Shown: positions 1-64,000 of the stretch, in pieces
How positions within the stretch are numbered: position 1 is the stretch's first letter
How the letters are laid out: every line of letters starts with the position of its first letter
DNA from: a phage
Strand: one strand, 5' to 3'
Length of the DNA: 64,000 nt
Sequence record: PZ445444.1
Made by a program: the position numbers and the translations under genes
Notes under the pieces: model-generated
The model's input: the letters and a program-made list of their open reading frames with translations, nothing else
Told to the model about the DNA's origin: nothing
Database searches by the model: none

Positions 1-1
1 A

Positions 2-76
2 GCCCGTGAACTAGAGTCCTATCTTGATGCAGCGACGACAGCAGCTGCATTTGCCGAAGAAGTGGGAGGTTTCTGA
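2..76 (+). CDS. 3' end of a CDS truncated by the window edge
   Basis: Open frame from window start ending at TGA 74-76; ATGA overlap with the next start codon at 76. Confidence 0.3.
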   Translation, partial: ARELESYLDAATTAAAFAEEVGGF

Positions 77-471
77 TGATTACAGATGTGAAGATTGTCC
101 AATACCACTTAACCAAGTTGGAAGATGCTGAGAAAGAGCTTGCAGAAGTTCTGAATAGTGGATATACTTTGCTATCATGCGCCTGCTCAGACACCTACGC
201 TGTGTGGACACTTATCAGGAAGGAAGAGCCTGCAGGGATCTTGGTGCCAAACCCTAAGATTATTAGTGAGGTGGATGACTACCCCCAGGACGGCCTGCCA
301 GAAGGCTGGGAAGTATGGGAAGGTGGTGAAAACCCTGCACCAGGTAAGTGGGTAAAATACAAACTACGTAGTGGTGCACAGTACGCTGACTACTCTGATG
401 ACCTAGACTGGAGTCATTCTTCACCAGGATCATCTGCAAGTTCATATGATATCGTTGCTTTTCAGGAATAA
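76..471 (+). CDS. hypothetical protein (131 aa)
   Basis: ORF with ATG start translationally coupled to upstream frame; no recognisable motif. Confidence 0.55.
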   Translation: MITDVKIVQYHLTKLEDAEKELAEVLNSGYTLLSCACSDTYAVWTLIRKEEPAGILVPNPKIISEVDDYPQDGLPEGWEVWEGGENPAPGKWVKYKLRSGAQYADYSDDLDWSHSSPGSSASSYDIVAFQE

Positions 472-483
472 GGAGAGGGTGTT

Positions 484-966
484 ATGTCAGATTTTATGTG
501 GAAAGTAGGCTATGCCACTCCTGAAATGTGCGAGGCTTGCTTTGTGAAAATAGGCCGCGAGGATATCGACAAAGTGATCCTTAAGTTTCGTGATGTGGCT
601 GTGATCGGCAACCGAGTGCTTAAGCACTTAAAGAATCTGAAGCTCACCAAAAAGAAGTTCTTCGGGCTTTTCGAAGAGAAAGTTGATGCTTGGACCCATT
701 GCATTCAGGAAGCTAAATCTCACTACAGTGCTATCGTTACTCCAGAACGGGTAGCTAAGATGGAAGGATTCATTAACAGCACAGAATTTGAGTGTCTGAA
801 AGCTGCACTCGATAGTTATCCGAAATGCCTTAAGCACTTGGACAAGTATGCAGAAAAGGATGGGGAAATGTATCTAACCCTGGACGCATATTATGAGATG
901 CAAGAAATTTTAAATTTAGATTTGACATTGGTATCCACCGAGTATACAATAGGTATCCGGGTTTAA
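484..966 (+). CDS. hypothetical protein (160 aa)
   Basis: ATG preceded by GGAGAGGG; followed directly by a GNRA-loop intrinsic terminator. Confidence 0.6.
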   Translation: MSDFMWKVGYATPEMCEACFVKIGREDIDKVILKFRDVAVIGNRVLKHLKNLKLTKKKFFGLFEEKVDAWTHCIQEAKSHYSAIVTPERVAKMEGFINSTEFECLKAALDSYPKCLKHLDKYAEKDGEMYLTLDAYYEMQEILNLDLTLVSTEYTIGIRV

Positions 967-972
967 CACTAG

Positions 973-1000
973 GCCCTGCCCGAAAGGGTGGGGCTTTTTG
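973..1000 (+). terminator. intrinsic terminator (9-bp stem, GAAA loop, T-run)
   Basis: gccctgccc-gaaa-gggtggggc followed by ttttt; the same element recurs at 13268-13296. Confidence 0.6.
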
Positions 1001-1017
1001 CATTAGGAGACAGCAAA

Positions 1018-1782
1018 TTGAAATTTATCTACAAAGAACACTACCACAAAGGTGTTGTGTGGAGTCTATTTGACGGGTCTGGTGGTGCAGTCATTGACTG
1101 GGCAAAAGCTGGGTACCTGTGCCTGTGCTTTAATGCAGAAGGCGCTGATCACGGCAGTTATGCAGAGGTGATCACCGATCATCCCAACATTCACTATGTG
1201 GACTATTGGATTGACCCGTGGTTCCCTCAGGAAACTTTTTGCATGTATCCGGCTCCAGATTTTATTCTTGCATTTCCTCCGTGCACGCATTTAGCGGTAT
1301 CAGGTGCTGCACATTTTAAGAAAAAGCTGGCTAAGGACCCCATGATCCAAATTAATGCTGTAAAGGATGCTCGGGTTGCGGAAGAGCTGGGAGAGATTTA
1401 CGATTGCCCGTGGCATGTAGAGAATCCTGTGGGTGTTATGTCCACACTGTGGCGCAAACCTGATTACCGTTTTCACCCTTCGGATTATGGCGGGTATTTA
1501 CCGGAAGATGATGTAAACCCATGGTTTCCTGAATTTATAGCTCCACGTGATGCCTATCCAAAAATAACTTGCGGCTGGATAGGTAATGGATTTATAATCC
1601 CAGCCACAAAACCTGTCCCGCAAATAGTTGACGCGGTTAGCGGGTATTCCATGCAACACGCCAAGCTGGGTGGAAAGAGTGCAAGAACGAAGATGATTCG
1701 AAGCCTCACACCACGTGGCTGGGCAAAAGCCGTATTCCTAGCAAACGAGCCTGTAGTAAGGAGCAGAATTAATGGGAAGTAA
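1018..1782 (+). CDS. putative DNA (cytosine-5)-methyltransferase
   Basis: Motif I-like FDGSGG, motif IV-like PPCTHLAVSG, motif VI-like ENPVGV. Probable TTG start at 1018 after GGAGA; the track ORF start at 988 lies inside the terminator stem. Confidence 0.5.
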   Translation: MKFIYKEHYHKGVVWSLFDGSGGAVIDWAKAGYLCLCFNAEGADHGSYAEVITDHPNIHYVDYWIDPWFPQETFCMYPAPDFILAFPPCTHLAVSGAAHFKKKLAKDPMIQINAVKDARVAEELGEIYDCPWHVENPVGVMSTLWRKPDYRFHPSDYGGYLPEDDVNPWFPEFIAPRDAYPKITCGWIGNGFIIPATKPVPQIVDAVSGYSMQHAKLGGKSARTKMIRSLTPRGWAKAVFLANEPVVRSRINGK

Positions 1783-3850
1783 ATTTATGGCATCTGCATA
1801 CAACCGTTTCGGTGAGCCAAACCCGAAAGCAACTAAGTATAAAAGTGGGGGAAGTGTGAAACGAGACTATCGTGATGAAAAAGAAGTTGAAACTGTAGAG
1901 ACTGTTTTAGAAAATACTAAAATTGTCCCTGTCCCACAACAAAATATCGGTCTGATGGCTGCACAATATTTTGGTGTGCGATCAGCATTGTCACAAGAAG
2001 ACGGTGTGACAGTCACTGCAACATATTTCCCATATTACGACCGCTACGGAAATCTGTCCGGTTTCAAAAAGCGTGACTGGACTATTCCTAAGGAACAAAG
2101 GGGTCACTTCTCCGTTGTTGGCATCGTAAAGGCCAACTCCCAGATGTTTGGTCAAAAGCTGTGTGCATCTTCCAACAACCGTAAGCAGATTAACGTTTGT
2201 GAGGGAGAAGGTGATGTTATTGCAGCATGGCAGGCTGCATATCAGATACAAGTAAAAGGGATTCTCACCAACGCTAAAGCCCCGGCAAAGGTGAAGCAGT
2301 GGGCTAAAGAGGTCCAGGACGGGATCGACGCAGTTATCAACGGTGGTGATCTGGCAGGAAAACCCTGCCTGCCTTTTGTTGGAATTAACTGTGGATGTGC
2401 AAACGCAGTAGATACTTTTGCAAACAATGAGAAGTTTATCCGTAGCTATGGAACAGTTGTGCTGGCAATGGATAACGATGCAGCTAACGAGGTAGAGAAG
2501 CAAAAACACGTCATTAAAGGTGTTGAGGCCACGCACAATATCGCAGCATTTTTGATGGCTGATAACGTTTACCACGTAGAATACCCTGGTGAAGTAAATG
2601 ACCCTGACGGGGTAAAAGATATCCGTGACATGCTGAAGGCTAAAAAGCTGGAAGATATTGTCAACATGTTCCGGCACCCTGTTAAATATGTGCCTGATGC
2701 TGTGTCGGATTTAGAAGACTTCTCTATCGAGTCTTTGCGGAAAAAGACTTCCAACGGGGTAGATATCAGCGCAGAGTTCCCAAAACTGCAAAAAATGCTA
2801 AAAGGCTTGCACAAAGGGACACTCGTAATGCTTACAGGGCCATCAGGGGGCGGTAAAACAACTGTAGCTAAAAAACTGGAACATTGTATTGCAAGATACC
2901 TAATGGACCCGACATGCCCGAAGGCTGATGACTATGAAGAGGATGATCGTCTATGTATGATCCATCTTGAGGAGGACCCAGAGGAAGCAATTAACTCCTT
3001 GTATGCAAACCAGTTAGGGTTTGATGTTAAAGAGTTTGTTGAAGATCCTAGCCAGTTTTTAACTGATCAAGAACACGCAGAGATTCACCAATCATGGGCA
3101 AAAGCTGGAAAAATCAAAGTGTTCAAACATTTCGGATCTATTCCGGTGGACGAGTTGATTACCAAGCTTAAGCAAATGGTTTGCCTGTACCATTGCCGTT
3201 ATATTGTGCTGGATCACCTGTCCATGGTAATTTCAGGGCTTAATGTTAAGGATGAGCGAAAAGAACTGGACATGGCTATGACTCAGCTGGCTGCGTTTTG
3301 TAAGCAGTTTAACGTGTTTATCTTGGTGATCGCTCACCTCAAACGTACAGAGATTGTGCCTCCTAAGGACAAGGATGGTAACCCGTTACCTTTCTGGTAT
3401 CCTGTGCGAAAAGAGAATTTGCGAGGATCGGCGGGGCTTGAACAGTTGAGTTGGGTAGTCATAGGTGTCGAGGCCGAAGAAATGGTGGATCGTTCTCGTG
3501 GACGTGTCCGTCTGGTAGGTCTTAAAAACCGTCCAGCAAAAACTCTAGGTATTGCTGACACTTTGGTTATGGACCCGCACACAGGTAAGTTCCATGATGC
3601 CAGTAATTGGTACTGGGACAAAGAAATGCAAATGTTTACAGACGGAGAAGGTGGGGAGGTTGTTTGGAGACCTCAGGCTATGTTTGAGGATCAGGAGCAT
3701 GCAGTTGTAGAAACACCTATGGGCAAGGTTGTGGCTGATAAGGTTGTAACTCCTACTGTTAAGCCTGTTGACACGCAGGAAGACCTCCAGTACGATGATC
3801 CATCCTCTGACCCGGTCCCCGGTTTTGAGGATGATGAAACACCTTTTTAA
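1772..3850 (+). CDS. bifunctional DNA primase-helicase (T7 gp4-like)
   Basis: 692 aa; TOPRIM-like CEGEGD segment in the N-terminal half; Walker A LTGPSGGGKTT and DnaB-family features in the C-terminal half. Confidence 0.85.
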   Translation: MGSKFMASAYNRFGEPNPKATKYKSGGSVKRDYRDEKEVETVETVLENTKIVPVPQQNIGLMAAQYFGVRSALSQEDGVTVTATYFPYYDRYGNLSGFKKRDWTIPKEQRGHFSVVGIVKANSQMFGQKLCASSNNRKQINVCEGEGDVIAAWQAAYQIQVKGILTNAKAPAKVKQWAKEVQDGIDAVINGGDLAGKPCLPFVGINCGCANAVDTFANNEKFIRSYGTVVLAMDNDAANEVEKQKHVIKGVEATHNIAAFLMADNVYHVEYPGEVNDPDGVKDIRDMLKAKKLEDIVNMFRHPVKYVPDAVSDLEDFSIESLRKKTSNGVDISAEFPKLQKMLKGLHKGTLVMLTGPSGGGKTTVAKKLEHCIARYLMDPTCPKADDYEEDDRLCMIHLEEDPEEAINSLYANQLGFDVKEFVEDPSQFLTDQEHAEIHQSWAKAGKIKVFKHFGSIPVDELITKLKQMVCLYHCRYIVLDHLSMVISGLNVKDERKELDMAMTQLAAFCKQFNVFILVIAHLKRTEIVPPKDKDGNPLPFWYPVRKENLRGSAGLEQLSWVVIGVEAEEMVDRSRGRVRLVGLKNRPAKTLGIADTLVMDPHTGKFHDASNWYWDKEMQMFTDGEGGEVVWRPQAMFEDQEHAVVETPMGKVVADKVVTPTVKPVDTQEDLQYDDPSSDPVPGFEDDETPF

Positions 3851-3865
3851 TGTTTAACAAAGAGT

Positions 3866-3894
3866 GGGAGGGGTAGTACAACCGCCTCCCCTTT
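3866..3894 (+). terminator. weak hairpin after primase-helicase
   Basis: gggagg ... cctccc stem followed by cttt; long loop, so a weak terminator at best. Confidence 0.3.
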
Positions 3895-3908
3895 AAGGAG
3901 AACACTTT

Positions 3909-4643
3909 ATGAACGAGTTCAGAGATCACTGTGTAGCTAATCACTTGTGGTCAGAAATATTGGAGTATGACGGTCAAAATCTTTTTTGGAAGATAGACAT
4001 TCTGGCAGGCAGCGGTGTAGGATATGTTAAAACTTCAGCAGGCTCCAGAGCTGACAAGGGGCAAGATGCTGATGGCAGGCCTGTGGTTAGTCTAGGAAAG
4101 CATTGCACTAAAGGTGCCCACGTTATAATCTGGGAAATGTTTAACGGTCCTGTACCGGAGGGGTATGAGGTTGACCACATCAAGGAGATAAGGGAAACAG
4201 GTGGTGTGGCTGACAACAGTATTCAAAATTTGCAACTACTCGAACCTACAGATAACAAAAAGAAAAGTTGCAAGATACCTCGTAGCAACAACAAATCTGG
4301 CAGGGTCGGGGTGCACTATTCTGAAGAAAGAGGGGCATGGGTAGCTCAAGGCACAGACTCTGTAGGTGAAAGGGTCTGGCTAGGCCAGTACAGAACTTTT
4401 GAAGAGGCAGAGTGGGCAAGAAAGTTCTTCGAAGATAATGGTTTTTCGCACAAGAGTGGAAGAGCCGTGCAGTATAATAACACCAGCGGTTGCTCAGGGG
4501 TGAATTGGGATAAAACCCATGAAAGATGGGTAGCCAGAATTTATGTAGATGGTAAAAGGAAATGCCTTGGGTATTTCAAGAACAGGGACGATGCAATAGC
4601 TGCAAGAAAGAATGCTGAGAAGACACAGGAGGAGACAGTATGA
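3909..4643 (+). CDS. free-standing HNH homing endonuclease with AP2-like repeats
   Basis: HNH core EVDHIKEIRETGGVADNSIQNLQLL; repeated RVGVHY...GAWVA and GVNWDK..RWVARI AP2-like segments; sits between primase-helicase and DNA polymerase. Confidence 0.7.
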   Translation: MNEFRDHCVANHLWSEILEYDGQNLFWKIDILAGSGVGYVKTSAGSRADKGQDADGRPVVSLGKHCTKGAHVIIWEMFNGPVPEGYEVDHIKEIRETGGVADNSIQNLQLLEPTDNKKKSCKIPRSNNKSGRVGVHYSEERGAWVAQGTDSVGERVWLGQYRTFEEAEWARKFFEDNGFSHKSGRAVQYNNTSGCSGVNWDKTHERWVARIYVDGKRKCLGYFKNRDDAIAARKNAEKTQEETV

Positions 4644-7069
4644 GTAATTGGTGCTTCGATCTGGAGGCCTCAGGGCTTTTGGAAGATCCAGATCTTTATT
4701 ATCACTGCGGTCTGTTTAAAGAGCTGAATAAGAACCGTTTTATGCTGTTCCTTCCTCTAAATGACCGCACACACTACTCCGAGGAGGATATAGAAAAGGC
4801 TAAGAACTTCATTCTGGCAAAGAAAACTCTTTATAAAGATTTTGAAGTTCGCATAGCAGATTTTTCGGAGTTGGAAGGTTGGCTTACAGGCAATTCTGAC
4901 TGGTCACCAACAGCTTTGAACTGCCATAACTGCTACAGTTATGACTTTATGCTAATGGAAAGATTATCCGGTATTCATTTTGATATGTTCCGTGATCCTA
5001 AATGCATGGGGACTATCAACGACCACCAGGTTAACCTGTTTGATACGTTGGCTATGAGCCGAATCTTGTGGCCTGATCGCCCTTTACCAAAAGGTTGTCC
5101 GGACGCTGTATTCAACCCGGTTACTAAGAAAATGCAACCTGTTGGTCCTCACGGCCTTATGGCATGGGGCTACGCCCTTGGTAACCAGAAAGTTCAAATT
5201 GATGACTGGCGCGATCTTCCGCTGTGGAAATATGTGGATCGTGTGTTCGAGGACGTTATCATCCAGGAGTTGCTCTGGAAAGAGTTGGTAGCGGAATCAA
5301 AAGGTGTATTCTACGGCAAATCTGACATGCAGAACTTTATGTATGACCCTGCCAAAGAGAAGCCTAAAGGATTCAAGAAGATTACCTGGAAGAATGCATT
5401 ACGCCGAGGCATGCTGCAGCATTTCCTGATGGAGCTGCAGGCTCGACAGGGTGTGTATTTCGACATAGATGGGGCTATTGCTTTACGTGACCGTTGCGAT
5501 GCGTGGATGAAAGAGATCGCTGATCGTGTTGAACCTCAACTTCCTTTAAAAGAGTTGTCAATGTCTCAGCGGCCCAAGTTCCCTGAAAAGCCGTTTAACC
5601 AAGACGGGACAATCTCCAATAATGGTTGGAAATGGTTAAAAGATAAGCTTGGCTATCCTGTAGACATGAGCGCTTTAGAATTCAAAGCCCCGCCTAAGCG
5701 AGCATTTACCTCCACAGGAGATGTCAGCAAGATGGGGATAAAATGGTGCGAAGAGATGGGCTGCAAAGACCCCGACAAGATGGCTGATTTCTTGAGAGGT
5801 TATATTAAGGGCACCTCCACACCACAACCTTTACCTAAAGAGCTGATGGATCAGGCAATAAGTGATCTGCAGCAGAAGCGAATGCCTGACTGCAAGATAC
5901 CTATGAAAATCAGCAATCAGGACGACATTAAGCGATACCTGATCAGTGCTGGTTGGCTTCCGACAATGTGGAGAACTAAGGATGTAACTAAGGACAGCAA
6001 GAAGAAAGCTCTACCTGATGCAGATGTTGATGCACGAGTATATGCATATATGGACGAGCTTTTAGAGTCAGAGTATTGTGACCTGATTATCAACTTCTGG
6101 AACAAAACTGATGCTAAGTTCCAGACAACCGTGCACAAGTTCCGAAGCTTTCCTAACTCCGAAAGGATTAAAAAGGAAGTATTCGGGAAAATACGTAGAA
6201 AAGCCAGGGCACTTATTACTTCTCCGCAACTGAAAGATACGTTTGGACACCTATGTCCGAATCTTGAAAAATTGAACGGAGAGATGGCTAAAGATATCGT
6301 CTTGTGGTTATCATTGCGAAACCGCAGATCGGTCCTTGATCCAATTAAGGAGGATAAGGTTGATACTGGTCTTCTTAATCACCCACGTTTGAAGATTGAC
6401 CATAAGCTTCCTGCTAAAAGCTCTGGATTAACAAACACTTCCAGACAGAAACACAGTATTTGTGCAAACATGCCTAAACCATCTCCTAAAGTGGTTATGG
6501 GTAAAGAGATGCGTAGCTTGTGGGGTGTTCCTCCTGGATACTTTGAGATCGGTATTGACGGGTCCAACTTAGAGCAGCTTATCGGGGCTTGGGGTGCCTT
6601 TGAGTTCGACAACGGCTTGTACTATGATGTTGTAAGTAACGGGGACGCACACCAAAACAATGCTGAGGCATATACAAAAGTAGCAGGCAGAGAGGTGTCT
6701 CGTAACGACGGTAAACCTATCACGTATGGGGTTATGTACGGGGCACAAAAAGATAAAGTTGCAGATATGCTGGATATCTCCCCAGAGTTGGGGCAAAGGG
6801 TGATCGATGCACTTTGGGATGCCAACCCCGGTCTTAAGGGGCGCAAAGAGGATCTGGAGAAATTCTGGGAAGCAACAGGTAAGAAGTTTATCTACTCTTT
6901 TGATGGTCATGCTATCTGGACCCGATCTAAACACTCTTTACTTAATGCATACCAACAAAATGGTGGTGCATCGCTGTGTGACTTAGTTGGGATACTCATG
7001 CACCACCAAATGGTGAAGCGTGGGTGGTACGATGAAGGTGTCCGTCGTATTATCTATTACCATAAATAA
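4640..7069 (+). CDS. DNA polymerase, family A, with 3'-5' exonuclease domain
   Basis: 809 aa; Exo I motif FDLEASG at the N-terminus; Pol A motif B-like RNDGKPITYGVMYG. Confidence 0.85.
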   Translation: MSNWCFDLEASGLLEDPDLYYHCGLFKELNKNRFMLFLPLNDRTHYSEEDIEKAKNFILAKKTLYKDFEVRIADFSELEGWLTGNSDWSPTALNCHNCYSYDFMLMERLSGIHFDMFRDPKCMGTINDHQVNLFDTLAMSRILWPDRPLPKGCPDAVFNPVTKKMQPVGPHGLMAWGYALGNQKVQIDDWRDLPLWKYVDRVFEDVIIQELLWKELVAESKGVFYGKSDMQNFMYDPAKEKPKGFKKITWKNALRRGMLQHFLMELQARQGVYFDIDGAIALRDRCDAWMKEIADRVEPQLPLKELSMSQRPKFPEKPFNQDGTISNNGWKWLKDKLGYPVDMSALEFKAPPKRAFTSTGDVSKMGIKWCEEMGCKDPDKMADFLRGYIKGTSTPQPLPKELMDQAISDLQQKRMPDCKIPMKISNQDDIKRYLISAGWLPTMWRTKDVTKDSKKKALPDADVDARVYAYMDELLESEYCDLIINFWNKTDAKFQTTVHKFRSFPNSERIKKEVFGKIRRKARALITSPQLKDTFGHLCPNLEKLNGEMAKDIVLWLSLRNRRSVLDPIKEDKVDTGLLNHPRLKIDHKLPAKSSGLTNTSRQKHSICANMPKPSPKVVMGKEMRSLWGVPPGYFEIGIDGSNLEQLIGAWGAFEFDNGLYYDVVSNGDAHQNNAEAYTKVAGREVSRNDGKPITYGVMYGAQKDKVADMLDISPELGQRVIDALWDANPGLKGRKEDLEKFWEATGKKFIYSFDGHAIWTRSKHSLLNAYQQNGGASLCDLVGILMHHQMVKRGWYDEGVRRIIYYHK

Positions 7070-7203
7070 CATTGTGGCTTCGTGCAGTGATGCACGTCGA
7101 AAACCTCTTTAATTGACGGGAAGGCTAAGTTGACTTTTACACCTAAACATGGTAAAAGCTCAATATGCTAATCCGCAGCGAAGACTAAAGGGGTGTAGTT
7201 AAA

Positions 7204-7710
7204 ATGGCTAGATCAGTTGATTATCACGGATATACCGTGTTTGATGATGGAACAATACCTTTATCGAAACGTGATCATACAACAATGTTTTGTTTTGATA
7301 ATGGTCGAGGTTACCTTTGCGTAACCATGTTCATCGAGGGGAAGCAGTGCACAAAAGGTGTCCACCACTTGGTTGCTGAATGCTTTGTATCAAACCCTGA
7401 TCCTGAAAGGCTCACATGGGTGAACCATAAGGACGGAAACAAATACAACAATGCATACTGGAACCTTGAATGGACCACCCCTGGTGGAAATATCAAACAC
7501 GCTTATGATAATGACCTCAGAGTAAGGCCAGTCGGTGAGTATAATGCCAACGCTGTACTGACCGAGGATGAGGTAACGGAGATTTGCGAACTGTTACAGA
7601 GTGGTCTACGACAATGCGAGATTAGGGATCTTGGGTATCCTTATGAGACGGTCAGAGCCATAAAGCAAAGAAGACAGTGGAAACATATCTCTAAAAACTA
7701 CACCTGGTAG
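7204..7710 (+). CDS. free-standing HNH homing endonuclease
   Basis: HNH core VNHKDGNKYNNAYWNLEWTT; located immediately after the DNA polymerase gene. Confidence 0.7.
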   Translation: MARSVDYHGYTVFDDGTIPLSKRDHTTMFCFDNGRGYLCVTMFIEGKQCTKGVHHLVAECFVSNPDPERLTWVNHKDGNKYNNAYWNLEWTTPGGNIKHAYDNDLRVRPVGEYNANAVLTEDEVTEICELLQSGLRQCEIRDLGYPYETVRAIKQRRQWKHISKNYTW

Positions 7711-7902
7711 TAACGTTCAGAGACTATCGAAAGCATAGCGCCAACATAAATTGGTGCGAAGAAGCGAGTAGAGTAGGCCAGCAAGTGCGGTCGAAATGGG
7801 AGGTGCCTTGGTAACAAGGTAGTGAGATAGTCCGATCCATACAGGAAACTGTATGGCTGTGCACGTAATGGTGCGGGGTAGCTTAACGACCTACCTGAAC
7901 TA

Positions 7903-8259
7903 TTGGATGAGTACCAACTTCAGGTCCCTGACACACCTAAGTATAAGACTGTGTACACCTTCGACACAATTGAAGAATTGGAAGCATTTAAGGCAGAGCA
8001 GGAGGCCAAACTTCATGTGTTCGACGGTCATAAGTACAAAAAGGCACGCAAGGATGAAAACGGAAACGAAGTGGTTGACAGAGACGGAAACACGGTGTAC
8101 GATCCTATCCTGAACGATGACGGAAAGCTTGAACTTATCTGGAGCCCTGTGGGTGAAATGGTGGTGCATTGCTTCTGGCAAGCTTCTAAAATGATGGGAG
8201 TCCCGTTCCAGATCACAGGTGAATACTTGTGTGGTCGTAACTGGGGTGATTGTCACTAA
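7903..8259 (+). CDS. hypothetical acidic protein (start uncertain)
   Basis: Protein-like D/E/K-rich frame; TTG start without clear RBS. The overlapping 7853 ATG frame has an RBS but a low-complexity product, so a frameshift or alternative start is possible. Confidence 0.45.
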   Translation: MDEYQLQVPDTPKYKTVYTFDTIEELEAFKAEQEAKLHVFDGHKYKKARKDENGNEVVDRDGNTVYDPILNDDGKLELIWSPVGEMVVHCFWQASKMMGVPFQITGEYLCGRNWGDCH

Positions 8260-8308
8260 TGTAAACTATCAGCACAGGGAGGTGCTGTTGAGCAAAGAGG
8301 AGACTTTT

Positions 8309-8593
8309 ATGGTAGTAGAGCCAACAAAAACATTTACATCCATGACCATTCCTGTTATTATGCAGGTGGAGTGTGTTCAGGTATCTCAAGTGTGGCCTGG
8401 CACCAAAATCCCAACAGGGCCTGATTTCTTTCAGGTTGGGAAAGTGTACAATGTCTGGAAGGCACCAGATTGTTACCCTTTCATTAAAGATGACCGTGGG
8501 ATGCTGTGGTATCTTGGAAATGACTTGACACTGCACCTTGGGAATGCTATTATTGCAGTATTCAGACTTAACAAGAAGGAGACCGATCAATGA
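8309..8593 (+). CDS. hypothetical protein (94 aa)
   Basis: ATG at 8309 preceded by AAAGAGGAGA; inside track ORF 8219..8593. Confidence 0.5.
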   Translation: MVVEPTKTFTSMTIPVIMQVECVQVSQVWPGTKIPTGPDFFQVGKVYNVWKAPDCYPFIKDDRGMLWYLGNDLTLHLGNAIIAVFRLNKKETDQ

Positions 8594-8814
8594 CGACTTT
8601 GGTTAAAGCTACCTTTGTAGAAGAAAAGATGACAGACCTGTCATTCTTTAAAGAAGGAAAGACCTACGAGGTTTATTACGATAAAGCTCGTGCAAACAAA
8701 ATGATTAAAGACGAGGAAGGGGGTTGCCTGGTATATCTCTCACCTGGCAAACGGTGAGTATCATATCTACGGAACCACTTTGCTTGCCAAGTTTGTAGTT
8801 GTTGAAGAGGACCT

Positions 8815-9009
8815 ATGAAAGTAAAGTATCTTGCTGAAGGTATGAATAGGTATTTTACCCTTGGGGAAGAATATTGGCCCTTTACAAACAACGGTGATGT
8901 CTACGTGAAAGATAATTTCGGCACGCCGTGGTTTCTGCACTCTAATGGGCTGGGATACTCCATTTACTGCGGTGCAGTGAACAACACAACTCTTGCAGAG
9001 TTCGTTTAG
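8815..9009 (+). CDS. hypothetical protein (64 aa)
   Basis: ATG start with GAAGAGGA upstream. Confidence 0.5.
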   Translation: MKVKYLAEGMNRYFTLGEEYWPFTNNGDVYVKDNFGTPWFLHSNGLGYSIYCGAVNNTTLAEFV

Positions 9010-9019
9010 AGGAGGTAGG

Positions 9020-9391
9020 ATGTTAGTAAAAGGTACCCGCACAGTCAAACAACGTATTGAAGTTGAGATTGATGATTGTGAGCTGAAGCATATTTTACGG
9101 TCATGCTCCAACGTTTTGCTCCTTAGTATTCTTCAGGAGCGAGCGGAGAACGAGTTCTTAAATGCATTGGCAGGCCGTCCCGGTGACTTCTGTGTGCGTA
9201 AGCGTGGTGACAACAAGTCATGGTTGTGGGAAATCGATGCCGACTGGGATTACCACAAAAATGAGGGTATAGATGAGCCTATTCGTGAACTGACTGACAA
9301 AGAGATTCAGATGTACAATGAAGTTTGTCATTGGGCAACACGCCAACAAATTTACCTAGACCCTGTGTGGCTGATTGAAAATAGCCATTGA
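9020..9391 (+). CDS. hypothetical protein (123 aa)
   Basis: ATG at 9020 preceded by AGGAGG; inside track ORF 8993..9391. Confidence 0.55.
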   Translation: MLVKGTRTVKQRIEVEIDDCELKHILRSCSNVLLLSILQERAENEFLNALAGRPGDFCVRKRGDNKSWLWEIDADWDYHKNEGIDEPIRELTDKEIQMYNEVCHWATRQQIYLDPVWLIENSH

Positions 9392-9416
9392 CAAGAAGTA
9401 AGATTAGATATAAGAT
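9388..9416 (+). promoter_or_regulatory. sigma70-like promoter
   Basis: TTGACA-N17-TAAGAT upstream of the gene at 9468. Confidence 0.5.
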
Positions 9417-9467
9417 GCTTCGCACAAACAGAGTGTTGATTTTTAAATAACTAAGGAGACTGCTAAG

Positions 9468-9722
9468 ATGAAAATTACTTTGAAGTCAGAATGCGTTGCA
9501 AATGACCGAGCTTTTAAAGATTGCACAGTCGGTGCAATTTATGAAGCAGAGTTTTGTGAGAACCCTCTGGTAAAAGCCCTCCTGGAAGAAGGGGCCCCTT
9601 TATCACAAGAAGAGATCGATGAGCTGGAAAACTCAGCACAGTGCCTTACCTTTAAAGATGATGAAGGAGACTCTGTCTGGTGCACTGTTAATGAAGTAGT
9701 TTTTGTAAAACCTGAACATTAA
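9468..9722 (+). CDS. hypothetical protein (84 aa), paralog of 9786..10046
   Basis: RBS AAGGAGA; shares DRAFKDCT...GD.V.CT pattern with the next gene. Confidence 0.6.
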   Translation: MKITLKSECVANDRAFKDCTVGAIYEAEFCENPLVKALLEEGAPLSQEEIDELENSAQCLTFKDDEGDSVWCTVNEVVFVKPEH

Positions 9723-9725
9723 TAC

Positions 9726-9754
9726 TTGACAACAGTGATGGAGCCTAATATAAT
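9726..9754 (+). promoter_or_regulatory. sigma70 consensus promoter
   Basis: TTGACA-N17-TATAAT exact consensus hexamers. Confidence 0.6.
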
Positions 9755-9785
9755 GGCCCTATCAAAACGAAAGGGGACCACAGCA

Positions 9786-10046
9786 ATGACCAAACAATAC
9801 CAACGAATTAAAGCCAAGGTTAAGCCAGACTATCTGGAGAAAGACTCTGCTTTTCGGGACTGCACAGCCGACAAAGTTTACACAGGGGCTGTCCTGTTGA
9901 ACGATAAACTTGAAGTAGATGTGCTGGGTAAAGAGGCCGTTATCGAGGATGACAACGGTGACTGTGTTTTCTGCACCACACGGGAGCTAGAAGTCTTAGA
10001 ATACTTCGGTGAAATCTTCAACTCTTTAGACGACGAGGAAGCGTGA
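9786..10046 (+). CDS. hypothetical protein (86 aa), paralog of 9468..9722
   Basis: ATG at 9786 after AAAGGGGA; the track start at 9726 is the promoter -35 TTG. Confidence 0.55.
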   Translation: MTKQYQRIKAKVKPDYLEKDSAFRDCTADKVYTGAVLLNDKLEVDVLGKEAVIEDDNGDCVFCTTRELEVLEYFGEIFNSLDDEEA

Positions 10047-10435
10047 TGAAAAATATTTGGGATATTGATATCTTTGAAGCCTCTAAGCTTGACGGTGCTG
10101 ATGGAGTTATTATGGTGTCTGATGGCAAGGCAACACTAACTTCCGGAGATATCATCTATGCCTTGGACGAGCTGGCGCTTCTGAAATCTACCGGTAACAC
10201 TTTAGAGGAGCGTCTTCAAGGCTTCGCCTTCAAAGAAGGCACAAATACCGCCATGATGTGCACCACACGGACAGTTCAGGTTGGTAACGGTATCTATATG
10301 ATCATTGCGGTGTGTCCTAAATTCAGCAACGTCAATAAAGATGATGCTGACGCTGTCAACGATGTGGTTGTTCTCTTCGTAGGTGACGCTATGGCAGACC
10401 TGATGAATGCAGGAGAAGCAGCAAATGAAGACTGA
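10043..10435 (+). CDS. hypothetical protein (130 aa)
   Basis: ATGA overlap with upstream stop; no recognisable motif. Confidence 0.55.
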   Translation: MMKNIWDIDIFEASKLDGADGVIMVSDGKATLTSGDIIYALDELALLKSTGNTLEERLQGFAFKEGTNTAMMCTTRTVQVGNGIYMIIAVCPKFSNVNKDDADAVNDVVVLFVGDAMADLMNAGEAANED

Positions 10436-10727
10436 AAACATTACCCCAGCAGGGTTCTTAAAAGTATACCGTGAACTGCTATATACTACAGAGGACAGTG
10501 TTCTAGAGTATCCAGAATATCTTTTGCTGTATAAGTATCTGCAGGAGGCTGGTGAAAATCTGCCAGTTAGTGCAGAAGGTGGTCCGAACTGGATATACAG
10601 CGCATGGAGAAAGGTTGACATTCTCCCAGATCCAGGTAAAGATATGGTAGTTTGGCAGCTTATCAACAACATTGGGATTCCAATCTTTGATGAAGCTGTT
10701 AAAATCTATTTTGAACTTGACGATTAA
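10425..10727 (+). CDS. hypothetical protein (100 aa)
   Basis: ATG at 10425 preceded by AGGAGA; alternative start at 10407. Confidence 0.5.
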   Translation: MKTENITPAGFLKVYRELLYTTEDSVLEYPEYLLLYKYLQEAGENLPVSAEGGPNWIYSAWRKVDILPDPGKDMVVWQLINNIGIPIFDEAVKIYFELDD

Positions 10728-10744
10728 TATCAGGAGACCTTAAG

Positions 10745-10990
10745 ATGACTGAAGTAGTTGCTCGCGCAGGACAGAAAGTACGTTGTGTTGAAGTAGGTTT
10801 TGGTGGCAAAGGGTGTCAAAACTTGACTCAAGGTAAGGAATACGCTGTTATTTCTGGTGGTGGCGACGAGAGTATTGTGTTCGAGGGCCACATCCTGGAT
10901 GCTGAAAACTTTGAAATCTTTGACGACGATGGAGATCCGATCACCTGCCTGCTGGACGGGAATTGGGGAACTTTCGAAGTGATTGGCTAA
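10745..10990 (+). CDS. hypothetical protein (81 aa)
   Basis: RBS GGAGA upstream of ATG. Confidence 0.55.
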   Translation: MTEVVARAGQKVRCVEVGFGGKGCQNLTQGKEYAVISGGGDESIVFEGHILDAENFEIFDDDGDPITCLLDGNWGTFEVIG

Positions 10991-11073
10991 CAAATACCTA
11001 TTGTAATTTACAGAAGGGGATGCTAAAATAGTGTCTCCTTCTATGTTGTTCAAATAAAATCGGAGATTCCATA

Positions 11074-11439
11074 ATGGAACAAATGAACGATCAAGCGTCG
11101 GTTGCGATGAACGAGCAAGAACAACCTCAAGAATTTTTCTTAGGGTTAAGTAAAGATCAAGTGTCTCTTCTGCTAGTGCTTTCTTCTTTCATGGGAAGAC
11201 TTCAGGAGCTCACACAACAGCCAGAGGCTGAACAATTATTCCAAGCTTTGCGTGAAGAAGAAAAATATCGTCGTTTGGACTATGCCTTAGGTTGGGTAGC
11301 TCAACAACGAGATATGCTGATGGCCCTCTCTGGGACCACAAGTTTTGCAATGGGCCTGCTGGCTCAAGTTCAGGACAAATTAATTCAAGCAGGGTTTGCA
11401 CACACGGCAAACACTAACGAAGAACAAGGAGACAAATAA
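11074..11439 (+). CDS. hypothetical protein (121 aa)
   Basis: RBS GGAGA; stop overlaps the SSB start. Confidence 0.55.
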   Translation: MEQMNDQASVAMNEQEQPQEFFLGLSKDQVSLLLVLSSFMGRLQELTQQPEAEQLFQALREEEKYRRLDYALGWVAQQRDMLMALSGTTSFAMGLLAQVQDKLIQAGFAHTANTNEEQGDK

Positions 11440-12665
11440 TGAGCGTTATTCAACAATTCGCTAACCCGATGAATCCGCGTGAAACTGTTTTACTGGCTCA
11501 CGGCATGATTAAACGTGTCAGCATCAAGCCTATCAAAGGTGCTGATCCTACAACAGGTATTAAAACCACTGTGTGGCAAGGTAAGAAAATTGAATCCAGC
11601 CACACCATCTCTTTACTGATTTCTGAACTGGATTCCTCTGATAACCTGCTTCAAGGTGGTGAAGAAGTTTGGATCAGCATGGGTGATAAGCTGCTTAAAC
11701 CTGGTCATCAAGACTCTGTCTCTGTTAAAATTGATGACAAGTGGGAAACCGTAACGCCGGGATGGATCGTAAATATCCCTTTGAAGGCAAACGAGCATAA
11801 CGGTAAGACCTATTACAAAGGCTCACTGGCTAAGATGGTCAAGCTGGGTGCAGGAGAGGCTCCAGCAGCGACTCAGCAGCAAAAACAGCAACAAGGTGCA
11901 CAATCACAAGGCCAGAAGCAGAAACCTCAGCAGAATGCCAATCAGGACGTTTTACGCATCTATGGTGATGTGACTCAGATTGTTGGCAACGTGGTTACTG
12001 TTAATGACCACAAGATTGGCGAAGGTGCTATGGTTGTAACTGATGAGCAGCTTAAAGACCTGGTGGTAGGTGGTCGTGTTGCAGCCATTGTTGACAAAGA
12101 CACCGGAAACATTATCAGTGGTTTCAAAGCCTATCCCCCTAAGGCAGAGAACGGCACTCAAGGCTCCGGTGGCAAGCGTAAATCCTCTTACGACCCTATC
12201 GGTGTGGAAACGGGGCATAGCATCAATGCGTTGCAGATCATCCTGGATCGCGGGTTTAAGGTAGACGACCCACTGGGCGTGGCTAAAACACTGCACGTAG
12301 TCACCATCGAGCTTAAGAAAGAGTATGCTCAAGCCACCAACCGAACTGAAGATGAAGTAGGTGCCAGTGTCGGTAATGCGGTGTTGAACGCTTGTCGCCG
12401 TATTGACAAGAAAACGAAAGTTGATGATTTTGCAGCGGCAATTACTGCAGAAGCAAAAGATGTCTTGACTAATCTGGCTGAGCCGTTGTACGATTGGATC
12501 AAGAACGGTGCTGGGTCAACTGACCATCAAGAACCTCAGGCTGCCAAACAGGAAGCAGCTCCACAGCAAAACACTGTAGACGCTCCTCCTGTAAATGACG
12601 AGGAAGATGACCCGATGGATCAGAATCCAGCACAGTATGAGTTCGATGACTCGATCCCTTTCTGA
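11439..12665 (+). CDS. single-stranded DNA-binding protein (candidate)
   Basis: 408 aa; Q/G-rich linker; acidic C-terminal tail ending DDSIPF, resembling the SSB C-terminal DDDIPF motif; sits in the replication module. Confidence 0.6.
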   Translation: MSVIQQFANPMNPRETVLLAHGMIKRVSIKPIKGADPTTGIKTTVWQGKKIESSHTISLLISELDSSDNLLQGGEEVWISMGDKLLKPGHQDSVSVKIDDKWETVTPGWIVNIPLKANEHNGKTYYKGSLAKMVKLGAGEAPAATQQQKQQQGAQSQGQKQKPQQNANQDVLRIYGDVTQIVGNVVTVNDHKIGEGAMVVTDEQLKDLVVGGRVAAIVDKDTGNIISGFKAYPPKAENGTQGSGGKRKSSYDPIGVETGHSINALQIILDRGFKVDDPLGVAKTLHVVTIELKKEYAQATNRTEDEVGASVGNAVLNACRRIDKKTKVDDFAAAITAEAKDVLTNLAEPLYDWIKNGAGSTDHQEPQAAKQEAAPQQNTVDAPPVNDEEDDPMDQNPAQYEFDDSIPF

Positions 12666-12673
12666 GGTCAGTT

Positions 12674-13252
12674 ATGAAATGCAAACGTTGTGGAGAGGAC
12701 AAGGAGGCCTCCGACTTCTACACCAGTAACAAATCAACGTGCAAAGAGTGTTGCAAGAAGGCCAGCAGGGAGGCTGACCAATTTGCTAGAGACTCTTCAG
12801 AAAAAGGTGTAATACGTGTGTTGTACAAGGCTCAAAAGTGCAACAGCAAGCAAAGAGGTCACCCTCCTCCGACTTACACCAAAAAAGAGTTTAAGGAGTG
12901 GCTATACCTTAACGGTTACAAAGAGTTGTATGATCAGTGGGTAGCCAGCGGATACGACAAAAGGAAAAAGCCTTCTTGTGACAGGATAGATGATTTCAAA
13001 GGGTACTCTTTTGATAATATCCGTTTAACGACTTGGGGAGAAAATAAAGACAAGCAGACAGAGGATATTCTGTTACATAGAAGCACCAGCGGTAGACGGT
13101 GCAAAAATGTAAGGAGGTTGGACATGAATGGTAACGTTCTTAAAGAATGGGTATCTCACAACTCTTGTAGCAGAGAAACCGGAATATATATTGGTTACTA
13201 CATTCATGAAAAAATTCCAGCTCCAGATGGATACTTATACGAATACTTTTAA
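12674..13252 (+). CDS. zinc-ribbon protein, possible degenerate HNH-type endonuclease
   Basis: N-terminal CxxC...CxxC; segment CDRIDDFKGYSFDNIRL resembles an HNH core with H replaced; followed by the repeated terminator. Confidence 0.4.
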   Translation: MKCKRCGEDKEASDFYTSNKSTCKECCKKASREADQFARDSSEKGVIRVLYKAQKCNSKQRGHPPPTYTKKEFKEWLYLNGYKELYDQWVASGYDKRKKPSCDRIDDFKGYSFDNIRLTTWGENKDKQTEDILLHRSTSGRRCKNVRRLDMNGNVLKEWVSHNSCSRETGIYIGYYIHEKIPAPDGYLYEYF

Positions 13253-13267
13253 CACATAACTAACATA

Positions 13268-13296
13268 GCCCTGCCCGAAAGGGTGGGGCATTTTTG
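13268..13296 (+). terminator. intrinsic terminator, second copy of the 973-1000 element
   Basis: gccctgccc-gaaa-gggtggggc followed by a ttttt run. Confidence 0.6.
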
Positions 13297-13314
13297 TATA
13301 AGGAGATCTGAAAA

Positions 13315-13731
13315 ATGACATTAGAAGATATCATTGTTAAACCTGAGAACTATGACCAATACAACCTGTCAACTCAATCTGTAGACCTTGGATGCGCCAC
13401 GGTCAGTGCGTGGCTGGTTAACGGAAAAGAGCTGGATAAATGCTTAGAAGCTCACATGTCTATTAACAAGTTTCTGGATGAAAATACTCACTGGCTTGAG
13501 GGTGCAGGCGTATATGCTTCATGGTTGGAGAGTATGGGATTCGACTACCAATCTGAAGAGGGGTGGTGGAGCTATTTAGCTATCTGTCCAGAGACGCTAC
13601 AATGCTTCATGAAATATTCTGAAGATTTGGAGTACCGGGCGGTGGTTGATAGTGCTATTGCCCGTTATAGCCGTAAACCTTTTTCCCACGACATTAAAAC
13701 TGTGGAAGAATTTGTTGAAGTTTTCTGTTGA
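13315..13731 (+). CDS. hypothetical protein (138 aa)
   Basis: RBS AAGGAGA upstream of ATG. Confidence 0.55.
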   Translation: MTLEDIIVKPENYDQYNLSTQSVDLGCATVSAWLVNGKELDKCLEAHMSINKFLDENTHWLEGAGVYASWLESMGFDYQSEEGWWSYLAICPETLQCFMKYSEDLEYRAVVDSAIARYSRKPFSHDIKTVEEFVEVFC

Positions 13732-13757
13732 CACAGATTGAAAGGTGTGCAATTATA
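13728..13757 (+). promoter_or_regulatory. sigma70-like promoter
   Basis: TTGACA followed 17-18 nt later by AATTAT/ATTATA; upstream of the three-gene unit ending with the macrodomain gene. Confidence 0.45.
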
Positions 13758-13827
13758 ACTTCATAGAACGGGAGGACGTGATGAACGAAGAAAACTGGGA
13801 TGTATAACTAACAGGAGGCCACTGCCC

Positions 13828-14025
13828 ATGATTTATCGAATCCGTGTAAGAGAAGATGCACCAGGCTGTTACTTTGACTGGCGTGGGTGGTGGTTTATCC
13901 ACCCAATGGATGGACTCACAGATAGAATGCTGGATGCTGCCCTTTATACAGATACCGACATAGAATATAATCTCTATCTGAAGGACGGTATAGATAACGG
14001 CCTGTTTGAAGCAATTCCTGTGTAA
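13828..14025 (+). CDS. hypothetical protein (65 aa)
   Basis: RBS AGGAGG; first gene of the putative operon. Confidence 0.5.
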   Translation: MIYRIRVREDAPGCYFDWRGWWFIHPMDGLTDRMLDAALYTDTDIEYNLYLKDGIDNGLFEAIPV

Positions 14026-14093
14026 GAGACTGTGATAGCTATGTTTTATGATCTTCCTGTAGCACCACCACCTGTTGAACCCGGAGAACTAAG

Positions 14094-14519
14094 ATGATCT
14101 ATGAAATGCCAAAACTGATTCGTGACGATGCCCAAAACGCCCACACCTTTATCATGGGCAAGCGCATGGATATTATTTGTCATAAAGATTTCTGGGAAGG
14201 TAGTTACTTCACAGAATATTTTGGTAAACTGGATAATGGTCTGCTGATCCAGTTCTACACCGATGCGGAAAACAATATCTGCTGGGAGTTCGAAACTGAA
14301 GATATCCATAAACTTTTCACCTTCCTAGGTATTAAGGTTGAGGCCAAGTTTGAAGAAGGCGAGTGCGACGATTGTGGATTCTACGAGGTAACAGATTTCT
14401 ATCTCCCAAGTGGTGAGAACCTTTACTATGAAAGCCACTTCGGCAACTCAAATATGCCACAAGGTTGGGATGAGTTTTTTGAAATTGCGGAAGAGGAGCT
14501 GACATACCGTGATTATTGA
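14094..14519 (+). CDS. hypothetical protein (141 aa), coupled to the macrodomain gene
   Basis: Overlaps the macrodomain start by 11 nt; no recognisable motif. Confidence 0.55.
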   Translation: MIYEMPKLIRDDAQNAHTFIMGKRMDIICHKDFWEGSYFTEYFGKLDNGLLIQFYTDAENNICWEFETEDIHKLFTFLGIKVEAKFEEGECDDCGFYEVTDFYLPSGENLYYESHFGNSNMPQGWDEFFEIAEEELTYRDY

Positions 14520-14967
14520 TACTGTAGCGGGAGATTTAATCTCCCTTTTTAAGAGCGGTGCTGGTCACCTGATCCACGGTTGTAACTGCTTTCATACAAT
14601 GGGTGCAGGCATAGCGAAAGATATTGCCCGTGAGTTCCCTCAAGCACTGGCAGCCGACAAAGAGACTGCCTATGGTAATCTGGACAAGCTGGGTATGTTT
14701 TCTTGTTGGGAGCATTTTGCCAAGAACAGGGTCGTATATGGAATCAACCTGTATACCCAGTTCTACCCAGGGCCCAATGCTGAATACTTCTCAATAATGA
14801 AAGGTTTTGAGCGAGTCAACGAGGTATTCAAAGGTGTGTCATTGCCGTTCTACATTCCTAAAATTGGATGCGGTATTGGCGGTCTAAAGTGGGAACATGT
14901 AGAAGATGTAATTAATCTTGCAACCACAGATATTGATGTGGTTGTAGTAGAGTACAAAAAGTGTTGA
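14509..14967 (+). CDS. macrodomain protein (TARG1/DarG-like ADP-ribose hydrolase, candidate)
   Basis: Segments HGCNCFHTMGAGIAKDIAREFP and FYIPKIGCGIGGLKWEHVEDVI match the two glycine-rich macrodomain motifs of the TARG1/OARD1 type. Confidence 0.7.
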   Translation: MIIDTVAGDLISLFKSGAGHLIHGCNCFHTMGAGIAKDIAREFPQALAADKETAYGNLDKLGMFSCWEHFAKNRVVYGINLYTQFYPGPNAEYFSIMKGFERVNEVFKGVSLPFYIPKIGCGIGGLKWEHVEDVINLATTDIDVVVVEYKKC

Positions 14968-14992
14968 CGACCATCTTCTGAGGTGATATAGT
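14964..14992 (+). promoter_or_regulatory. sigma70-like promoter
   Basis: TTGACG-N17-TATAGT. Confidence 0.55.
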
Positions 14993-15218
14993 TTCCACAA
15001 CAACTAAGAGAGGAGAGCACTGTGGAGACTAAAATCTTAATTCTTGCTGTGGTAGATACAACCGAAGGAGCTATATTCGAATCTGCAGGGGGGTATTTCT
15101 ACCTACCATACGGAAAAAGAACTTCCGAGCCAAGTAAAGATTCAATCCTCAAGGTGTTCCCGTGTGCTTTCTGGCTGGAGATTTTGGTATAAGATTGCAG
15201 AGGATTTGGGAGAGAATT

Positions 15219-15413
15219 ATGAGAAACAAGAAAGAGCTTTACTCTGGTGAGTGGATCAACGATCAACAGGTGGGAGAGGTAACCTGCTTCCGATGTTTTA
15301 CCAGGTACAATCTTAAAACTGCACCAAAAAGTGTTCCAAAGACTGATGGTTATTACATAAAAGAACCTCATTGCCCAAAATGTAAATGCCGATTATACTG
15401 GAGTAACCTGTAA
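15219..15413 (+). CDS. hypothetical Cys-rich protein (64 aa)
   Basis: ATG at 15219 after GGGAGAGAA; CxxC...CxxC pattern suggests a zinc ribbon. Confidence 0.5.
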   Translation: MRNKKELYSGEWINDQQVGEVTCFRCFTRYNLKTAPKSVPKTDGYYIKEPHCPKCKCRLYWSNL

Positions 15414-15417
15414 AAGA

Positions 15418-15445
15418 TTGACATCTGAAAACTGCAGTGTATAAT
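15418..15445 (+). promoter_or_regulatory. sigma70 consensus promoter
   Basis: TTGACA-N16-TATAAT. Confidence 0.6.
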
Positions 15446-15476
15446 ATATGCATAAACTAACAGAGAGTGATGTATT

Positions 15477-15668
15477 ATGGTAATTTTTAACCGGGATGGT
15501 ATCATAGTTAGACAGCACCCCTTCCTTGAATACTATCAAATTGAGCAATGGTGCTACGGGGATTGCAGTCACTCCTATGGGCAAAGTTGGGGATATCGTA
15601 CAGTTTTTGAATCCACAGACCTTGACAAAGTAAGACAGAAAGTTTTAGAACTTATTAACAACAAGTGA
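15477..15668 (+). CDS. hypothetical protein (63 aa)
   Basis: ATG start downstream of the promoter. Confidence 0.5.
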   Translation: MVIFNRDGIIVRQHPFLEYYQIEQWCYGDCSHSYGQSWGYRTVFESTDLDKVRQKVLELINNK

Positions 15669-15678
15669 GCATCGTGCC

Positions 15679-16011
15679 ATGGTAACATTGGAAAGACGTA
15701 AAGCTATCGCCGCCACACTGGCAGACATCTTTTGGGATTGCAACTTAAAAGATACCCGAAATTGTGGCGCATCTGTAGATGTATTATTCCCACGGCCCAC
15801 CATTGTTGCAATGGGCAACCTGCTCGATGTGGTATATGGAGCATGGGACAAGGAAGGTGGATTCTATATCTGGCAACCTGACTACGGGACCTGGAAAGAG
15901 GTTAGTGGTTCTGCGGACTTCACTCCTGCAGAGGCTAAAATGGATGGCTGGAAAATCTATGTCGGTAACGACATGAAGCTGAAAGGCGAGATTGTTTACT
16001 GGTTACCTTAA
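15679..16011 (+). CDS. hypothetical protein (110 aa)
   Basis: ORF in the co-directional small-gene array. Confidence 0.55.
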   Translation: MVTLERRKAIAATLADIFWDCNLKDTRNCGASVDVLFPRPTIVAMGNLLDVVYGAWDKEGGFYIWQPDYGTWKEVSGSADFTPAEAKMDGWKIYVGNDMKLKGEIVYWLP

Positions 16012-16031
16012 GAGAATGCAGGAGATAAGGT

Positions 16032-16277
16032 ATGAACAAAGGGTGGACATTTGTAGACGGCGTTAAAAACATGCCTCTAGGAAAGTATATTGTAGCCATG
16101 GCAGATGAGAATGGCAAGGTGGATTTCGGAGTTTGCGAGGTTGTTCTTGCAGGATCTGGTGACTATGCTCACAAAACTGGGATAATTAACGGTCATTTCT
16201 ACTTTGATTACAACCCTGTTGTGGCGTATATGGCTATGCCAGAGTTAGAGCTCCCAAAGGAGGGTGCAGATGTTTAA
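16032..16277 (+). CDS. hypothetical protein (81 aa)
   Basis: RBS GGAGA upstream of ATG. Confidence 0.55.
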   Translation: MNKGWTFVDGVKNMPLGKYIVAMADENGKVDFGVCEVVLAGSGDYAHKTGIINGHFYFDYNPVVAYMAMPELELPKEGADV

Positions 16278-16467
16278 GCTTAAATCTGCATGGAACATCG
16301 CTGTGGGGGACGAGATCCGTATCCCAGGTGGAAAGACCATTATGAAGATATCTCGTATCGAGTACGAAGGTGATCGTGTATTTCATATCTTTGCAGAGGA
16401 TGGTCGAGAAATTTATATACAGGCAGGCTCTCACATCTATATTCGTAAGAAAGGGGACGACAAATGA
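16264..16467 (+). CDS. hypothetical protein (67 aa)
   Basis: RBS AAGGAGG; overlaps neighbours at both ends. Confidence 0.5.
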   Translation: MQMFKLKSAWNIAVGDEIRIPGGKTIMKISRIEYEGDRVFHIFAEDGREIYIQAGSHIYIRKKGDDK

Positions 16468-16793
16468 CAGAGATCATCATTTCAACTGCAGGGTATGTGT
16501 TCCTGACAATCATTGCACTGACCATTCTGGTTGTGGTATATGGAATTGTTATTCTCCCTATTCTTGAGACAATTAGTTTGTGTCGGTGTTGGAGAAAGGC
16601 TTACGGTCCACAGCCGTGGAAGGACTGGCCCCACCTTGTGCACATAGCGTTCTCTTATGCTTATGATCACGCCAGCAGTGCATGCATAACCGGGTATCAC
16701 GCCCACAACTGGAGCTGGGAAGGGTTGAGGAAATGGAATGTTACAAAGACCATACCTCTGCGCATGTACAAACCTAAAAACAAAGACAGCTGA
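16464..16793 (+). CDS. hypothetical membrane protein (109 aa)
   Basis: N-terminal hydrophobic segment TAGYVFLTIIALTILVVVYGIVILPIL. Confidence 0.55.
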   Translation: MTEIIISTAGYVFLTIIALTILVVVYGIVILPILETISLCRCWRKAYGPQPWKDWPHLVHIAFSYAYDHASSACITGYHAHNWSWEGLRKWNVTKTIPLRMYKPKNKDS

Positions 16794-16799
16794 TACTTG

Positions 16800-17300
16800 A
16801 AAATTTCTGGCATATCAAGTGTAAGGAGGATTTCTAAAATGGATTTCCTCCTTTTGATATTTCACCGGGCTAGATATTTTAAAATTCTTAGAAAATCAGA
16901 AAATGGATCGAAAACTAAAATGGATTTTTCAGAGCAGGCACGACGAGATGAACCACTCATCCTATCGTCTGCACCATATTCCAGACCACCATTACAGATT
17001 TCCCGCACATGCTCACATCCTTCTACTAGAACTTCCCCCACTTACCCTTGACCTTTTATAGTAATAATCCAACCACTACCTTGAAGTTGTGGCGCAGCTT
17101 TCCAAGTACTCGATCTGTTTTTCGTTTCAAAGATTGAATTTTCTGAAAATTTTTCTCGATAAATTTCTCAGTACTCGATCTGTTTTTCGTTTTCTGAATC
17201 GGATTTTCTGGAAATCGTTCCGGCTCTCGACCTGAAATTTTTGGGGACGAAATCGATTTTTCGTTTTCAGAAATGGATTTTTAAAATTTCTATATGGGAA
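16800..17300. repeat. iteron-like direct-repeat region without convincing ORFs
   Basis: Repeated aaaatggat units and two copies of tactcgatctgtttttcgttt plus related cgatttttcgttttc. Confidence 0.5.
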
Positions 17301-17401
17301 TATTTTAGTGGATACTATTTTATAGGAAATTGTTACGGAGGGTAATTAGCGTGCTAATTAAATTTATTAAATGCGAGGAGTTCTCATTTAGAATTTTGAA
17401 T

Positions 17402-17480
17402 GATAATCATTCTCGTTTGCAGAATAACGGGCAGGCCCGGTGATTGTCTCCCGGCCCCTACTGCCCCGGCTTGTTATTAT
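17402..17480 (+). repeat. structured hairpin repeat element, copy 1
   Basis: gataatcattctcgtttgcag ... cccggtgattgtctccc ... ctgcccc; nested inverted repeats around conserved ttgtctccc. Confidence 0.5.
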
Positions 17481-17530
17481 AGTAACACACAGGACAAAGA
17501 AAGCAAGAAGTTTTTGCATAAATTTTTAGA

Positions 17531-17620
17531 CGATAATGATAATCGTTCTCATTTCATGCAGCGCCCATCCCCGGTGGTTGTCTCCCCCGTCACCGGTGCC
17601 TGCCGTCCTTTCGATAGGTA
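17531..17620 (+). repeat. structured hairpin repeat element, copy 2
   Basis: gataatcgttctcatttcatgcag ... ccggtggttgtctcccccgtcaccggtgcctgccgt. Confidence 0.5.
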
Positions 17621-17667
17621 TATTTTGCCACCTAGCGGGGCCGCTGTCAACACTTTTCAAAAAAAAA

Positions 17668-17682
17668 AAAAAATTTCTAACC
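17668..17682. repeat. A homopolymer tract (about 14-15 A)
   Basis: Uninterrupted run of A in a non-coding region. Confidence 0.8.
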
Positions 17683-17816
17683 TGATGCGCTGACCGCTGC
17701 AACCTGGCGGGGCCAGCCTGGCAGGGCCTAACTGACCAGGTAGGAGAGAATGAAGGCTTGCAAACCTGGTGGGCCTATGCTATAGGATAGATAACAATTG
17801 AAGAGGAGGTACAAAA

Positions 17817-17993
17817 ATGGAAGGTAATATGATCCCCCTGGAAAATGTAGCTATTAATGACGCTGAGGCTATCGCCCTGGTTGAAAAGGCTATGGCGGGA
17901 GCGTTGGAACATAAAGAAGAGTACGAAAAAATGATGGTTAACCTGGCAGGGGCGGCGGCTGGAGAATTCTACCCAAAAAATAATTTTAACTAA
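17817..17993 (+). CDS. hypothetical small protein (58 aa)
   Basis: ATG preceded by GAAGAGGAGG; below the ORF-track length cutoff. Confidence 0.45.
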   Translation: MEGNMIPLENVAINDAEAIALVEKAMAGALEHKEEYEKMMVNLAGAAAGEFYPKNNFN

Positions 17994-17996
17994 TGG

Positions 17997-18025
17997 TTGA
18001 CAGCTCGGACAGTTCTTGTTATTCT
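17997..18025 (+). promoter_or_regulatory. sigma70-like promoter
   Basis: TTGACA-N17-TATTCT. Confidence 0.45.
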
Positions 18026-18078
18026 TATCCTCGCAAGGTGAACAACACCACACCAATTAACAGAGAGGATAAAAAATC

Positions 18079-18276
18079 ATGAACGCCTACGGAATTAAAG
18101 TACGTCGCAACACTCGCCAGGTGGTCACCAATCAAGTGATTTGCCGGGTGGATGTAACCATCAACAACGGGCAAGGCCTTTATAAATTTCGTCGCGGTCA
18201 TAGCTATACCCTGCAACAGCTTAATCGTTGCGCCCTGACAAAAGGTCAGATCAACCACTGGTTTAATAAAAAATAA
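18079..18276 (+). CDS. hypothetical basic protein (65 aa)
   Basis: RBS GAGAGGA upstream of ATG. Confidence 0.5.
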   Translation: MNAYGIKVRRNTRQVVTNQVICRVDVTINNGQGLYKFRRGHSYTLQQLNRCALTKGQINHWFNKK

Positions 18277-18279
18277 GTA

Positions 18280-18308
18280 TTGACATATAGTCCGACACCA
18301 AATACACT
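18280..18308 (+). promoter_or_regulatory. sigma70-like promoter
   Basis: TTGACA-N17-TACACT. Confidence 0.5.
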
Positions 18309-18340
18309 AAAAGCACAAAAGACACTAAGAGGATAAAATC

Positions 18341-18739
18341 ATGAAAACCACTACCTTTAATTTTGATAATGCAGACTTTTCTTTTTCTGATGTCAAGAAC
18401 TGCCGCCGTGATCGTGGATTTTACAAGGCTTATAATCTGGTGGGCCTGGACGATGACAATAATTTGCACGAAGTAGCTGAGATCCGGTATTATGCCGCCG
18501 CCAGTGGTAACACTCACTACTGCGTGTTTTGGATTCACGACAACAAGAACAATAAGTACGGTTATACTGGCGGCAAGGCGAGCGGTCACGGTTACGATAA
18601 AGCTAACGCAGCACTTGAGAGCGCATTAAATGCTATGGGGATCACTGCCGACGGCTGGATCTACGAAGAAGAGTTTTTGTCGGCACTTGCTGACCACCTG
18701 GGCTATAAAAAGCACATTGTGACATGCGCCCACGAATAA
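18341..18739 (+). CDS. hypothetical protein (132 aa)
   Basis: RBS AAGAGGA upstream of ATG. Confidence 0.6.
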   Translation: MKTTTFNFDNADFSFSDVKNCRRDRGFYKAYNLVGLDDDNNLHEVAEIRYYAAASGNTHYCVFWIHDNKNNKYGYTGGKASGHGYDKANAALESALNAMGITADGWIYEEEFLSALADHLGYKKHIVTCAHE

Positions 18740-18745
18740 AAATCA

Positions 18746-18773
18746 TTGACACGCTGCAAAATTTAAGTAAACT
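18746..18773 (+). promoter_or_regulatory. sigma70-like promoter followed by GC-hairpin leader
   Basis: TTGACA-N16-TAAACT, then ggcgggaa-tgt-ttcccgcc hairpin before the RBS. Confidence 0.5.
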
Positions 18774-18822
18774 AGACACAAAAGGCGGGAATGTTTCCCG
18801 CCAGCACAAAGGAAAAAAGATC

Positions 18823-19218
18823 ATGAATAAGAACGTACGCCGCATCATGAACGAACTGGCAAACGATGAAAAAATTATTGACATGCATTTAGTCAACATT
18901 TGCCGCCGTTGTGTAACATATAACAACCGCGCCGCAAAAGCGCGTGAGATGAACGCAAAAGGCACCTTAAAGCCCTTTCAGGTGGTTGTAAAATCTATAA
19001 CCAGTGCAGCAGGCCAGGCGCATGACCACAACAACGGGAGCACTAATATTGATCCGTCTTACGTAATGAAACGGATCCGGACTTGCAAGAATAAAGAGCA
19101 GGTGTATAATGTCATAGACTGGTTGGACTCTATGGGCGATGTGGTTTACAATAGGTTTTCTGCAGCTATCGAGATCCAGCTTGACAGGTTGGACGGTAAA
19201 GTACTGAAAACTTACTAA
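18823..19218 (+). CDS. hypothetical protein (132 aa)
   Basis: ATG at 18823 after AAAGGAAAA; the track start at 18724 is upstream of the promoter. Confidence 0.55.
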   Translation: MNKNVRRIMNELANDEKIIDMHLVNICRRCVTYNNRAAKAREMNAKGTLKPFQVVVKSITSAAGQAHDHNNGSTNIDPSYVMKRIRTCKNKEQVYNVIDWLDSMGDVVYNRFSAAIEIQLDRLDGKVLKTY

Positions 19219-19220
19219 GA

Positions 19221-19266
19221 TTATTTTTAGATGGCCTTGACTTCAGGGCCATCAATAAAGTAAACT
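19221..19266 (+). promoter_or_regulatory. conserved hairpin element with TTGAC in the loop, copy 1
   Basis: ttatttttagatggccttgacttcagggccatcaataaagtaaac; about 10-bp stem; possible TTGACT-N18-TAAACT promoter. Confidence 0.45.
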
Positions 19267-19298
19267 AATCCCAGTTAAGCGAAAAAGGAGGCTTGAAG

Positions 19299-19418
19299 AT
19301 GAGCACTACACGCCAACACACAAAGGTAACGATTATCGTTTGCATCATTGGTTACATCCTGGCGCAAATGTTGATGGGTAGCGCCAATGATTTCGCAAAA
19401 TTTTTCTTAGACTTTTAA
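19299..19418 (+). CDS. hypothetical small hydrophobic peptide (39 aa)
   Basis: ATG preceded by AAGGAGG; product MSTTRQHTKVTIIVCIIGYILAQMLMGSANDFAKFFLDF has a single predicted membrane helix. Confidence 0.4.
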   Translation: MSTTRQHTKVTIIVCIIGYILAQMLMGSANDFAKFFLDF

Positions 19419-19446
19419 TTGACAAGCTAACTTAAATCAGTATAAT
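19419..19446 (+). promoter_or_regulatory. sigma70 consensus promoter
   Basis: TTGACA-N16-TATAAT. Confidence 0.6.
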
Positions 19447-19498
19447 ACTAAGCACATAAACGGGAAAACTTCCCAGAACACCAAAAGGAGAAAACATT

Positions 19499-19849
19499 AT
19501 GAATACTTCCATCACTATGACCGCCGAAGAAAAAGCCCTGCAGATCGCCGCTCTGAAAAAACAGATTGCAGAACTTGAAGACAAGATCGACAATTTTGAA
19601 ATCGACGAAGACAAGTACGACGATAAATATGATGAATGGTTAGACGAGATCTACGGCGAAATCATGATCGGAAACATTTCTTTTCTTCCGTCGCGTATCC
19701 TCAAGGAGCTAGATCCTATCGCTTACCGCTGCGGATTTAGCGACTACATCGACAGCCTGGATATTGAGGACGATGAAGAATACCAGGAATTACAGACAGA
19801 GCTCGAAGAAGTGAAAGAAGAGCTTGCAGAACTGGAAGAAAACGAGTAA
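19499..19849 (+). CDS. hypothetical acidic coiled-coil protein (116 aa)
   Basis: RBS AAGGAGA; heptad-like E/K-rich segments. Confidence 0.6.
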   Translation: MNTSITMTAEEKALQIAALKKQIAELEDKIDNFEIDEDKYDDKYDEWLDEIYGEIMIGNISFLPSRILKELDPIAYRCGFSDYIDSLDIEDDEEYQELQTELEEVKEELAELEENE

Positions 19850-19851
19850 AT

Positions 19852-19898
19852 TTATTTTTAGATGGCCTTGACCCCAGGGCCATCAATAAAGTAAACTT
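19852..19898 (+). promoter_or_regulatory. conserved hairpin element, copy 2
   Basis: tttatttttagatggccttgaccccagggccatcaataaagtaaac. Confidence 0.45.
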
Positions 19899-19938
19899 TA
19901 GACTGTTAACACTTAACCAATACAGAGGAGTTAAAACC

Positions 19939-20184
19939 ATGGCAGCACTAATCACCAAATATTATGCCCCTACCAACACCAAAAGCGCCCGTATCATGGT
20001 AAAAGGCTTCGGACGTAAAAAGGTGTACACCTGGGATTATGCCTTAGACACGGAAGACAACTACACCAACGCAATGACCGATTTTATTAATGAACTAAAT
20101 AAGCAGATCTTGACAAGTTATAAAGTGACCGATATTGCTTATATAGGTGAAGGCGGGATCTGTTTTGTAGGCATTGTGAAATAG
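19939..20184 (+). CDS. hypothetical protein (81 aa)
   Basis: RBS GAGGAG upstream of ATG. Confidence 0.55.
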   Translation: MAALITKYYAPTNTKSARIMVKGFGRKKVYTWDYALDTEDNYTNAMTDFINELNKQILTSYKVTDIAYIGEGGICFVGIVK

Positions 20185-20189
20185 TTATT

Positions 20190-20235
20190 TTTTCGGTGGT
20201 CCTGGTTGCAGGGCCATCTATAAAGATAATTTATT
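20190..20235 (+). promoter_or_regulatory. conserved hairpin element, diverged copy 3
   Basis: ggtggtcctg-gttg-cagggccatc forms a 10-bp stem with wobble pairs, followed by tataaagataat. Confidence 0.4.
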
Positions 20236-20258
20236 AACACCATGAAAGGAGAAAGTAC

Positions 20259-20612
20259 ATGATCAGCGGGGCAAGTTTTATTATTGGCGCTATTGCTACG
20301 GCTTTAATTGTAAATAAGATCCAGGATAAAAAGGAAAGAGGAAGTACCGCCCTTGCAGAATATCCATTTTGGGCATTCAACGATAACGAAGATTATATTA
20401 TAAAGTATAAAAATAAAGAAGGTGACCAAGTAACACCGCGACCGATCCCGGCTTACAAAATGCAGGAAACACTATACCGCCTGGAGGCGGGAGGCGCAAA
20501 AATTGTAGACTTTTGGGGATACGACCACACAGATCAGGAAGTTATAAAGCGCCGTATCCGGGCTATTCAGGCCAATATTGAAGTTAGCAAGGGGGGAATA
20601 TATGAAGATTAA
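20259..20612 (+). CDS. hypothetical protein with N-terminal membrane helix (117 aa)
   Basis: RBS AAGGAGA; N-terminus ISGASFIIGAIATALIV. Confidence 0.55.
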   Translation: MISGASFIIGAIATALIVNKIQDKKERGSTALAEYPFWAFNDNEDYIIKYKNKEGDQVTPRPIPAYKMQETLYRLEAGGAKIVDFWGYDHTDQEVIKRRIRAIQANIEVSKGGIYED

Positions 20613-20799
20613 TTTTGAGAAGATTGTAAAGCGATCTCATGATTCCGAAGAGCTGCCGGAACGACGCCAGCGTAACAATAAACTGAATAAGCCAAAAAGA
20701 TTTGGAAAGATCTGGCGAAATCATTATGATCGTAAATTGCCTGGCCTACTTTTGGAACGTGAACGACAGGCAGAACGATACCGCCATAAAGACAAATAA
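20602..20799 (+). CDS. hypothetical basic protein (65 aa)
   Basis: ATG at 20602 after AAGGGGGGA; overlaps the upstream gene end. Confidence 0.5.
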   Translation: MKINFEKIVKRSHDSEELPERRQRNNKLNKPKRFGKIWRNHYDRKLPGLLLERERQAERYRHKDK

Positions 20800-20807
20800 C
20801 AACCAAC

Positions 20808-20834
20808 GCCCCGCCATTGTGCGGGGCTTTTTAT
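20808..20834 (+). terminator. intrinsic terminator
   Basis: gccccgc-cattgt-gcggggc followed by tttttattt. Confidence 0.7.
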
Positions 20835-20980
20835 TTCTATCCTACAAATAGCGCCCCTGGTTGGCCCTGTAAGCGCCAAAAAGGCCCCACCTATGCAATC
20901 GCCCCCCTTTAACCTGAAAACATCGCTTAGGGCCGTTTTATGGCGTTAAAAATATCATTGACAGTGATTTTATTTAAAGC

Positions 20981-21008
20981 TTGACATCTTAAACAGGTTA
21001 GCTATACT
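20981..21008 (+). promoter_or_regulatory. sigma70-like promoter (second of tandem TTGACA boxes)
   Basis: TTGACA-N16-TATACT; another TTGACA lies about 25 nt upstream. Confidence 0.6.
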
Positions 21009-21040
21009 AACCACATCAAAGAGAGAAAGGAGTAAACGCC

Positions 21041-21301
21041 ATGCGTAAATTAAAAAATTTTGATAAAGTTGATGTTGTCCTGAATAATTTTTACTACTGC
21101 AACAACAAGGCCATTTGGTGGCGTGATAGTTCCACCGATAAAGTTAAAGCTCGCTTTCTCCAAGGGCACTGGCAAGGCCGTCCAGTGATTAAAATACTGG
21201 GGCAACTGGTAGCGTTTAAAAATTGCCGCCGTGTTGATGACGTTGAAGAGATCTTGAACATTTTACGCCACAATAATTTAAAAAATAGTGTTGACAAGTA
21301 A
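21041..21301 (+). CDS. hypothetical protein (86 aa)
   Basis: RBS AAAGGAG upstream of ATG. Confidence 0.55.
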   Translation: MRKLKNFDKVDVVLNNFYYCNNKAIWWRDSSTDKVKARFLQGHWQGRPVIKILGQLVAFKNCRRVDDVEEILNILRHNNLKNSVDK

Positions 21302-21318
21302 ATCTCGATAAGTATACT
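21291..21318 (+). promoter_or_regulatory. sigma70-like promoter with GC-hairpin leader
   Basis: TTGACA-N16-TATACT, then ggcgggaa-aac-ttcccgcc hairpin. Confidence 0.6.
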
Positions 21319-21375
21319 TAAACACACAGGCGGGAAAACTTCCCGCCACTAACAAAGAAAATAGGAGAAAATATC

Positions 21376-21999
21376 ATGACCACCGTTAACATTACCACAG
21401 GTTACAATTTATCTTTCGACGTGCTGACCGACGAACAAAAAGAAAAAGCTATTGAAATGGTCCGCGAAAGAGAAGAACACAGCGGGGATAATTTTTTTGC
21501 AGAAAGTGTAATTGAACACTATAAAGAATATGTCTTTCCAGAGTACGGCCTTGAAGATACCGAAGTACGTTGGTCCGGCTTTTGGTGTCAAGGCGATGGC
21601 GCGTCAATCAGTGCTGAAAACGTGGATTTAGAAAAATTCTTGCGTAAAGTAAAGGCCCTGACCAAGTTCCGATCAATTCGTCACTTGTTCGGCACAATGC
21701 ACGATGGCGAGTTATCAGCCAGTGTTGAACGTATCCCGTTTAGCCATTATCATCACGAAAACACAATAGGAGGGTGCATCGATACTAATTGGCTAGACCT
21801 GACCACCAAGCAAGAGGACAAAGTTGAAGAGCTGGAAGAGCTGATCACCGAGACGGTACGGGAGCTATCCCGCAAGGTTTACGTAGACCTGGAGGAGGCC
21901 TATCTTGAACAGTTTACTACCGAAAACCTGATCGGCCTTATTGAAGCCAATGATTGGCGGTTTGATGTGGATGAATATGGGGAGATGAGTTTTTCATAA
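21376..21999 (+). CDS. hypothetical acidic protein (207 aa)
   Basis: RBS AGGAGA; no confident motif. Confidence 0.6.
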   Translation: MTTVNITTGYNLSFDVLTDEQKEKAIEMVREREEHSGDNFFAESVIEHYKEYVFPEYGLEDTEVRWSGFWCQGDGASISAENVDLEKFLRKVKALTKFRSIRHLFGTMHDGELSASVERIPFSHYHHENTIGGCIDTNWLDLTTKQEDKVEELEELITETVRELSRKVYVDLEEAYLEQFTTENLIGLIEANDWRFDVDEYGEMSFS

Positions 22000-22007
22000 A
22001 TAAAGTG

Positions 22008-22035
22008 TTGCAATAATCTAAAAACCTGCTATATT
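22008..22035 (+). promoter_or_regulatory. sigma70-like promoter
   Basis: TTGCAA-N16-TATATT, followed by ggggc...gcccc leader hairpin. Confidence 0.5.
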
Positions 22036-22088
22036 AAAAACTCAAGGGGCGAGATGACTTGCCCCCACAAAACAAAGAGGAAAACATC

Positions 22089-22469
22089 ATGAAAAACACT
22101 ACTAAAGCTATTGACACCGTTATGTTTAACCTGGTTACATTCCGTGAAGATATGAAAGATCTTCCACGTGAAACAGTGTGCGACCATATCGAAAACTATC
22201 GCAAACTAATCAAAGAGTTGCCTTTAAAACGTGACCAGTACGCGGCTAACGCTATGCTTAACGCCATGATCAAAAAGATGATCCAGTGTGATTTAACTCT
22301 GGCCTATGATTATGCAGGCGGTCGTTTTGCAGTATACAATCAGCCCGTGCCCGGTATGAGCACCACCGAAGAATTGCACGCGTTAAATCTGAAACAAGAT
22401 GTATGGGATAACATGCCCCGCGTGGTGGTGTGGGCAGAAAGCGGAAAGATTTACGGCGATAATTTTTAA
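22089..22469 (+). CDS. hypothetical protein (126 aa)
   Basis: ATG at 22089 after AAAGAGGAAAA. Confidence 0.55.
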   Translation: MKNTTKAIDTVMFNLVTFREDMKDLPRETVCDHIENYRKLIKELPLKRDQYAANAMLNAMIKKMIQCDLTLAYDYAGGRFAVYNQPVPGMSTTEELHALNLKQDVWDNMPRVVVWAESGKIYGDNF

Positions 22470-22533
22470 TCAGGTAACAGGCGGCATATTTGCCGCCTTA
22501 TTGTTAAACAGAACTGCAAAAGAGGTACATAGA

Positions 22534-22905
22534 ATGGAATTTATTATTTTGGCTGTAGTAGTTGCCTTGTTCAACGCCTGGATCGCTGGCAAGATGGGTA
22601 GATCCGCTTTTTTATGGTTTATTATATCTATTTTCCTGGGGGTGGTTGCAACTATTGTACTTGTTATCCTTGCAATTGTTGACAAGGGGAATAATAGAAA
22701 GGGTAAAGTATTTTCAGACCTGTACGACGCTCAAACATTTGTCAACGCCTACTACAGCGATCTTCCAGTCTCCCTACGTTGCAGCCTTGCACAACAGGTT
22801 TTCGATGAAGCTAAAACCAGAGATCACGCCCATGAGATTTGTTTAACTGAGGCGGATCGCCTATTTGAGAGGAATAGAAAATATGTGGACCAGCCGTTTA
22901 AATAA
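22534..22905 (+). CDS. hypothetical membrane protein (123 aa, two predicted helices)
   Basis: ATG at 22534 after AAGAGG; hydrophobic stretches FIILAVVVALFNAWIA and FLWFIISIFLGVVATIVLVILAIV. Confidence 0.55.
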   Translation: MEFIILAVVVALFNAWIAGKMGRSAFLWFIISIFLGVVATIVLVILAIVDKGNNRKGKVFSDLYDAQTFVNAYYSDLPVSLRCSLAQQVFDEAKTRDHAHEICLTEADRLFERNRKYVDQPFK

Positions 22906-23124
22906 TGCCACGTTAATTAACCCCTTTAGTGAAGATTTGAAGCCAGCCGCCTGGCGGGATGGATTCAATAACGAAAGCTTTATTTTCAGGCCTGATCTTA
23001 AGGAATTTTATAACAATGGATCGAACAACGACAGAGATAATTTTTCTTGTAATGTGCGTGGTGATAATACTCCTGGGGGCCATTGCAAACCACGTCACTG
23101 CTAACAGGAGGAAAGGGGGAGACG

Positions 23125-23244
23125 ATGACACCTAAGGATAAGCCCCGCACCGATAAGGCGCGCCGTGTTATGGTATGGCTTGAGATCATCGCCCTTGAAA
23201 TATTGTTAGGCGTAGGGATGTATTTTATCGCTGTAAGTAATTGA
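23125..23244 (+). CDS. hypothetical small membrane peptide (39 aa)
   Basis: ATG preceded by AGGAGGAAAGGGGGAG; hydrophobic C-terminal half. Confidence 0.35.
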   Translation: MTPKDKPRTDKARRVMVWLEIIALEILLGVGMYFIAVSN

Positions 23245-23296
23245 TAACGGCCCCGATCCCTGGGGCCTAACTTTTCAAATTTTTTTCTCCCTGAGT

Positions 23297-23325
23297 GTTG
23301 CAATCCGATCCAGAATATGGATAAT
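23297..23325 (+). promoter_or_regulatory. sigma70-like promoter
   Basis: TTGCAA-N17-ATAATA. Confidence 0.4.
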
Positions 23326-23384
23326 AACAATCAACGGGGAGACACTCCCCACCGCATAGACAAAGTTCCAAAAGGAGAAACAAA

Positions 23385-23586
23385 ATGAGCAACAATATCC
23401 GCGTTATTAACTTCAAAAAAGAAGAAAAAAATTGCCGTGCTGATTGACGGTCAAGAAATCTTTAAAGGTGATTATGAAGATCATCAAACGGCGATTAGTA
23501 TCACTCGCGTGATTGGTTACCATAATTTTTACCCTCAAGGCGCTGAGGCAGCAGTAAAACGAATTAAAGAGATTGTAGGCCTGTAA
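23385..23586 (+). pseudogene. small gene interrupted by a +1 frame change at an A7 run
   Basis: ATG 23385 after AAAGGAGAAA; frame stops at 23447 just after the A7 run at 23425-23431; a downstream frame runs uninterrupted to 23586. Removing one A gives a continuous 66-aa ORF. Confidence 0.45.
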
Positions 23587-23588
23587 AA

Positions 23589-23636
23589 TTTATTTTTAGA
23601 TGGCCTTGACTCCAGGGCCATCAATAAAGTAAATTT
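23589..23636 (+). promoter_or_regulatory. conserved hairpin element, copy 4
   Basis: tatttttagatggccttgactccagggccatcaataaagtaaat. Confidence 0.45.
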
Positions 23637-23677
23637 AAACCCTGTTAAAATAATCAGTGCAAAAAGGAGTAATGATC

Positions 23678-23977
23678 ATGTTTATCCAGGCTAATAATCT
23701 TTATTTCTTTGATGGTCAGATCGTAGACGGCGTGGAGGTGGAAATCACCGGGTGCCCTGGCGGTCAGGTTATGACTTTTCGGAATAATGCCTTTGATGAT
23801 TCTCATATCGTTATGAGAATGGAAGTTAGTAAGCTGGATGACAAGAAAACACTCATTGATTATTCCGTGAAAGATCATCCAGACTACCACATGATCTATG
23901 GTGATTTGTGCATTGTTGACCGTGACAAGGTGGGCGGCATTGTGATCGCTATTGTGAACGATGTTTTCTCAAACTAA
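23678..23977 (+). CDS. hypothetical protein (99 aa)
   Basis: ATG at 23678, 8 nt after AAGGAG. Confidence 0.55.
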   Translation: MFIQANNLYFFDGQIVDGVEVEITGCPGGQVMTFRNNAFDDSHIVMRMEVSKLDDKKTLIDYSVKDHPDYHMIYGDLCIVDRDKVGGIVIAIVNDVFSN

Positions 23978-23994
23978 TTTCAGCAGGTGATTTT

Positions 23995-24345
23995 ATGAAA
24001 GTAAAACTATATTACCTTAATGAGCTTAACCCCCTTGCCCAGGTCCGCGCCCTGGCTAATACCTTGATTTGTGAGAAATCTGTATATTGTGTTGAGCTTA
24101 ACTCCATGCGTGAACGTCTCAAAGGTGGTTACTTTGACATCCATGCTGCAATCAACGGCCTGAATATGGAATTTATCCGCTTACGTAACAGCCGCCAGAA
24201 TCTGGCAAGAATGGAACAAGATCCGGCCCACCTTCGTAAGCTGGTTATTGAAAATCATCTAATGTTTAATGCCGATGGTGATTATTACCATTTTCACCGT
24301 AAACGCTGGTACCGTAGCGGCAATATAGGAAAGAATGCAAAATAA
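23995..24345 (+). CDS. hypothetical protein (116 aa)
   Basis: ATG start; no recognisable motif. Confidence 0.55.
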   Translation: MKVKLYYLNELNPLAQVRALANTLICEKSVYCVELNSMRERLKGGYFDIHAAINGLNMEFIRLRNSRQNLARMEQDPAHLRKLVIENHLMFNADGDYYHFHRKRWYRSGNIGKNAK

Positions 24346-24382
24346 GGCCCCTGGCAGGGCCTGCAGCGATATAATCACATAA

Positions 24383-24414
24383 AGGCTATGCGGTTGCATA
24401 GCCTTTATTATTTT
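24383..24414 (+). terminator. intrinsic terminator
   Basis: aggctatgc-ggtt-gcatagcct followed by ttattatttt. Confidence 0.6.
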
Positions 24415-24463
24415 GGCGTTACAGCGGCCCCCAAGGCGCTTAAAAAAATTTTTAAAGAAGTAC

Positions 24464-24492
24464 TTGCATCAAGTCCTACAATATGGATAATA
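24464..24492 (+). promoter_or_regulatory. sigma70-like promoter (weak)
   Basis: TTGCAT-N17-ATAATA. Confidence 0.4.
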
Positions 24493-24550
24493 AAGGGTGT
24501 CGGGGGGGTGAGGCCTCCAATCATTAACCGGATAGATAGGAGTTAAAACC

Positions 24551-24835
24551 ATGGCTATTGTTACCGTTGGCGATGTAGTAGAAATGGAAGCCAAATACTT
24601 AAAAGCTGGTATGCATATCATACGGAATGATCAAGAATTGTTATTAACCATGGTTGAATATAATCCCGGTCAGGATTATCCAAGCACTGACTACTTTTTC
24701 CAGTATGTTGATGAAGAATTAAAAGAGGATGAGGCTTATCAGGGTGAATTTTGTAATTTCTTTTGCCCTGATGAGGTTGTAAAAGTTATCTATCAACCTG
24801 GCGTACCTTTCCCGCTGCACGCTATCAACAAATAA
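24551..24835 (+). CDS. hypothetical protein (94 aa)
   Basis: RBS TAGGAG upstream of ATG. Confidence 0.55.
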   Translation: MAIVTVGDVVEMEAKYLKAGMHIIRNDQELLLTMVEYNPGQDYPSTDYFFQYVDEELKEDEAYQGEFCNFFCPDEVVKVIYQPGVPFPLHAINK

Positions 24836-24890
24836 ACCTGGCGGGGCCGAAAAGGCCCCCAATTATGAAAATAAAGAGAGGCAAATCATC

Positions 24891-25124
24891 ATGATGGAAC
24901 AAATTAAACGCGCCGAGGCTATTAATGGCAACGTGATCTATTTTGTCAGCAAAAACGAAAAAGGCGTACCCTATGCGGCGGTAATAGTACAGCCTGACGG
25001 CGATTATTGGTGTACTGTGTACGGCGCTTATTCTTTTGGGCGTCCAGTGCATGATAAAATTTTGAAAGTAGCGAACCCTACCGGGAAAAATATCACAGCA
25101 GAAAAATTTTTTGAAAATAGTTGA
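24891..25124 (+). CDS. hypothetical protein (77 aa)
   Basis: RBS AAAGAGAGG upstream of ATG. Confidence 0.5.
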   Translation: MMEQIKRAEAINGNVIYFVSKNEKGVPYAAVIVQPDGDYWCTVYGAYSFGRPVHDKILKVANPTGKNITAEKFFENS

Positions 25125-25149
25125 CATGACCATATAAGACTGTAGTATA
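25121..25149 (+). promoter_or_regulatory. sigma70-like promoter with GC-hairpin leader
   Basis: TTGACA-N16/17-TAGTAT, then ggggc-aa-gcccc hairpin. Confidence 0.5.
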
Positions 25150-25195
25150 TAAATCAAAGGGGCAAGCCCCACCAACCACAAAGAGGATAAAAATC

Positions 25196-25375
25196 ATGGC
25201 TATTATTGCAAAGACTGAGATCGTAGGCTTGGATTCTATTCTCCTCGCATATGAGGAAGCTATAGAAATGTATGTGGTTTCCTATGGTGAGTATATCCGT
25301 GAATATAAATCTATTGATCTGGCTTTTGAATGTTATATTCGCCAGGTTAATAAAGCGTACGATGATTATCGTTAA
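25196..25375 (+). CDS. hypothetical small protein (59 aa)
   Basis: ATG after AAAGAGGATAAAAA; below the ORF-track cutoff. Confidence 0.45.
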   Translation: MAIIAKTEIVGLDSILLAYEEAIEMYVVSYGEYIREYKSIDLAFECYIRQVNKAYDDYR

Positions 25376-25465
25376 AATAGTTTGAAAACAAACAACCATC
25401 TTACAAAGCATAATACATAAGGCGGTGGAATGGTCCGCCACCTGGAACAAGAAGAGGAAAACAAA

Positions 25466-25570
25466 ATGAAACAGAAATTAATTGATGCGGTGATCCTGGT
25501 TATTGCCCTGGGTATTGGCCTGATTGCAACCATGGCTAATGTGATCTTGTCTTCCAACGGTATCGGGTGA
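25466..25570 (+). CDS. hypothetical small membrane peptide (34 aa)
   Basis: ATG after AGAAGAGGAAAA; product MKQKLIDAVILVIALGIGLIATMANVILSSNGIG. Confidence 0.35.
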   Translation: MKQKLIDAVILVIALGIGLIATMANVILSSNGIG

Positions 25571-25579
25571 GGTTGGCAA

Positions 25580-25795
25580 ATGATCACTAACAAAACAGGC
25601 AAAACGGAATTTTTACGCAACTTACAGATCGGCAAGCCTGAGATCTGGTATTGCACTAAAACACCACGTGACGAAATGAAAGACTTCACCGCCACGCTGC
25701 AACGGGTAAAGATATCCATCACGCAGAAAAAGGCCTTGATAGTGGTGGAAGGTGAGATCCCTCAAACCGTTGTTATAGTTGAGCGTACAGCATAG
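25580..25795 (+). CDS. hypothetical protein (71 aa)
   Basis: ATG start closely following the small peptide ORF. Confidence 0.5.
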   Translation: MITNKTGKTEFLRNLQIGKPEIWYCTKTPRDEMKDFTATLQRVKISITQKKALIVVEGEIPQTVVIVERTA

Positions 25796-25886
25796 TTTAA
25801 TTTATACCGATACCCGAAAATTAACCAACAAAGCATAAACAGGCGGTTACCGCCGCCTTAAACGTAGCAGAAAGAGGATAGACACA

Positions 25887-26171
25887 ATGAAAAAGATGAT
25901 CGCAGTGGTTGCCCTGGTTGTTGGACTTAATGCGCCTGTAATGGCTAAAGAGCTGGCAAAAGAGGTTAATCTAACGGATATTCATGCCGTCAATCGAATC
26001 GGGGTTACTTATCGCTTATGCCTTGCCGCTAAAACTTTTAAGGACGGCACGACAGAGTACTACGGATTCGAAGGTGTCCGGTGCGGTGAACTTGCTCGCG
26101 ACCTTAAGGAAGATCCAGACCTGGAGGATCTGCCCATCACCGTAAACGGGAAAACTTACGTAAACCGTTAA
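25887..26171 (+). CDS. hypothetical secreted protein (94 aa)
   Basis: RBS AAAGAGGA; N-terminal signal-peptide-like MKKMIAVVALVVGLNAPVMA. Confidence 0.55.
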   Translation: MKKMIAVVALVVGLNAPVMAKELAKEVNLTDIHAVNRIGVTYRLCLAAKTFKDGTTEYYGFEGVRCGELARDLKEDPDLEDLPITVNGKTYVNR

Positions 26172-26173
26172 CC

Positions 26174-26308
26174 ATGATAAAGATAATCATCACCTTGGGG
26201 ATTGTGGCGGGATCGCTGGCGCTCTTTCTCCTTATGGTTAGGTATGTGCTGATCGGTATTGTCCTGGTAGTCAGTGATCTATTGGAAACGGTTGGCACCT
26301 TGTTTTAA
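26174..26308 (+). CDS. hypothetical small membrane peptide (44 aa)
   Basis: ATG 2 nt after the upstream stop; product almost entirely hydrophobic. Confidence 0.35.
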   Translation: MIKIIITLGIVAGSLALFLLMVRYVLIGIVLVVSDLLETVGTLF

Positions 26309-26320
26309 AGAGCGGTAAAA

Positions 26321-26512
26321 ATGAATATCGAACAAGTTAGAAAGGTATTGGCGGTACTGCGTTATCATAATCATAGAAAGGTCATAGACGATCCTGATTA
26401 TGTCGATTCAAGCCTGGAAGGGGATACACTACAAGCCATAAGTAACATGCAAGAATTGCTAAAGCGCATGACAGAGAAAAACCGACCGGACTACATAGGC
26501 GAAAAAATATAA
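26321..26512 (+). CDS. hypothetical protein (63 aa)
   Basis: ATG start; followed by a terminator. Confidence 0.5.
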   Translation: MNIEQVRKVLAVLRYHNHRKVIDDPDYVDSSLEGDTLQAISNMQELLKRMTEKNRPDYIGEKI

Positions 26513-26526
26513 TCCTTATAAACTAC

Positions 26527-26556
26527 AAAACAGGGCTTGCAATGGTCCTGTTTTTT
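26527..26556 (+). terminator. intrinsic terminator (imperfect stem)
   Basis: aaaacagggc ... ggtcctgtttt followed by a T-run. Confidence 0.45.
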
Positions 26557-26571
26557 GTTATACTTGTTTCA

Positions 26572-26622
26572 CGGCAGGCACCTGGTGACGGGGGGAGACA
26601 ATCACCGGGTGTGCCTGCTATA
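26572..26622 (-). repeat. structured hairpin repeat element, copy 3 (inverted relative to copies at 17.4-17.6 kb)
   Basis: Reverse complement reads ccggtgattgtctccccccgtcaccaggtgcctgccgt, near-identical to the 17531-17620 copy. Confidence 0.5.
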
Positions 26623-26640
26623 TAAAAACTATAAAAACCG

Positions 26641-26669
26641 TTGACATCTGCCAGGTGGTGGGGTAGCAT
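26641..26669 (+). promoter_or_regulatory. sigma70-like promoter
   Basis: TTGACA-N17-TAGCAT. Confidence 0.5.
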
Positions 26670-26724
26670 TTATCTCGAAGGGGGCAAAAGCGCCCACACA
26701 ACAACCGGAAGAGAGGAAAACGCC

Positions 26725-26997
26725 ATGTTAAGCTGGATTAACCAAGAAGTTGAATCACGTTTCAATGCTATTTGGGATCTCATCGAAAAAGAGGACGGAA
26801 CATCAAGCCCTTATCTCAATAATCTTGAATTCCATTTCGTGGAAGCGATGAACGCAGAACATGATCACGAAGGTGGTGCGGATGAATTCGCTAAAGGATA
26901 TGGCTTCAACAATGCCAACGAAATGATCGAGGCGGTTGTACTCCAGGCTGAGGAAGATTATCAATTAAAAACGCTTGAATTCTGCCGCCGTAAGTAA
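26725..26997 (+). CDS. hypothetical acidic protein (90 aa)
   Basis: ATG at 26725 after GAAGAGAGGAAAA. Confidence 0.55.
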   Translation: MLSWINQEVESRFNAIWDLIEKEDGTSSPYLNNLEFHFVEAMNAEHDHEGGADEFAKGYGFNNANEMIEAVVLQAEEDYQLKTLEFCRRK

Positions 26998-27059
26998 TAA
27001 GATAATGACACAGGCCAAAAGGCCCACTAAACAAAAACCACATAAAGAGGAAAAACATC

Positions 27060-27323
27060 ATGAAACGCCTTGATCAGCTCAAATTAGTTCAATATATGGC
27101 TTATCGTGTTCTTGAAGTCCAGAAAGGTAGCAAAAAAGAGGTTTGCGAGAAAGCTTATAAGATCTTCACTCGCAAAAAAGATGATTGGATGTTACGCCAG
27201 ACCAAAAAAGCCGATATCTTGGGGTACCTGGAAGAAGAGATCCGGCTTGAAGAGCAAGAAGAGATCCGCCGCAGTGAGGCAGATTATCAGGCAGCTTGGG
27301 AAAACTGGATGAATAACAAATAA
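27060..27323 (+). CDS. hypothetical protein (87 aa)
   Basis: RBS AAAGAGGAAAAA upstream of ATG. Confidence 0.55.
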   Translation: MKRLDQLKLVQYMAYRVLEVQKGSKKEVCEKAYKIFTRKKDDWMLRQTKKADILGYLEEEIRLEEQEEIRRSEADYQAAWENWMNNK

Positions 27324-27388
27324 TACAACAAGTTACATGGTCAGGGGCAATAAAGCCCCTTGATCACATAAAAATTATGCCATCCTTG

Positions 27389-27417
27389 GTTGACAGGGAT
27401 CGGCAGTTTTGCTATAT
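27389..27417 (+). promoter_or_regulatory. sigma70-like promoter
   Basis: TTGACA-N17-TATATT. Confidence 0.6.
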
Positions 27418-27467
27418 TCTTTTTTGAAGGGAAGTTGTAAGAAAATTAACTAAGAGGTAAAAACACC

Positions 27468-27887
27468 ATGAACATTAAATCTAATAATCCGGCATATAGC
27501 TTTGATAACGCTTTTTGTCACGGTCCGGCGGCGAAAGGATTCGAAATCGATGGTAAACTAGTTATTGTCAATGTTGACGGGGAAGAGGTTGCAGTATATC
27601 CGGTGGCAGACGTTAAAAGCCGTCTACAATGCCGCATCGATGTTACCGCCTACCAGCTTGATCCGGTCCGGGTAGTTGCCCTGGTCCTGGAAGAAGAAAT
27701 TAAAGCAATGCACCACAGCAACAAGTTTATTGGTGACGCTCAAGATAATATGAAGGTGTGCCGCCATAAAGTTAATGAAGTGCTTAAAGAATATGGCTTT
27801 AAAGATCTGATGATCAAACGTGAGGAAAAATTCCGCTACCGTAACGACCTGGCAAATCGGATTTTTGAAATATACGAATCATTATAA
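27468..27887 (+). CDS. hypothetical protein (139 aa); last gene of the plus-strand block
   Basis: RBS AAGAGG; followed by a strong terminator. Confidence 0.6.
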   Translation: MNIKSNNPAYSFDNAFCHGPAAKGFEIDGKLVIVNVDGEEVAVYPVADVKSRLQCRIDVTAYQLDPVRVVALVLEEEIKAMHHSNKFIGDAQDNMKVCRHKVNEVLKEYGFKDLMIKREEKFRYRNDLANRIFEIYESL

Positions 27888-27905
27888 TTTCTTAACTGAA
27901 TTATC

Positions 27906-27932
27906 AAGGGGCTTAAAGGCCCCTTTCTTTTT
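27906..27932 (+). terminator. intrinsic terminator closing the plus-strand block
   Basis: aaggggc-ttaaa-ggcccctt followed by tctttttgt. Confidence 0.7.
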
Positions 27933-27939
27933 GTCTGCT

Positions 27940-30350
27940 CTTCTCCTACCATAAACGGCCCTACCTGGCAAGTGGAATAATTGACTAGCCATCAATCCCA
28001 CATACTGTACAAATATACATTGAAAATAACTATTGCATAATTTTTCATTGTGTGGTAGCAGGGCCATTTTTACCCGTTTTCTCTCCCAAAAGTGCACGTA
28101 ATGCCGCTATTGCACAAATTTTAACCTGATGCACATCTCCAATATCTTGTCAACAACTAAAAATCTTTATAAGTCATACACTTACACAGCATCGAAAGCG
28201 TGTTCTACGCGAAAAATAGAGTATAACTATAGCCGCCAGATCTCAGAATTCACGTACGCACGCCATTCTATAGCCTGCAAAGTATTTATTCCAACCACAG
28301 AATAAAGGAATAGTCAATACCTGCATAAAATAATTATTCGTGTAAACTGCATAACATAAATCAGCTCAGGTGTCAACATTTTTCGTAAACAGCCCGAAAT
28401 TATCACGATGAGTTATCATAAACAGAGAAATCTTTAGTCGTCTAATGTTTACTGTACATTACTATACTGACTGGAATCATTAGATGACTAAGAGAAAGAT
28501 AAGAAATAATTAATAATGTAATTGTTTTACCTGTAACAATAAGGCAACTATGCAAACGAATGGCATGGCGCGACGGAGTCGCGACATAATATAAAAGCAG
28601 TAACCATCACCCCCGTGATAGTTTGTCTGCAAACTATTAATCAGATCATAGTTGCCTTGTATTTAGTTAATCATGACATAACAAGCAAGGCAACTATAGA
28701 TCTTATAATAGTTGCCCTGCTTTTATATTATGTCATGCTAATTATAATCAGTGCGATTATTGTCATGTATAATTATTGTCATGCAAACGAATGGCATGGC
28801 TGATTATCGGTGTGTAAACAGTCAATCATGTAAATGGTTAGCATGTGAACAATCAGGAATGTAAACAATCCAGTGTGTAAACTAATAGGTGTGTAAAAGT
28901 GTCATGTTGTGTCAGTTAGGTCACATTATGTCAGACAAGTTTTTCTCCTCTTTGTCAAGTGCTGCATGAAAAATTTACAATCTTGTATGGTAGCATTTTT
29001 GCGGCCCTGTTTACATTCAGGAGTGTATGTATAATCCTTGGTGTGTGGGCGTTTAGACGTCTAGACGGTCAGAAGTCTGCAGGTCAATATCTAATCTATT
29101 GGCTGCTAACTATATCCCCCACAAATAATAAGAAATATAATTGTTATGTGCGTAAACAGTAACCCATGTTATCAATCCCTGTATGTATCGCCAGTGGTGC
29201 GCATAATGGGTATTATGTTAAATTGCCCGTAATGATAACTATTCTCACAATGATAGGTATTCTCATTCACTCCCACAAGATAGGTTGCAAATGTTGTGCC
29301 ATTGTGTGAACGGCCTCACCTATTAATTTGCCTCACTGCCTCGATATTTGAGAATTGTTATAAGAATGAGAATGATTCCCATTTCGTCCGCCTAGCAGCA
29401 CTCCTGTAGGACAAGCACAAAATCGTGGCATAGCTGGACCTGTTCAGATATTTCTGGCTGGCTCTTCAGGTCTGTGTGGGAAAAGCCAACCCCCTCCGGC
29501 GGCGGGGAGGGTGTCAATTAAAAAATTTACGGGGTATATGAAGCGCTCTTCAGGTAAGGCATGTACTATGGGATGAAACCCTCTTCGGGCAATGATATTT
29601 GTGGGTGTGATATTTGCTGGAAAGCCAGATATGACGGGACTCCCGGCGGGGCAGGGGTAGTACAGACAGGGAAAATATGGGGATGTAGTTGGGTGAATTG
29701 ATCGGGCAGGTAGAGTATGGAATATGTTACAAGTATGTTAAATATGGAGGGTGAATATCTGCAGGATTTGTGTGTAAAATCAAAGACTTAAGTAGTGTTG
29801 TGGTATTTTCTATAAATAATTCAAGTTTAATAGGTAATATTTGTCTCTATCCACTTTGTGTGGTAAACAAATTCAAATGAGATTGGTTTACAAGTGTATA
29901 CATAATATACAAATTAAAGATACAAGAAACCCCCCTCCCCCTTCGGCTACCATTCACCTTTTCCTCTGACTGGTACTTAAACACTTATTCAGACTCTTCA
30001 GGTTATCACCCATATACCATATGGCAGTGACTGGTGTCCTCCGGCCCCTCTTTCGTCACCCGTCCGCTTCGCCATGCTAATGCCATAGCCAAATGTTCGG
30101 TTGTTCACCCTGTTCACTCAGGTGTATCTCCATACCCCTTCAAACCGAAGAGAACAGAAAACCCGAATTACTCGGTAAAAGAAAAGAGAAGAACTTAATT
30201 TTATCAGGATAGGCAAGAATGTCAAGGCATGACTGCTCACTAAACAAGCAAACAGTCATGTGTGGGAGGTAAGTGATTGTGGTGGTAGGAAATTTAGTTG
30301 AAAGATGTGTTATAGGTGCTTCCAGCACTTTAGCCTGGCAGCTAATTGTG
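27940..30350. repeat. 2.4 kb AT-rich non-coding region between convergent gene blocks
   Basis: No ORF with an RBS; 20-bp direct repeat atgcaaacgaatggcatggc (28551-28570 and 28781-28800); ggcaactata/tatagttgcc palindromes; six tgtRaac repeats (28810-28900); four ctcttcagg repeats (29460-30650). Confidence 0.6.
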
Positions 30351-30352
30351 TG

Positions 30353-30568
30353 TCAGTCCAGCGGTTCATCCTCTACTTCACTGAAATCAATGTTCATGGT
30401 CTCTTCCCAACCATCGATCTCAGCACAAGAGTGGAGTTCTTTAGGGTTTACTCCCAAAGCCTCAGCAACAGAGTCTATATTTAACACCTCTGGCAGGTAT
30501 GATTCATCGAATTCAAGGTAAATCAGGCCACGAGTGTTGTCAACTCCACCAAATATTTCTATCTTCAT
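30353..30568 (-). CDS. hypothetical small acidic protein (71 aa)
   Basis: Last ORF of the minus-strand block; MKIEI... N-terminus like the paralog families upstream. Confidence 0.5.
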   Translation of the reverse strand: MKIEIFGGVDNTRGLIYLEFDESYLPEVLNIDSVAEALGVNPKELHSCAEIDGWEETMNIDFSEVEDEPLD

Positions 30569-30688
30569 GAAATCTCCTCTGGAAATGAGAGTGTGAACGG
30601 GTTTTATACGTCACAATGCACAGGAATTATGCACGTTTGCCTCTTCAGGCCATGCTTTAGCATGAGGAACCTGTGTGGGCTCGGTGCT

Positions 30689-30901
30689 TCATAGTCTACC
30701 ACCCCTGAACTCTTCGTGCTCAGGCATAATAGAGAACCAGATATCTACGATGTCCTCCCACGTCAGGTCATCAGCCTCAGGATCTGTCTGGGACGAAGAT
30801 GAAGAGTCCTCAGAATCTAAGTTTTCCTCTTTAACTGGCTCATCCAAGGGACATATGGTCACTCCTTCGGATGTCTCTTCAGATGCATGTGTGTTGATCA
30901 T
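30689..30901 (-). CDS. hypothetical acidic protein (70 aa)
   Basis: ORF in the co-directional array; highly acidic. Confidence 0.45.
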   Translation of the reverse strand: MINTHASEETSEGVTICPLDEPVKEENLDSEDSSSSSQTDPEADDLTWEDIVDIWFSIMPEHEEFRGGRL

Positions 30902-31261
30902 GTTCCACCCGTGAGTATTCCGGCAACAGCCGCTATGGAAGTAATGATCATCAGGATCACCACTAAAACTTCAGACAATGTTCTCATTGTGTATTCCATA
31001 TTCTCCAAACTGTGTGTGGATACTATCACGGGAGCGGTAATGTGTCAACAGCAACGCCGCGAGGGTTTGGTTAAAATCCGAGCGTATGGTGATTTGGGTC
31101 AAAACGGACGTGCGTTCTCGCTACGCTCGAAATATGGAGTTGTTTGTAGGGAGCTCTTAAACGCTCTGTAATGAGATTAACTACCCAAGGTATGCAATCG
31201 TGCACCAGATAAAGAAAAGGACGCCACAGAGCGTCCTAGGTGTCTTAAATTTGATATTTTG

Positions 31262-31573
31262 CTATACCCACGAGGGCTTATCAAGGTTGGAGTAGCTGAA
31301 AGGTGTCAAAAGGTGACTGTCAAAATCTCTCAAACTATCCAAATCTTTTTCCTCGTCCTGACACCATCTGTGCCTACATTTGTTGTTGTAGTGCATGGAA
31401 TGCATAGCGTTCTGCAACTTAACAGGCACAAGTGATTCAGGAGTAGATAGTATTGTTGGGTATGCCAGAACCACCTCAAACAGTGGAAACACATCGAAAC
31501 TAAAGTCTACCTCTGCAGAGGTTGATGGCATATAGGAGTATTTAGCCGCCTTTGTAGACATAATCCACCTCAC
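31262..31573 (-). CDS. hypothetical protein (103 aa)
   Basis: ORF with start overlapping the upstream stop. Confidence 0.5.
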   Translation of the reverse strand: MRWIMSTKAAKYSYMPSTSAEVDFSFDVFPLFEVVLAYPTILSTPESLVPVKLQNAMHSMHYNNKCRHRWCQDEEKDLDSLRDFDSHLLTPFSYSNLDKPSWV

Positions 31574-31947
31574 ACAGGTTTGATAATACCTTCACCGAAT
31601 AACTCTTCATATCTAATCTTATCCGGATCCCACTCCTGGATAATTTCGAAGACAATATCCAACCCAGGAATAATCACTTCTCCAGTGTCAAGTTTGGCAA
31701 GAACAAAACCAGAAGGCTGAATGGTTTCCCAGTTGCGACGATTGGAATAGAAGACCTCGAAAATATCACCGACCTTGATCTGTTGATCAAGATGTTCAAG
31801 ATTCTCTTTCATATAGACGCAGCGGATTTTTCGTGCAGGCCATAGACCACCTGCATCACGTTCATTTAGCTCTTTCACAGTGATTGGCATTCTCATAGCT
31901 GGTTCCTTTTGCAAATAGTGAAAGAGGGGCCGTAGCCCCTCTGCCAT
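31570..31947 (-). CDS. hypothetical protein (125 aa)
   Basis: ORF in the co-directional array. Confidence 0.55.
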   Translation of the reverse strand: MAEGLRPLFHYLQKEPAMRMPITVKELNERDAGGLWPARKIRCVYMKENLEHLDQQIKVGDIFEVFYSNRRNWETIQPSGFVLAKLDTGEVIIPGLDIVFEIIQEWDPDKIRYEELFGEGIIKPV

Positions 31948-31948
31948 A

Positions 31949-32254
31949 TTATTCTACAGAGCGTTTGAACAGAATGTCTGCCTCAGACATGTGCTCAACC
32001 TCTTCTTCAATCTTAGCGCGACGTTTTTCAGCTTCGTAGCGGATATCAAACTCTGTAGCCACCAAAGATTTGATGAATTTAGGAGAATACAGATGATCCT
32101 GCTTCTCAACAAGAATGATATCCTTGATGGCATCTTTCAAATCTTTAATCTGAAGCTGGAGTTCCACCAGTTCTTCAATTGTTTTGCGAAGGCGATCACG
32201 TTCTGCAGTGTCAGAAGGAAGAGAGGTGAACAGTTCAACTTTAGATTTAGCCAT
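31949..32254 (-). CDS. hypothetical coiled-coil protein (101 aa)
   Basis: Charged heptad-like sequence; GGAG upstream of ATG. Confidence 0.55.
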   Translation of the reverse strand: MAKSKVELFTSLPSDTAERDRLRKTIEELVELQLQIKDLKDAIKDIILVEKQDHLYSPKFIKSLVATEFDIRYEAEKRRAKIEEEVEHMSEADILFKRSVE

Positions 32255-32282
32255 AGTAAGAGTCTCCTTATGTTGTTTTAAA

Positions 32283-32534
32283 TTAACGTTCTACAAAAAT
32301 ACCGTTCAGTTCAATAACCAGGAATTTCTGGTCTTCACTATCGTCACGAGCCAGCACCTCACAGACGTAACGGTCATCTCCGTCATCATCACAGTCAAAT
32401 ACAAGACTGAGGACTTTATCATGATAAACCTTCGCCACTACCGCCTCGTAAGTATTGCCGATTGTGAATCCAAGATAATCTCCAATGCATTTGACAACAA
32501 CATGATCACCAGCATTCAAGTCAATCTTCGTCAT
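32283..32534 (-). CDS. hypothetical protein (83 aa)
   Basis: ATG at 32534 preceded by AAGGAG 8 nt upstream; inside track ORF 32283..32600. Confidence 0.5.
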   Translation of the reverse strand: MTKIDLNAGDHVVVKCIGDYLGFTIGNTYEAVVAKVYHDKVLSLVFDCDDDGDDRYVCEVLARDDSEDQKFLVIELNGIFVER

Positions 32535-32689
32535 TACTGCGCTCCTTGGGTAATAATACTGTATGTAAAACTTTAACCAGAGATGTGAATAACGCCCCAA
32601 AACACACCGATAGCGCTAAAACAGACAAGGCCATCATTAAAGCTTCAGTAAAATCAGTCACCCCTCACCTCTTGTTAGTCACTATACTG

Positions 32690-32953
32690 TCATTTATCCT
32701 TGCCGTCAAGAACTTTTTTAAATCTTTCAGGGATATCGCCTGTTCTTAGATAGCTCATGACCTCACAAGGTTCCCACTTAAATTTCTTACAGAGCAGGGC
32801 GGCTGAGATTGTTTCATTGCGAAAAGAAAGGATATTAATATCCCACTCTGAGAACCCCAACTTCCGAAGGGTAGCTACAGAAATCCTCACCGCAACCCAG
32901 CAGCAAAAACATGCAACAAACGCCACTGCTACAACCCACATCAGGATGTTCAT
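32690..32953 (-). CDS. hypothetical membrane protein (87 aa)
   Basis: N-terminal hydrophobic helix MNILMWVVAVAFVACFCCWVAV. Confidence 0.5.
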   Translation of the reverse strand: MNILMWVVAVAFVACFCCWVAVRISVATLRKLGFSEWDINILSFRNETISAALLCKKFKWEPCEVMSYLRTGDIPERFKKVLDGKDK

Positions 32954-33042
32954 ATAAGCACCTTACTGAAATACAAGACACAGTGTTAAGGTTACTGACC
33001 AGCAAATAATTAACAGTGCCGTTGCAACCTTGGCAAGATTTA

Positions 33043-33330
33043 TCATAGTGCCTCTAAGATTTCATATCCTTCGGGTCGGAATACAAGCCACTCCGTGGCT
33101 CCGTTTGGTCGATACGCTTTATACAGAACAACCTGATCTCGGCACATGCACATAGCTACATAGTTTTCATCCACACCTGCAGCCTGCATTGCAGCTTCTT
33201 CTCCGGCAACTGCTTTGCTTACAACTTCCTTGGTAGGCAGGTGTGCGATCAGCTCGTCACCATCATTAATTCCAAAATGGCTGAGTTCGCCGTTGGTATC
33301 TTTAATCTTAATCTTAACCAGATCTTTCAT
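33043..33330 (-). CDS. small acidic protein, paralog family C (95 aa)
   Basis: MK..VKIKIK N-terminus and acidic YEILEAL-type C-terminus shared with neighbours. Confidence 0.55.
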   Translation of the reverse strand: MKDLVKIKIKDTNGELSHFGINDGDELIAHLPTKEVVSKAVAGEEAAMQAAGVDENYVAMCMCRDQVVLYKAYRPNGATEWLVFRPEGYEILEAL

Positions 33331-33659
33331 TAGTCTTCCTCCAGGTTCAAAGGTCCTAAGATTTCATATGCCAGATTAGAAGTTACAAGAGGGTCTTCTG
33401 CGTCTTTAGTATTATACCACCCGTGAATAACCAGAGTCCCACTTTGTTTCATGTCCAACTGGAACTCTTCTGCCGTTACCTCATCCAGCTCCAAGATTTC
33501 CATAAGGTATTTGATGTTAGGGAGGTATGCAGCTGTTACAGTCCCCTCTACCAGACCTTCAGGCCAACCTACATCTGGATGACAAGTAGGAACCAGGTTG
33601 GTCAGCTTAATGGTGTACGCTTTTTCTGCACGAGCCTTCAGTAACGGGTCAATCTTCAT
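33330..33659 (-). CDS. small acidic protein, paralog family C (109 aa)
   Basis: MKID... N-terminus; C-terminal YEILGPLNLEED; ATGA coupling. Confidence 0.55.
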   Translation of the reverse strand: MKIDPLLKARAEKAYTIKLTNLVPTCHPDVGWPEGLVEGTVTAAYLPNIKYLMEILELDEVTAEEFQLDMKQSGTLVIHGWYNTKDAEDPLVTSNLAYEILGPLNLEED

Positions 33660-34009
33660 TATTCGTCCTCCTCTTCGGTACCTGCTTCCAGTAATAAGTT
33701 AAGAATATCTTCTGCACAAGGTTCATAGAACTCTTGGCCTTCATTATCGATGATTTTGTAGTCATCTCCACGAATAATCAGGGGATCACTATCAAAATTA
33801 TCGAGACCTTTAACAACGACAACACGATCGATTGCCATCATTGTAAGAACTTTATCGACATCTTCCTCTGCTACACCATACTGCAGCAGAATGTCTTTGG
33901 TAGGAGGAACAGCATCCACCACAACGCCGTTACCAAAACCTTCTGGAAGTTTAGCTAAAATATCTTCCGGAACCACATTCACATCAAAACCGGTAATTTC
34001 TACTTTCAT
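33659..34009 (-). CDS. small acidic protein, paralog family C (116 aa)
   Basis: MKVEITG... N-terminus; acidic C-terminal tail. Confidence 0.55.
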   Translation of the reverse strand: MKVEITGFDVNVVPEDILAKLPEGFGNGVVVDAVPPTKDILLQYGVAEEDVDKVLTMMAIDRVVVVKGLDNFDSDPLIIRGDDYKIIDNEGQEFYEPCAEDILNLLLEAGTEEEDE

Positions 34010-34270
34010 TTACAGCACCTCTTCGTCAACTACTTCATAAAAATGGCCTGGGATTGCAATAGCGTTATCACCTTCACCTACAAACACAGTTCCGTCAAGA
34101 ATCAACATCATAAGAATTTCTGTAATATCCTCTTCCGGAACGTTGCCAAAACCTTTAATCAGCTCGTAGGTTGGAATATTTACCTCTAAGATGTCACCAT
34201 CTTTAGAACGGAAATCAACACCGTCCTGAATCTCTGCCGTTTCAAGGTTTTTCAATTTAATCTTCATCAA
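34010..34270 (-). CDS. small acidic protein, paralog family C (86 aa)
   Basis: MMKIKLKN... N-terminus; C-terminal FYEVVDEEVL. Confidence 0.55.
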   Translation of the reverse strand: MMKIKLKNLETAEIQDGVDFRSKDGDILEVNIPTYELIKGFGNVPEEDITEILMMLILDGTVFVGEGDNAIAIPGHFYEVVDEEVL

Positions 34271-34299
34271 TCGGTCCCCTGTCTTGTTAAGATGAAGGT

Positions 34300-34328
34300 A
34301 TTATTTCACACAGGGTTGGCGTTGTCAA
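34300..34328 (-). promoter_or_regulatory. sigma70-like promoter with -35 inside a hairpin loop
   Basis: Minus strand TTGACA-N17-AATAAT; -35 sits in the loop of cacacagg...cctgtgtg (8-bp stem). Confidence 0.45.
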
Positions 34329-34346
34329 CACCTGTGTGCAAGAAAA

Positions 34347-34742
34347 TTACTGAAACAGTGCGGATAAATTACCTTCTGGTGGGAACTTATCTGCCAAAAA
34401 CGGTGTTAGCACAGTAGCCTTCTGAAGATCTGGGGTCCACTCGTTGTTCAGAACATCCCAGTAGTACGCAATGTTGCTGTGTGGGTGCCGCATTACGAAC
34501 TTTTTCCCTTCGTAGTCGTCTGAAACCTCTACAGAAGAAATAACAACAGAATCTTCAAGGGTTTCCTCGTAGAAAGATCCACCTTCAAATTTCCAACGAG
34601 ATGCAAGAGCTCCTGCCTTGAACGCTGCAGATAACGGACTGTCGGCAAGAACATACATTTCTTGCACTCTGTCGCTGCGATCTTTGCTTCTTACATTGTA
34701 TACAGTATCTGAGCTATACTCAACACGGTATAGGCTTACCAT
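34347..34742 (-). CDS. hypothetical protein, paralog family A (131 aa)
   Basis: Shares RHPHSNIAYYWDVLNNEWTP-type segment with 36549..36947 (VHPDSRVKHYWNARTKTWTP). Confidence 0.55.
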   Translation of the reverse strand: MVSLYRVEYSSDTVYNVRSKDRSDRVQEMYVLADSPLSAAFKAGALASRWKFEGGSFYEETLEDSVVISSVEVSDDYEGKKFVMRHPHSNIAYYWDVLNNEWTPDLQKATVLTPFLADKFPPEGNLSALFQ

Positions 34743-35101
34743 TACCGCACCTCCTCAATAACTTCCACATCTGAACCTACCACAAATGCAAAAGGACAGG
34801 TTTCATGAAAGATATCCGGATCGCCGCCAAGCTTGCTAACAATTTCTCCACCACTAATAAACACAAGCTCACCGATATTCATCAGATTGCTGAAATAGTA
34901 CCCATAATGATTAAAGAATGCAGCAGGGTCAGGTAGACTAGTAGCCTCAAGCACTACATCAGTTGAGGTTACTTTCTTATCATAACCTCTCGCCTTTTGA
35001 GATGCAAGATCTGCAGAATCCTCAGGCGACCGGAGATGCACAGGAATTGTTTCACCAATAAAGCGTACTTTCATATTATCACCCAACAACCATAGCTTCA
35101 A
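34742..35101 (-). CDS. small protein, paralog family B (start uncertain)
   Basis: Internal MKVRFIGE start is likely; conserved V.G(S/G)D motif region. Confidence 0.5.
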   Translation of the reverse strand: MKLWLLGDNMKVRFIGETIPVHLRSPEDSADLASQKARGYDKKVTSTDVVLEATSLPDPAAFFNHYGYYFSNLMNIGELVFISGGEIVSKLGGDPDIFHETCPFAFVVGSDVEVIEEVR

Positions 35102-35342
35102 AAGGGGTCATGAACGAATAAACGGCATCATCATCTGCTTCAGGGAATGCTCCCAAAGACTTCATGTCTGAGCCCTTGACAAATACAAGGTTTTGATCAA
35201 AAGCTTCTTGAGGATCAATCCGATACATATTTCGTAGAATATCGCCTACCTCCTCATCAAGAGGTGAGTATGCTGTGCACGTTTTTCCGATCAAGCTTTG
35301 AGAATCAGGGTATCCACCTGAAGTTTTAAAATAAACAATCAT
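35079..35342 (-). CDS. small protein, paralog family B (87 aa)
   Basis: YPDSQSLIGKT ... LVFVKGSDM pattern shared with the MKVK paralogs. Confidence 0.5.
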   Translation of the reverse strand: MIVYFKTSGGYPDSQSLIGKTCTAYSPLDEEVGDILRNMYRIDPQEAFDQNLVFVKGSDMKSLGAFPEADDDAVYSFMTPFEAMVVG

Positions 35343-35433
35343 ATAGTATCACCTCTGGTAAGAGATTGGGATTCCTTTCCCACAAATAATTACAAACCTT
35401 CCTTATCGAGGAAGTATGCTAATCCAAGCAGGA

Positions 35434-35703
35434 TTATTCCTCTACAATCTCATACACATCCGGAGTTACAATCAACTCTTCTCCGTTACCCGGTGCAACA
35501 AACACCACCATGCCTTCAGGTGTGTGCTTTTTAGCCATCTCGATAACATCTTCTCGCAGAGCTGGCTCCATCAGATCAAAACCTTCACCCAGGGCATCAC
35601 GAACCACCTTCATATAGTCAACTGGTTGTGCTTCGACAATCATACCTTCAACCAGTCCACAGTTTTTGTCTGCCAGCTCAGTTTTGAATAATTTAATTTT
35701 CAT
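35434..35703 (-). CDS. small acidic protein, paralog family C (89 aa)
   Basis: MKIKLFK... N-terminus; C-terminal VYEIVEE; RBS GAGGAG. Confidence 0.55.
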   Translation of the reverse strand: MKIKLFKTELADKNCGLVEGMIVEAQPVDYMKVVRDALGEGFDLMEPALREDVIEMAKKHTPEGMVVFVAPGNGEELIVTPDVYEIVEE

Positions 35704-35840
35704 TTAGAGGTCTCCTCAATTATTTGATATTAATAGCCGTAACCTAACACATTAACTACAACTGCGATTGCAAACATAATTTCAAAGCATGCAATCTCTA
35801 CATTTGGGACTAATTTCTTGATCACACCCATTGTAGCACC

Positions 35841-36158
35841 TCATTCTCTAAAGTCAATCTTTACTTTGCCTTTCCCCTTACCTTTCTTTCCACCGCATTT
35901 AGCCAGTTGACGTGCTGCAACATCTACCATACGGTCAGTTGCCTCGTAAGCATCACTGCCTTTAGCTTTGGCAATAACTTCTTTTCCAGAATTGTCAAAA
36001 ATGAACGCCATAACTTCCTGGTGATCATTTTCAACTTTTACACTCACACGTGCATAGTTGGCAGAGGGATGCAAACGCTCCAGCTTAGACATTTTGTGGG
36101 AAATGAAAGACACCATACCTTCAGTGATTTCTACGTTGCCAGTGATTTCAATTTGCAT
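35841..36158 (-). CDS. hpf: ribosome hibernation promoting factor / RaiA-family protein
   Basis: 105 aa; MQIEITGNVEITEGM...KLE...VKVE...G.EV.A.A.G.D.YEA.D..VD..ARQL.K aligns along its length with E. coli HPF (MQLNITGNNVEITEAL...); basic KGKGKGK tail. Confidence 0.75.
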   Translation of the reverse strand: MQIEITGNVEITEGMVSFISHKMSKLERLHPSANYARVSVKVENDHQEVMAFIFDNSGKEVIAKAKGSDAYEATDRMVDVAARQLAKCGGKKGKGKGKVKIDFRE

Positions 36159-36205
36159 AACGTGTTCCTTTTAAAGAAGAGGGAACCAAACCCTCTTTGA
36201 AAACA

Positions 36206-36234
36206 ATGATACTAAATCTGAAGCGTTGTGTCAA
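36206..36234 (-). promoter_or_regulatory. sigma70-like promoter for the hpf homolog
   Basis: Minus strand TTGACA-N17-TATCAT, followed by a 5' UTR hairpin agaggg-tttggtt-ccctct before the start codon. Confidence 0.55.
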
Positions 36235-36240
36235 CAGTTT

Positions 36241-36531
36241 TTACAGATTGTTGTCGATAGTTTTTAAAATATCCACAGCAAGATCTGCCATTTTTCGAAC
36301 ATACTCTGCAAACTCAACAGGATCCTTGATCAAAGAATTCACAGGGTCGTACCCTAGAGCGTTCAAAATGGCTGCAGCATCTACAACCTTCTCATCATTT
36401 GCGAAGATCTCTCCATCAAACTTGTAGGTCCATTTTGAGTCAATCTTGGCAGGGAATGATTGGTCAACGCTTGTTACACCATCCTTTTTAAACGCTCCGG
36501 TGTTATCAGTGTCTAGAACTAAATCCATCAT
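36241..36531 (-). CDS. hypothetical protein (96 aa)
   Basis: ORF in the co-directional array. Confidence 0.55.
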   Translation of the reverse strand: MMDLVLDTDNTGAFKKDGVTSVDQSFPAKIDSKWTYKFDGEIFANDEKVVDAAAILNALGYDPVNSLIKDPVEFAEYVRKMADLAVDILKTIDNNL

Positions 36532-36548
36532 GTTAGTACCTCACCGTT

Positions 36549-36947
36549 TCAGTTTAGCTTTTCTTCAACAACCCCATAGCTCGGGACAGAGTCAAGAGCT
36601 TTCTGGTTTAAAAGTGGTGTAGCAGAATCTGCAAACGGTGTCCAAGTTTTTGTTCTGGCGTTCCAGTAATGCTTCACTCTGGAATCTGGATGCACTATAA
36701 CAAAAACTTTTTCACTTGTCAACACATTAATTTCTTCCACACCCCTGCTGATAATTTCTCCGTCATATCCCCCGGTCTGGTATCCTTCGTACCAGGTTCT
36801 TGCATAGGCATAGCCAGCCTGCCAGCATGCAGCCTCCTCCGAGGTGGAGACTACGTAGAAGTCTTTCTCAAATTCTGGGATACGCCCTTGCTTTACGCTC
36901 CAAGCTCCGCGAATTTTCATTGTAACTTTGAATAGTTTATTTTTCAC
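36549..36947 (-). CDS. hypothetical protein, paralog family A (132 aa)
   Basis: Paralog of 34347..34742. Confidence 0.55.
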   Translation of the reverse strand: MKNKLFKVTMKIRGAWSVKQGRIPEFEKDFYVVSTSEEAACWQAGYAYARTWYEGYQTGGYDGEIISRGVEEINVLTSEKVFVIVHPDSRVKHYWNARTKTWTPFADSATPLLNQKALDSVPSYGVVEEKLN

Positions 36948-36959
36948 AACGGTTACCCA

Positions 36960-37214
36960 TCACAGTTCTACAATATCTGCATCTGACCCTGCCCCAAAGG
37001 CATAATAGGACTCTTCCCCGAAATAATATTCCGGTGCACCAGCAGCGATCAGGTCTGATCCCAAAATGAATACCACGTTGTGGCCTACATAGCTGTGATT
37101 TTGCCGCACAGGATCATCCCACGGCAACCCTTCGAAGTATACCGCAGGGACGACCTTTCCTTTCAGGAAGGATTGCCCCAAGTAGACGTTAGAATCAAGA
37201 ATTTTAACCTTCAT
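36960..37214 (-). CDS. small protein, paralog family B (84 aa)
   Basis: MKVKILDS... with GSDLIAAGA motif. Confidence 0.55.
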   Translation of the reverse strand: MKVKILDSNVYLGQSFLKGKVVPAVYFEGLPWDDPVRQNHSYVGHNVVFILGSDLIAAGAPEYYFGEESYYAFGAGSDADIVEL

Positions 37215-37431
37215 GATCGTCCTCCACTATCTCTACATCCTCACCTAGGGCAAAGTTGTAGGTCCACTGACTGTCAAAGCATTCCTGAGATGCACCAGCG
37301 GCAATAAGATCTGCCCCTTTTATTTTTAAAAGGTCAGGGTAATCTTCGTTAGGGACAGCAGTAAACACTTTCCCTACTAAAGGCTCCTGACCAATATAGA
37401 AGCTTGAATCTAAAACTTTAACTTTCATCAA
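37204..37431 (-). CDS. small protein, paralog family B (75 aa)
   Basis: MMKVKVLDS... with GADLIAAGA motif; tandem to 36960..37214. Confidence 0.55.
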   Translation of the reverse strand: MMKVKVLDSSFYIGQEPLVGKVFTAVPNEDYPDLLKIKGADLIAAGASQECFDSQWTYNFALGEDVEIVEDDHEG

Positions 37432-37715
37432 CGGTCTCCATCAGGTGGTTGTGGGACGTAAACACTGTTACGAATATCGTCCGCAGTATAGTAATAAGTG
37501 TCTCCAACCCTATCTCTGGCTGCAATGTACTCTGCTATACCAATAAGTGCCATTGATTTGGTGGCGTATCTTCCCCACTCGTTAGCTCCCCAGTAGAATT
37601 TAGACCAGTAGGGAATAATACCGAACAAATATACCTTTTGACGAACTTCCCAGTAAGTGCCTTTTCCGACAAGTTTAAACTCTACTTCACTACTGTTAAT
37701 CTTTTTCATTATCAA
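37428..37715 (-). CDS. hypothetical protein (95 aa)
   Basis: W/Y-rich ORF with ATGA coupling. Confidence 0.5.
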   Translation of the reverse strand: MIMKKINSSEVEFKLVGKGTYWEVRQKVYLFGIIPYWSKFYWGANEWGRYATKSMALIGIAEYIAARDRVGDTYYYTADDIRNSVYVPQPPDGDR

Positions 37716-38008
37716 TCTCCCTCTACCGTGGTCGGATTGTCAGTAAGAAATTGAGCATTGGCTGGAGGCACGCCTGACATTTTCCACACAACCATAAGTT
37801 TGTAACCAGGAACTCTATTAAGTGCAGATCGAGTAGAGTTTGTGCACGTATACTTTCGCTTTCCAAACCCGTTCTCCATCATAATCCAGTACCCAGTATC
37901 TTTGTCACCAGGTATCGGTAGACCACCTTCATCAACCCACTGAATGGACCACGGCACGATGGCTACAGCTTTATATTTAAACTTTTTAAACCACTCAAAA
38001 AGTTTCAT
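37712..38008 (-). CDS. hypothetical protein (98 aa)
   Basis: ORF in the co-directional array. Confidence 0.5.
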   Translation of the reverse strand: MKLFEWFKKFKYKAVAIVPWSIQWVDEGGLPIPGDKDTGYWIMMENGFGKRKYTCTNSTRSALNRVPGYKLMVVWKMSGVPPANAQFLTDNPTTVEGD

Positions 38009-38103
38009 AATTCAGCCTCGCATAGACATAATCACTATAAACAGGCAAACAATGAATCCGAATGCCACGCCACCCATAAACGTTAATATTGATGCAATCA
38101 TAG

Positions 38104-38301
38104 TCAATCAGCCTCGCTTGGCAACTCTTCTACCTTAACATGCCGAAAAGTGTTACCGTAATGGTTGATCCATGACATCAGCTCGCTTTCTTGCTCTTCC
38201 TCTGGGATGAACTCTCGAATGCTGACAAGTTTTAAGAAAACCCAATCACAATCTGCACCCATTCTACCAGACAGGCAATAGTGCTTCATAAAACCCCCCA
38301 C
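38104..38301 (-). CDS. hypothetical protein (65 aa)
   Basis: Short ORF, co-directional. Confidence 0.45.
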   Translation of the reverse strand: MGGFMKHYCLSGRMGADCDWVFLKLVSIREFIPEEEQESELMSWINHYGNTFRHVKVEELPSEAD

Positions 38302-38306
38302 CTGGT

Positions 38307-38501
38307 TTAGAATATTGCTTCTTCCATTGCACCTGAGAGCAACAAAGAGGTGATCTGGCTAACATTCATCTCAGACTCTACTTCCTCCCCTTTGAAAGGT
38401 TCGCGGCAGAATAGGACTGTTTCAGGACTTTTACTTCGAACAATATAATACAAATCATTCAATGTGTTGTAGTAATAAGTGTTAAAACGTAAGTTTTTCA
38501 T
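38307..38501 (-). CDS. hypothetical protein (64 aa)
   Basis: Short ORF, co-directional. Confidence 0.45.
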   Translation of the reverse strand: MKNLRFNTYYYNTLNDLYYIVRSKSPETVLFCREPFKGEEVESEMNVSQITSLLLSGAMEEAIF

Positions 38502-38785
38502 TTTCTAGTCCCCTTCTTAGATTTTTGTGTAGAAACGCTTTCTGCAATACGAGACAAACGTTCTTCTGAAGCCTTGCCTATTCCAGGTTTTTTGAGTGGG
38601 TTATCTTTATGACCACAATCCAATTGGATATTGGATACCTCTCCAACCTTGTAAGTCAATTCTAGCAAAAGGTTGTCGTCCTTGTCAAATGTTCTTACGA
38701 TAAATTTTTTATCGTTCTCCTGAACTTCGTATCGGGTACCCGCAGTATACAGCATGGTGCCATCCGCATAGGATATCCAGATCAT
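38498..38785 (-). CDS. hypothetical protein (95 aa)
   Basis: ATGA coupling to the upstream gene. Confidence 0.5.
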   Translation of the reverse strand: MIWISYADGTMLYTAGTRYEVQENDKKFIVRTFDKDDNLLLELTYKVGEVSNIQLDCGHKDNPLKKPGIGKASEERLSRIAESVSTQKSKKGTRK

Positions 38786-39129
38786 TGAACCTCCTTCTGC
38801 TGCAACAGCATTAACTCTTTGTTGGAGATTTTTACTGCTGTTTTTATTGTTCCATCTTCACGAAACCACGACCAGAACTCTACAGTGTCCCCACTGTCAA
38901 GCAAAGCATACCCGTGGTAGAAGTCTTTGTCCTTAGACAGTTTCTCATCTATGTCTGCATCGACACATTCGTGATCCATAGCATTTTGCCTGAATGCATC
39001 GGTTATACCAATGCACGCCTTGCTCTCAAGACTGGTATATCCGATATCTTTTAATTCAGTTTCCCAAGTCCAGTACCCTATAAAAGCTAAAACAGCTACC
39101 CACATTAATAACGTTTTAATCTTTGGCAT
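38782..39129 (-). CDS. hypothetical protein with N-terminal signal anchor (115 aa)
   Basis: N-terminus MPKIKTLLMWVAVLAFIGYWTW. Confidence 0.5.
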   Translation of the reverse strand: MPKIKTLLMWVAVLAFIGYWTWETELKDIGYTSLESKACIGITDAFRQNAMDHECVDADIDEKLSKDKDFYHGYALLDSGDTVEFWSWFREDGTIKTAVKISNKELMLLQQKEVQ

Positions 39130-39191
39130 TCTCTCTACCTCTTTCTTAGTTTATTTCACTATGGCACATCCTTTGTGCCATATCTCAACCA

Positions 39192-39599
39192 CTACTTAAA
39201 TAGTAGTCCAAAATAGTGCAAAATTAACAGAAGTTGAACTACACCTAGTGCAACGGCGAGTATGTTAATCTTAGAATCGAAAAACTTCTTAACTTTTACT
39301 CTAAAAGGTTCCTTAATGTCCTTTACGATCCTATTTATAGATGATTTCATATCCCTGATTACCATCCTAAACATTAGAGACGGATCTTCCTTCTCTGTAA
39401 TAGAATCGAAAACATACTCTCTTCGGTCATAAGGACCTCCAGATCTGCGTATTAACCTCTCCACAGAGACCTCGTACGACACACCTGTAACGTAATCATC
39501 TATGATAAGTAGTGACGGGTCTTTATCGTCCAAGGGTATTAAAGTTATCTTTCCAGATTTTGTTAAAATTTCTCCTTTTTCAAGCAAGGTGTACCCCAA
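39192..39599 (-). CDS. hypothetical tail-anchored membrane protein (135 aa)
   Basis: C-terminal hydrophobic segment ILAVALGVVQLLLILHYFGLLF. Confidence 0.5.
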   Translation of the reverse strand: MGYTLLEKGEILTKSGKITLIPLDDKDPSLLIIDDYVTGVSYEVSVERLIRRSGGPYDRREYVFDSITEKEDPSLMFRMVIRDMKSSINRIVKDIKEPFRVKVKKFFDSKINILAVALGVVQLLLILHYFGLLFK

Positions 39600-39651
39600 T
39601 GCTCTCTACCAAGATTGTTGAGGCACGTTTTTACATATTTAACAAACATCG

Positions 39652-39855
39652 TCACCCCTCATCGCACGTCTGATATAACCACTCTATGAAATCTTGATAC
39701 CATTCGCCCTCTGAGCGCTCCGTAGGCCAATAATCTTCACCCTCTCGTGCATTAAAATCTGAGTATTCAACTTTCCACTCCTTTACCAGCTCGTGGAGAA
39801 GGTTTTCAGCCTGCTCTAAAGATTTATTTTTTGCCATTGCTGTCTCCTTTTTCAA
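39652..39855 (-). CDS. hypothetical protein (67 aa)
   Basis: Short ORF, co-directional. Confidence 0.45.
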   Translation of the reverse strand: MKKETAMAKNKSLEQAENLLHELVKEWKVEYSDFNAREGEDYWPTERSEGEWYQDFIEWLYQTCDEG

Positions 39856-40056
39856 GATAGTTATACATCAGAACTGCACCACCTAAGATGGCTACCAGTA
39901 ACAATATCCCAGATAGCATCTCAATAAACATGGCTTGAAACACTGTAAGGTCTCCCTAAATTAACGCACCATTTTAAATACATGCTCTTTTCCCATAAAG
40001 GTGCCTGGCTAAGATCTGCGTAGAACGCAATCTCTTTAAGAACAGTATAGATAGTT

Positions 40057-40284
40057 TTAGGTGCGGTCTCCATCCCTACTCTCCTTCCTGATATTCTTGT
40101 AGTAATCAACTAGGCACATTATTACGATGAAGATAACAACAGGCCAAAAAGGTGCAGCAGTGATGATGGTGATAAAATCATCAAACTTCACCCTTCGTCT
40201 GGACACGATGCATACACCTGTCAAGAATACCGCTGTTATAACGGACATTACCAGGTAACCTATTAGCACAACATTTATACTCAT
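40057..40284 (-). CDS. hypothetical membrane protein (75 aa, two helices)
   Basis: Two hydrophobic stretches, VLIGYLVMSVITAVFLTGVCIV and IITAAPFWPVVIFIVIMCLV. Confidence 0.45.
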   Translation of the reverse strand: MSINVVLIGYLVMSVITAVFLTGVCIVSRRRVKFDDFITIITAAPFWPVVIFIVIMCLVDYYKNIRKESRDGDRT

Positions 40285-40314
40285 TGGTCCTCCCTTTGTA
40301 GGTTAAATTGTATA

Positions 40315-40848
40315 CTACAAATGGTCGCTGAGGGTGTCAAGAAAATTATCCCGTTCTTTCTCAGAGTTTTCATGTGTGTAGCTGAAAAACATATCGAGAA
40401 TAACCTTATTGATATATTCCAGCTCCTCTGTGTTCAGATGCTTAGCAGGATCTACAATGACATCCCAAATATCATACAGACCACACTCATGATACCCATA
40501 ACGCCACTCAATTGTCAAGCTGAGCGGCAAATCTTTACCTTCACAAACAACCTTCCATCTACATATGTTGGTATCTGGTCGTACCTGTGCACGGTAAACC
40601 TGCACAAAATCCAATTTGAATTTGAGGTACTCGTCATACAATTTAAGCACAAAGCTCTCGATTTGTGGAGACACTTTTGCAGCAAACTGTGCGTATTTGT
40701 ACTTGCACTGGATGATCTTTCTACGTTTTGCAGTTAAATTTTTTGCCGCCAGTTGTTCTTCAGTGTATCTCCACCTACGATCAACAAACGCAACAGGGTC
40801 TTTGTCCCCATAGAGGTCTTCCCAGTTAATCAGAAGCATACCTGTCAC
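40315..40848 (-). CDS. hypothetical protein (177 aa)
   Basis: ORF in the co-directional array; no recognisable motif. Confidence 0.55.
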   Translation of the reverse strand: MTGMLLINWEDLYGDKDPVAFVDRRWRYTEEQLAAKNLTAKRRKIIQCKYKYAQFAAKVSPQIESFVLKLYDEYLKFKLDFVQVYRAQVRPDTNICRWKVVCEGKDLPLSLTIEWRYGYHECGLYDIWDVIVDPAKHLNTEELEYINKVILDMFFSYTHENSEKERDNFLDTLSDHL

Positions 40849-41078
40849 TCCTCCACAACTTCAAGGCCTTTACCGCCTCGCTCTGGCAGATTACTTAAAG
40901 ATAGGTAATACATATAATCAGGAGAGATCCTGCCAGACTCTGCACCTGCAGCTAGTAAATCCTTCCCTTTAACCAGGACAACATTCTCGTTTGCAGATAG
41001 CCGTTTTGCTTCCACAATTTTACCAACACAGTCAACCAAGGAAGGGTACCCTAAATCTGTAAGAAATTTAACTTTCAT
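40845..41078 (-). CDS. small protein, paralog family B (77 aa)
   Basis: MKVKFLTD... with GKDLLAAGA motif. Confidence 0.55.
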   Translation of the reverse strand: MKVKFLTDLGYPSLVDCVGKIVEAKRLSANENVVLVKGKDLLAAGAESGRISPDYMYYLSLSNLPERGGKGLEVVEE

Positions 41079-41115
41079 GCTACCTCCTACCTACCGTCCC
41101 TGGTAAGATAAATTA

Positions 41116-41514
41116 TTACTGAACAGAGCGCGGTGCTGGGAAGGATAACTCTTCTAAAGAGAAGATTTCATTTCCTACCACCCAAGTTGCTGGGTCATCT
41201 GGATCAATAGGTTGGATAATCATTACCTCATCCGCCTCGCACACACGTTTCCCACCCATAGTAGCGTCAGCCACTAACATACGCGGCTCTTCAGAAATGC
41301 ACAGGTAGCCACCTCGGCCCACTGTTCCTTCCACGGGATCCTGCCCTTTGACCACAATGAATACCTTCTCTCCTGTGGCGATATTACTTTTCACACTAAC
41401 AGTTTGACCAACTTTAGATGTACCGACCTTGGTGGCTTCAAACATTAAATCCCGAATTACTGTTGCATAGTTGCCGGACACTTTCTTACCTTCTTTAGTA
41501 ATCTCAATCTTCAT
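41116..41514 (-). CDS. hypothetical protein (132 aa)
   Basis: MKIEITKEG... N-terminus. Confidence 0.55.
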   Translation of the reverse strand: MKIEITKEGKKVSGNYATVIRDLMFEATKVGTSKVGQTVSVKSNIATGEKVFIVVKGQDPVEGTVGRGGYLCISEEPRMLVADATMGGKRVCEADEVMIIQPIDPDDPATWVVGNEIFSLEELSFPAPRSVQ

Positions 41515-41783
41515 AATCTAGGCTCCTTAAATGAATCTATGTAATCAATTAAATCCCAAGCATCCCTATGACCTGTCAGAGGGTATACTTCTCCAAGAGG
41601 GATCATAGCAATAAGTCTATCAAAAACCCAATCTGGACGCAACATTTTATGGTGATACTCCCACTCACCTTCTACAGACTTTTTCTGAGTGATCAGGATC
41701 TCTGTGTAGTGTTTCGCCTGTCTTGAGTAGATTGAGAATGACTTGTACATAAATGGCCCCCTCTTGTTGAAAACAAAATACAC
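41511..41783 (-). CDS. hypothetical protein (90 aa)
   Basis: ATGA coupling to the upstream gene. Confidence 0.5.
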   Translation of the reverse strand: MYFVFNKRGPFMYKSFSIYSRQAKHYTEILITQKKSVEGEWEYHHKMLRPDWVFDRLIAMIPLGEVYPLTGHRDAWDLIDYIDSFKEPRL

Positions 41784-41785
41784 TA

Positions 41786-42070
41786 CTACCAGGTCACTGT
41801 CAAGTAGGCAACTGTGTTATTTTTCTCCGGAGAGATGCCAACAACATCCACCTGCAGACCTCCTGCCCTCAAATCCCCAACAATGTGTGGGAAGTAGTCT
41901 GAGAGGTGTGATGGGAGATTTATCGAAAATCCACATCCCAGAAAGCCTGCTAACGCTTTATTTTGTATCTCCCCAACAATCGCATCATAAATAGAGTTAA
42001 GCTCGTCAGGAAGCGTTACAGGACGTTTTAGCGCTAACTGGTGCAACTTGTCCTTAGCACTCATTTTCAT
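41786..42070 (-). CDS. hypothetical protein (94 aa)
   Basis: Probable start at internal ATG 42070, overlapping the methyltransferase stop as ATGA. Confidence 0.45.
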   Translation of the reverse strand: MKMSAKDKLHQLALKRPVTLPDELNSIYDAIVGEIQNKALAGFLGCGFSINLPSHLSDYFPHIVGDLRAGGLQVDVVGISPEKNNTVAYLTVTW

Positions 42071-42600
42071 TTCAAGTCTGCCTCTGGTGGTGCCAACCAC
42101 ATAAATGGCGGCAAGTCTAGACGGTTTTTCTTGTCCCATACAAAATATGCATATGCCTGCCCATCCGTTCTACCATTAGATTGGAATGACGGACGCTTAG
42201 ATATTGTGATCACAGTGGTAGGTGCATTATCAAGCCACCATTCAAATCTGGCCTTGCTTTCCAGAAAATTAAGACGCAAAAGCATAATAACTACGTCGGC
42301 ATCTTTCAACGCCTTGTCCACAAACTCACGAGCCAGGCTGTACGGCGGGTTGGTGATAATACAGTCAACATGGTTGTATTCTGTATTCAGATAGTCAACA
42401 CCTTCTTGGATTTCTCCCCATGCAGATCCTAACGGCATACGGGAGTAGAACACACCTGAGGCACTATTCCTGCAAGGCTCTAAGTAGGTCCAGTCTTCTG
42501 GGAACGGAATAAGGTCATACAGTCCTTCTGCACACCACTCCGGTGTCACATACTCATCGTAGGCGTTACGTTGTTCATCAGGTTTTCTAGCACAAGTCAT
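42067..42600 (-). CDS. DNA N6-adenine methyltransferase (NPPY motif)
   Basis: Catalytic motif DCIITNPPY. Confidence 0.65.
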   Translation of the reverse strand: MTCARKPDEQRNAYDEYVTPEWCAEGLYDLIPFPEDWTYLEPCRNSASGVFYSRMPLGSAWGEIQEGVDYLNTEYNHVDCIITNPPYSLAREFVDKALKDADVVIMLLRLNFLESKARFEWWLDNAPTTVITISKRPSFQSNGRTDGQAYAYFVWDKKNRLDLPPFMWLAPPEADLK

Positions 42601-42651
42601 GCAAATCTCCAGATCATAAAAGCCCTCCGAAGAGGGCTTTAGAATTAATGT

Positions 42652-43701
42652 TTAAGCTTCTTCGACAATTCCTGCACCCAGGATTTTTTCATTGAGCTCT
42701 TTTGCTGTTTTAATAATATTGTCCACAAGACGCTTGCGAGTCTTATCTTTCACCTTAACCTCTTCACCGCCGTTCAGAGTAGTCTTCAATTGAGACAGAA
42801 TATCCTGAAGTTCAACGACAGAGAATCTCTGCAGATCTTCTGAAGTAATCTCACCCAGGGCAATTCGGACGGTCTCGCCACTTTCCATCTGCAGATTCAG
42901 GAACACAGTGTGAACATCACCTTTCGAACCACCCGCTTTTGCAGATTCAACAGCATGAACTAACTCATCTAAAGATGTGCACTGATGAATCTCCGGAAGA
43001 CCTGCTTCACCTAACACGCCTTCTTCATCACCTTTTGCCAGAAGCTTTTTCGGTTTTTGTCCGTTCTGGATGCGTTGTATGTTGCCTTCATCCAGAATAA
43101 TAGCTCCAGTGCGTGCTGCCAACTCTTCTCCGTCCAACCACACTTCGCCACCAGCTGTGATGGATGCGATCTCATCTTCTGTCAGCACCCCACCGTAGTA
43201 TTTTTCGATCAGGTGTTCAAAATGTTTTTTCCAGTAGCTGACCTGAGTATTCATGTTAACACCGTTACCATAAGTGCCACCTTGATAGTAGTGGAACATA
43301 AATTCTGTGTCCGGAGCCACAGTACGTTCTTTGCAACCAAGCCATAAGATTGTTCCAGCAGAGCAGCACATCCCTTCAGCATGTGCAACAACGCTTGCCT
43401 GAGACTCGCGGAATGCCTGCAGATAGGCCATTGCAATGTGCACGCAACCACCAGGGCTATTGATGATCACACGAATGCTTTCTTCCGGCTGAGCCATACG
43501 GATCGTCTGCAGACGAGACATATGATCCTGCAGGTCCTCCAAATCGTCGATATAAAGAACGTGGTCAACAACAGGTGTTGGGTAGCTGTATGTTTCCATG
43601 ATACCGCCCGGCATACCAAACATTTTATTACTCATAGGTTCGAAACCGTTCTGTTTTTCTTTCATGCCGTGTACCATGGTGCTGCGAGGTGTTAAATTCA
43701 T
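42652..43701 (-). CDS. ClpP-family serine protease with C-terminal extension
   Basis: 349 aa; IRVIINSPGGCVHIAMAYL and MCCSAGTIL match ClpP (S14) core motifs; about 150-aa charged C-terminal extension. Confidence 0.65.
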   Translation of the reverse strand: MNLTPRSTMVHGMKEKQNGFEPMSNKMFGMPGGIMETYSYPTPVVDHVLYIDDLEDLQDHMSRLQTIRMAQPEESIRVIINSPGGCVHIAMAYLQAFRESQASVVAHAEGMCCSAGTILWLGCKERTVAPDTEFMFHYYQGGTYGNGVNMNTQVSYWKKHFEHLIEKYYGGVLTEDEIASITAGGEVWLDGEELAARTGAIILDEGNIQRIQNGQKPKKLLAKGDEEGVLGEAGLPEIHQCTSLDELVHAVESAKAGGSKGDVHTVFLNLQMESGETVRIALGEITSEDLQRFSVVELQDILSQLKTTLNGGEEVKVKDKTRKRLVDNIIKTAKELNEKILGAGIVEEA

Positions 43702-43761
43702 GAGAAATCCTTAATATTGGAAGTTGAAAGCTATTTATTTAAACCTGATTCACATTTACCT

Positions 43762-44073
43762 TTATTTAGCAATCACTATGGAGTACTTACGATTGTCAGA
43801 AGCATCACAACTCAATGATTGCCAATCTACCACATACCACGTATCATTGTCAACAATTACTTTATCGCCTGTTCTGTAGCAAGTGCTGCTTTCAATAATT
43901 CGAGACTCGATAAAGAATCTGTGTCGGCGCTCACGTAGCAACGCTAAGTTGATTATATTACCACCGCTGTCCTTGATCCACACATTCTTGGATCCTTTAT
44001 TTGCCAAAATTGTCTCGCCGTTATAGACAAACAGGCAGTATATTTTATTCAGTCTCTCTTGTATTGTAGCCAT
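43762..44073 (-). CDS. hypothetical protein (103 aa)
   Basis: ORF in the co-directional array. Confidence 0.5.
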   Translation of the reverse strand: MATIQERLNKIYCLFVYNGETILANKGSKNVWIKDSGGNIINLALLRERRHRFFIESRIIESSTCYRTGDKVIVDNDTWYVVDWQSLSCDASDNRKYSIVIAK

Positions 44074-44176
44074 ACTATCTCCTTCTCCTTGTCTTGTCCG
44101 ATAATAATATCTAAAGCTTACCTGTTTGTCAACAACTGTTTTAGATATTTAAGGGTGGAATAACCACCCTTCTGTA

Positions 44177-44965
44177 TTACTCGGAAACAGGGGTCCAAAT
44201 ATGATTTGCACGATCCTCAATAAGATTGAGTGCGATTTGACGACCCAACCCGGAACGAACGACATCGTCTGGACTATCAAAGCTGATCATTCCAACCTCA
44301 GGATCTGGATGACGAGTAAAGAAATCCGTCACCCATGCAAGGCCAGATTTACCAGGGATGTCACGTTGGCTATTATCACCCATAATTACAAGGGTGGCTT
44401 GATCAGAGATCCTTGTGATAATTGACAACATTTCTTCAGGGTTAGTTTGCTGTGCCTCGTCAATCAGGACAAAGCATCGCTCATCGAAACTACGACCACG
44501 AATGCTTTCAACTTCACAAATCTCGATACGACTGTTCTGACCGTCTCCCAGCATTGCGGCAAAAGCACCTTTGCCAACACGACGACAAATCGTGTCCATC
44601 ATGCTTCGAAGATAGGGCCACAGTTTCTGCATTGCATTTCCGGGTTTAAATCCTGAAGTCTTTCCTGTCTGGACGTAAGGACGTGCAACAATGATCTTAT
44701 CAATCTCGTTCTTACGCAGAAGATCACCTGCATATGCAGATGCCATAAATGTCTTACCGGATCCAAACACACCGTTTACAATAATAATCTTACGTGACCC
44801 TAGATAATCAAGATACTTTTGCTGCTTCTTATTCATTGGTCGGAGAGCTGGAGCGGTGTGCTCTCTTTCGTCAGCAAATTTCTCAGCAGCCTTACGCAGG
44901 CGATCAGATTTGCGAGCCTCTCTAGCTTCATCACGCATGCGTTTTGTTTCTTTAGCTCGACCCAT
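44177..44965 (-). CDS. phoH: PhoH-like ATPase
   Basis: Walker A GVFGSGKT, Walker B-like VLIDEAQ and overall PhoH-like layout. Confidence 0.8.
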   Translation of the reverse strand: MGRAKETKRMRDEAREARKSDRLRKAAEKFADEREHTAPALRPMNKKQQKYLDYLGSRKIIIVNGVFGSGKTFMASAYAGDLLRKNEIDKIIVARPYVQTGKTSGFKPGNAMQKLWPYLRSMMDTICRRVGKGAFAAMLGDGQNSRIEICEVESIRGRSFDERCFVLIDEAQQTNPEEMLSIITRISDQATLVIMGDNSQRDIPGKSGLAWVTDFFTRHPDPEVGMISFDSPDDVVRSGLGRQIALNLIEDRANHIWTPVSE

Positions 44966-45003
44966 GTTGGGACTCCTTTCAGATTGAGATGTGCCAAGTA
45001 CTT

Positions 45004-45354
45004 TTACTGCAACAGTTTTTCAATAGCCGCTTCCATGCTGCTTGCAACAGCCTGAACTCGGATATTCATCTCTTCTTGGTGGATCAGCTCCTTAAGCTCT
45101 TTAATGGTAAATTCTTTAGAGAAACCTTCCACCATAATCTTGTGTAAGTCTTCTTGCGTATCTACTTGCAAGAACTTTTCCAGTTTGTTGGCAGAGGCTT
45201 CTAAATCAGCTCGAATACGAGGATCATCTGTGCGATTCAGCATTAGGCGTAAGCCATCAAGATTAGTAGAAATAGCGTCTGCATGTTGAGTAACTAACCG
45301 TGGCAAAATGAGATCTACAAACTTATTAGCCAAATCGATACGTTCTTGTGTCAC
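45004..45354 (-). CDS. hypothetical protein (116 aa)
   Basis: GTG start overlapping an upstream small basic ORF. Confidence 0.5.
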   Translation of the reverse strand: MTQERIDLANKFVDLILPRLVTQHADAISTNLDGLRLMLNRTDDPRIRADLEASANKLEKFLQVDTQEDLHKIMVEGFSKEFTIKELKELIHQEEMNIRVQAVASSMEAAIEKLLQ

Positions 45355-45526
45355 TGTTGCACCCCCTCTTCATCTTCATGATGTTTCTTTTCACGCTTGT
45401 GTTTTTTCTTAAGCTCAAGCGCAATCTCTTTCTTGTACGCCTTCTTCAAGGCTTTTTTAGCCATTTGGCACCTCCTCTGCTTTCATTACGACAATTATAA
45501 CCGACTTAACAAAGCTTTGTCAACGA

Positions 45527-46000
45527 TTAGTCAACCTGAACCCAACCATCTGCTACCTTTTTAAACATTCTTTGGTTATCACTGCCTCTAAAGGGTTTTT
45601 TGGTGGGGTTATCTTTTTCGTACTTACCGTCCATAATGTAATCAACACTATCTTTAATGTAATCGGGGACTTCTTCAAACAAATACCCTGTGTACACCCA
45701 GATAGTTTTTGTGTTGCCGAAGCGTTCACGGATAGCGCAAATGATTGAATACATACCATCAATATTGTAAGGCGCTAAAGGCTCTCCACCGCATAATGTA
45801 ACGCCGGTAATATGGTTTGGTTCTATAGAGCTAAGTATGCTCTCGATTGTGTCATTTGTTAACGGTTCCCCTTTAGCGGGTGACCAAACACTTTTGTTTT
45901 GGCAACCAACGCAGTGATGTGGACAACCAGAACAGAACACCGTTGTCCTAATGCCTGGGCCGTCAACCATACTACACTCTATAATATTAACAACATTCAT
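45527..46000 (-). CDS. nrdG: anaerobic ribonucleotide reductase activating protein (radical SAM)
   Basis: 157 aa; Cys cluster CSGCPHHCVGCQN near the N-terminus; adjacent to nrdD. Confidence 0.8.
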   Translation of the reverse strand: MNVVNIIECSMVDGPGIRTTVFCSGCPHHCVGCQNKSVWSPAKGEPLTNDTIESILSSIEPNHITGVTLCGGEPLAPYNIDGMYSIICAIRERFGNTKTIWVYTGYLFEEVPDYIKDSVDYIMDGKYEKDNPTKKPFRGSDNQRMFKKVADGWVQVD

Positions 46001-46232
46001 TCCTTATCCTCTTTGAGGTAGGGATATTCAGGCCACAATAAGCTCGATCTAAGAAAACAGCTTCTTCCCCTCTGGAATCGGTAGATCTATAATACCCATC
46101 ACCATGGTAACTAACGAACCAGTAGCACCCATCATCGCTTTCCACTGTTGTGGCTCTGTCCGAATGAAAGATAATTTCGTAATCCTTACCGAGTGTAAAC
46201 CATCTGTTAGCTTTTACACAGACACCTATCAT
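45987..46232 (-). CDS. hypothetical protein (81 aa)
   Basis: Short ORF between nrdG and the zinc-ribbon gene. Confidence 0.4.
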   Translation of the reverse strand: MIGVCVKANRWFTLGKDYEIIFHSDRATTVESDDGCYWFVSYHGDGYYRSTDSRGEEAVFLDRAYCGLNIPTSKRIRNECC

Positions 46233-46548
46233 AAGTAACCTCTCTTCTGTGGTGCGCTTCTATTCAAGATAGACCTATAAAAGTCCATTTGATGAAGCCG
46301 TATAACTTTTTATACTTACACTTCAGTGCTAACAATTTTATCTTGATTTTCTTGATAGATTTCCGCATTTCGACCCCTTATGCTTATAAGTACTCCGCGT
46401 CGCATTCAGGACAATGCCAAATAAAATCGTCCAGTGCCTTGCACCAACGAAGATTGCAACGACAACCACACTTGCAAATTTTATAAATGCCTGATGACAT
46501 GCTGCACCTCCTTTAGTTTATACCATGTTTAAAGGTTGATATATGGCT

Positions 46549-47541
46549 CTACAGGCTATTACCTGTCCTATGTTTACAACAAATCTCTCTATGCGCTGAT
46601 TCTACCATACTGAACACTTCAGGTCTGTAGTTAAAGAATTCGGTACTACCATCAAATTTTACAGGGAAGTTTATTTTATATTTACTGAAGGCTTTGTGCA
46701 CAGATTTTTCTACAGCCAGCATGTTTTCAGTTGATCCTTCCAACGTTTTCACTATGTGAAGATCGCGGATACTAGCTCCAGATCTTTGTGCACTTTTAAG
46801 TATCTGGTCTCTTCGCTTACTTTCATTATGACTGACCCCTATTTTCATAAATGTAGGCACTTCTGGATCATCAACCATAATGTAGAGTTTTCCGTTATCG
46901 TGTGATAAAAATCCTGTTTTAGCACATCTAGGGCAAGCATGTCCCTGCTTAAGACTGCTTGGTACGGTTAACCATGTGTGGCTACAATTTTTACAGCAGC
47001 ACAGGACTTTCTTATCCCACCTAATAATTTCTTCCAATATCTCAACATAAGGATTTCTACTTCTTATGGACTCAACCCACTTTTCGTGTGGTGATGTTTT
47101 ACTTTGTGAGATTCTTGACCCCTTACAAACTGGACAACCTCTTTTCAAATTTATATGGTTATCAGGTGTCTGTGTAAAGTGATTTCCACAAGTGTTGCAG
47201 ATTATTTCTACCCTGTCTTTGCAAGTCTTGTAGTATACGAGAGAGTAGTCATATTTATCTCCATGGATTTCTTTGGCCCTTTCTACAAATTTAAGACCTT
47301 TATTACACTTTGCAGCACGAGAAAGTTTTGCACAAAAAGGACAACCACGACCTTGCAAGTGTTTACAAGGTGCTTGCATAAAATCCCCATGGATTTGGCA
47401 GGTAATGCAAACCTTCGCATAGCAATCCACGTACACTGTTTTCGTGTAATCGTATTTATAACCGTGAATGATTTTCGCCTTCTCTATAAACTCTTCTGTT
47501 GATAATTTAGCCATTTCTTGTTTCCTAACTTCTCTAAACAT
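46549..47541 (-). CDS. zinc-ribbon repeat protein with C-terminal T5orf172/GIY-YIG-like domain (possible free-standing homing endonuclease)
   Basis: Three repeats of HG.KYDY...C..C...CP.C type; C-terminal KLYIMVDDPEVPTFMKIGVSHN ... GSTEFFNY resembles the T5orf172 (GIY-YIG superfamily) pattern. Confidence 0.5.
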   Translation of the reverse strand: MFREVRKQEMAKLSTEEFIEKAKIIHGYKYDYTKTVYVDCYAKVCITCQIHGDFMQAPCKHLQGRGCPFCAKLSRAAKCNKGLKFVERAKEIHGDKYDYSLVYYKTCKDRVEIICNTCGNHFTQTPDNHINLKRGCPVCKGSRISQSKTSPHEKWVESIRSRNPYVEILEEIIRWDKKVLCCCKNCSHTWLTVPSSLKQGHACPRCAKTGFLSHDNGKLYIMVDDPEVPTFMKIGVSHNESKRRDQILKSAQRSGASIRDLHIVKTLEGSTENMLAVEKSVHKAFSKYKINFPVKFDGSTEFFNYRPEVFSMVESAHREICCKHRTGNSL

Positions 47542-47578
47542 CTGTATAGTGCCACATCCTTGTGGCTTTTGTCAAGTA

Positions 47579-48841
47579 TCAGCAACTACAACTTCCATAG
47601 TGCTTAACTCGCTCGATAACTTCCGCTTGCTTACCTTTATTGTAAGGACGGGAGTTAGGACTGGAAAGGTATCCAGACACACGTCGAATTACACTGATCG
47701 TTCCCTCTTCATGGTTTCCACACTCTGGGCATACAAAGCCTTTAGCTGTTGCACTGAACTCACCAGAGAAACCACACTTGAGACATTTATCCACAGGTTG
47801 GTTAATACCAAAATACATAATGTGTTTATACCCGAAGTCAACAAGAGCCTCTAAAGCATCCAGGTTGTTTTTCAGGTTGGGTGTTTCTACGTATCCGATG
47901 TTGCCACCAGAGGAGATCATAGCAAAACCTTCCTCATACTCCCACTTATCAAAAGGAGAGCTATTTATCCATACTGGCTGATGGAAACTGTTGGTGAGAT
48001 ATTCATGCTCGTGCTTCAACACTTCCGGATATTCACGATCCAGACAGGTTGCAGCTTTATAGCATAGACTCTCAGAAGGAGTGCCGTACAAGCTAAATGC
48101 TAGTCTACTTTCCTTCTTGTATCGCTCACAAGCATCTCTCATGTGCTGAAGGATTCCAAGAGCTAAAGCCTTGTCACCCTCTCTGCCCAAAATCTGACAG
48201 GTTTCATACACACCGATATACCCAATACTGATGGAAGCGTACCCGTCATAGAAGAGTTTATCAATACTCTCTTCAGGATCCAGGCGAGCAAGAGCGCCTT
48301 CACACCACATGATGGGGTTCTGCCCTGCCTTTGTTCCTTTTAGACGATTAACCCTTACAAGGTGAGCCTCGTATGCAAGATCCAAGTATTCGTCAAGAAC
48401 TGCAAAGAAATCAACACCTTCAGTCTTGGCTTTTGCCGCAATCATTGGCAGGTTAAGGCTAACAACGCCTAAGTTAAATCTGCCAAGGTATTTCTCCTCG
48501 CCTGTTTCCAAGTCATTGTATTTGCTAAGAAAACTCCTGCAACCCATGCTAGTTACTTTGCCATCTGTCGAGCCTGTCACTTTTCTATTTAGTGGTACAG
48601 ATACGAAGTCAGGATAGATACGTTCTGCACAGCATTCCAGAGCTAATCGTTTCAAATCATAGTTAGGATCCCCAGGGTTCATGTTGACACCCTCTTCCAG
48701 GAAGAACAGCACTTTAGGGAACACAGGTGTGATACGTTCTTCACCAAGACCCATTTTGTGGACTTTCAGGTAGTTTTTGGTAATCATTCTACCAAAGACC
48801 GAGGTATCCAGTCCTAAACTCAATGTGATGAATGGAGTCTG
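47579..48841 (-). CDS. nrdD: anaerobic ribonucleoside-triphosphate reductase, exon 2
   Basis: Begins QTPFITLSLGLDTS (E. coli NrdD QTPFVTFGFGLGTS); C-terminal glycyl-radical region RRVSGYLSSPNSRPYNKGKQAEV and Cys cluster. Confidence 0.8.
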   Translation of the reverse strand, partial: QTPFITLSLGLDTSVFGRMITKNYLKVHKMGLGEERITPVFPKVLFFLEEGVNMNPGDPNYDLKRLALECCAERIYPDFVSVPLNRKVTGSTDGKVTSMGCRSFLSKYNDLETGEEKYLGRFNLGVVSLNLPMIAAKAKTEGVDFFAVLDEYLDLAYEAHLVRVNRLKGTKAGQNPIMWCEGALARLDPEESIDKLFYDGYASISIGYIGVYETCQILGREGDKALALGILQHMRDACERYKKESRLAFSLYGTPSESLCYKAATCLDREYPEVLKHEHEYLTNSFHQPVWINSSPFDKWEYEEGFAMISSGGNIGYVETPNLKNNLDALEALVDFGYKHIMYFGINQPVDKCLKCGFSGEFSATAKGFVCPECGNHEEGTISVIRRVSGYLSSPNSRPYNKGKQAEVIERVKHYGSCSC

Positions 48842-49638
48842 CTGTCTCCTCCCTGTGTTTCCACAGGGCCAGACTATCTCTTACTCTACTTCAATAAGAT
48901 AATAACCCTTTATTGTGAGATGCTTACCTTCGGCATTTCCTTCGATAGCCCTATGAACGTTACCTACGTTCAAATTTAAGGCTTTTGCACAGGCATAGAG
49001 TGAAGGATATTCACCCACCAAGGTTTTCCCTTTGTATGCCTGCACTTTCCTATAGCACTTACCTGGACAAAGTCCTGTTCGGAAAGCATGTCTCTTATTA
49101 TCTTCCGGCAAAACCCACTCTAGGTTAGACGGATGATCATTCAATGTATTGCCATCTTTATGATTCACTTCCCAGTTTTCAGGGTCTTCTGGGACATCCG
49201 GCAAACAATACAAGGCAACAATCCTTGAGGTTTGGATTCGAATCTTTTTACCTTTGTGGTTGAAAGAGTACATATAACGGCGTTTAACATGCTTGTTACC
49301 TTTTCCATAACCTCCCCACAATATTGGGTGTAGCATTCCACGTTTTCCGTATACGTTTCCAACCTCATCAATCACATAGTTTGATTCTTCACCATTAAGA
49401 ATGATCTTTTTCATAGAGCCTCTCCATTTCGAAGTTAGTATTTCAACTAACCCCTACACTACTTGGTTCAGAAATGTTTGTCAAGCATCTCTGCCTTTCG
49501 TTAGTCGTTACAACCGTTCCAACTCCTGTAAGAACTAGTCACGGGATTGGCATAGCTTTCGCCTTAGCGTTCCCCGTTAGCCGGATTTACCGACCCCTCT
49601 TATGAGGTTAGGAGAGTTTTACAACGGCCAGTTTGTTA
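48842..49638 (-). mobile_element. group I self-splicing intron interrupting nrdD
   Basis: Exon 1 frame stops right after ...NTLTSVNG; intron starts after exon-terminal T and ends in G before QTPF. Core-like elements aacggggaac (P), caatcccgtg (Q), gtaacgactaacg (R), gagatagtctgg (S); P9-like cctgtg-gaaa-cacagg; HNH ORF between R and S. Confidence 0.7.
48881..49414 (-). CDS. intron-encoded HNH homing endonuclease
   Basis: 177 aa; HNH core VNHKDGNTLNDHPSNLEWV; RBS GGAGAGG; lies wholly inside the nrdD intron. Confidence 0.8.
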   Translation of the reverse strand: MKKIILNGEESNYVIDEVGNVYGKRGMLHPILWGGYGKGNKHVKRRYMYSFNHKGKKIRIQTSRIVALYCLPDVPEDPENWEVNHKDGNTLNDHPSNLEWVLPEDNKRHAFRTGLCPGKCYRKVQAYKGKTLVGEYPSLYACAKALNLNVGNVHRAIEGNAEGKHLTIKGYYLIEVE

Positions 49639-50499
49639 ACCGTTGACAGAAGTTAACGTATTGATTTGATAGAGCAAAGTCTGCATGCTGTCAAATACGT
49701 CTTTATCTGTCATTTGCATTGCAACAGTCTCAGCATCTGGCAACCAATGTTCCTGGCAAAATTTAAGGTTCTTCTCATAGGTCGCTTCAGCATACTGTGC
49801 CAGATAATGATCAATATGGCTCATAGTCTGACCCCCATATTGAGCACTAGCTACTGCACTAGAGATTTGGCTAAGGATTGTTGTTGCAACCCCTATTGAC
49901 TTAGGCTTACTGACATGGGCGTTACCAATGTTGAATCCGTTTTCCAACATATCTGGATAATTTACCAAACAACAGTTTGTTAACGGACTGATCAAGTAGT
50001 CAAGATCATGCACATGGATGAAGCCTCTATTGTGCTCTTCTGAGACACGGTCTGGCAGGATCTGTGTTGATGCAAGGTGTTTGCTAAGAATGCCTGCAAG
50101 CAGGTCACGATGAGTGTGTACATGATTGGTAGGCTTATTTGCGTTTTCTTTTGTAAATTCATCACAAGTGCGATCCAAGAAGCCACTAATATCTGCAAGC
50201 AGTTTTCCACCTGCCTCTCTGTTATTATCTCTTGTCTGCCTATACTGGATGTATTCTCTGGCTGCACATTTTAAACCCATATCCATAAGAGCGTCTTCAA
50301 CAAGGATATGGATATTTTTTACAGAGATCGTGCACTGGTCGGTTGGTAGATTGTTAGCAACAACTTCATTAACCGCGCAGGCGATCCGGTAAGCTTCTTC
50401 TTCAGTATGTCCAGACTCAAGTAAGGCGGACTCTGCCGCCTTGATCACCTTAATTCCGTTATAGACCTCTTCTCTACCGTCCCGTTTTACAACTTTCAC
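49639..50499 (-). CDS. nrdD: anaerobic ribonucleoside-triphosphate reductase, exon 1
   Basis: N-terminal ATP-cone (VVKRDGREE...); collinear with the E. coli NrdD N-terminal 300 aa up to ...NTLTSVNG. Confidence 0.8.
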
Positions 50500-50774
50500 T
50501 TTTTCTCTCCAAAACCATTCTTAACAAAAGAGATGAAATCGTCGGCACCGCCTATATGGACACTTTCAAGATTACTTTCTAAGAAGATCTGCGGCAACGT
50601 TCTGGGTACGATTGGACTGCACTTCTCAATAAGCTCTTCTTTTGTGTAACCCTCGCCAAGTGTCTTATATACAAAAGGCAGACCCTTACTGACTGCAAAT
50701 TCTTTTGCTCTTACACAATGTGGGCAGTTATCTTTACCGTAAATAATAAAGAAAAAAGATTTTTCACAGCTCAT
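50496..50774 (-). CDS. glutaredoxin/NrdH-like redoxin
   Basis: 92 aa; active-site CPHC; adjacent to nrdB. Confidence 0.7.
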   Translation of the reverse strand: MSCEKSFFFIIYGKDNCPHCVRAKEFAVSKGLPFVYKTLGEGYTKEELIEKCSPIVPRTLPQIFLESNLESVHIGGADDFISFVKNGFGEKK

Positions 50775-50777
50775 GTA

Positions 50778-51866
50778 TTAAAACTCCCAAATTTCTTCTT
50801 CAGCGTCGTTAACAGTTGTGTTGACGCGGTAGTCAGTGTTCGACATTTCTTGGTTCGCCGTCTGTTGCAATGAAGGTTTCATCCACACCTGCATAAACGG
50901 TAGCGGGTCCTTTGTTGGCGGCACAAAGTCTTTGTCGATATCGTAGTAATCATAAATCGGTGAGCAGTTATAGTCAACCCATTCTTTAAGCAACGGTGAG
51001 TTAAGGCCTATAATCGCTCTTCCTTCGCTGAAAATATAGTCGCTCCAACCGTACTCCTTGGTTCGTACTTCATCAAGAATCTCTTTTAACTCCCCTTTTA
51101 TCTCCAGGAAGCTTTTCTCCCATGCTGGATCGTTAAGCAGGATATCAATGATGGCAAAATCACCTTTCGAATGTAGCATTTCGTCAAGCATGATTTTTTG
51201 AACAAGCTGTGCCACCTGAACAAAAATACCCTGTTCAGCTACTGCGAAAGTGCATGCAAAACTTGCAATAAACTCAATACTTTCCAGAGCTAAAAGTGCA
51301 AAAAGCGCTCTAAGAATGCATTTCCGCACAACATCTTCTTCAACACTAGAAGGATCCAGTCGGTATTTTGCACCAATAACCTCAAGCTCTTGCATGTATT
51401 TGACAATAACGCCGGATCTGCTCAGAACGTTTTGGTTTTCCTGAATCTCTTCTATAATCTCACGGGCATTGGGGAGGCATTGTCTAACAATCTCTGAGTA
51501 AGTTAGTGCGTGAAGAACTTCAATCTCTGACTGTTTCATCAATAGAGTGAAAAGCTCACTATTGGTGATAAATGGTGAAAACAGACAAATGATAGATCTT
51601 GCCGCAACGCTATCAGCCTCCCATTGCCACATCAAGGTCTGCACCATCACGTCATAAGTTGACTTTGAGCATGTTACAAAATCTGAAATAGATTGCGACA
51701 AATCCACTTCATCCTCTGCCCAGTCTTGTTCTTTTTGTTTTTTGTATAGTTCAAACAGTTGTGGATATTTTTTGTTGATAGAGTCGTACATACCCATTTG
51801 CTGTCCTAGAAACAGCGGATAGTCACCAGTTTTATGAGCGGTGTTCTCAGCATTAAATACAGCCAT
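50778..51866 (-). CDS. nrdB: ribonucleotide reductase class Ia beta subunit
   Basis: 362 aa; ferritin-like helical protein with acidic C-terminal tail ...EEEIWEF; immediately downstream of nrdA. Confidence 0.8.
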   Translation of the reverse strand: MAVFNAENTAHKTGDYPLFLGQQMGMYDSINKKYPQLFELYKKQKEQDWAEDEVDLSQSISDFVTCSKSTYDVMVQTLMWQWEADSVAARSIICLFSPFITNSELFTLLMKQSEIEVLHALTYSEIVRQCLPNAREIIEEIQENQNVLSRSGVIVKYMQELEVIGAKYRLDPSSVEEDVVRKCILRALFALLALESIEFIASFACTFAVAEQGIFVQVAQLVQKIMLDEMLHSKGDFAIIDILLNDPAWEKSFLEIKGELKEILDEVRTKEYGWSDYIFSEGRAIIGLNSPLLKEWVDYNCSPIYDYYDIDKDFVPPTKDPLPFMQVWMKPSLQQTANQEMSNTDYRVNTTVNDAEEEIWEF

Positions 51867-51877
51867 TATTCTAACCT

Positions 51878-51898
51878 CTAAAATGGGGCCGAAGCCCC
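51878..51898 (-). terminator. possible intrinsic terminator after nrdA
   Basis: Minus strand ggggc-ttcg-gcccc followed by auuuuag. Confidence 0.4.
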
Positions 51899-51905
51899 TT
51901 TAAAA

Positions 51906-54221
51906 TTATAGTGCACAACTTTCACAATACTGATCTTCAACTGAACTATCTGCATTCAAAGGATAGTTCTTTCTGGTTTCATCTTCAGCCTGTTTCTTGG
52001 CATGAAGTTCCTCTGCCAAGGAGTCGCCAGCACCAACCCTAGAGTTTAAATAATACCATGTCTTCATTCCGAATTTAGTGGCACGGATAAGGTACCCTAG
52101 CTGCTCCTTCATTGAAATTTTACCATCTTTCAACTTGGTGTAGTCTATGTACAAATCCGCGCTGATTGCCTGACCTGTGAATTTTTGAATCACAGCATAC
52201 ATATCGATCATGTCGTTAGTATCAACGTCCCAAGCCGAAGTGTAATACTCTTTCAACTCATCATAGTCAGGAACGATAAACAGCACCTGCCCTTGTGGCG
52301 ACTTTTTAAAGATAATGTGCTCACGGACAGGATAGACCCCGTTAGTGGTGTTTGTTGCCAGCGAAGAGCTTTCATTAGGCATATATGCTTCAAGAACGCT
52401 ATTACGTAGCCCACCATTTTCAATGATTTCTTTACGTAACCCTTCCCAATCCTGTTTAAGAGAAGGATCTTTCACCACGCTATCGACCTCTTTGTTATAG
52501 GTGTCGATTGGTAACCAACCTTCTGGATATTTTGTCTTATGCATCCACTCGCAGACACCACGCTCTTTTGCCAACCGTAAACTTGCCTTATGCAAGCTGT
52601 AGCTGTGAAGTTCTGCAAGATCGTGAACAAGCTGTTTACTTTCAGGAGATCCGTAAGTAACCTTGTGGCTGGCAATAAAATGTGCAACATTGGTAAGGCC
52701 AACCCCGATGGATCTGCGTTTTTTAACAGTACTCTCCATATTTTCATACGGATATGTCATGATTTCCATAACATTGTCAATCATAAGCACCGTGTAGTAT
52801 GCAACATCCTCATACTCCTCTGGGGTAACCCTTCCAGCTACAAGGGATGACAGGAAGCACAATGCAACCTCACCATCATCAACATCGTACTTGAAGATAT
52901 TACGCATATCTGAATAGCCTTTTGTCGGGAGAGCTATTTCTGCACACAGGTTACTTGAATAGATCACATCTTTAAAAGGTGTATGTCTATTCATCTCATC
53001 TGTCCAGTATACGTACAGTCTTCCCACCTCGGTACGCTGCGTGATCAGCTCAACAGCAAGATCTCTAGCTCGGATCCATGTTTTAGGAATACTGTCATCT
53101 TTAGCGATACGATCAACCTCTGCATCAAACTCCTCCATAGACATGGTGAAGATACCTTCATGCAGTTGAGGCGCGTGCTTATAAGAAACAAGCATCCAAT
53201 CTAAATTCTTAGCCACACGGTTGATAAACGACCTATTAATACCTATGGAGTAGTCCATGGTGTTGATTCTTTTTGAAGCAACAGTCATAGGGTTTCTCAA
53301 ACGGATTAGCTCATCAATCTGCGGGTCTAGTGCAAGGAATGATACTGTTGCAGAACCGCCACGTGATTGTTGTCTGTTCTCCTTAACCCCAGCATCAATA
53401 CCTCGATAATATGGAATCTTACCCATATGTTTAATAGTGTTACCACGAACACCATCGCCTGCAGATCTTGAGGATAAGTAGTAGCCGATACCTGCTTGGT
53501 TAACCGTCATTGTGTACGCAACTTCACGTGCCACACCAATCGATTTTGCTGTATCATCAGCTTTTATTACACAACAAGATGCATACCCTGTCTTACCTGT
53601 GCGCAGCCCGTTTAAGTATGGTGTCGGGGCATTGATCTTTAAGTCGGACAGATAAGTGTATAATTTTACAACATCGTTGATACGACGTTCTTTCGGCATA
53701 TTCTTCATGACAGCCATTGCTATCCCCATAAACATCATCTGGGGAGATTCAAACAGGGTGTCTTTAAGAGTATCCTTGATCCCGTATTTGTCGCGAAACT
53801 GTTTAAGGACTGCATAGCCATAACCGAGATCTTTACTGTGGTCAATAACAGCGTCTAAAGTGTTTAGCTCGGTAAAGCTATAACCCATATCCTCCCAATA
53901 ACCTTTCTCAACCATGGTATTGTAAAAGGATGGTAAGGAAGGGATCTTTGTAAACCCTCCAAAAGCCTCTTTATAAATCTGACCAATAAGAACACGACCA
54001 GCCATACGGGAATGTGCTTCGTCTTTACGGCTAACACAGGAGTCTATGATAGCTTGGTTAACTTCTTTGGTTGTACATCTATCATACAGTCGTTTGTATG
54101 CATCCAGTGCAATGTGTGACCAATTGCCGTTACCGTCGTCACCGAAAATAGCTGCCTTATTTAAACGTTCTGGATCGAATGCCACTTCACATCCGTTGCT
54201 TTTAATTACCTTGGTGATCAA
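51906..54221 (-). CDS. nrdA: ribonucleotide reductase class Ia alpha subunit
   Basis: 771 aa; N-terminal ATP-cone; active-site SSNLCAEIALPT; C-terminal Cys pair CESCAL. Confidence 0.9.
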   Translation of the reverse strand: MITKVIKSNGCEVAFDPERLNKAAIFGDDGNGNWSHIALDAYKRLYDRCTTKEVNQAIIDSCVSRKDEAHSRMAGRVLIGQIYKEAFGGFTKIPSLPSFYNTMVEKGYWEDMGYSFTELNTLDAVIDHSKDLGYGYAVLKQFRDKYGIKDTLKDTLFESPQMMFMGIAMAVMKNMPKERRINDVVKLYTYLSDLKINAPTPYLNGLRTGKTGYASCCVIKADDTAKSIGVAREVAYTMTVNQAGIGYYLSSRSAGDGVRGNTIKHMGKIPYYRGIDAGVKENRQQSRGGSATVSFLALDPQIDELIRLRNPMTVASKRINTMDYSIGINRSFINRVAKNLDWMLVSYKHAPQLHEGIFTMSMEEFDAEVDRIAKDDSIPKTWIRARDLAVELITQRTEVGRLYVYWTDEMNRHTPFKDVIYSSNLCAEIALPTKGYSDMRNIFKYDVDDGEVALCFLSSLVAGRVTPEEYEDVAYYTVLMIDNVMEIMTYPYENMESTVKKRRSIGVGLTNVAHFIASHKVTYGSPESKQLVHDLAELHSYSLHKASLRLAKERGVCEWMHKTKYPEGWLPIDTYNKEVDSVVKDPSLKQDWEGLRKEIIENGGLRNSVLEAYMPNESSSLATNTTNGVYPVREHIIFKKSPQGQVLFIVPDYDELKEYYTSAWDVDTNDMIDMYAVIQKFTGQAISADLYIDYTKLKDGKISMKEQLGYLIRATKFGMKTWYYLNSRVGAGDSLAEELHAKKQAEDETRKNYPLNADSSVEDQYCESCAL

Positions 54222-54469
54222 TTTGCTTCCTCCACTTCATTAACGTATTTATCAAGGCAGGTATCAGTATCTTGCTGGACAAAGGTATCCTCTTCTACAG
54301 AGATATTTATAATTTTACCTGTATACTCGTCATAATAAACATCATCATACATTTTAATATCGTTTGTCAGGCCGTTGAACCAAAGCCAGCCAACATATTC
54401 TGCCCGACTTGCAAAACCAAGATCCTTCCACTTGGAGTTATGACTCATCTTCACCACCTTAGCTTTCAA
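54218..54469 (-). CDS. hypothetical protein (83 aa)
   Basis: ATGA coupling to nrdA. Confidence 0.45.
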   Translation of the reverse strand: MKAKVVKMSHNSKWKDLGFASRAEYVGWLWFNGLTNDIKMYDDVYYDEYTGKIINISVEEDTFVQQDTDTCLDKYVNEVEEAN

Positions 54470-54959
54470 TACCGAATAATTTTTCTAGGCGATGCAGATC
54501 TTCAAAATTGAAAGGTTCATCAACAATATGAATATCTTCAGCCTTTTCAGATTGTTTTGTATACTTTCTTACATTAACACGATCCTCTACAGGGATATCA
54601 TACGGAAGATCTTGAACAAGCATTGCCTCACCAGGTGCTTTATCTACATCTAAAATATCTACACCGTTATACATTTGTGGGTATCTAAAGTCTGCACGCA
54701 TGACACCAGCAAATACATCTGCCTTTCGATAATGGGTTGGCTTATTTTTGCATCTAACGTTTTTTCCACGAAGAACATCAATATTTTTTAAATCAAACCC
54801 TACGGCGAAGAGTGCAGCTCGGAGACCGTTTCGTGTGCGAACGTTAAACCCAGGGACGGTAGCTAGGAAATCTAAAGTAACTGAAATAAATGTCTTTTTA
54901 GGAATCATAACATTACTCATATCTGTCTCCATTTCTGGCTCACCAACAAAGTGAGCCAT
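54459..54959 (-). CDS. hypothetical protein (166 aa)
   Basis: ORF in the nucleotide-metabolism cluster; no confident motif. Confidence 0.5.
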   Translation of the reverse strand: MAHFVGEPEMETDMSNVMIPKKTFISVTLDFLATVPGFNVRTRNGLRAALFAVGFDLKNIDVLRGKNVRCKNKPTHYRKADVFAGVMRADFRYPQMYNGVDILDVDKAPGEAMLVQDLPYDIPVEDRVNVRKYTKQSEKAEDIHIVDEPFNFEDLHRLEKLFGIES

Positions 54960-55018
54960 TATTATAGATTATCTGATACTATTAGTCAACACAAAAGTTA
55001 CCTATCGCTGTGATAGGA

Positions 55019-56002
55019 TTAACCTTTCACGAAGTGGTTATTAAGCAGTTGTCTGTGCTGAACCCACCCACAAAAGTTGGCAGACCAGAATTTACCATCA
55101 CGGTCTTGATGGGTTACACCTTCCTGCCAAGTACTAATGTCTTGTGTGATTTCACATGAAGACAGGTAGTAGTTTAAACGTTCCATTGCGTTATCATGAT
55201 CCATAGGTGTTGCCTGGTGTTCGTAAGGGCTTGCATGAATACGATCCCCACCAATCAATTTTTTAGCCACACTGTCTGCCTTTTCAAACGTACTGTCAAT
55301 ATTTCGATAAGATACTTGTGCACAGCAACTAGCACTAATAGACAGAGCTTCTTTAGTATCAAGAATGCAGAGCTTTCCTTCTGTGTCACGTACAGCGTAG
55401 TTAAACTCTCCGTCCAAATAAACGTGCTCTACATATGGAGTGTGCCATTGACCAGGTTTAAGGATTTCAGGAGTGCTATTAGTCATAGCCTCCCACATAC
55501 AATTAGCCAACATATGAATCGTAGGATCTGCATCGTGCCAGCAACGGAGGTGGAAAAAATTATTCCACTCGGTGCTTGTTACAACTGTTTTCATGCGCTG
55601 AAACGGCTCTACTAAGCGGTTACACACCTGCTTATGGTATCCAGCAAGAGCAAACTTCTCAGCGTGCCAGGCTGCATTTTTGGCAGCTTCTTTCCAGAAC
55701 TCTTCAGGAGAGAACTCAAGATCAGTATACTCTACACGGATCTTCTGATCGTGATCGCCACCATCCTCCATACCTCGCTGGTTTACACCAAAACGAACTG
55801 GCATTGCAGGATTTTCCATAACCTGCTGCAGCATTTTGTTAACAGGTACTGCACGAGAGGACATGGCGTTTCTGCTGAAAACTCGGTGTGTCATGAGTTC
55901 AGAGTGAATGATTCTAGGATACTCTAGCTCAAAAGTGGTTATACGCTTACCTTTCTCGGAAATGCTGTCAGCAATAATCTTTGCAGTGCACAGTTTTAGC
56001 AT
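55019..56002 (-). CDS. thyX: flavin-dependent thymidylate synthase
   Basis: ThyX-type motif HR-x7-S in THRVFSRNAMSSR; 327 aa. Confidence 0.7.
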   Translation of the reverse strand: MLKLCTAKIIADSISEKGKRITTFELEYPRIIHSELMTHRVFSRNAMSSRAVPVNKMLQQVMENPAMPVRFGVNQRGMEDGGDHDQKIRVEYTDLEFSPEEFWKEAAKNAAWHAEKFALAGYHKQVCNRLVEPFQRMKTVVTSTEWNNFFHLRCWHDADPTIHMLANCMWEAMTNSTPEILKPGQWHTPYVEHVYLDGEFNYAVRDTEGKLCILDTKEALSISASCCAQVSYRNIDSTFEKADSVAKKLIGGDRIHASPYEHQATPMDHDNAMERLNYYLSSCEITQDISTWQEGVTHQDRDGKFWSANFCGWVQHRQLLNNHFVKG

Positions 56003-56202
56003 TATTTAGCTCTCCTTGTTTTAATTTTGGAAATTTCGTCTGGGTTTATGTTGGCCTTAAATGCAAGGTACCTGTTAAACATGTCAGAGCACATATCCTG
56101 GGTGATCCTGGAAGCATACACTAGCTTTCCCTCCAGATTATATACCTCTAGCCAGTCTCCGTATCTGACTACAGGATCGCCACCTTTAGAACATCTGCCC
56201 AT
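56002..56202 (-). CDS. hypothetical protein (66 aa)
   Basis: Short ORF coupled to thyX. Confidence 0.45.
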   Translation of the reverse strand: MGRCSKGGDPVVRYGDWLEVYNLEGKLVYASRITQDMCSDMFNRYLAFKANINPDEISKIKTRRAK

Positions 56203-56203
56203 T

Positions 56204-56797
56204 TCAAATACCTTCTAAAAACTTTCCTATTTTATACCAGCTATTAGCGGTATAGTCAATACTGACCTTTAACTCCTCGAATTGCTCATAAGGCGTATCT
56301 TTTAGGATTTTAATAACTTCAGGTCGTGAAGCGAATTGGTTCAGGTATTCATGCCTGTCGTCAATTATAACATCTACAGCCACATTTCCTTTGAAATGTG
56401 TGGCGTAGAAGCCGTGGCCCTGGGTGTGATCGTCCAGATCCATAAAATCACTGGTCCAACGCTTTAAGAACCTTGATTTAGATGCAAGGTGGCCTTTCTT
56501 GCATACCGAGATAAATGCAAGCTTGTGACCACGAGCCACCAAATCTTTCATAACCTCAATAGCCCCCTCTTCAGGCTTAAGGAAGTCGTAGAGGAACGGG
56601 TCACTCCAGAAATCAAAAGGCCCTATGATGTTTTCTTTGGGGCGATCAGGCCAATACTTCGACAGATCGTAATACATTAGCCCATTAGAAGGTTTAGCGA
56701 CTGTCTTACTGGCTGGACCATACAAACGCTCCAACCACTCCCACCATGCTGTTCCTGAATCTACCAGTGTCAAATCTACATCAATTCCGATTAACAT
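56204..56797 (-). CDS. HAD-superfamily phosphatase (possible deoxyribonucleotidase)
   Basis: N-terminal motif I-like GIDVDLTLVD (DxDxT). Confidence 0.5.
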   Translation of the reverse strand: MLIGIDVDLTLVDSGTAWWEWLERLYGPASKTVAKPSNGLMYYDLSKYWPDRPKENIIGPFDFWSDPFLYDFLKPEEGAIEVMKDLVARGHKLAFISVCKKGHLASKSRFLKRWTSDFMDLDDHTQGHGFYATHFKGNVAVDVIIDDRHEYLNQFASRPEVIKILKDTPYEQFEELKVSIDYTANSWYKIGKFLEGI

Positions 56798-57405
56798 TCT
56801 TCTTGGGCCTCTTTAGCATCAATATACTTGCACACAATCTCCGATGCACACTCCCAAGGTGCACCTTCAGGGTTTACAACATCAAACTCAACCCCTTTTA
56901 TTCCGTTCTTTTCCAGACTTAGATAGGTTCTGGAATCATTTCCCCAGCCATATCCTACACGGTGAATACGGAACAACAACAGATCTCCACCTGTGCTGTA
57001 TGCGTACTCGCTAAGGCATGCCAGCTCCTCTTTGAATCCACCATCGGAGTAAACAATAACCCCTTTACTTTCAGGAAAATCTTTCTTCAAAGATGCGACT
57101 GCGGCTTTACCGAAAGCATCTTCACCAAAGATAGGTTTAATCAGATTTTCACTACAATGGATCATCCATTCTCGCGGAGAAACATGCTTGCCGTCTATCA
57201 TTAAGAAAGGGCAAGGCCCTTCTTTGTAGTGGCGGTCATAAAGTGCATTCCAGAGTTGAGGAGTTACACCAGCTGCCTTAATTGCCACACTGAAGAGCAT
57301 TTCCTTAACCTCACGGTGGTGTGAGTTAGGAATAGCTTCCAACAAGAGATCTGCAATGTGATCCTTACCACTGCTGGGTGGGGCGTTAAGAACAATAATA
57401 TCCAT
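56791..57405 (-). CDS. deoxynucleoside monophosphate kinase-like P-loop protein
   Basis: N-terminus IIVLNAPPSSGKDHIADLL resembles T4 dNMP kinase LIFLSGVKRSGKDTTADFI. Confidence 0.55.
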   Translation of the reverse strand: MDIIVLNAPPSSGKDHIADLLLEAIPNSHHREVKEMLFSVAIKAAGVTPQLWNALYDRHYKEGPCPFLMIDGKHVSPREWMIHCSENLIKPIFGEDAFGKAAVASLKKDFPESKGVIVYSDGGFKEELACLSEYAYSTGGDLLLFRIHRVGYGWGNDSRTYLSLEKNGIKGVEFDVVNPEGAPWECASEIVCKYIDAKEAQEEC

Positions 57406-57608
57406 TAAAAACCTCCGTGGTATTCTTCAACTGCATCAATAATACTTTTACACTTATCTACCAGCTCGTTAGCCACTACAGCATCGTCTTCCCAAACAGC
57501 CTCCTCAATCTGATCAAGCAATGATCGCATCTTACTCATCATTTCTGGGATAAAGTTTTCTGAAAAGCTGTCTGGAATTGTTAACTCTAGTGTCATTTCG
57601 GTCTCCAA
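57405..57608 (-). CDS. hypothetical acidic protein (67 aa)
   Basis: Short coupled ORF. Confidence 0.45.
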   Translation of the reverse strand: METEMTLELTIPDSFSENFIPEMMSKMRSLLDQIEEAVWEDDAVVANELVDKCKSIIDAVEEYHGGF

Positions 57609-57623
57609 TCATACTATGCGTTA

Positions 57624-58082
57624 TTAGAAGTTTGTTTTTACACGTCCCTTCTCATCAACCTCGTTGTTAGCTAAAAGCGTTACAAAGTCTGTGAAACGAA
57701 CATGAAGAACCCTTTTCTTATCAAGGTATCCTAAAGCCACCCCTGAGAAATTTAGCATCAAAGGGGCTAAAGAAGCTCTGGCACTGAAATGCTGTTGTTC
57801 TACCCTTCCAACACCCTTAGTGTAGGATGGGTTAAGATTGTAAGTTCTGAATCCCAGTTTTGTTGGAGCTTTAGAATTAAAAACGACTTTATAGCGTTTC
57901 TTACTCAACTTATGCTCCAGGATAAGCATTCCCTTATCACCTTTGATAAGTTGAAAATCTGTAAAGTGCTCTTTTAAGACGAAAGGTAGTGCCAGTCCCA
58001 TCGCCTGTCCTCTTTGTACCGCTGTCTCACCAAAAGCTTTTGCATCAGTAAGTTCTTTGGTCAAGTCTATGCTTTTGATCAT
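57624..58082 (-). CDS. hypothetical protein (152 aa)
   Basis: ORF in the co-directional array. Confidence 0.5.
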   Translation of the reverse strand: MIKSIDLTKELTDAKAFGETAVQRGQAMGLALPFVLKEHFTDFQLIKGDKGMLILEHKLSKKRYKVVFNSKAPTKLGFRTYNLNPSYTKGVGRVEQQHFSARASLAPLMLNFSGVALGYLDKKRVLHVRFTDFVTLLANNEVDEKGRVKTNF

Positions 58083-58893
58083 ACCTGGTCTCCAAAATGT
58101 ATTGTAGTTCTTTCTTACCTATACTCTTCATTCCAGCAGTCTTACCTGCTTCTTCTTGAAAAGAAGAATAGCATTCAGCAAACACTCTGTCAACACCGTC
58201 AACTAAAGATTTTATGAAATATGTTGATTCTTCAGATTTTGGGTCATCATCCCCCAATACTTTTCCAGCATTATACCCAACACGTCTTACACAGAAGTCG
58301 TAGTCATCTGGTGTGCTAAAAGAAAATAACTTATTCTCTCCAATCTCTACAGGATCCCTATTGCACACCTTTTTCTCCCAAATTTGGAAAACACATGGCA
58401 CGTCATAAGGTTTGCCATTAAGTAAAAACGAATTCTTAGGGCACCTTTCGCTGTAGACAAGGTGCATCGACATGTCCAGTTTGTTTGCAAAAAATATTTT
58501 TTCAAATGTCCGTGGCAAGATGAAGGCTATAGCCCCTCCAAGCTCTAGCAATGATGCACAATGGTTAAAGAATTTGCAAGCTAAGGATGAATTCTTGCCA
58601 AATGGTGGGTTACCTATGAAGACATCTGCCTTGGGATGCACCTCCAAGAAGTTTGCCTGAATGCACGGTGTTGGTCCTTCAAATTCAGGATCTGGTACTA
58701 AATCGTACGACAGTATCTCTGAAAATAGTTTTGAAAAAGAACCCCTTCCAGCAGAAGGCTCAACGTATGCACAATTCCCATACTTATCTTTTACTTTACC
58801 AACAAGATATTCTGCATACTCAGGGTTTGTGTAGTATTTGTCGTTGGACTCTTTCTTGCTCAAAGTGCCTCCAAAAGGAAAAGGGAGGCGCAA
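58045..58893 (-). CDS. DNA N6-adenine methyltransferase (NPPF motif)
   Basis: Catalytic motif DVFIGNPPFG; start uncertain because the track TTG start lies inside a hairpin at 58883-58900. Confidence 0.6.
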   Translation of the reverse strand: MRLPFPFGGTLSKKESNDKYYTNPEYAEYLVGKVKDKYGNCAYVEPSAGRGSFSKLFSEILSYDLVPDPEFEGPTPCIQANFLEVHPKADVFIGNPPFGKNSSLACKFFNHCASLLELGGAIAFILPRTFEKIFFANKLDMSMHLVYSERCPKNSFLLNGKPYDVPCVFQIWEKKVCNRDPVEIGENKLFSFSTPDDYDFCVRRVGYNAGKVLGDDDPKSEESTYFIKSLVDGVDRVFAECYSSFQEEAGKTAGMKSIGKKELQYILETRYDQKHRLDQRTY

Positions 58894-58908
58894 GCCTCCC
58901 TATAATTG

Positions 58909-59892
58909 TTAGATTATCTGAATCAGGGTATTTTTCATTTCTTCTCTGGTGCGGATGTTGTTACGGTCACGAACAACAGATCCACAACCTTCGCAGCGGT
59001 ATGTTTTAAATGCACTCAGTTGAGTATACGCCAAAGCTTCTTCCTCGTGAAGGTGTTCTCCACCACAGCGTGGGCAACGAACTTTTGGCTCCTCATCCTG
59101 GTAGTACAATGACATGTTGGGGTGCTGCTTAGCAAACGGGCGAGCCAGCAAATACAGGCCTTCCAGAGATAGGATATCGCCAACATTGTACTCCCGCATC
59201 TGTTTAAACGCCTCAAGATCACCGTGAACACACTTGATCCACATTTCAAATGTGTGGTCAATCAGTTTCTGTCGGGCAAGTTGGAAGTATTTGCATGCAT
59301 ACTCCAAAGTGTTTGCATTCAAACGGAATGCCTTCTTGATCATTTTAAGGGTGTCAACCTCTTTGTAGGGGCTTGTTGGAGGCAATCCGTGAAATGCAAA
59401 TCGTTGGTTGGCCCACCCACAGTCAAAACCTGAATTGTGGGCTACTGCGACATCACATTTATCCAGATAATACCACAAATCCTGAATCAATTCGAGATCA
59501 TTGTGAATATCCTCATCCCACATTTTGTAATCAGGAAGAGCGCAGTCAACCACACTAGGACTGTCTAACCACTTACCTGCGAAAGTTAGCATGTAGGGCA
59601 TAATTTCAATACCGCAGGTTTGAATGTTGGTCTTATAGTGCCCAAAGAACCAGCCGTTTGTTGGAGATGTCTCTGTATCATACACCCAAACTTTAGCACC
59701 TTTGTGCTCTTCAAGGAAGCGCTCCGTTGCTTCTCCTACAATCTCTGACATATTCTCTTGTGCACGTTTAAGCTGTAGTCGGATCCAGCTCTCACGTGAC
59801 TCACGGCCTAAAAATTCACGAGCAATTTGTCTATTAGTGTATCCCTGTTGCTTTAGTGTTAAAATTTGCTCAAGAGTTAACTTTGTCATCAT
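58909..59892 (-). CDS. DnaQ-like (DEDD) 3'-5' exonuclease with C-terminal zinc ribbon
   Basis: Exo I-like VWVYDTETS, Exo II-like VAVAHNSGFD; C-terminal CPRCG...CEGCG. Confidence 0.55.
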   Translation of the reverse strand: MMTKLTLEQILTLKQQGYTNRQIAREFLGRESRESWIRLQLKRAQENMSEIVGEATERFLEEHKGAKVWVYDTETSPTNGWFFGHYKTNIQTCGIEIMPYMLTFAGKWLDSPSVVDCALPDYKMWDEDIHNDLELIQDLWYYLDKCDVAVAHNSGFDCGWANQRFAFHGLPPTSPYKEVDTLKMIKKAFRLNANTLEYACKYFQLARQKLIDHTFEMWIKCVHGDLEAFKQMREYNVGDILSLEGLYLLARPFAKQHPNMSLYYQDEEPKVRCPRCGGEHLHEEEALAYTQLSAFKTYRCEGCGSVVRDRNNIRTREEMKNTLIQII

Positions 59893-59904
59893 CGTTAAGA
59901 TTCC

Positions 59905-60126
59905 TTAGTAAAACTGAAGAATGTCTTTTAAAGCGAAGTCACGATATTCGCCCTTGTCTACATCGAAGGCACGCATCAACCACTGCTCTTCTTTATGATA
60001 CTCTGTAGAGCCAAACCATAAATTAGGCTCAGTAACGCAGCGATCTGCAACAACACCTTTCCAGTTACGGTATTTCATCCTGATCAGAACTGAATCGCAA
60101 GGATTGAATACCTTTTTCATCCCCAT
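59905..60126 (-). CDS. hypothetical protein (73 aa)
   Basis: Short ORF. Confidence 0.4.
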   Translation of the reverse strand: MGMKKVFNPCDSVLIRMKYRNWKGVVADRCVTEPNLWFGSTEYHKEEQWLMRAFDVDKGEYRDFALKDILQFY

Positions 60127-60670
60127 AGAAATCTCTCTCCTCAGTTTTCTTTATAAACTCCTGCATGTAGAACTCAATAGCCTCATGCTTGGTGCACTCC
60201 GGATTAATGACAAGATTGAGATCTGATTCTGCTCGTGCAATGATCGTAGCTTTAGAGCATCTCCTCAAGAACTTTGTCATATCATCTCTGTAGTTTTTGT
60301 GGAGCGGGAAGTCGCTGTAGTCTTTCTCCAAATAGTCAGCCATCCGGCGCAACGCCTCTGATAAACTGCAATCTGTATACTCGTTACAGTATTTCATCCA
60401 GTATTTAAGCACATACCCCTCAAAGGTATTAGTGCATTGGGACAAAACACCCCTGCAACGACCAGTCAGATGGTCATGATCCAAACAAGGCTTACGAAGT
60501 GGCTCGCACAAGATAGGATCAAGACCATCCTGCTCCTCTGACAATTCTTTTCGAAAGTTGGCTATGTCCTTAGAATCTTTTAACCACCCGTTATGAACGG
60601 GGGCTTTGACAGCTTTCTTTCTTATTTTACGCTTTGCGATAATCCCTCCAGATGCGCCCTGCCTATCCAA
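60065..60670 (-). CDS. endonuclease VII-like junction-resolving nuclease
   Basis: LDHDHLTGRCRGVLSQCTNTFEG resembles the T4 endonuclease VII zinc/His-Me finger region (LDHDHELNG...RGLLCNLCNAAEG). Confidence 0.6.
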   Translation of the reverse strand: MDRQGASGGIIAKRKIRKKAVKAPVHNGWLKDSKDIANFRKELSEEQDGLDPILCEPLRKPCLDHDHLTGRCRGVLSQCTNTFEGYVLKYWMKYCNEYTDCSLSEALRRMADYLEKDYSDFPLHKNYRDDMTKFLRRCSKATIIARAESDLNLVINPECTKHEAIEFYMQEFIKKTEERDFYGDEKGIQSLRFSSDQDEIP

Positions 60671-61251
60671 TAAGCATCTGCGAGATCGGCCTTACCTTGT
60701 ACCAAATTGATCCCATCTAGGAACCCAGGTTCAGATACTTCGCAGGCCTTAACCATCAACTTTTTATCCATCGTAACAGGTTTCTTCACAGTATGCTCTT
60801 TACCTGTCTTTTTGTCAAGCTTTTTCTTCTCCTCGAAAGCAAGTTCCTCAGGAAGATGACCACGAGCAAACTTTTTGGCAGTTGTTGGTGTCACTGTGTG
60901 GACCTTAAACAGGCCGTCATTTTCACAATCAGCTAAGGCATCCCAAAGCATAACTTCAAGACCGTAAAACAACCCAGCCAGTTCACGTGTGGCATCCCCG
61001 CGTGATCCAAAGGAAAGCCCTTCCATAACTACAGTGTCAACGCCGTGCGTGTGGATATAATATCTGACCTGTTTGCAGATCCAGTCAATACGCTCAGCAG
61101 CTGTTGCAAAAGAAACCGTCCCTGGTTTCTTCTCTTTTGCAGATGAGCTTTGAGTTCGTAACACAACCTTATGAACAGGCTTTCCATCGTCCCATACAAC
61201 GCAAGCTGTGTGTGTCAACGACTGGTCTATGGATAATAGACGCTCTCTCAT
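60622..61251 (-). CDS. RuvC-like nuclease (candidate)
   Basis: Spacing of acidic residues (SIDQS, VVMEG, DLADAY) is consistent with an RNase H-fold resolvase; weak. Confidence 0.4.
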   Translation of the reverse strand: MRERLLSIDQSLTHTACVVWDDGKPVHKVVLRTQSSSAKEKKPGTVSFATAAERIDWICKQVRYYIHTHGVDTVVMEGLSFGSRGDATRELAGLFYGLEVMLWDALADCENDGLFKVHTVTPTTAKKFARGHLPEELAFEEKKKLDKKTGKEHTVKKPVTMDKKLMVKACEVSEPGFLDGINLVQGKADLADAYWIGRAHLEGLSQSVK

Positions 61252-61583
61252 GCTTCCTCATCCTCCTCTCCTTCATCAGGAGCATAAGCCTTATCTTTGA
61301 ACAATACGAGAGAGCAAAGCTTAACATCTGTTTCCACACTGGTGAACATGCATAACCGCTCGCCCTCAATCAGCTCACAATCCTCTTTTAAAACAGCAGA
61401 CCATACACGGTCATCTGCGTAATCATCCGTGTACAGGATGTATGAAATGGTGTCATCTTCATACAACCGCCACATACCTGTGGCAACAACGAATGTATTT
61501 TTTGTTTTAAGTGTCCCTGTTGTGTGATCATCCTCAAAAACAGCTTCCATAATTGCGTTATCTACAGAATTTTTAGTCATCAA
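61248..61583 (-). CDS. hypothetical acidic protein (111 aa)
   Basis: ATGA coupling. Confidence 0.45.
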   Translation of the reverse strand: MMTKNSVDNAIMEAVFEDDHTTGTLKTKNTFVVATGMWRLYEDDTISYILYTDDYADDRVWSAVLKEDCELIEGERLCMFTSVETDVKLCSLVLFKDKAYAPDEGEEDEEA

Positions 61584-62719
61584 ATTGCTCCAACATTTCT
61601 AAGAACGTTAACAAGTTTTGTTTGATCATTGAATGTTCGCTTCATATACAAACAGTCAAAAATTATACTCATCCATTGACCTACGGAGATTCTACGATCA
61701 ATACCATTGAAGTCAGTATACTTAACAACACCTTTCGGGAACCACTTCTTGTACTGATCAATAATAGCCACCCACATCTCCTTTGGAGTGCTGCACTGAG
61801 ACAGTAGGTAGAATGCTGAGGCATCTCCGAACTTACCCTTACCGATAAGTCCTTGATACGGCTTGATGTTGTCAGCAGAGTCACCACACAGCATTTGGTA
61901 TCCGAAGAACAGCATTCCGTAACCACCAACCTCTCCATTAGGCTTCATGAAGATGTTCCCCATACCGTTATCGATCAGCATAGGGGTTTCCCTTACAAAA
62001 TCTCCCTTATCGTTTCGCATGGGATCGAACACAAGCCCCGGTAGTGTTCTTTGGTCCTTATCAATAGAGATAATAAACTTGTTGAACTTACCTGTTTTTT
62101 GGTAGTGGTTCCAACCTTCAAATTGCTGGATAGCTAACCAGTCATCAGCCTCGATACCGTTGATCACTTGAGCATTATACTGCTTTTGGAGATACTGTCT
62201 TGCATCTCCAAGCAGCAGTGGTCGAAGAGTATTGTTACGGTTGGCTTTGTATCTTTCCGGCATTGGAAGATCTAGTCTGAAGTTACCTGTGCCTCCCAAC
62301 ACCCCGACACATCGCTCTTCCGGAATACCAAGATAGTTAAGAACTGCATTTGCCTTACATTTTATTGTGTGCAAGCAGTTCTCTACAGGGTCAGGTGTTT
62401 GGATATCCAAGACATCAAAATCTTCACGTGTCCACGGAATAAACTCCTTACCAGACTTTTTACATGCGGCTTCACGGTTGGTATTCTCAGCTTTTAGCCA
62501 ACCACCAACGGTGTTCTTCTGCCGCCCCCAGAACTCTGTTCGTGTTTTAAACATCTTCTTACGTCCGGAGGCTTTGTGTGTTACCTCAATTGTCCTTTTT
62601 TCACAACTTGCTGCAGCTTGATATGCAACCTGATCGAAGTCATAATAAACTATAGCGTCAGGTTCAAGAAGATCAGCCAGACAATCTATGGACTCAATAA
62701 GTGGATATTCTCTACTCAA
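61580..62719 (-). CDS. 5'-3' exonuclease / flap endonuclease (FEN family)
   Basis: FEN-type motifs GIEADDWLA, ISIDKDQRTL and GDSADNIKP. Confidence 0.6.
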   Translation of the reverse strand: MSREYPLIESIDCLADLLEPDAIVYYDFDQVAYQAAASCEKRTIEVTHKASGRKKMFKTRTEFWGRQKNTVGGWLKAENTNREAACKKSGKEFIPWTREDFDVLDIQTPDPVENCLHTIKCKANAVLNYLGIPEERCVGVLGGTGNFRLDLPMPERYKANRNNTLRPLLLGDARQYLQKQYNAQVINGIEADDWLAIQQFEGWNHYQKTGKFNKFIISIDKDQRTLPGLVFDPMRNDKGDFVRETPMLIDNGMGNIFMKPNGEVGGYGMLFFGYQMLCGDSADNIKPYQGLIGKGKFGDASAFYLLSQCSTPKEMWVAIIDQYKKWFPKGVVKYTDFNGIDRRISVGQWMSIIFDCLYMKRTFNDQTKLVNVLRNVGAI

Positions 62720-63020
62720 AGACCCTCCTGTTAGTTATTCTGCAAGATGGTTGGATGCTGTAATGGAATGCATCATCACTCTCTGCAATAAGTGACTCAA
62801 CATCCCAATACTTTTCAAAAAGGAACGGATTAGACCCCCAGTGGTGGGTTATTTTCATCAAGGAGTCTGGTATCATATAACCACAGATCTTAATTACATC
62901 GCCAGGTTGAATTGTGTTTTCATGAAGGTTGCTTGCCTTCTTCAGAATCATACCTTTATGATTCTCGTTTGCATACAACTGGACAATATCTTTATCTTCA
63001 ACAATAAAAATTTTAAGCAT
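62712..63020 (-). CDS. hypothetical protein (102 aa)
   Basis: ORF in the co-directional array. Confidence 0.45.
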   Translation of the reverse strand: MLKIFIVEDKDIVQLYANENHKGMILKKASNLHENTIQPGDVIKICGYMIPDSLMKITHHWGSNPFLFEKYWDVESLIAESDDAFHYSIQPSCRITNRRVFE

Positions 63021-63079
63021 ACCTAGTTCTCCTAGTTTATAGATATCTGACCGATAATATCAGATTAATAACACTTTTG

Positions 63080-63373
63080 TCAAGACTTTTTAGTCTTTCT
63101 TGGAGAGCTTTTTGTTGATCTTTTCCTTTTGTGGTAGATTCCAAGTGCAGCGTTTTCTTGGGCGCACGTTTTAACAGTTCTCAGACAAGAGCTTTCAGCT
63201 TTAGGCAGGTTTAACTCCCACCAACCAAGCCAGTAAAGTTCTGATTCAGACAACTGCTCAGATTCAGCCTTCCGATACAAGGCTTGCATACCCCTGATGA
63301 TATCGTCCAGAGGTGTATCGAATACAAAAGCTGTCTTATCGAATTTCTCTTTTACAGATCTCTTAGCCATCAA
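63080..63373 (-). CDS. hypothetical basic protein (97 aa)
   Basis: Basic C-terminal tail. Confidence 0.45.
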   Translation of the reverse strand: MMAKRSVKEKFDKTAFVFDTPLDDIIRGMQALYRKAESEQLSESELYWLGWWELNLPKAESSCLRTVKTCAQENAALGIYHKRKRSTKSSPRKTKKS

Positions 63374-63827
63374 GGTAACCCTCTATCCACGAAAAGTCAG
63401 TCTTCCATTCTGGAACTTTACTAAGCTCGCGCCACTCTGCAAAGCAGTCTCGGTAATACGCCTCTGCCATACCTCTGGTGATCTTATTCACCTTAGCCAA
63501 CTGATTAACTGCCTGAGCATACTTTCCACGGATATTTGCTAATCCAGGATGTACCGATGTGTGACAATCTGGGCACAACGCTATCAGTCCGACAAGCCGG
63601 ATCACTCCCTCTTCGAAAGTGTAAAGTTCATGACACTCCACTGGATGTTTGCTGCCTTTACCGCCGCACACCTCGCAAGTGTAGTTTGCCTCTCTGTAGC
63701 ACTTCTTACGGATCTTATCCCACTCACTCTTCTTCACAGCGTTTCGGAGGTTATTATACCAAGCTGTTTCTGGGATCAGTTGCACAATAAGCCTGCGTTC
63801 AGACCTCATTAAACGTCCGTCTTCCAC
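63363..63827 (-). CDS. HNH-type nuclease-like protein
   Basis: CEVCGG...H..ECHEL...LCPDCHTSVH zinc-binding HNH-like arrangement. Confidence 0.45.
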   Translation of the reverse strand: MEDGRLMRSERRLIVQLIPETAWYNNLRNAVKKSEWDKIRKKCYREANYTCEVCGGKGSKHPVECHELYTFEEGVIRLVGLIALCPDCHTSVHPGLANIRGKYAQAVNQLAKVNKITRGMAEAYYRDCFAEWRELSKVPEWKTDFSWIEGYLDG

Positions 63828-63839
63828 GTATCCCCCTTA

Positions 63840-63998
63840 TTCAAAGAAATGGGTGCGAGGGCAGGAACCTGCCTCGCCTTGTTTCACAAGCTCGTAGAGC
63901 TCACCTTGGCTTGTCTCATAAAGGCAAATACGTTTACCATTGTCCCGATATACATCGACAAGATACGCTGTTTCACCTGCAAACACTACACCACAGGC
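63840..63998 (-). CDS. 3' end of a CDS entering from beyond the window
   Basis: Open minus-strand frame from the window edge ending TAA at 63842-63840. Confidence 0.3.
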
Positions 63999-64000
63999 CA

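Follow-up and report, generated by a model that had tools for sequence, protein, structure and literature searches.

The window, meaning the whole stretch of 64,000 nucleotides that was analysed (record PZ445444.1), comes from an rV5-like phage (Vequintavirus). Placed exactly between two plus-strand transcription units is an ORF-free DNA module of about 1 kb (16823-17790), with a replication-gene operon upstream and small early genes downstream. In searches of Pfam and PHROGs, the genes flanking this gap matched only families of unknown function, with no recognisable initiator or DNA-binding domain. Genes for a primase-helicase (13 kb off) and a family A polymerase (PolA) lie 10-15 kb upstream of the gap, and NrdA, NrdB and NrdD are all encoded within the window. 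The literature searched describes this region nowhere, and nothing relevant was found there on Fur boxes, origins, sRNAs or transcriptomes in these phages. The features of the module are as follows.

16823-16866, plus strand: intrinsic terminator of the upstream plus-strand operon, with stem AAGGAGGA/TCCTCCTT, a 15-nt loop and a T-rich tail
16856-16930, no strand assigned: conserved AT-rich block 1, with GATATTT twice (16856, 16873) and AAAATGGAT twice (16900, 16917)
16931-17104, no strand assigned: variable spacer, invariant in 36% of columns, where relatives differ by indels of 1 and 2 nt
17105-17169, no strand assigned: repeat unit 1, core AGTACTCGATCTG, then TTTTTCGTTTC, a TTTTC-T-GAAAA dyad and GAAAATTTTTCTCGATAAATT
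17170-17221, no strand assigned: repeat unit 2, with the same 23-nt head as unit 1 and a GATTT/AAATC dyad
17222-17296, no strand assigned: repeat unit 3, diverged, core CTCTCGACC, dyad ACGAAA/TTTCGT, then GAAATGGATTTTT and TTTCTATA
17272-17371, no strand assigned: least stable duplex of the gap by nearest-neighbour energy, a candidate unwinding element
17373-17417, no strand assigned: predicted Fur operators, degenerate box 0 (17373-17391) and box 1 (17399-17417, AATGATAATCATTCTCGTT)
17429-17466, minus strand: GC-rich hairpin "body A", -21.6 kcal/mol on the minus strand, read as the 5' stem-loop of the P(-)1 transcript
17479-17506, minus strand: P(-)1, putative ORF-less leftward sigma-70 promoter, TTGCTT-16-TGtTACTAT with an extended -10, read from the sequence
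17532-17553, no strand assigned: predicted Fur operator box 2, GATAATGATAATCGTTCTCATT, matching the consensus GATAATGATAATCATTATC at 17/19 positions (17532-17550)
17558-17603, minus strand: second GC-rich hairpin (unit 2 body), -21.7 kcal/mol on the minus strand, read as the 5' stem-loop of the P(-)2 transcript
17622-17673, minus strand: P(-)2, putative ORF-less leftward early promoter, TTGACA-17-TGgCAAAAT (17650-17622) with a T15 UP-like tract (17659-17673)
17758-17786, plus strand: rightward promoter TTGCAA-17-TATAGG, read from the sequence, serving the next gene block (first gene at 17817)

An earlier note on this DNA had seen no convincing ORF in the gap, and comparison with relatives leads to the same view. 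The small ORFs annotated here in GenBank differ from record to record, those of PVP-SE1 and GAP31 over the homologous repeats are a 1-nt indel apart and encode repeat-derived peptides, and the minus strand holds no ORF of 30 or more amino acids within 17062-17388. A protein-coding gene or pseudogene was rejected on the strength of frame-breaking indels in relatives and this inconsistent annotation, with no ORF conserved in frame. The indels and the small share of invariant columns in the spacer (16931-17104) indicate that it is neither coding nor constrained. Further right, the region of the promoter at 17758-17786 is variable, and deletions in relatives restore the same TTGCAA...TATAGG arrangement.

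The same note had described repeated aaaatggat units around an aggagga...tcctcct inverted repeat, together with two copies of a longer sequence. Three copies of aaaatggat are indeed present (16836, 16900 and 16917), with a gaaatggat at 17270, and the 64 kb hold three matches to the pattern RAAATGGWTTTY, against 0.19 expected, all of them within the gap. The inverted repeat (arms AAGGAGGA at 16823-16830 and TCCTCCTT at 16846-16853) also exists and folds, reaching -15.8 kcal/mol on the plus strand (z -2.7) and -11.6 on the minus strand (z -1.8), but it is the intrinsic terminator of the upstream operon and lies outside any iteron array. Its loop holds one AAATGGAT copy (AAATGGATTT motif), and its stem is kept through G.U changes in two genomes (L001, L009) and through compensatory changes in two others, L012 (AGGAGAA/TTCTCC) and L013 (AGGGAAAA/TTTTCCCT). 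Block 1 has 71% invariant columns among 11 phages and an AT content of 0.72, and it is retained in L013 despite replacement of the upstream gene. A homologous block, consisting of two to four GATATTT and two to three GAAATGGTTTTC, is found in Seunavirus, Mydovirus and Erwinia phage Hena1.

The two long copies, with tactcgatctgtttttcgtt at 17107-17126 and 17172-17191, are in fact an exact repeat of 23 nt (AGTACTCGATCTGTTTTTCGTTT, 17105-17127 and 17170-17192). In 200 dinucleotide shuffles of the gap, the longest exact repeat averaged 9.7 nt and reached 13 nt at most. The pair extends to 57 nt at 79% identity, and the repeat search found a third, more diverged copy at 17235-17281. The 23-nt repeat is part of three tandem units of 52-75 nt (17105-17296); unit 3 is 74% identical to unit 2 and contains a hairpin of -15.9 kcal/mol. 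These units are dispersed-tandem rather than closely packed iterons, and Tandem Repeats Finder does not report them as an array because their lengths differ. Several other identities were considered for the units and rejected. The core GTWCTCGATCNNNTTTTCR has exact matches only at 17106 and 17171 in 64 kb, which excludes a general promoter motif. A CRISPR-like mini-array, considered for the period of about 65 nt, does not fit a pattern in which the whole unit repeats and does not alternate with unique spacers. Kinship with a plasmid origin fails as well, since the sole match in the plasmid database is the genome of an rV5-like phage that was entered there as a plasmid. Finally, structured RNA was dismissed for the repeats, where folding of 17096-17335 is no better than that of shuffles on either strand (z -0.08 and -0.14). 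An exact match to TCGATAAATT, which we take to be the H-NS nucleation site motif, lies at 17156-17165; it is not conserved across genera and serves as a lead only.

Few nucleotides of the region are better conserved than the repeats. Across 11 rV5-like phages, 80% of the columns in the units are invariant; the corresponding shares are 36% for the spacer beside them and 52% for third codon positions in the neighbouring gene. In the rV5-like phage Bas52 RudolfGeigy of the BASEL collection, the gap is 99% identical to that of the window. The same architecture is seen in Seunavirus, Mydovirus, Certrevirus and Erwinia phage Hena1. Seunavirus and Mydovirus carry three units of 65-76 bp, each with a GGTWCTCGATCG core, a dyad of variable sequence, GTATTTTTTCT and GAAAAAATTTTTC, and the TTTCTATA ending is common to unit 3 of the window and unit 3 of Seunavirus. 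CB7 and F4M1E have additional core copies, the units of Hena1 have diverged, and Phapecoctavirus keeps the layout with other AT-rich repeats at the same place. In IMG/VR, 43 loci matched the unit pattern; Fur-like boxes lie 99-298 nt downstream at 12 of them and at none of the remaining 31, and the former are taken to be relatives and the latter chance matches. The earlier note had named a lack of conservation in related genomes as what would speak against its proposal, and this objection clearly falls away. The repeats within 16856-17296 are thus real, non-coding, unique in 64 kb, AT-rich and under purifying selection, and their conservation together with that of the architecture across genera gives good support to a selected, cis-acting non-coding element.

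The unit cores contain GATC and are repeated three to about seven times in the genomes compared, a feature that recalls the packaging (pac) site of phage P1 with its repeated GATC-containing elements. A pac function is nevertheless very improbable here. No terminase is found among the annotated ORFs of the window, where the neighbours are replication, nucleotide-metabolism and small unknown-function genes. The starts of GenBank records are scattered, only two of them falling inside the gap and at different places, equivalent to about 17554 and 17744 in the window. The supplementary list accompanying the CB7 study includes BAL-31 treatment of genomic DNA (PMC7344957). Packaging, which the earlier note had offered beside an origin and a regulatory array, is supported by nothing in these data.

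The AT content of the repeat region is 0.68, compared with a window mean of 0.57 (sd 0.04). The DNA immediately to the right is very unstable: by nearest-neighbour energy, only one 100-bp window in the 64 kb is less stable than 17272-17371, and the other two of the three least stable windows lie in the non-coding region at 28.3-30.7 kb. Helical phasing of A-tracts is not detected (the region ranks 294th of 636 windows), and intrinsic curvature by phased A-tracts was rejected on the absence of this periodicity signal.

The most informative features of the locus, at 17370-17650, lie just to the right of the stretch described in the earlier note, which missed them. The sequence 17401-17419 is identical at 19/19 positions to the Fur site of the mntH promoter, a comparison covering 3,923 E. 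coli genomes, and the box 1 region matches the fhuA Fur site at 16/16 positions. Both the mntH and the fhuA sites are catalogued as Fur clusters, and the fhuA site has been confirmed by gel shift (PMC2189734). The consensus GATAATGATAATCATTATC, with three or fewer mismatches allowed, has three matches in the window against 0.02 expected, and box 2 is invariant among rV5-like phages save at one position. By the 19-bp consensus and by identity with confirmed sites, these sequences are predicted Fur operators, which Fur may bind in vivo. Arrays of one to four Fur boxes with 29-bp spacing stand at the same position in all related genera. Like the E. coli mntH and fhuA operators, the phage boxes follow the consensus AATGAtAATnATTCTCATT and are clustered. 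Unlike them, they belong to the genome of a virulent phage, form arrays with 29-bp spacing and lie about 55-80 nt downstream of ORF-less promoters, with no clear overlap with the promoter of an iron-uptake gene.

One reading of the boxes themselves is that, present on hundreds of genome copies, they titrate host Fur, as in the FURTA assay, and so relieve the repression of host iron uptake, which would feed the iron enzymes of the phage, the repeats then having a separate, unrelated cis function. The number of boxes in the window, with at least five to six good ones (17373, 17399, 17535, 29231, 29249 and 29365) against 0.18 expected, would suit such a sponge, as would the arrays of up to four boxes in Phapecoctavirus and Certrevirus and the phage-encoded NrdAB and NrdD. 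However, titration leaves unexplained the repeats, the fixed position and orientation of the boxes between hairpin and units, and the 29-bp spacing, and in the stretch examined PVP-SE1 and Hena1 have one box only. We consider it quite unlikely.

Both P(-)1 and P(-)2 are counter-oriented and point leftward into the repeats, with the Fur boxes at about +55 to +80 relative to them. P(-)2 matches the consensus at 10/12 positions with a TG extension in the promoter scan, and it is the sole GTTGAC-class promoter in 64 kb that points against its gene block; it falls in the same class as the CB7 early promoter (PMC7344957). Equivalents of P(-)1 in PVP-SE1, GAP31, anhysbys, CB7, KpS11 and others keep a -35, a spacer of 16-17 bp and a -10, the spacer sequence being unconserved. 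Both promoters are predicted to fire. The hairpin at 17558-17603 is 92% identical to a copy at 26571-26609, which lies in the G-rich orientation behind a plus-strand promoter (26538-26620); it is on account of this third copy that the RNA strand of the hairpins in the gap is inferred to be the minus strand.

These elements could also belong to a functional non-coding RNA, either one leftward RNA of 400-800 nt that contains the repeats or small rightward RNAs under Fur control, analogous to RyhB or the tandem PrrF1/PrrF2, in which the C/U-rich loop UUGUCUCCC would act as an anti-Shine-Dalgarno seed. Two cassettes of Fur box plus hairpin stand about 135 nt apart, the loop sequence and the body A core CGGTGnTTGTCTC are conserved across genera, and the minus strand of 17340-17620 folds better than shuffles (z -3.4). 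The likeness to PrrF1/PrrF2 and RyhB, as we know them, lies in the two tandem cassettes, each with a Fur box beside a short structured GC-rich element. In contrast to those RNAs, permissive Rfam searches yielded no credible family, either in the window (best E = 0.38) or at five related loci, no Rho-independent terminator (GC hairpin plus U-run) follows the hairpins, and a rightward -10 lacks support, the opposite RNA strand being better supported. For body A, RNAalifold also gives no consensus structure (-0.7 and -1.6 kcal/mol on the two strands), so that neither a discrete RNA of 60-150 nt with its own terminator nor a conserved structure is seen. As the repeat region folds no better than shuffles and the third hairpin copy is simply an mRNA 5' leader, a functional RNA appears unlikely.

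The main rival to an origin is an iron-responsive transcription boundary or switch, which is possible though doubtful. The module would then insulate the upstream replication-gene operon from the small early genes downstream: the hairpin at 16823-16853 and the three units, each with an AU-rich dyad and a U-tract, would stop rightward read-through, and the two leftward ORF-less promoters would add convergent transcription with collision or antisense effects. Depending on iron, Fur on the boxes would shift transcription towards one direction or the other: it could stop leftward-moving polymerases, or it could repress a weak rightward promoter, TTGAAT-18-CAGAAT (17395-17425), that overlaps box 1. 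The position of the module right between two plus-strand transcription units and the compensatory changes that keep the terminator hairpin are consistent with this role. On the plus strand, moreover, each unit resembles a weak AU hairpin with a U-tract behind it, as would suit a boundary rather than an origin. The dyads of other genera differ (CGATTT/AAATCG, GTTTTC/GAAAAC, CGTTTT/AAAACG) and always precede GTATTTTTTCT, the plus-strand signature of a hairpin plus U-tract, and a scan flagged unit 3 as terminator-like. As in the mntH promoter, box 1 also overlaps hexamers that resemble a -35 and a -10. However, stems of 5-7 bp made entirely of AU pairs are poor terminators, the fold of 17096-17335 equals that of shuffles on both strands, and the near-perfect conservation of primary sequence, including the palindromic GATC core, exceeds what a terminator needs. 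The rightward promoter at 17395-17425, for its part, was not reported by the promoter scan, and its -10 is not conserved, varying at the critical second position across genera (CAGAAT, CGGAAT, CTGAAT, GAGAAT).

The best reading of the region, which we favour tentatively, is a replication origin of the T7/T4 kind that is activated by transcription and gated by Fur. In the primary origin of T7, a 61-bp AT-rich region lies behind two tandem promoters, phi1.1A and phi1.1B; in T4, oriF and oriG each combine a promoter with a downstream unwinding element. In the window, likewise, two tandem ORF-less promoters are directed into a low-stability, AT-rich stretch, and the phage replisome is of the T7 type, with a primase-helicase and a family A polymerase. 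Unlike in T7 and T4, the promoters here are early ones of the host sigma-70 class, a conserved array of three roughly 70-bp units and the Fur operators lie between and beyond them, and initiation in this phage is a prediction made from the letters of the genome.

In this proposed origin, the repeats (16856-17296) would form the AT-rich, structure-forming half of the module of about 1 kb found in the Vequintavirinae, with a layout also seen in Phapecoctavirus. Right after infection, host sigma-70 RNA polymerase would fire P(-)2 and P(-)1, neither of which has a gene behind it. Each leftward transcript would begin with a stable G-rich hairpin, cross a Fur operator at about +55 to +80, and then enter the least stable DNA (17272-17371) and the three tandem units. 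Transcription would thereby open the AT-rich repeats or leave an RNA-DNA hybrid, at which a T7-like replisome (DnaB-like primase-helicase, family A polymerase) could begin DNA synthesis, with the palindromic GATC-containing cores and the unit dyads perhaps serving as assembly or structural sites. Iron-loaded Fur on its operators would gate the amount of leftward transcription that reaches the repeats and so tie initiation to host iron, a coupling made plausible by the phage-encoded, iron-dependent NrdAB and NrdD. On this reading the units would bind a protein or unwind, and replication would start at the module.

In favour of an origin or regulatory array, the repeats are unique, AT-rich, beside unstable DNA and flanked by Fur operators and inward ORF-less promoters. 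Against an origin, GC skew keeps its sign at 17 kb and switches just once in the window, near 30 kb, where the gene blocks converge; the gap contains no DnaA box; and no recognisable initiator gene lies nearby. Because its one switch follows gene orientation, skew is uninformative as to where DNA synthesis begins. For rV5 itself, the origin could not be located from skew (PMC3606486). Several features of classical iteron origins are absent. Iteron origins such as lambda ori, P1 oriR, P4 ori/crr and those of iteron plasmids share with the locus direct repeats with dyad symmetry beside easily unwound AT-rich DNA (AT 0.68-0.72 here), and P1 oriR and oriC share GATC within the repeats. They differ in that the unit period in the window is 52-76 bp instead of about 20 bp (direct repeats of about 17-22 bp), only three units are present, and an adjacent recognisable initiator gene and DnaA boxes are lacking. 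The interpretation given in the earlier note is partly supported. The sequence GATCTGTTTTTCG resembles what we take to be the oriC 13-mer, GATCTnTTnTTTT, at 9/11 defined positions by our own count, and serves as a lead only. The non-coding region at 28.3-30.7 kb is an equally good or better origin candidate, and it also has Fur-like boxes and holds the other two of the three least stable windows. We know of no origin that uses Fur.

The rV5-like phages have a broad host range that includes E. coli and Salmonella, and they are used in typing and therapy collections. It is conceivable, and no more than tentatively proposed, that the Vequintavirinae, a subfamily of virulent phages of enterobacteria, and Phapecoctavirus have wired host Fur into an ORF-free module, its operator arrays placed between ORF-less early promoters and the conserved repeats, so that iron is read to time replication or an early-transcription switch. 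If true, it would be the first known case, in a lytic phage, of an origin or switch gated by Fur. The module, about 1 kb long, unique in 64 kb and conserved from Escherichia phages to those of Erwinia and Pectobacterium, is a concrete candidate for cloning, and the long-discussed link between phages and iron becomes directly testable by simple experiments. The match of the boxes to catalogued E. coli Fur sites suggests that infection may be coupled to the iron physiology of the host, and such coupling could also influence how well the phages perform in the iron-limited gut or in host tissue.

The gap at 16794-17816 spans 1,023 nt and separates two transcription units within a plus-strand gene block that extends from 1 to ~28.3 kb. 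This block is followed by an ORF-poor region of 2.4 kb and a minus-strand gene block (~31 to 64 kb) that encodes, among others, NrdA, NrdB and a split NrdD. Matches to window 16400-18300 were found in 121 phage records, 112 of which cover at least 80% of its length, and the best (97-98%) belong to rV5-like Vequintavirus phages, Escherichia phage RudolfGeigy among them. Also among the 121 are 16 'Campylobacter phage' records (MG0656xx; labelled Campylobacter jejuni phages), whose host labels look doubtful because the listed records share 94-98% identity with this E. coli rV5-like sequence. The plasmid record CP057073.1 (E. coli 'non-mobilizable plasmid') probably represents an entire rV5-like phage genome, given its match to window 16856-17400 (98.5%) and a length (137.6 kb) equal to that of an rV5-like genome. 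The NrdD split, the T5orf172 gene and the HNH gene listed below are probably homing-endonuclease or intron insertions.

Genes of the window
1772-3850, plus strand: DnaB-like primase-helicase
3909-4643: HNH endonuclease, between helicase and polymerase
4640-7069, plus strand: family A DNA polymerase
46549-47541, minus strand: T5orf172-domain protein, just downstream of the split NrdD
49636-50499 and 47579-48823, minus strand: NrdD (anaerobic ribonucleotide reductase), two ORFs
48881-49414, minus strand: ORF between the NrdD halves

The earlier note saw no convincing ORF in the gap, and small ORFs annotated there indeed differ between GenBank records. Over the units, the ORFs annotated in PVP-SE1 (gp202) and GAP31 are a 1-nt indel apart, and their products are repeat-derived peptides. 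In an alignment of the window with ten rV5-like phages, 36% of columns are invariant in 16931-17105, where indels of 1 and 2 nt occur, compared with 71% in the GATATTT/AAATGGAT block and 52% at third codon positions of the neighbouring gene. The repeats, on whose conservation in relatives the earlier note had made its claim depend, are conserved, with 80% invariant columns across the three units. In phage 241Ecol014PP (L013 1-700), the upstream membrane-protein gene is swapped for an unrelated ORF, and the non-coding module is still kept from the equivalent of 16873 onward. That the gap is a non-coding module acting in cis, under selection and conserved throughout the subfamily, is firmly established.

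Features of the gap and of the large non-coding region
~17105-17169, 17170-17221, 17222-17296: three tandem units
17373: degenerate third Fur box
17401-17419: Fur box TGATAATCATTCTCGTTTG, 19/19 to the promoter of mntH as present in 3,923 complete E. coli genomes
17466-17429 and 17603-17558, minus strand: GC-rich hairpins after P(-)1 and P(-)2, respectively
17506-17479, minus strand: leftward promoter P(-)1, TTGCTT-16-TGtTACTAT
17532-17550: Fur box GATAATGATAATCGTTCTC, 17/19 to the Fur consensus GATAATGATAATCATTATC
17650-17622, minus strand: leftward promoter P(-)2 from a promoter scan, TTGACA-17-TGgCAAAAT, with a T15 tract in front
29231, 29249, 29365: further Fur-like boxes, in the large non-coding region

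The two copies of a 20-mer reported by the earlier note lie at 17107 and 17172, within an exact repeat of 23 nt; dinucleotide shuffles of the gap gave none longer than 13. The pair can be extended to 57 nt at 79% identity, with a third, diverged copy behind. The repeated motif of the same note was likewise recovered, as AAAATGGAT at 16836, 16900 and 16917, with GAAATGGAT at 17270; the pattern RAAATGGWTTTY occurs three times in 64 kb, always inside the gap (0.19 expected). Within the window, the unit core GTWCTCGATCNNNTTTTCR has exact matches only at 17106 and 17171, and was therefore rejected as a general promoter motif. The decamer TCGATAAATT at the end of unit 1 (17156-17165), kept among rV5-like phages and not clearly in other genera, is identical to what we take to be the published high-affinity H-NS nucleation motif. 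An inverted repeat that the earlier note had placed among the iteron-like repeats, AAGGAGGA/TCCTCCTT at 16823-16853, is real and is better read as the putative intrinsic terminator of the upstream operon, outside any iteron array. On the plus strand it folds at -15.8 kcal/mol (z -2.7) with a T-rich tail behind, and relatives preserve the stem through G.U changes and fully compensatory replacements (AGGAGAA/TTCTCC in the rV5-like relative L012, AGGGAAAA/TTTTCCCT in L013).

Outside Vequintavirus, BLAST at the DNA level detects only 17354-17507, and the order of elements in other genera was read from the flanks of these matches. An identical left-to-right order is found in PVP-SE1, GAP31 and 4MG (Seunavirus), KpS11 and Mydo (Mydovirus), CB7 and F4M1E (Certrevirus) and Erwinia phage Hena1:

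First: GATATTT, two to four copies
Second: GAAATGGTTTTC, two or three copies
Third: variable spacer
Fourth: three tandem units of 65-76 bp
After the units: Fur boxes, hairpins and leftward promoters

Each unit comprises a palindromic core with GATC (GGTWCTCGATCG), a dyad, GTATTTTTTCT and GAAAAAATTTTTC, and the sequence of the dyad varies (CGATTT/AAATCG, GTTTTC/GAAAAC, CGTTTT/AAAACG). CB7 and F4M1E carry additional core copies, Hena1 has diverged units with no exact core match, and Phapecoctavirus (anhysbys, ESCO13) has other AT-rich direct repeats at the equivalent position. Scanning IMG/VR with the unit pattern returned 43 loci. In 12 of them, most on contigs of ~120-153 kb, Fur-like boxes with the same orientation follow 99-298 nt downstream. 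We take these 12 to be relatives and the remaining 31, which have no Fur-like boxes, to be chance matches that therefore serve as an internal control. A separate, highly conserved element of ~90 nt (CTACCGGCGATCCACCTTCC...GTTAGCCCCGCCTTTTCGCCGTGGGGTGGCG) occurs in Seunavirus, Mydovirus, Certrevirus and Phapecoctavirus, where a CTTTACAAATCTTTACAAA direct repeat and a second minus-strand promoter flank it (PVP-SE1 locus L004 1640-1710; equivalents in L003, L005 and L021-L025). Rfam gave no match for it, and rV5-like phages lack it, the second Fur box and hairpin cassette occupying its place.

Matches to the Fur consensus with at most three mismatches number 3 in the window, compared with 0.02 expected. 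The site at 17401-17419 also has 16/16 nt in common with the fhuA promoter; the mntH and fhuA host sites concerned are catalogued Fur clusters, and that of fhuA was confirmed by gel shift (PMC2189734). Other genera have one to four Fur-like boxes at the equivalent place, usually at a spacing of 29 bp, and the one nearest the hairpin most resembles AATGATAATCATTCTCATT. These matches suggest that Fur may occupy the boxes. An iron-responsive transcription boundary or switch would fit the placement of the module between two operons and the resemblance of each unit, on the plus strand, to a hairpin plus U-tract; we consider this reading the main rival of the origin proposed below, and only slightly less likely.

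P(-)2 is the only GTTGAC-class promoter in the window directed against its own gene block, and its class corresponds to early promoters described for CB7 (PMC7344957). The adjoining A15 homopolymer (17659-17673; T15 on the P(-)2 strand) varies in length from 6 to 15 between close relatives. Minus-strand promoters with a -35, a 16-17-bp spacer and a -10 lie at equivalent positions in every other genus examined; the spacer sequence is unconserved, an argument for selection on the promoters themselves. Both P(-)1 and P(-)2 are predicted, from sequence and comparison, to be active. A third, very stable hairpin copy (26571-26609; -28.1 kcal/mol, z -3.7), 92% identical and in opposite orientation, stands immediately after a promoter on the plus strand (TTGCAA-16-TATACT, 26538-26565). 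Short GC hairpins stand behind most early promoters of the window, suggesting that such hairpins may be common to the 5' leaders of early transcripts in general. The gap hairpins are therefore read as probable 5' stem-loops of leftward early transcripts. The third copy and its promoter (26538-26625) are followed downstream by a second promoter, at 26641. No minus-strand ORF of at least 30 aa was found between 17062 and 17388; a Fur box would lie at about +55 to +80 of the leftward RNAs, which would go on into the AT-rich repeats.

AT content in the units is 0.68 (window mean 0.571, sd 0.039), and the 100 bp from 17272 have the second lowest duplex stability in 64 kb, the first and third such stretches lying within 28.3-30.7 kb. 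No DnaA boxes were found in the gap and no helical phasing of A-tracts was seen in the region analysed; GC skew falls locally in the gap with its sign unchanged. The 2.4-kb ORF-poor stretch at 28300-30700, where the plus and minus gene blocks meet and GC skew switches sign, contains many short direct repeats (TGTGTAAAC-like x6, CAAACGAATGGCATGG x2, ATAGTTGCC x3), the three further Fur-like boxes and, of the three 100-bp windows lowest in stability, two, and is at least as good a candidate for an origin or regulatory region as the gap. In the rV5 genome paper, an origin could not be located from skew and a 'non-coding' box is marked on the map (PMC3606486); the literature searched contained no description of the repeats, or of Fur boxes in these phages.

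The earlier note had proposed an origin, a packaging site or a regulatory array. A selected cis element is borne out and packaging is less likely: a pac site, Fur titration and non-coding RNA genes are each less probable than an origin or the switch. It is firmly established that the module combines tandem repeat units, boxes matching known Fur operators of the host, and early promoters that serve no ORF and are aimed into the repeats. The role of the units can be proposed from their sequence and its comparison among relatives, and our tentative preference is that the module may be a replication origin activated by transcription, of the same type as the T7 primary origin or T4 oriF/oriG, which would be gated by Fur.

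Follow-up and report, generated by a model that had tools for sequence, protein, structure and literature searches.

A promoter-associated repeat element conserved in rV5-type phages and the Fur-type boxes beside it

What is the short sequence that recurs in the window analysed here, a 64,000-nt stretch of phage DNA (record PZ445444.1), and what might it do? The window comes from an rV5-like Escherichia phage showing 99% identity to Vequintavirus phages. A first-pass annotation described three copies, one of them inverted, of a conserved structured hairpin of about 45 nt, two of which were preceded by a gataatc(a/g)ttctc box.

Identification of three copies in the window

We searched the window for CCGGTGRTTGTCTCCC and found exactly three exact matches, at 17437-17452 (+), 17571-17586 (+) and 26593-26608 (-). 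Allowing up to 3 mismatches, the whole window yielded nothing beyond these three copies (chance expectation 0.5), and three matches were reached in 1 of 100 shuffles. An unfiltered covariance-model search of the 64 kb returned the same loci with 64.2 bits for copy 1, 47.6 bits for copy 2 and 70.3 bits for copy 3, and no fourth copy, the best remaining match scoring 11 bits. The three copies, one inverted, were thus borne out.

Copy 1, with type B arms (AGCCGGGGCAGTAGGGGCC-GGGAGACAATCACCGG-GCCTGCCCGTTATTCT), occupies 17421-17471 on the minus strand, with its invariant core GGGAGACAATCACCGG at 17437-17452. Copy 2 (ACGGCAGGCACCGGTGACGG-GGGAGACAACCACCGG-GGATGGGCGCTGCAT) lies at 17556-17606, also on the minus strand, with the core GGGAGACAACCACCGG at 17571-17586, and copy 3 (ACGGCAGGCACCTGGTGACGGG-GGGAGACAATCACCGG-GTGTGCCTGCTAT) lies on the plus strand at 26571-26621, with its core at 26593-26608. 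The distance from copy 1 to copy 2 is 134 nt, with a promoter between them, and each has its own promoter. The proposed length of about 45 nt holds for copies 2 and 3, which are similar across about 37-48 nt (76% over 37 nt), but not for copy 1, which has in common with copy 3 the 16-nt core and 13 nt more (86% over 29 nt) and differs from it in the far arm.

Conservation of the element in related phages

A 60-nt query from copy 3 gave matches in 157 phage records. The records fetched from these matches belonged to the Vequintavirinae (Certrevirus, Seunavirus, Henunavirus) and, in the case of PD06 and FBKp34, to the Stephanstirmvirinae, and the motif was near-invariant in all of them. Persistence in related phages was the test that the first-pass annotation had set itself, and the element passes it. 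The rV5-like genomes each contain the element in 2-3 places. A covariance model run over related loci recovered 47 copies, and the promoter and box statistics below refer to a non-redundant set of 45 copies taken from rV5-like phages and their relatives. In the alignments the core is invariant, while both arms vary between clades. Nothing in the window reached the gathering threshold of any Rfam family, and E-value scans of both loci gave only sub-threshold matches, with no toxin-antitoxin family among them. The motif had no match in 5,426 E. coli genomes, in a search too insensitive for short matches. The repeats represent genuine copies of a non-coding module, hitherto undescribed, that is found in rV5-type phages, and the conserved feature is the primary sequence.

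Test of a conserved RNA structure

On folding, copy 3 formed the strongest hairpin of the three, with a 15-bp stem, a 13-nt loop and a minimum free energy of -28.1 kcal/mol (z = -4.4). The stems of copies 1 and 2 were weaker: in copy 1 different arms pair (z = -2.2), and in copy 2 the outer stem is degenerate (z = -1.4). The nested stems described earlier therefore apply to copy 3 and not to the other two. Over single copies of the family, fold z-scores spanned -4.4 to +1.0.

The description of the element as a conserved structured hairpin was not upheld. First, arm pairing among 40 distinct copies was no better than in column shuffles; the proportion of paired cells (64-68%) equalled the shuffle mean and exceeded only the slid-partner control (31-44%). 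Second, 123-180 of 500 shuffles gave a covariation score at least as high, showing no excess over controls. Third, an arm-swap test revealed no cognate advantage (-17.7 kcal/mol for cognate vs. -17.1 kcal/mol for non-cognate arms, p = 0.14). There are a few double changes, such as A-U to G-C at one outer pair, or GCG/CGC in CR9 vs. GGC/GCC in FBKp34. Because G-U cells (46, of which 19 come from one pair) only modestly exceed A-C cells (32), an RNA structure on the GGGAGACAAYCACCGG strand is not proven either, and a conserved structure across the family is unproven.

Promoters and orientation of the element

We read the element in the orientation GGGAGACAAYCACCGG because a universally conserved promoter lies on that side. 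In this orientation a sigma-70-type promoter is situated 23-37 nt upstream of the core, measured from the end of the -10, in the 45 copies. The best upstream -35/-10 pair scored 9.07/12 on average and at least 9/12 in 34 copies; an upstream TG was present in 31 of the 45, and most of the promoters scoring at least 9/12 have one. On the opposite strand, the corresponding region averaged 6.02/12, with at least 9/12 in only 4 of 45. Thus, a -35 and -10 at the right spacing are kept among relatives, as in a sigma-70 transcription unit, and the first-pass orientation has to be turned round (9.1/12 vs. 6.0/12). To judge from these promoters, the probable reading strand is the minus strand for copies 1 and 2, opposite to the flanking genes, and the plus strand for copy 3. 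With the element read as GGGAGACAAYCACCGG, the box said to precede it lies downstream of it.

The promoter-like sequence of copy 1 (P1; 17476-17506, minus strand) consists of TTGCTT followed by TG-n-TACTAT or an overlapping TATAAT, the latter being the hexamer scored. It ends 5-8 nt before the element and is kept in L066, L108 and L129. The P1 of copy 2 (17622-17650, minus strand) reads TTGACA-17-CAAAAT with an upstream TG and scores 10/12. Both copies keep their promoters though no minus-strand gene follows them; the annotated plus-strand ORF at 17400-17693 is broken in a relative. At copy 3, a terminator-like hairpin (26527-26554) and P1 (26537-26564; TTGCAA-16-TATACT with an upstream TG) together span 26527-26564 on the plus strand. 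The -35 of this P1 is in the loop of the hairpin, and the promoter continues into its 3' flank and points into the element; the same arrangement was found in PD06, CR9, GEC_vB_MG, FBKp34 and L127. A second promoter-like sequence, TTGACA-17-TAGCAT, stands at 26641-26669 (+), after copy 3 and ahead of the following gene, whose ATG is at 26725, so that copy 3 does sit between a terminator-like hairpin and a promoter, as first described. Other early promoters of the window also carry their -35 in a terminator-like hairpin loop, and the element is absent after them. A literature search found no transcript data for Vequintavirinae phages.

Fur-type boxes downstream of the element

The Fur box of E. 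coli is GATAATGATAATCATTATC, with a 7-1-7 core TGATAAT-N-ATTATCA (fhuA, fecI, fepA/fes, entC). The boxes recorded earlier by copies 1 and 2 are present, at 17399-17417 and 17535-17553; however, they are not an anonymous motif but a Fur-type operator sequence. The box by copy 1 (AATGATAATCATTCTCGTT) scored 26.3 bits with our matrix and is identical to the fhuA operator over 16 consecutive nt, and a weaker second box (AATGCGAGGAGTTCTCATT, 15.7 bits) lies beyond it at 17370-17388. The box by copy 2 (AATGATAATCGTTCTCATT) scored 28.5 bits. Searching for GATAATGATAATCATTATC with up to 3 mismatches gave 3 matches against 0.02 expected, two of them being both strands of 17532-17550, which overlaps copy 2's box and agrees at 17 of 19 positions (2 mismatches); for the box, the consensus match is therefore beyond chance. 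Three further Fur-type boxes (29231-29249, 29249-29267 and 29365-29383) were found with the matrix in a 2-kb non-coding region with no element nearby.

Among the 45 copies, 30 match TGAKAATNATTMTCA with no more than 3 mismatches at an offset of +33/35 or +65 (0.056 expected per copy by chance). We also ran a matrix built from 28 phage boxes alone on 80 kb of E. coli K-12, where it produced 6 hits of at least 12 bits, 5 of them in the promoter regions of fepB/entC, fepA/fes, fepD/entS and fhuA. The boxes thus show sequence preferences like those of genuine host operators, and one box type agrees with the fecI operator at 18 of 19 positions. From core to box the 3' flank contains no indels and the spacing is fixed, features also expected of an arrangement at the DNA level. 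Situated downstream of P1, the box overlaps only weak candidate promoters, namely TATTCT upstream of it (8 of 45 copies) and AATGAT inside it on the other strand. Lying 55-75 nt after a start site, the box is not where a Fur site classically stands. By sequence, the boxes next to copies 1 and 2 belong to the class of sites that Fur, the iron repressor of the host, uses, and virulent rV5-type phages may read host iron status. A FecI (iron-starvation ECF sigma) promoter was also considered and rejected, as only GATTGTC is common to the fecA promoter and the GAAxAA spacing is 4 nt off.

Possible roles of the element

The first-pass list of a protein-binding site, a processing signal or a small structured RNA likely still holds the answer. 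Our best explanation, a tentative one to which we give somewhat less than an even chance, is that early non-coding transcripts carry the element at their 5' terminus as a recognition element, with iron gating by Fur at copies 1 and 2. Host RNA polymerase would transcribe each copy from its own sigma-70-type promoter, the element forming the first ~50 nt of the RNA. Copies 1 and 2 would give minus-strand RNAs that are antisense to the flanking genes and run into a non-coding repeat region; copy 3 would give a plus-strand RNA upstream of the second promoter and a small gene. The putative hairpin would be closed by its two arms, G-rich on the 5' side and C-rich on the 3' side, with YCACCGG as its inner 3' strand and the invariant GGAGACAA unpaired. 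Because the core is invariant while the arms differ between clades, GGAGACAA may be what some protein or RNA partner recognizes, in a sequence-specific manner, at the 5' end of non-coding or leader RNAs made early. At copies 1 and 2 and most copies of other genera, the transcript would then encounter a Fur-type operator, or a pair of them, at 33-35 nt (or 65 nt) past the core start. Fur-Fe2+ on the box could block the polymerase immediately after the element or regulate a box-overlapping promoter, and both would make the output dependent on host iron.

A somewhat unlikely alternative is that the element is a DNA-level regulatory site, its core being bound by a DNA-binding protein or forming part of a second promoter. 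It fits the retention of primary sequence and not of pairing, the absence of indels from the core to YTATTC, and the fixed core-box distance of 33/35 or 65 bp. In one version, the core at about +20 to +38 of P1 would be an operator or roadblock for a phage or host protein. In another, GAGACA would be a -35-like hexamer with TATTCT as the -10 18 bp on and the start under the Fur box; GAGACA-N18-TATTCT with a box 5 nt on does occur in copy 1, Hena1, L156, L185, L256 and L311, and L365 has it with the box at +64. However, a hexamer with the essential A2 and T6 stands at that position in only 8 of 45 copies, most of the others reading TATTCA, TATATA, TGCATG or TTTTCA. In addition, the core is non-palindromic, its distance from P1 varies from 23 to 37 bp, and it is invariant even where hexamer and box are absent (copy 3, PD06, L093, L124).

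These last loci also count against a reading in the orientation of the first-pass annotation, in which a Fur-repressed promoter over the box, as at fhuA, would read on the plus strand into copies 1 and 2: copy 3, PD06 and L093/L124 keep the core with neither the box nor such a promoter. We regard this reading as unlikely. The identical 16-nt box of fhuA does overlap a -10 in the direction of the window's plus strand, L066, L108 and L299 retain, at 8/12, the AATGAT/GATAAT hexamers within the boxes together with the TTTGCA or TTCGCA placed 16 nt before the box of copy 2, and Hena1 has TTCACA-16-TATGTT just before its box. Nevertheless, promoter scores on that strand are low (mean 6.0/12; at least 9/12 in 4 of 45), and the distal half-site of Certrevirus, GATAAC, has no T at hexamer position 6. 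The product, made under iron starvation, would be an RNA with a CU-rich loop, UUGUCUCCC, that could base-pair with a Shine-Dalgarno-like GGAGA; together with P1, such a promoter would make a convergent pair with RNAs complementary over 59-69 nt.

It is still less probable that the non-coding 17.06-17.8 kb is a replication origin with the element in its primer RNA. P1 transcripts with their G-rich 5' ends would enter A/T-rich repeats and prime or activate replication, by an R-loop or transcriptional activation; T4 oriF/oriG, the T7 primary origin and ColE1 RNA II are precedents. The block comprises 740 bp of non-coding DNA with an A15 tract, two tandem promoters pointing against the genes, and three direct repeats of ~65 bp each (17096-17281), downstream of copy 1 on the minus-strand reading; promoter, element, box and A/T-rich repeats follow in the same order in Hena1. 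The rV5 paper marked a "non-coding" box and reported that the origin could not be located (PMC3606486). On the other side, copy 3 and type A copies in other genera lie in ordinary early gene arrays without repeats, and an unrelated phage contig has at least 4 copies, several each before a small gene. Furthermore, a GC-skew break is absent at 17.4 kb, and no DnaA boxes or short iterons were identified.

Finally, a role of the copies in terminating or attenuating transcription of the flanking genes is highly improbable: copy 3 is an intergenic GC-rich hairpin, but, as had been stated before, no U-tract follows any of the three copies, and this holds on either strand (the stems continue into UAUAUAAAAAC, UAUUCUGC and CAUGAAAUG), the terminator scan gave no hit at any of the three sites, a canonical terminator already lies 17 nt upstream of copy 3, and invariant-sequence loops of 10-13 nt are no terminator feature.

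Extending the favoured reading of a 5'-terminal recognition element, the virulent rV5-type phages that infect enterobacteria would possess a dedicated family of non-coding RNAs coupled to the iron sensor of the host; as a whole, we consider this scenario rather unlikely. A constitutive early promoter would yield a 5' hairpin RNA with a GGAGACAA loop, and Fur at its fixed-distance operators would decide among three fates of this RNA: staying short, extension into the repeats (a possible origin), or opposition from an antisense RNA transcribed convergently under Fur control. Because there are six or seven strong Fur-type boxes per genome and many replicating genome copies, the phage boxes could also titrate Fur and so switch on host iron uptake. 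If true, the programme of a strictly lytic phage would be directly linked to host iron status.

Comparison with known systems

The boxes share with E. coli Fur operators the palindromic 7-1-7 architecture and, in the window, a 17/19 consensus match. They differ in their commonest half-site, TGAGAAT rather than the host TGATAAT, and in lying 55-75 nt downstream of the best promoter instead of over its -35/-10.

Like lambda nut boxA/boxB and HK022 putL/putR, the element is short, conserved and located just downstream of early promoters, and it is orientation-specific, with few copies per genome in early regions full of terminators. Unlike them, it begins at +1 to +5 and not tens to hundreds of nt downstream, and two copies read into non-coding DNA. 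It has no boxB-like 15-nt hairpin, and it folds as a single hairpin, whereas put (~70 nt) has two stem-loops. Reading the element sequences by eye revealed no boxA (CGCUCUUUA), and on this and the single hairpin an antiterminator RNA of this kind was rejected.

The promoter-early stem-loops (PeSL) of T4-type phages resemble copy 3 in having a promoter -35 within a terminator-like hairpin loop; this likeness concerns the promoter of copy 3, not the element. If the Fur-overlapping promoter is real, the locus would resemble the antisense cassettes of ColE1 (RNA I/RNA II) and R1 (CopA/CopT), with facing promoters 59-69 bp apart, a hairpin between them, complementary RNA 5' ends and one RNA running into a candidate origin region. 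However, the second phage promoter is weak by sequence (8/12), and copy 3 and many relatives lack it.

A mimic of a type III antitoxin (toxI, cptI, tenpI) was rejected on the lack of head-to-tail repeats and of any toxin-antitoxin family in the Rfam scans. To our knowledge, the ToxI repeat bears no resemblance to the phage element, and copies 1 and 2, separated by 134 nt and with their own promoters, do not stand head to tail. Pectobacterium phage PhiTE, described as rV5-like, carries an intergenic pseudo-ToxI non-coding RNA, a head-to-tail 36-nt repeat mimicking an antitoxin (PMC3475682). Phages of the same wider group thus carry functional small RNAs.

Distribution of the element in the window and in related phages

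The invariant core of the element, CCGGTGRTTGTCTCCC, was found exactly at 17437-17452 (+), 17571-17586 (+) and 26593-26608 (-), and there was no further site in the window, even at three mismatches. Likewise, a covariance model recovered only three copies in the 64-kb window, namely copy 1 (17421-17471), copy 2 (17556-17606) and copy 3 (26571-26621); copies 3, 1 and 2 scored 70, 64 and 48 bits, respectively, against 11 bits for the next-best match. The first-pass annotation had proposed three copies of a ~45-nt element. This holds for the core, but the longer similarity (~37-48 nt) joins copies 2 and 3, while copy 1 has only the core and one flank in common with them. No U-tract follows any of the three copies and a terminator scan was empty at all three sites; thus, the earlier view that the element is not a canonical terminator is upheld.

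The region around the element was 99% identical to Vequintavirus Escherichia phages (MaxBurger, RudolfGeigy and rV5 derivatives), with 121 matching phage records for 17000-18200 and 117 for 26200-27200. The motif had been called conserved, and it is clearly present in related phages: a 60-nt query of copy 3 retrieved 157 phage records, and the loci fetched from this list include those of Certrevirus CR9, PBES 02 and DU_PP_IV, Seunavirus GEC_vB_MG, Henunavirus Hena1, and Stephanstirmvirinae PD06 and FBKp34. The element occurs at 2-3 places in each rV5-like genome and at two in each of three large Certrevirus-like metagenomic contigs, and extra copies were gained by pattern scans of IMG/VR and metagenomes. 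Judged from these comparisons, the element is a family trait and a real, family-wide, undescribed non-coding module. Records named "Campylobacter phage" (16 or 17, with C. jejuni as host label) also matched this region of an E. coli phage; among the matches listed, their identity to the window region was 95-98%, and from sequence the host label looks doubtful.

A host origin of the element was rejected, since the 60-nt element had zero matches in 5,426 E. coli genomes in a search that would not report short matches, and a 17-mer was no commoner in bacterial genomes than estimated chance (91 occurrences in 596 Gb versus ~140 expected). No isolate enterobacterial genome was found among the 80 of these 91 loci that were listed, and one match came from a Citrobacter MAG contig. 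The 16-mer alone was discarded as an IMG/VR probe because it matched, by coincidence, mostly a lambdoid-prophage coding sequence, translated by eye as LPVIVSQYVGDQ; later search patterns were built so as to exclude this sequence.

Two further observations concern the wider distribution. First, four short copies of the core were detected on the 46.8-kb IMG/VR contig 3300027123_000194, from an unrelated phage, and several of them precede small genes. The typical layout there is a terminator, TGnTATAAT, 7 nt, ~45 nt with GGAGACAAYCACCGGGG and a T-run, and in both of the minus-strand copies that were read completely, the T-run is followed by another TATAAT promoter and a small gene; three ORFs of this contig had no PHROG match, and one of the three also had no match in the phage collection. 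Second, CR9, GEC_vB_MG and FBKp34 possess, ~30 nt past the element, a second ACCGRACCTGG unit that duplicates the element's 3' part (CACCGRACCTGCC). In FBKp34, the same G-to-A change is found at the two sites, suggesting that they evolve in concert or share a partner.

Orientation and promoters

In every clade, a -10-like hexamer was found 6-8 nt before the A that starts the 5' arm when the element is read in the orientation GGGAGACAAYCACCGG. Among 45 non-redundant copies, the best -35/-10 pair upstream in this orientation scored 9.07/12 on average and at least 9 in 34 copies, and an upstream TG was present in 31; the equivalent region of the other strand averaged 6.02/12, with at least 9 in only 4 of 45. 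The orientation assumed in the first-pass annotation was therefore corrected. The promoter-like site P1 extends from 17506 to 17476 for copy 1 (minus strand, TTGCTT ... TACTATAAT), from 17650 to 17622 for copy 2 (minus strand, TTGACA-17-CAAAAT) and over 26537-26564 for copy 3 (plus strand, TTGCAA-16-TATACT). In copy 3 and in the type A copies of other genera, the -35 lies within the loop of a terminator-like hairpin, as it also does in other early promoters of the window. A 51-nt repeat family (19217-19267, 19848-19898, 20182-20232 and 23586-23636) has a hairpin GATGGCC...GGCCATC with TTGAC in the loop, followed by a -10-like TAAACT; these repeats are predicted to be early promoters within stem-loops and resemble the promoter-early stem-loop cassettes known from T4-type phages.

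Small plus-strand genes fill positions 1 to ~28300, and the GC skew turns at ~30 kb. The tandem copies 1 and 2 lie within a 740-bp stretch (~17062-17800) without a credible gene, and their promoters point into non-coding DNA, against all neighbouring genes, which is hard to explain except by a non-coding transcript. In MaxBurger (MZ501093), three "hypothetical protein" CDS, bas54_0100 to bas54_0102, are annotated inside this block (window 17089-17678). The largest, a 97-codon ORF at 17400-17693 in the window, is probably a gene-caller artefact, because it overlaps both tandem copies and is interrupted in a related genome, leaving 46 and 61 codons. The rV5 genome map shows a box labelled "non-coding", of which nothing further is said (PMC3606486); we infer that it is the same 740-bp stretch. 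Beyond an A15 tract (17659-17673) that adjoins the copy 2 promoter, a GC-rich segment (17680-17790) contains repeated CCTGGYGGGGCC-like units, which are also present in promoter spacers (17750-17790 and 26647-26663).

Another segment without long ORFs, 28310-30300, lies where the plus- and minus-strand gene blocks converge. These 2 kb contain no ORF of more than 67 codons and have a low GC content and many short repeats, including gtgtaaac-like units (28810-28900), aggcaactat (three times) and caaacgaatggcatggc (at 28553 and 28785). Phage Gotham has an annotated 459-bp terminal repeat ~2 kb past copy 3; by this analogy, the physical genome ends of the present phage are probably near 28650-29110.

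Fur-type operators beside the element

The gataatc(a/g)ttctc box reported beside copies 1 and 2 is present, and its identity can now be predicted: the box at 17532-17550 has 17 of the 19 bases of the E. coli Fur consensus GATAATGATAATCATTATC. Three matches to this consensus at ≤3 mismatches were found (two being the two strands of 17532-17550), versus 0.02 expected. A 7-1-7 box, TGAKAATNATTMTCA, was present at ≤3 mismatches in 30 of the 45 copies, with a chance of 0.056 per copy, and lay at +33/35 relative to the first base of GAGACA (+65 in Certrevirus-like phages). In 80 kb of E. coli K-12 scanned with a weight matrix derived from 28 phage boxes only, six positions reached at least 12 bits, and five of them lie in the intergenic regions fepB/entC (twice), fepA/fes and fepD/entS and in the region upstream of fhuA, all of which are Fur-controlled promoters. 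Based on the consensus match and this retrieval of host operators, the box is by sequence a Fur-type operator. In addition, the copy 1 box and the fhuA operator have ATAATCATTCTCGTTT in common, and the Certrevirus-type box AATGATAACCATTCTCATT differs from the fecI operator at one of 19 positions. The half-sites are often unequal (TGAGAAT vs TGATAAT). Such inequality is usual at DNA sites bound by dimers, but in an RNA hairpin it would place a G-A mismatch inside the stem, and a hairpin reading of the box was therefore rejected. The same matrix also gave 19 bits, the level of the fhuA operator, to ATTGAGAATCATTCTGAAT (K-12 189581-189599, between map and tff/rpsB), which is not known to be a Fur target.

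Window boxes of at least 15 bits were located at 17370-88, 17399-417, 17535-53, 29231-49, 29249-67 and 29365-83, in non-coding DNA only. Away from any copy of the element, the segment 29231-29383 contains three strong Fur-type boxes (17-27 bits) and a fourth, weaker box at 29349. The genome total is six or seven boxes, all non-coding, which is enough to consider Fur titration during replication. A Fur box has been described upstream of the sitABCD cargo operon in temperate lambda-like phages (PMC6969025). The boxes described here lie in non-coding control regions of a virulent family, and for such regions of a virulent phage family our literature search yielded no account of conserved Fur boxes. 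The predicted coupling of the element to Fur-type operators was unexpected.

Sequence and structure of the arms

A G-rich, clade-variable 5' arm (ACGGCAGGCACCTGGTGAC..., AGCCGGGGCAGTAGGGGCC..., ATAGCGGGGAGAATTGACCC...) is able to pair with a C-rich 3' arm (..CCTGCCYGCTAT), which leaves GGAGACAA in the loop. The hairpin of the first-pass annotation is the fold of copy 3 (-28.1 kcal/mol, z = -4.4), and the folds of copy 1 (z = -2.2) and copy 2 (z = -1.4) are weaker. Individual double changes were observed: one outer pair is either A-U or G-C, and CR9 has GCG/CGC where FBKp34 has GGC/GCC. The rV5-like type 3 copies have three different 3' arms, each of which complements the same 5' arm once the register is shifted. 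Covariation as proof of the hairpin was nevertheless rejected, as three tests did not rise above their controls: 68.0% of cells were paired in a MAFFT alignment of 26 sequences (shuffle mean 68.0%) and 64.4% in a model-guided alignment of 40 distinct sequences (shuffle mean 64.5%), and in an arm swap cognate arms gave -17.7 and non-cognate arms -17.1 kcal/mol (p = 0.14). The sole control beaten was that with slid partners (31-44% paired), and the strand asymmetry of G-U vs A-C cells (46 vs 32) was not decisive. Folding thus predicts a real hairpin in the window copies, while selection on structure across the family was not significant in these formal tests. What stands of the "conserved structured hairpin" is a conserved sequence with pairing potential, and the selected feature is the sequence GGGAGACAAYCACCGG together with its 3' flank.

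Proposed mechanism and its implications

We infer the function of the module from its sequence and arrangement. The best-supported chain would run from P1 to a 5'-terminal ~50-nt element, then, in copies 1 and 2, to the Fur operators and on to the non-coding repeats. The invariant loop and the 3' strand would form a recognition site on the RNA. Gating by Fur would rely on a roadblock situated ~55-75 nt from the start, or else on a promoter overlapping the box. A same-sense promoter, GAGACA-N18-TATTCT, is conceivable at the box; as a general explanation it was rejected, because only 8 of 45 copies have the correct form. An antisense promoter with a fhuA-like layout is also conceivable, and its RNA would be complementary to the element over 59-69 nt.

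Alternatively, the module may be a regulatory site at the DNA level, which would accord with the fixed, indel-free geometry from core to box and with the absence of covariation. The region of copies 1 and 2 may also be an origin of replication. The rV5 study did not define an origin by skew analysis (PMC3606486). Copies 1 and 2 adjoin A/T-rich repeats and Hena1 is arranged likewise, but copy 3 and the copies in front of genes do not accord with an origin. The repeats themselves (17096-17281) are three direct repeats of ~65 bp, 74-79% alike, just past copy 1 in the minus-strand direction; a comparable block follows the element of Hena1 (~2600-2800 of the fetched locus). They could be origin iterons or repeat units of a non-coding RNA.

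The rV5-like phages are widely isolated and have been suggested as therapeutic agents against E. coli O157 and further pathogens, and their early region is mostly unannotated. A module kept from Vequintavirinae to PD06 and FBKp34 provides a concrete handle on early regulation, and the link to Fur-type operators is its less expected part. If Fur really binds, phage development would respond to the iron supply of the gut or of infected tissue or, conversely, host iron uptake would be altered by the phage; either effect bears on the efficacy of phage therapy.

Comparison with known systems

Several known types of signal were rejected. A terminator lacks support in the absence of a U-tract, a FecI-type promoter was rejected on spacing, and a sigma-54 promoter (TGGCAC-N5-TTGC) in the 5' arm has, by eye, a GG-to-GC spacing 2 nt too short. 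Sequence inspection also argued against a CRISPR-repeat mimic (no repeat-like hairpin), a CsrA sponge (type A copies have just one GGA) and a small ORF after a GGAG Shine-Dalgarno (no conserved start codon). A gene-specific leader was rejected because the downstream genes vary between phages, even between PD06 and PsgM04F; their PHROG matches are all of unknown function. Our literature search found no paper that describes the element, Vequintavirinae Fur boxes or a transcriptome of these phages.

The element matches no Rfam model, has the features of neither lambda nut nor HK022 put, and contains no ToxI-like repeat. Membership in such a family is not supported; by analogy, the element would act most like a promoter-proximal phage RNA signal, in cis or in trans, and the box beside it has, in sequence, the properties of a Fur operator.

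Follow-up and report, generated by a model that had tools for sequence, protein, structure and literature searches.

A repeated bipartite hairpin element at gene junctions in the early region of a Vequintavirus genome

Location and architecture of the element

The window, by which we mean the whole 64-kb stretch of DNA analysed here, is a Vequintavirus (rV5-like) genome, from a phage group whose host is E. coli. It holds exactly four copies of a 49-nt repeat element, all on the + strand and all inside 4.4 kb; genomes of the genus hold 3-4 copies each. A covariance model run with filters off returned four sites in the 64 kb (74-80 bits, next match E=1.5), and the 24-nt core GATGGCCTTGACNNCAGGGCCATC occurs three times without mismatch, versus 0.00 expected from 100 shuffles. 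Every copy starts 0-3 nt past a stop codon (TAA 19216-18, TAA 19847-49, TAG 20182-84 and TAA 23584-86), which confirms the four positions directly 3' of stop codons picked out in a sequence-only reading of the window. A ribosome-binding site (RBS) and ATG follow 41-56 nt 3' of the upper stem, a stop-to-start layout that agrees with the position described for promoter-early stem-loops (PeSLs). The junctions sit inside operons, without a strong promoter or terminator at the junction itself, and the surrounding genes are ORFans, the function of all flanking genes being unassigned; among nine neighbouring proteins, no domain was found except in one T7 gp1.1-like protein.

The element is a bipartite hairpin: two 10-bp stems, the lower of A/U pairs and the upper rich in G/C, are separated by an asymmetric 2x3 internal loop, and a tetraloop caps the upper one. 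The T-rich lead and A-rich tail, earlier taken as flanks, form the second, lower helix; the lead pairs with the AAAGTAA of the tail, and therefore the entire 49 nt are a single hairpin. Copy 1 (A-type, 19218..19266, loop ACTT, dG -20.7, z -5.4, 80.2 bits) has its lower stem at 19218-19227 / 19257-19266, the internal loop TA / AAT, and its upper stem at 19230-19239 / 19244-19253. Copy 2 (19849..19897, loop ACCC, dG -20.9, z -5.3, 79.8 bits, upper stem-loop 19861-19884) and copy 3 (23587..23635, loop ACTC, dG -23.6, z -6.5, 79.0 bits, upper stem-loop 23599-23622) are likewise A-type. Copy 4 (20183..20231, dG -22.4, z -5.2, 74.5 bits) is the diverged B-type, with the same architecture and an upper stem-loop at 20195-20218 that reads GGTGGTCCTG-GTTG-CAGGGCCATC; it lacks the TTGAC that had been attributed to every copy. 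The stem of about 10 bp first proposed has the right length, but TTG lies within it and only AC falls in the 4-nt loop, and the description of a strong RNA hairpin without a U-tail was borne out.

All four copies adopt this common fold (dG -20.7 to -23.6, z -5.2 to -6.5), which for copy 2 persists in a 191-nt context. The antisense strand folds more weakly (dG -16.3, z -2.6), the fold being specific to the sense strand because of its G.U pairs. When folded as ssDNA, the centroid structure retains the upper stem alone.

Other cassettes of promoter and hairpin lie in the window. On the minus strand, directly after the upstream gene's stop, a cassette at 34300..34338 joins a strong, TG-extended promoter (34328-34300; TTGACA-17-AATAAT with an upstream TG, 11/12) to an 8+4 bp hairpin over the -35 and spacer (34307-34338, dG -17.6, z -3.8). 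This had been put forward as a related case; the promoter is real, overlapped by the hairpin and similar in layout, but it shares no sequence with the repeat element and is unrelated to it. A second kind of cassette, on the + strand at 18746..18802, has a strong promoter, TTGACA-16-TAAACT, followed 10 nt past the -10 by the hairpin GGCGGGAAnnnTTCCCGCC, with a second example at 21291-21347. Like the element, these hairpins are stable, intergenic, without a U-tail and 15-30 nt upstream of the next RBS, but their stems are simple (8-9 bp), whereas the element is bipartite and has no usable upstream promoter; a good -10 precedes the simple hairpins by 6-10 nt, so that they would make up the 5' terminus of the primary transcript. 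Stable hairpins without a U-tail are present in nearly every intergenic region of the early cluster.

Selection, recombination and distribution

That the sense-strand hairpin is under selection is well supported by compensatory and wobble-only changes, by variation almost confined to unpaired bases and by the weaker antisense fold. Pairing is kept in 98.4% of 320 pair cells across 16 distinct sequences, compared with at most 57% when partners are slid; changes at four pairs (8-54, 9-53, 11-51, 12-50) are compensatory, and those at three others (20-41, 24-37, 26-35) are wobble-only. In the core of 43 A-type copies, one of the 34 paired positions is variable (C33T, giving G.U), as are four of the nine unpaired positions, plus one insertion; loop bases 1-2, the AC of TTGAC, are invariant, and loop bases 3-4 take five states. 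Independent covariation events are few (A- versus B-type, two B haplotypes, pair 8-54), because the compared phages are 93-98% identical, and the conservation of orthologous copies is not much above that of flanking genes. The A- and B-type sequences have diverged with identical architecture and internal-loop size, which argues for selection on the fold beyond mere copying. A hairpin or operator at the DNA level was considered and rejected, given that only the upper stem is stable as ssDNA and that the changes fit G.U pairing.

The copies recombine with each other, their near-identity making them substrates for homologous recombination. Contig L014 lacks window positions 19267-19850, and its two matching segments have exactly one element of 47 nt in common, so that it represents a natural deletion precisely between copies 1 and 2. 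Loop variants are common to the copies within a genome, and a mosaic block shared with KKE7M (Justusliebigvirus, another subfamily) ends at the element. Together, these three observations are the copy-mediated indels and module exchange that characterize PeSLs.

The element is confined to the genus Vequintavirus and one phage that acquired it by transfer, a range so narrow that any function must be dispensable in related phages. No match was found in 5,426 complete E. coli genomes, Rfam gave no family match, with only chance-level matches (E of at least 3) overlapping the copies, and a metagenome scan for diverged relatives returned the A and B types again, plus chance matches in coding sequence. 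Homologues of an 81-aa neighbour protein sit in unrelated phages, without synteny. An identical 24-nt stem occurs in about 22 prophage-like IMG/VR contigs (Pseudomonas prophages); the lower-stem changes of these look-alikes, read by eye, seem uncompensated, their loci have no Rfam match, and collections of this size were estimated to yield, by chance, about one match each to a 20-nt pattern. The idea that this stem is a shared recognition site was dropped, as the bacterial scan also matched unrelated Rhodospirillales and Ralstonia.

Candidate functions

The element is most likely, and here our confidence is moderate, an intercistronic mRNA processing or stability signal in sense-strand early mRNA, of the T7 early RNase III type. 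The small early genes would be transcribed by E. coli RNA polymerase as 2-4-gene operons from strong sigma-70 promoters, with the element at gene junctions internal to these operons, where the transcript would fold into a bipartite hairpin of roughly 20 bp. Its most likely mode of action would be as a host RNase III site, where cleavage in the internal loop would leave the upstream cistron protected at its 3' end by the upper hairpin and give the downstream cistron an A-rich leader free of structure; as a fallback, it may act as a plain exonuclease barrier. In addition, the three A-type copies may be weak internal sigma-70 promoters. The sequences show the structure, the strand it belongs to, the selection on it, its copy number and the recombination between copies; RNase III cleavage and message stabilisation are predicted properties, as is any promoter activity.

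Several features bear on the RNase III mode. Intergenic regions within transcripts, where the element lies, have more than their share of E. coli RNase III sites (PMC6212723), and the predicted 10 + 10 bp helices, with their 2x3 internal loop and support from covariation, make up the approximately two helical turns of a substrate. In the best-studied model substrate, an 11-bp helix beneath the tetraloop holds the determinants, 11 bp being the minimum for good cleavage, the distal box is a U-A pair followed by a U.G pair, and tetraloop sequence is irrelevant (PMC1540722). The A-type copies have such a distal box (U27-A34 and U26.G35, directly below the loop-closing pair), which the B-type lacks, with C26-G35 instead of U.G. 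In the register set by the distal box, the proximal box, which should carry no G-C at positions 2 and 4, fits imperfectly: pb2 (A20-U41) is acceptable, pb3 is G19-C42 where A-U is preferred, pb4 is an A.A mismatch of the internal loop, and the upper helix has 10 bp against the minimum of 11 between scissile bond and loop. The RNase III model leaves the invariant AC of the loop unexplained, because tetraloop sequence is irrelevant in that substrate. Our literature search found no paper on a Vequintavirus transcriptome.

A more speculative extension, which we regard as unlikely, is that the same 49 nt act as a weak UP/-35/-10 promoter on DNA and as an RNase III-type hairpin on RNA, both being selected, and also as a joint at which recombination carries promoter-gene-hairpin modules from one phage subfamily to another. 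Selection at both levels would explain the invariant AC in an otherwise variable loop. If true, this two-level reading and the recombination joint would make up a PeSL-like system outside T4-like phages, with a defined RNA partner.

It is similarly doubtful that the element is a composite cassette of PeSL type whose main function is a promoter for the downstream ORFan, with a hairpin that attenuates transcription or marks the ends of read-through transcripts. Such a promoter would consist of TTGACN and TAAAYT, spaced 18 bp apart and preceded by an AT-rich lead that resembles an UP element. The layout fits the PeSL definition, from a stop in an AT-rich stretch through the -35/-10, a stem-loop with G.T pairs that may overlap the -35, and the SD to the ATG (PMC2839356). 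Copy 1 has a sigma-70-like match, TTGACT-18-TAAACT (9/12), at 19237..19266 (+), with equivalents at 19868-19897 and 23606-23635 (+) in the other A-type copies and none in copy 4; thus, TTGACN-18-TAAAYT with its UP-like lead fits the three A-type copies at 9/12 and has no match in the B-type. TAAACT is also the -10 of the strong-looking neighbour promoter at 18746-18773, and TTGAC is fixed in the 43 copies, followed by two bases in five states. However, PeSL promoters match the consensus, whereas here the spacer is 18 bp and the score is one that chance often gives, 9/12 being common in the region (48 sites in 12 kb vs 28 expected). The B-type copy lacks the -35 yet has the full structure, an extra spacer base (19 bp) is tolerated in one phage, and compensatory changes in the lower helix are unexplained by a promoter alone. 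Moreover, the C/T variation in the proposed -10 goes together with a change in the base it pairs with (pair 8-54), so that RNA structure already accounts for it. The TTGAC(T/C)-N18-TAAAC/TT promoter of the sequence-only reading fits three copies, at 9/12, but not the diverged copy, which keeps the hairpin without a -35, and sequestration of the -35 in a hairpin has no obvious meaning for double-stranded promoter DNA. Of the dual role proposed there, the RNA half is well supported, but the promoter half is only possible, with the invariant AC of the loop as the one point in its favour, and the idea itself is not new, being the published PeSL concept of T4-like phages (PMC2839356, PMC4122927). 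A promoter upstream of the hairpin, which would give a 5'-terminal stem-loop, was also sought, and no usable -35/-10 was found in the upstream gene ends.

We consider it quite unlikely that the element is a largely neutral local repeat, one ordinary hairpin duplicated with gene cassettes, homogenised by gene conversion and serving as a mere recombination substrate. Its occurrence in a single genus, as 3-4 copies lying within 4.4 kb, the loop variants common to copies of one genome, the contig deleted exactly between copies 1 and 2, the Justusliebigvirus mosaic block that ends at the element, and a conservation of orthologous copies little higher than that of flanking genes would all fit, but substitutions spare paired bases or keep pairing, and the diverged A and B types have retained the same architecture, including internal-loop size.

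A binding site for a specific protein, be it a phage RNA-binding regulator or a dimeric DNA repressor with a dyad operator over the -35, appears improbable. The upper stem and the first two loop bases are invariant, and both the U.G pairs and the size of the internal loop are conserved, which suggests that the element is recognised for more than its stability; the flanking genes are all without an assigned function. On the other side, the nine neighbours, without domains apart from the T7 gp1.1-like protein, offer no RNA-binding candidate. As for a DNA operator, the B-type half-sites differ at 3/10 positions in a way tolerated by G.U pairing only, and the lower helix covaries too, which points to RNA.

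Least probable of the readings is a transcription terminator or attenuator, as annotated in phage Murica (KT001917), where copies 3 and 4 are labelled as 45-bp 'terminator' features, even though PeSL stem-loops lowered downstream lacZ expression in reporter assays (PMC2839356): the U-rich tract expected 3' of the hairpin is absent (the tail is AAUAAAGUAAA, AAUAAAG following the upper stem and sequence of mixed composition the full hairpin), which means that the element is no intrinsic terminator; the structure has a weak A/U helix at its base, the element is missing from the terminators listed in the rV5 paper, and a scan that calls true terminators nearby (20808, 22479, 24379, 27906) includes none of the four copies among its 23 terminator-like sites.

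Comparison with known systems

The element is absent from the rV5 genome paper, its promoter/terminator table included, and in the records examined it is unannotated or, in at least one, labelled a terminator. By the evidence here, it does not clearly qualify as a terminator or as a promoter; it is a structured RNA element of the sense strand, most likely a local version of already known phage intergenic cassettes and functionally PeSL-like. Its overall significance is modest. It brings Vequintavirus under the idea, known from T4-like phages, that composite regulatory cassettes lie at the borders of gene modules, accounts for particular deletions and mosaic joints of the early region, and provides a compact candidate for RNase III-dependent early message processing in a phage group without transcript maps, of which members infecting E. 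coli K-12 exist, e.g. MaxBurger.

With rho-independent terminators the element shares a G/C-rich hairpin directly after a gene, and two copies carry this annotation in Murica, but it has no U-tract and goes undetected by the terminator scan. N4-type hairpin promoters, also considered, have 5-7 bp stems and 3-nt loops, and require the virion RNA polymerase. The T7 early RNase III sites (R0.3, R0.5, R1, R1.1, R1.3), at positions that we take to be those of Dunn and Studier 1983, as the T7 records carry no RNase III features, likewise form a family of similar hairpins between the genes of a coliphage's early operons, which are transcribed by the host; they stand just past stop codons and contain G.U pairs. 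They fold alike: a short lower stem and an internal loop lead into an upper stem of 9-13 bp, which ends in a loop of 3-5 nt. The R1 hairpin has an internal loop of the same 2x3 size as the element's, and several promoter starts in T7 fall inside or beside these hairpins (E. coli promoter C 3113, phi1.1A 5848, phi1.3 6409). In T7, the internal loop restricts cleavage to one strand, and a protective 3' hairpin remains (PMC1540722). The two differ in that there is no sequence similarity, the element's proximal-box fit is imperfect and its upper stem is 10 bp rather than at least 11, and cleavage, proven for T7, is predicted for the element.

PeSLs are known from the T4-like phages RB49, phi1, PST and nt-1 (Arbiol et al. 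2010, PMC2839356; Comeau et al. 2014, PMC4122927), whereas the phage here is a Vequintavirus. Their promoters are strong and at consensus, compared with a weak match that is absent from one copy here, and their promoter and attenuator activities were shown by lacZ fusions (PMC2839356, PMC4122927), whereas the element conserves a larger bipartite RNA fold backed by covariation. In both, short intergenic cassettes are repeated between ORFans of a plastic early region, and begin at an upstream stop codon within AT-rich sequence and end with the SD and ATG; in between lie a stem-loop and a -35/-10 of sigma-70 type, which in the A-type copies here is a weak candidate match. The stem-loop has G.T pairs and can overlap the -35, as it would with the candidate -35 of the A-type copies, and recombination between copies yields deletions and module exchange, both of which are seen here.

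A bipartite RNA hairpin at early-operon junctions

The repeated 49-nt intergenic element is a lineage-restricted, sense-strand bipartite RNA hairpin that occurs in four copies at internal junctions of early operons. Its 24-nt core has three exact matches in the window against 0.00 expected, and a covariance model run with filters off returns four sites only in the 64 kb, at 74-80 bits, with the next match at E = 1.5. These are copies 1-3 (A-type, at 19218-19266, 19849-19897 and 23587-23635) and the diverged, B-type copy 4 (20183-20231), all on the plus strand and each beginning 0-3 nt after a stop codon, which confirms the four places named in the sequence-only reading but requires corrections to the anatomy. 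The stem of about 10 bp described there corresponds to the upper helix, whereas the T-rich lead and A-rich tail that were taken as flanks are predicted by folding to pair with each other, giving one bipartite hairpin overall. From its base upward, this comprises a lower helix that spans 10 columns (UUAUUUU / AAAGUAA and their extensions) and includes an invariant U.G pair, an asymmetric internal loop (UA or UC on the 5' side, AAU or UAU on the 3' side), and an upper helix of 10 bp (GAUGGCCUUG / CAGGGCCAUC, with one U.G pair) capped by a tetraloop, such that the TTG of the TTGAC motif lies in the stem and its AC in the loop. The sense strands fold at -20.7 to -23.6 kcal/mol (z-scores -5.2 to -6.5), while the antisense strand reaches only -16.3 (z -2.6), because the sense G.U pairs turn into A.C mismatches. 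The predicted fold is retained in a 191-nt context, and as single-stranded DNA the upper stem alone is left in the centroid structure.

The hairpin is under structural selection, as seen in a comparison of 43 A-type and 14 B-type copies from 16 genomes and contigs. In an ungapped alignment of 16 distinct sequences, 98.4% of 320 pair cells are paired, and sliding the 3' partners by 1-3 columns lowers this to 57% or less. Two-sided changes occur at four lower-helix pairs, numbered by alignment column: 12-50 (A-U in A-type, U-A in B-type), 11-51 (U-A versus A-U or G.U), 9-53 (U-A versus C-G, between two B haplotypes) and 8-54 (G-C versus A-U). The compared genomes are close relatives, so these change counts reflect few independent events. 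The upper helices of the two types differ at three pairs, all by wobble-compatible changes only. Within the A-type core, one of 34 paired positions is variable (C33T, giving G.U) compared with four of nine unpaired positions plus one insertion, the unpaired changes falling in the tetraloop, at positions 3-4, and in the 3' strand of the internal loop. Conservation of orthologous copies is not much above that of the flanking genes. In the B-type copy of phage Alma (2653-2700), the upper stem has one surplus G on its 5' side and one surplus T on its 3' side, which would make two bulges and may be assembly errors.

Genomic setting, distribution and exchange

About 130 genomes of Vequintavirus (rV5-like) E. 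coli myoviruses, among them nom, MaxBurger, rV5 derivatives and Murica, match window 18000-25000 at 93-98% identity. The element lies in an early gene cluster, in which small plus-strand genes with strong ribosome-binding sites follow one another, interspersed with numerous consensus sigma-70 promoters and with scattered terminators. Nine genes surround the copies, of which eight match nothing but PHROG families of unknown function and the ninth encodes a T7 gp1.1-like protein; the small early protein at 20602-20799, in the same operon as copies 2 and 4, matches Pfam Phage_1_1 (T7 gene 1.1 protein) at E = 2e-11. Immediately 5' of copy 3, the gene at 23385-23586 has a run of 7 A's versus 6 in five other Vequintavirus genomes, which frameshifts a 66-aa ORF that is otherwise conserved; this is a sequencing error, or else the gene is a pseudogene in this phage. 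Downstream, a perfect 13-bp palindrome (ATAAAGGCTATGC GGTT GCATAGCCTTTAT, 24379-24408) with T-rich flanks on the plus strand and a minus-strand hairpin at 24345-24362 look like a terminator pair ending the copy 3 operon. Two long non-coding stretches lie within 17052-17816, one with three tandem repeats of 65-74 nt each (17096-17281) and one of 373 nt that includes G/C-rich segments and 15 consecutive A's; the rV5 genome map probably shows this region as its 'non-coding' box.

Across the phage collection the element is confined to Vequintavirus genomes, each with about three near-identical sites, with one copy in the Justusliebigvirus KKE7M as the sole exception. It was not found in complete E. 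coli genomes and has no match among Rfam families, and a metagenome scan returned the same two types, A and B, and no others. A conserved leader element of Pseudomonas-type prophages, immediately 5' of variable early genes, contains an identical 24-nt stem whose loop is mostly GNRA; a bacterial genome scan also matched unrelated Rhodospirillales and Ralstonia sequences. Since about one match per collection is the estimated chance expectation for the 20-nt pattern, we treated the prophage stem as a chance match and not as a homolog. In these Pseudomonas and Halopseudomonas prophage-like contigs (L003-L027 and L033-L044, e.g. L013 4934-4989), the invariant hairpin GATGGCCTTG-GNNA-CAGGGCCATC, whose stem matches the phage element's upper stem exactly, lies between TTTCCTC and CGGGAAA and ends a conserved non-coding leader of >100 nt, followed by genes for an HNH endonuclease, a CsrA-like protein and others. 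It has no Rfam match and may itself be an undescribed leader RNA.

The element is a recombination substrate. An IMG/VR contig (L014) aligns to window 19003-19266 and then from 19851 onward, its two segments sharing exactly one 47-nt element as their overlap, which amounts to the clean loss of about 630 bp, comprising two genes and a promoter, from between copies 1 and 2. KKE7M, from another subfamily, has a 479-bp block that is 90% identical to window 19418-19895 and consists of exactly a promoter, a 116-aa gene and the element, the similarity ending where the element ends; this suggests that one cassette was recently transferred horizontally. In KKE7M the module lies at 6581-7048, and its element matches window copy 3 without a difference over 50 nt. 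Loop variants are also common to copies of one genome: six genomes have ACAC in both copy 1 and copy 2, and four have ACTC in each of the three copies. This pattern indicates gene conversion between copies.

Promoter and terminator readings

The rV5 genome paper does not list the element among promoters or terminators. Some promoter activity of the A-type copies, secondary in character, is possible from their layout, in which a UP-like lead rich in T is followed by TTGAC, a spacer of 18 bp and TAAAYT. The TTGAC(T/C)-N18-TAAAC/TT proposed previously holds in three copies, where TTGACN-18-TAAAYT scores 9/12; a nearby promoter that looks strong (18746-18773) also has TAAACT as its -10, and the AC of TTGAC is constant in 43 copies, with the following two loop bases in five states (TT, CC, TC, AC, GC). 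However, a 9/12 score is common locally (48 sites in 12 kb versus 28 expected), the spacer is 18 bp long, the variable -10 base covaries with its pairing partner, one phage has an extra base in the spacer, and the B-type copy has no -35, yet keeps the entire fold. A weak promoter may be an additional feature of the A-type copies. A terminator, as two copies are annotated in Murica (45 bp each), is unlikely, as the element lacks the defining U-tract and a terminator scan that detects real ones nearby (20808, 22479, 24379, 27906) detects none of the four copies.

Likeness to PeSLs and to T7 RNase III sites

That one element might serve both as an RNA signal and as a promoter is not a new idea, since it has been described for the promoter-early stem-loop (PeSL) cassettes of T4-like phages, in which a stop codon upstream in an AT-rich stretch is followed by a sigma-70 promoter, a stem-loop, an SD and an ATG (PMC2839356; PMC4122927). 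PeSL stem-loops contain G.T pairs and can overlap the -35, the cassettes lie between ORFans as mediators of modular shuffling, and lacZ fusions demonstrated both promoter and attenuator activities (PMC2839356; PMC4122927). The element fits this description apart from its weak or absent promoter. On the minus strand, a strong, TG-extended promoter scoring 11/12 (34328-34300) has a hairpin over its -35 and spacer (34307-34338), directly after the upstream stop codon; a promoter and hairpin here were noted previously. The sequence is unrelated to the element, and this is a second cassette of PeSL-like layout. A third kind, common in the region, consists of a strong promoter and then a simple G/C hairpin 6-10 nt after the -10 (e.g. 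18746-18802 and 21291-21347). The repeated hairpin GGCGGGAAnnnTTCCCGCC (18784-18802 and 21329-21347) lies 10 nt downstream of the -10 in strong early promoters and would therefore form the transcript 5' end; on the minus strand, its sites score as intrinsic terminators (hairpin, then TTTTGTGT). It recurs little changed, at the same position, in many intergenic regions of the phi92-like KKE7M (e.g. 3690-3710, 6303-6323 and 7323-7343).

The early intergenic regions of T7, described as RNase III sites by Dunn and Studier in 1983, are predicted to fold as similar hairpins, in which a short lower stem and an internal loop lie beneath an upper stem of 9-13 bp closed by a loop of 3-5 nt. The T7 R1 hairpin has the same 2x3 internal loop as the element, and T7 promoter start sites lie inside or adjoining these hairpins. 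The determinants of RNase III lie within an 11-bp helix below the tetraloop, with an A/U-rich proximal box and a distal box formed by a U-A pair and then a strictly required U.G pair, and internal loops restrict cleavage to one strand, such that a protective 3' hairpin remains (Pertzev and Nicholson, PMC1540722). The proximal-box fit of the element is imperfect and the B-type copy lacks the distal-box U.G, whereas A-type copies carry U-A and then U.G at the exact distal-box place. RNase III sites of E. coli are enriched in within-transcript intergenic regions (PMC6212723). We consider it an evenly balanced proposition that the element would act as an intercistronic processing or stability signal; given such a role, RNase III would be the most likely enzyme, a tentative and rather doubtful assignment. 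By structural likeness, the T7-type RNase III site offers a good working analogy for the element.
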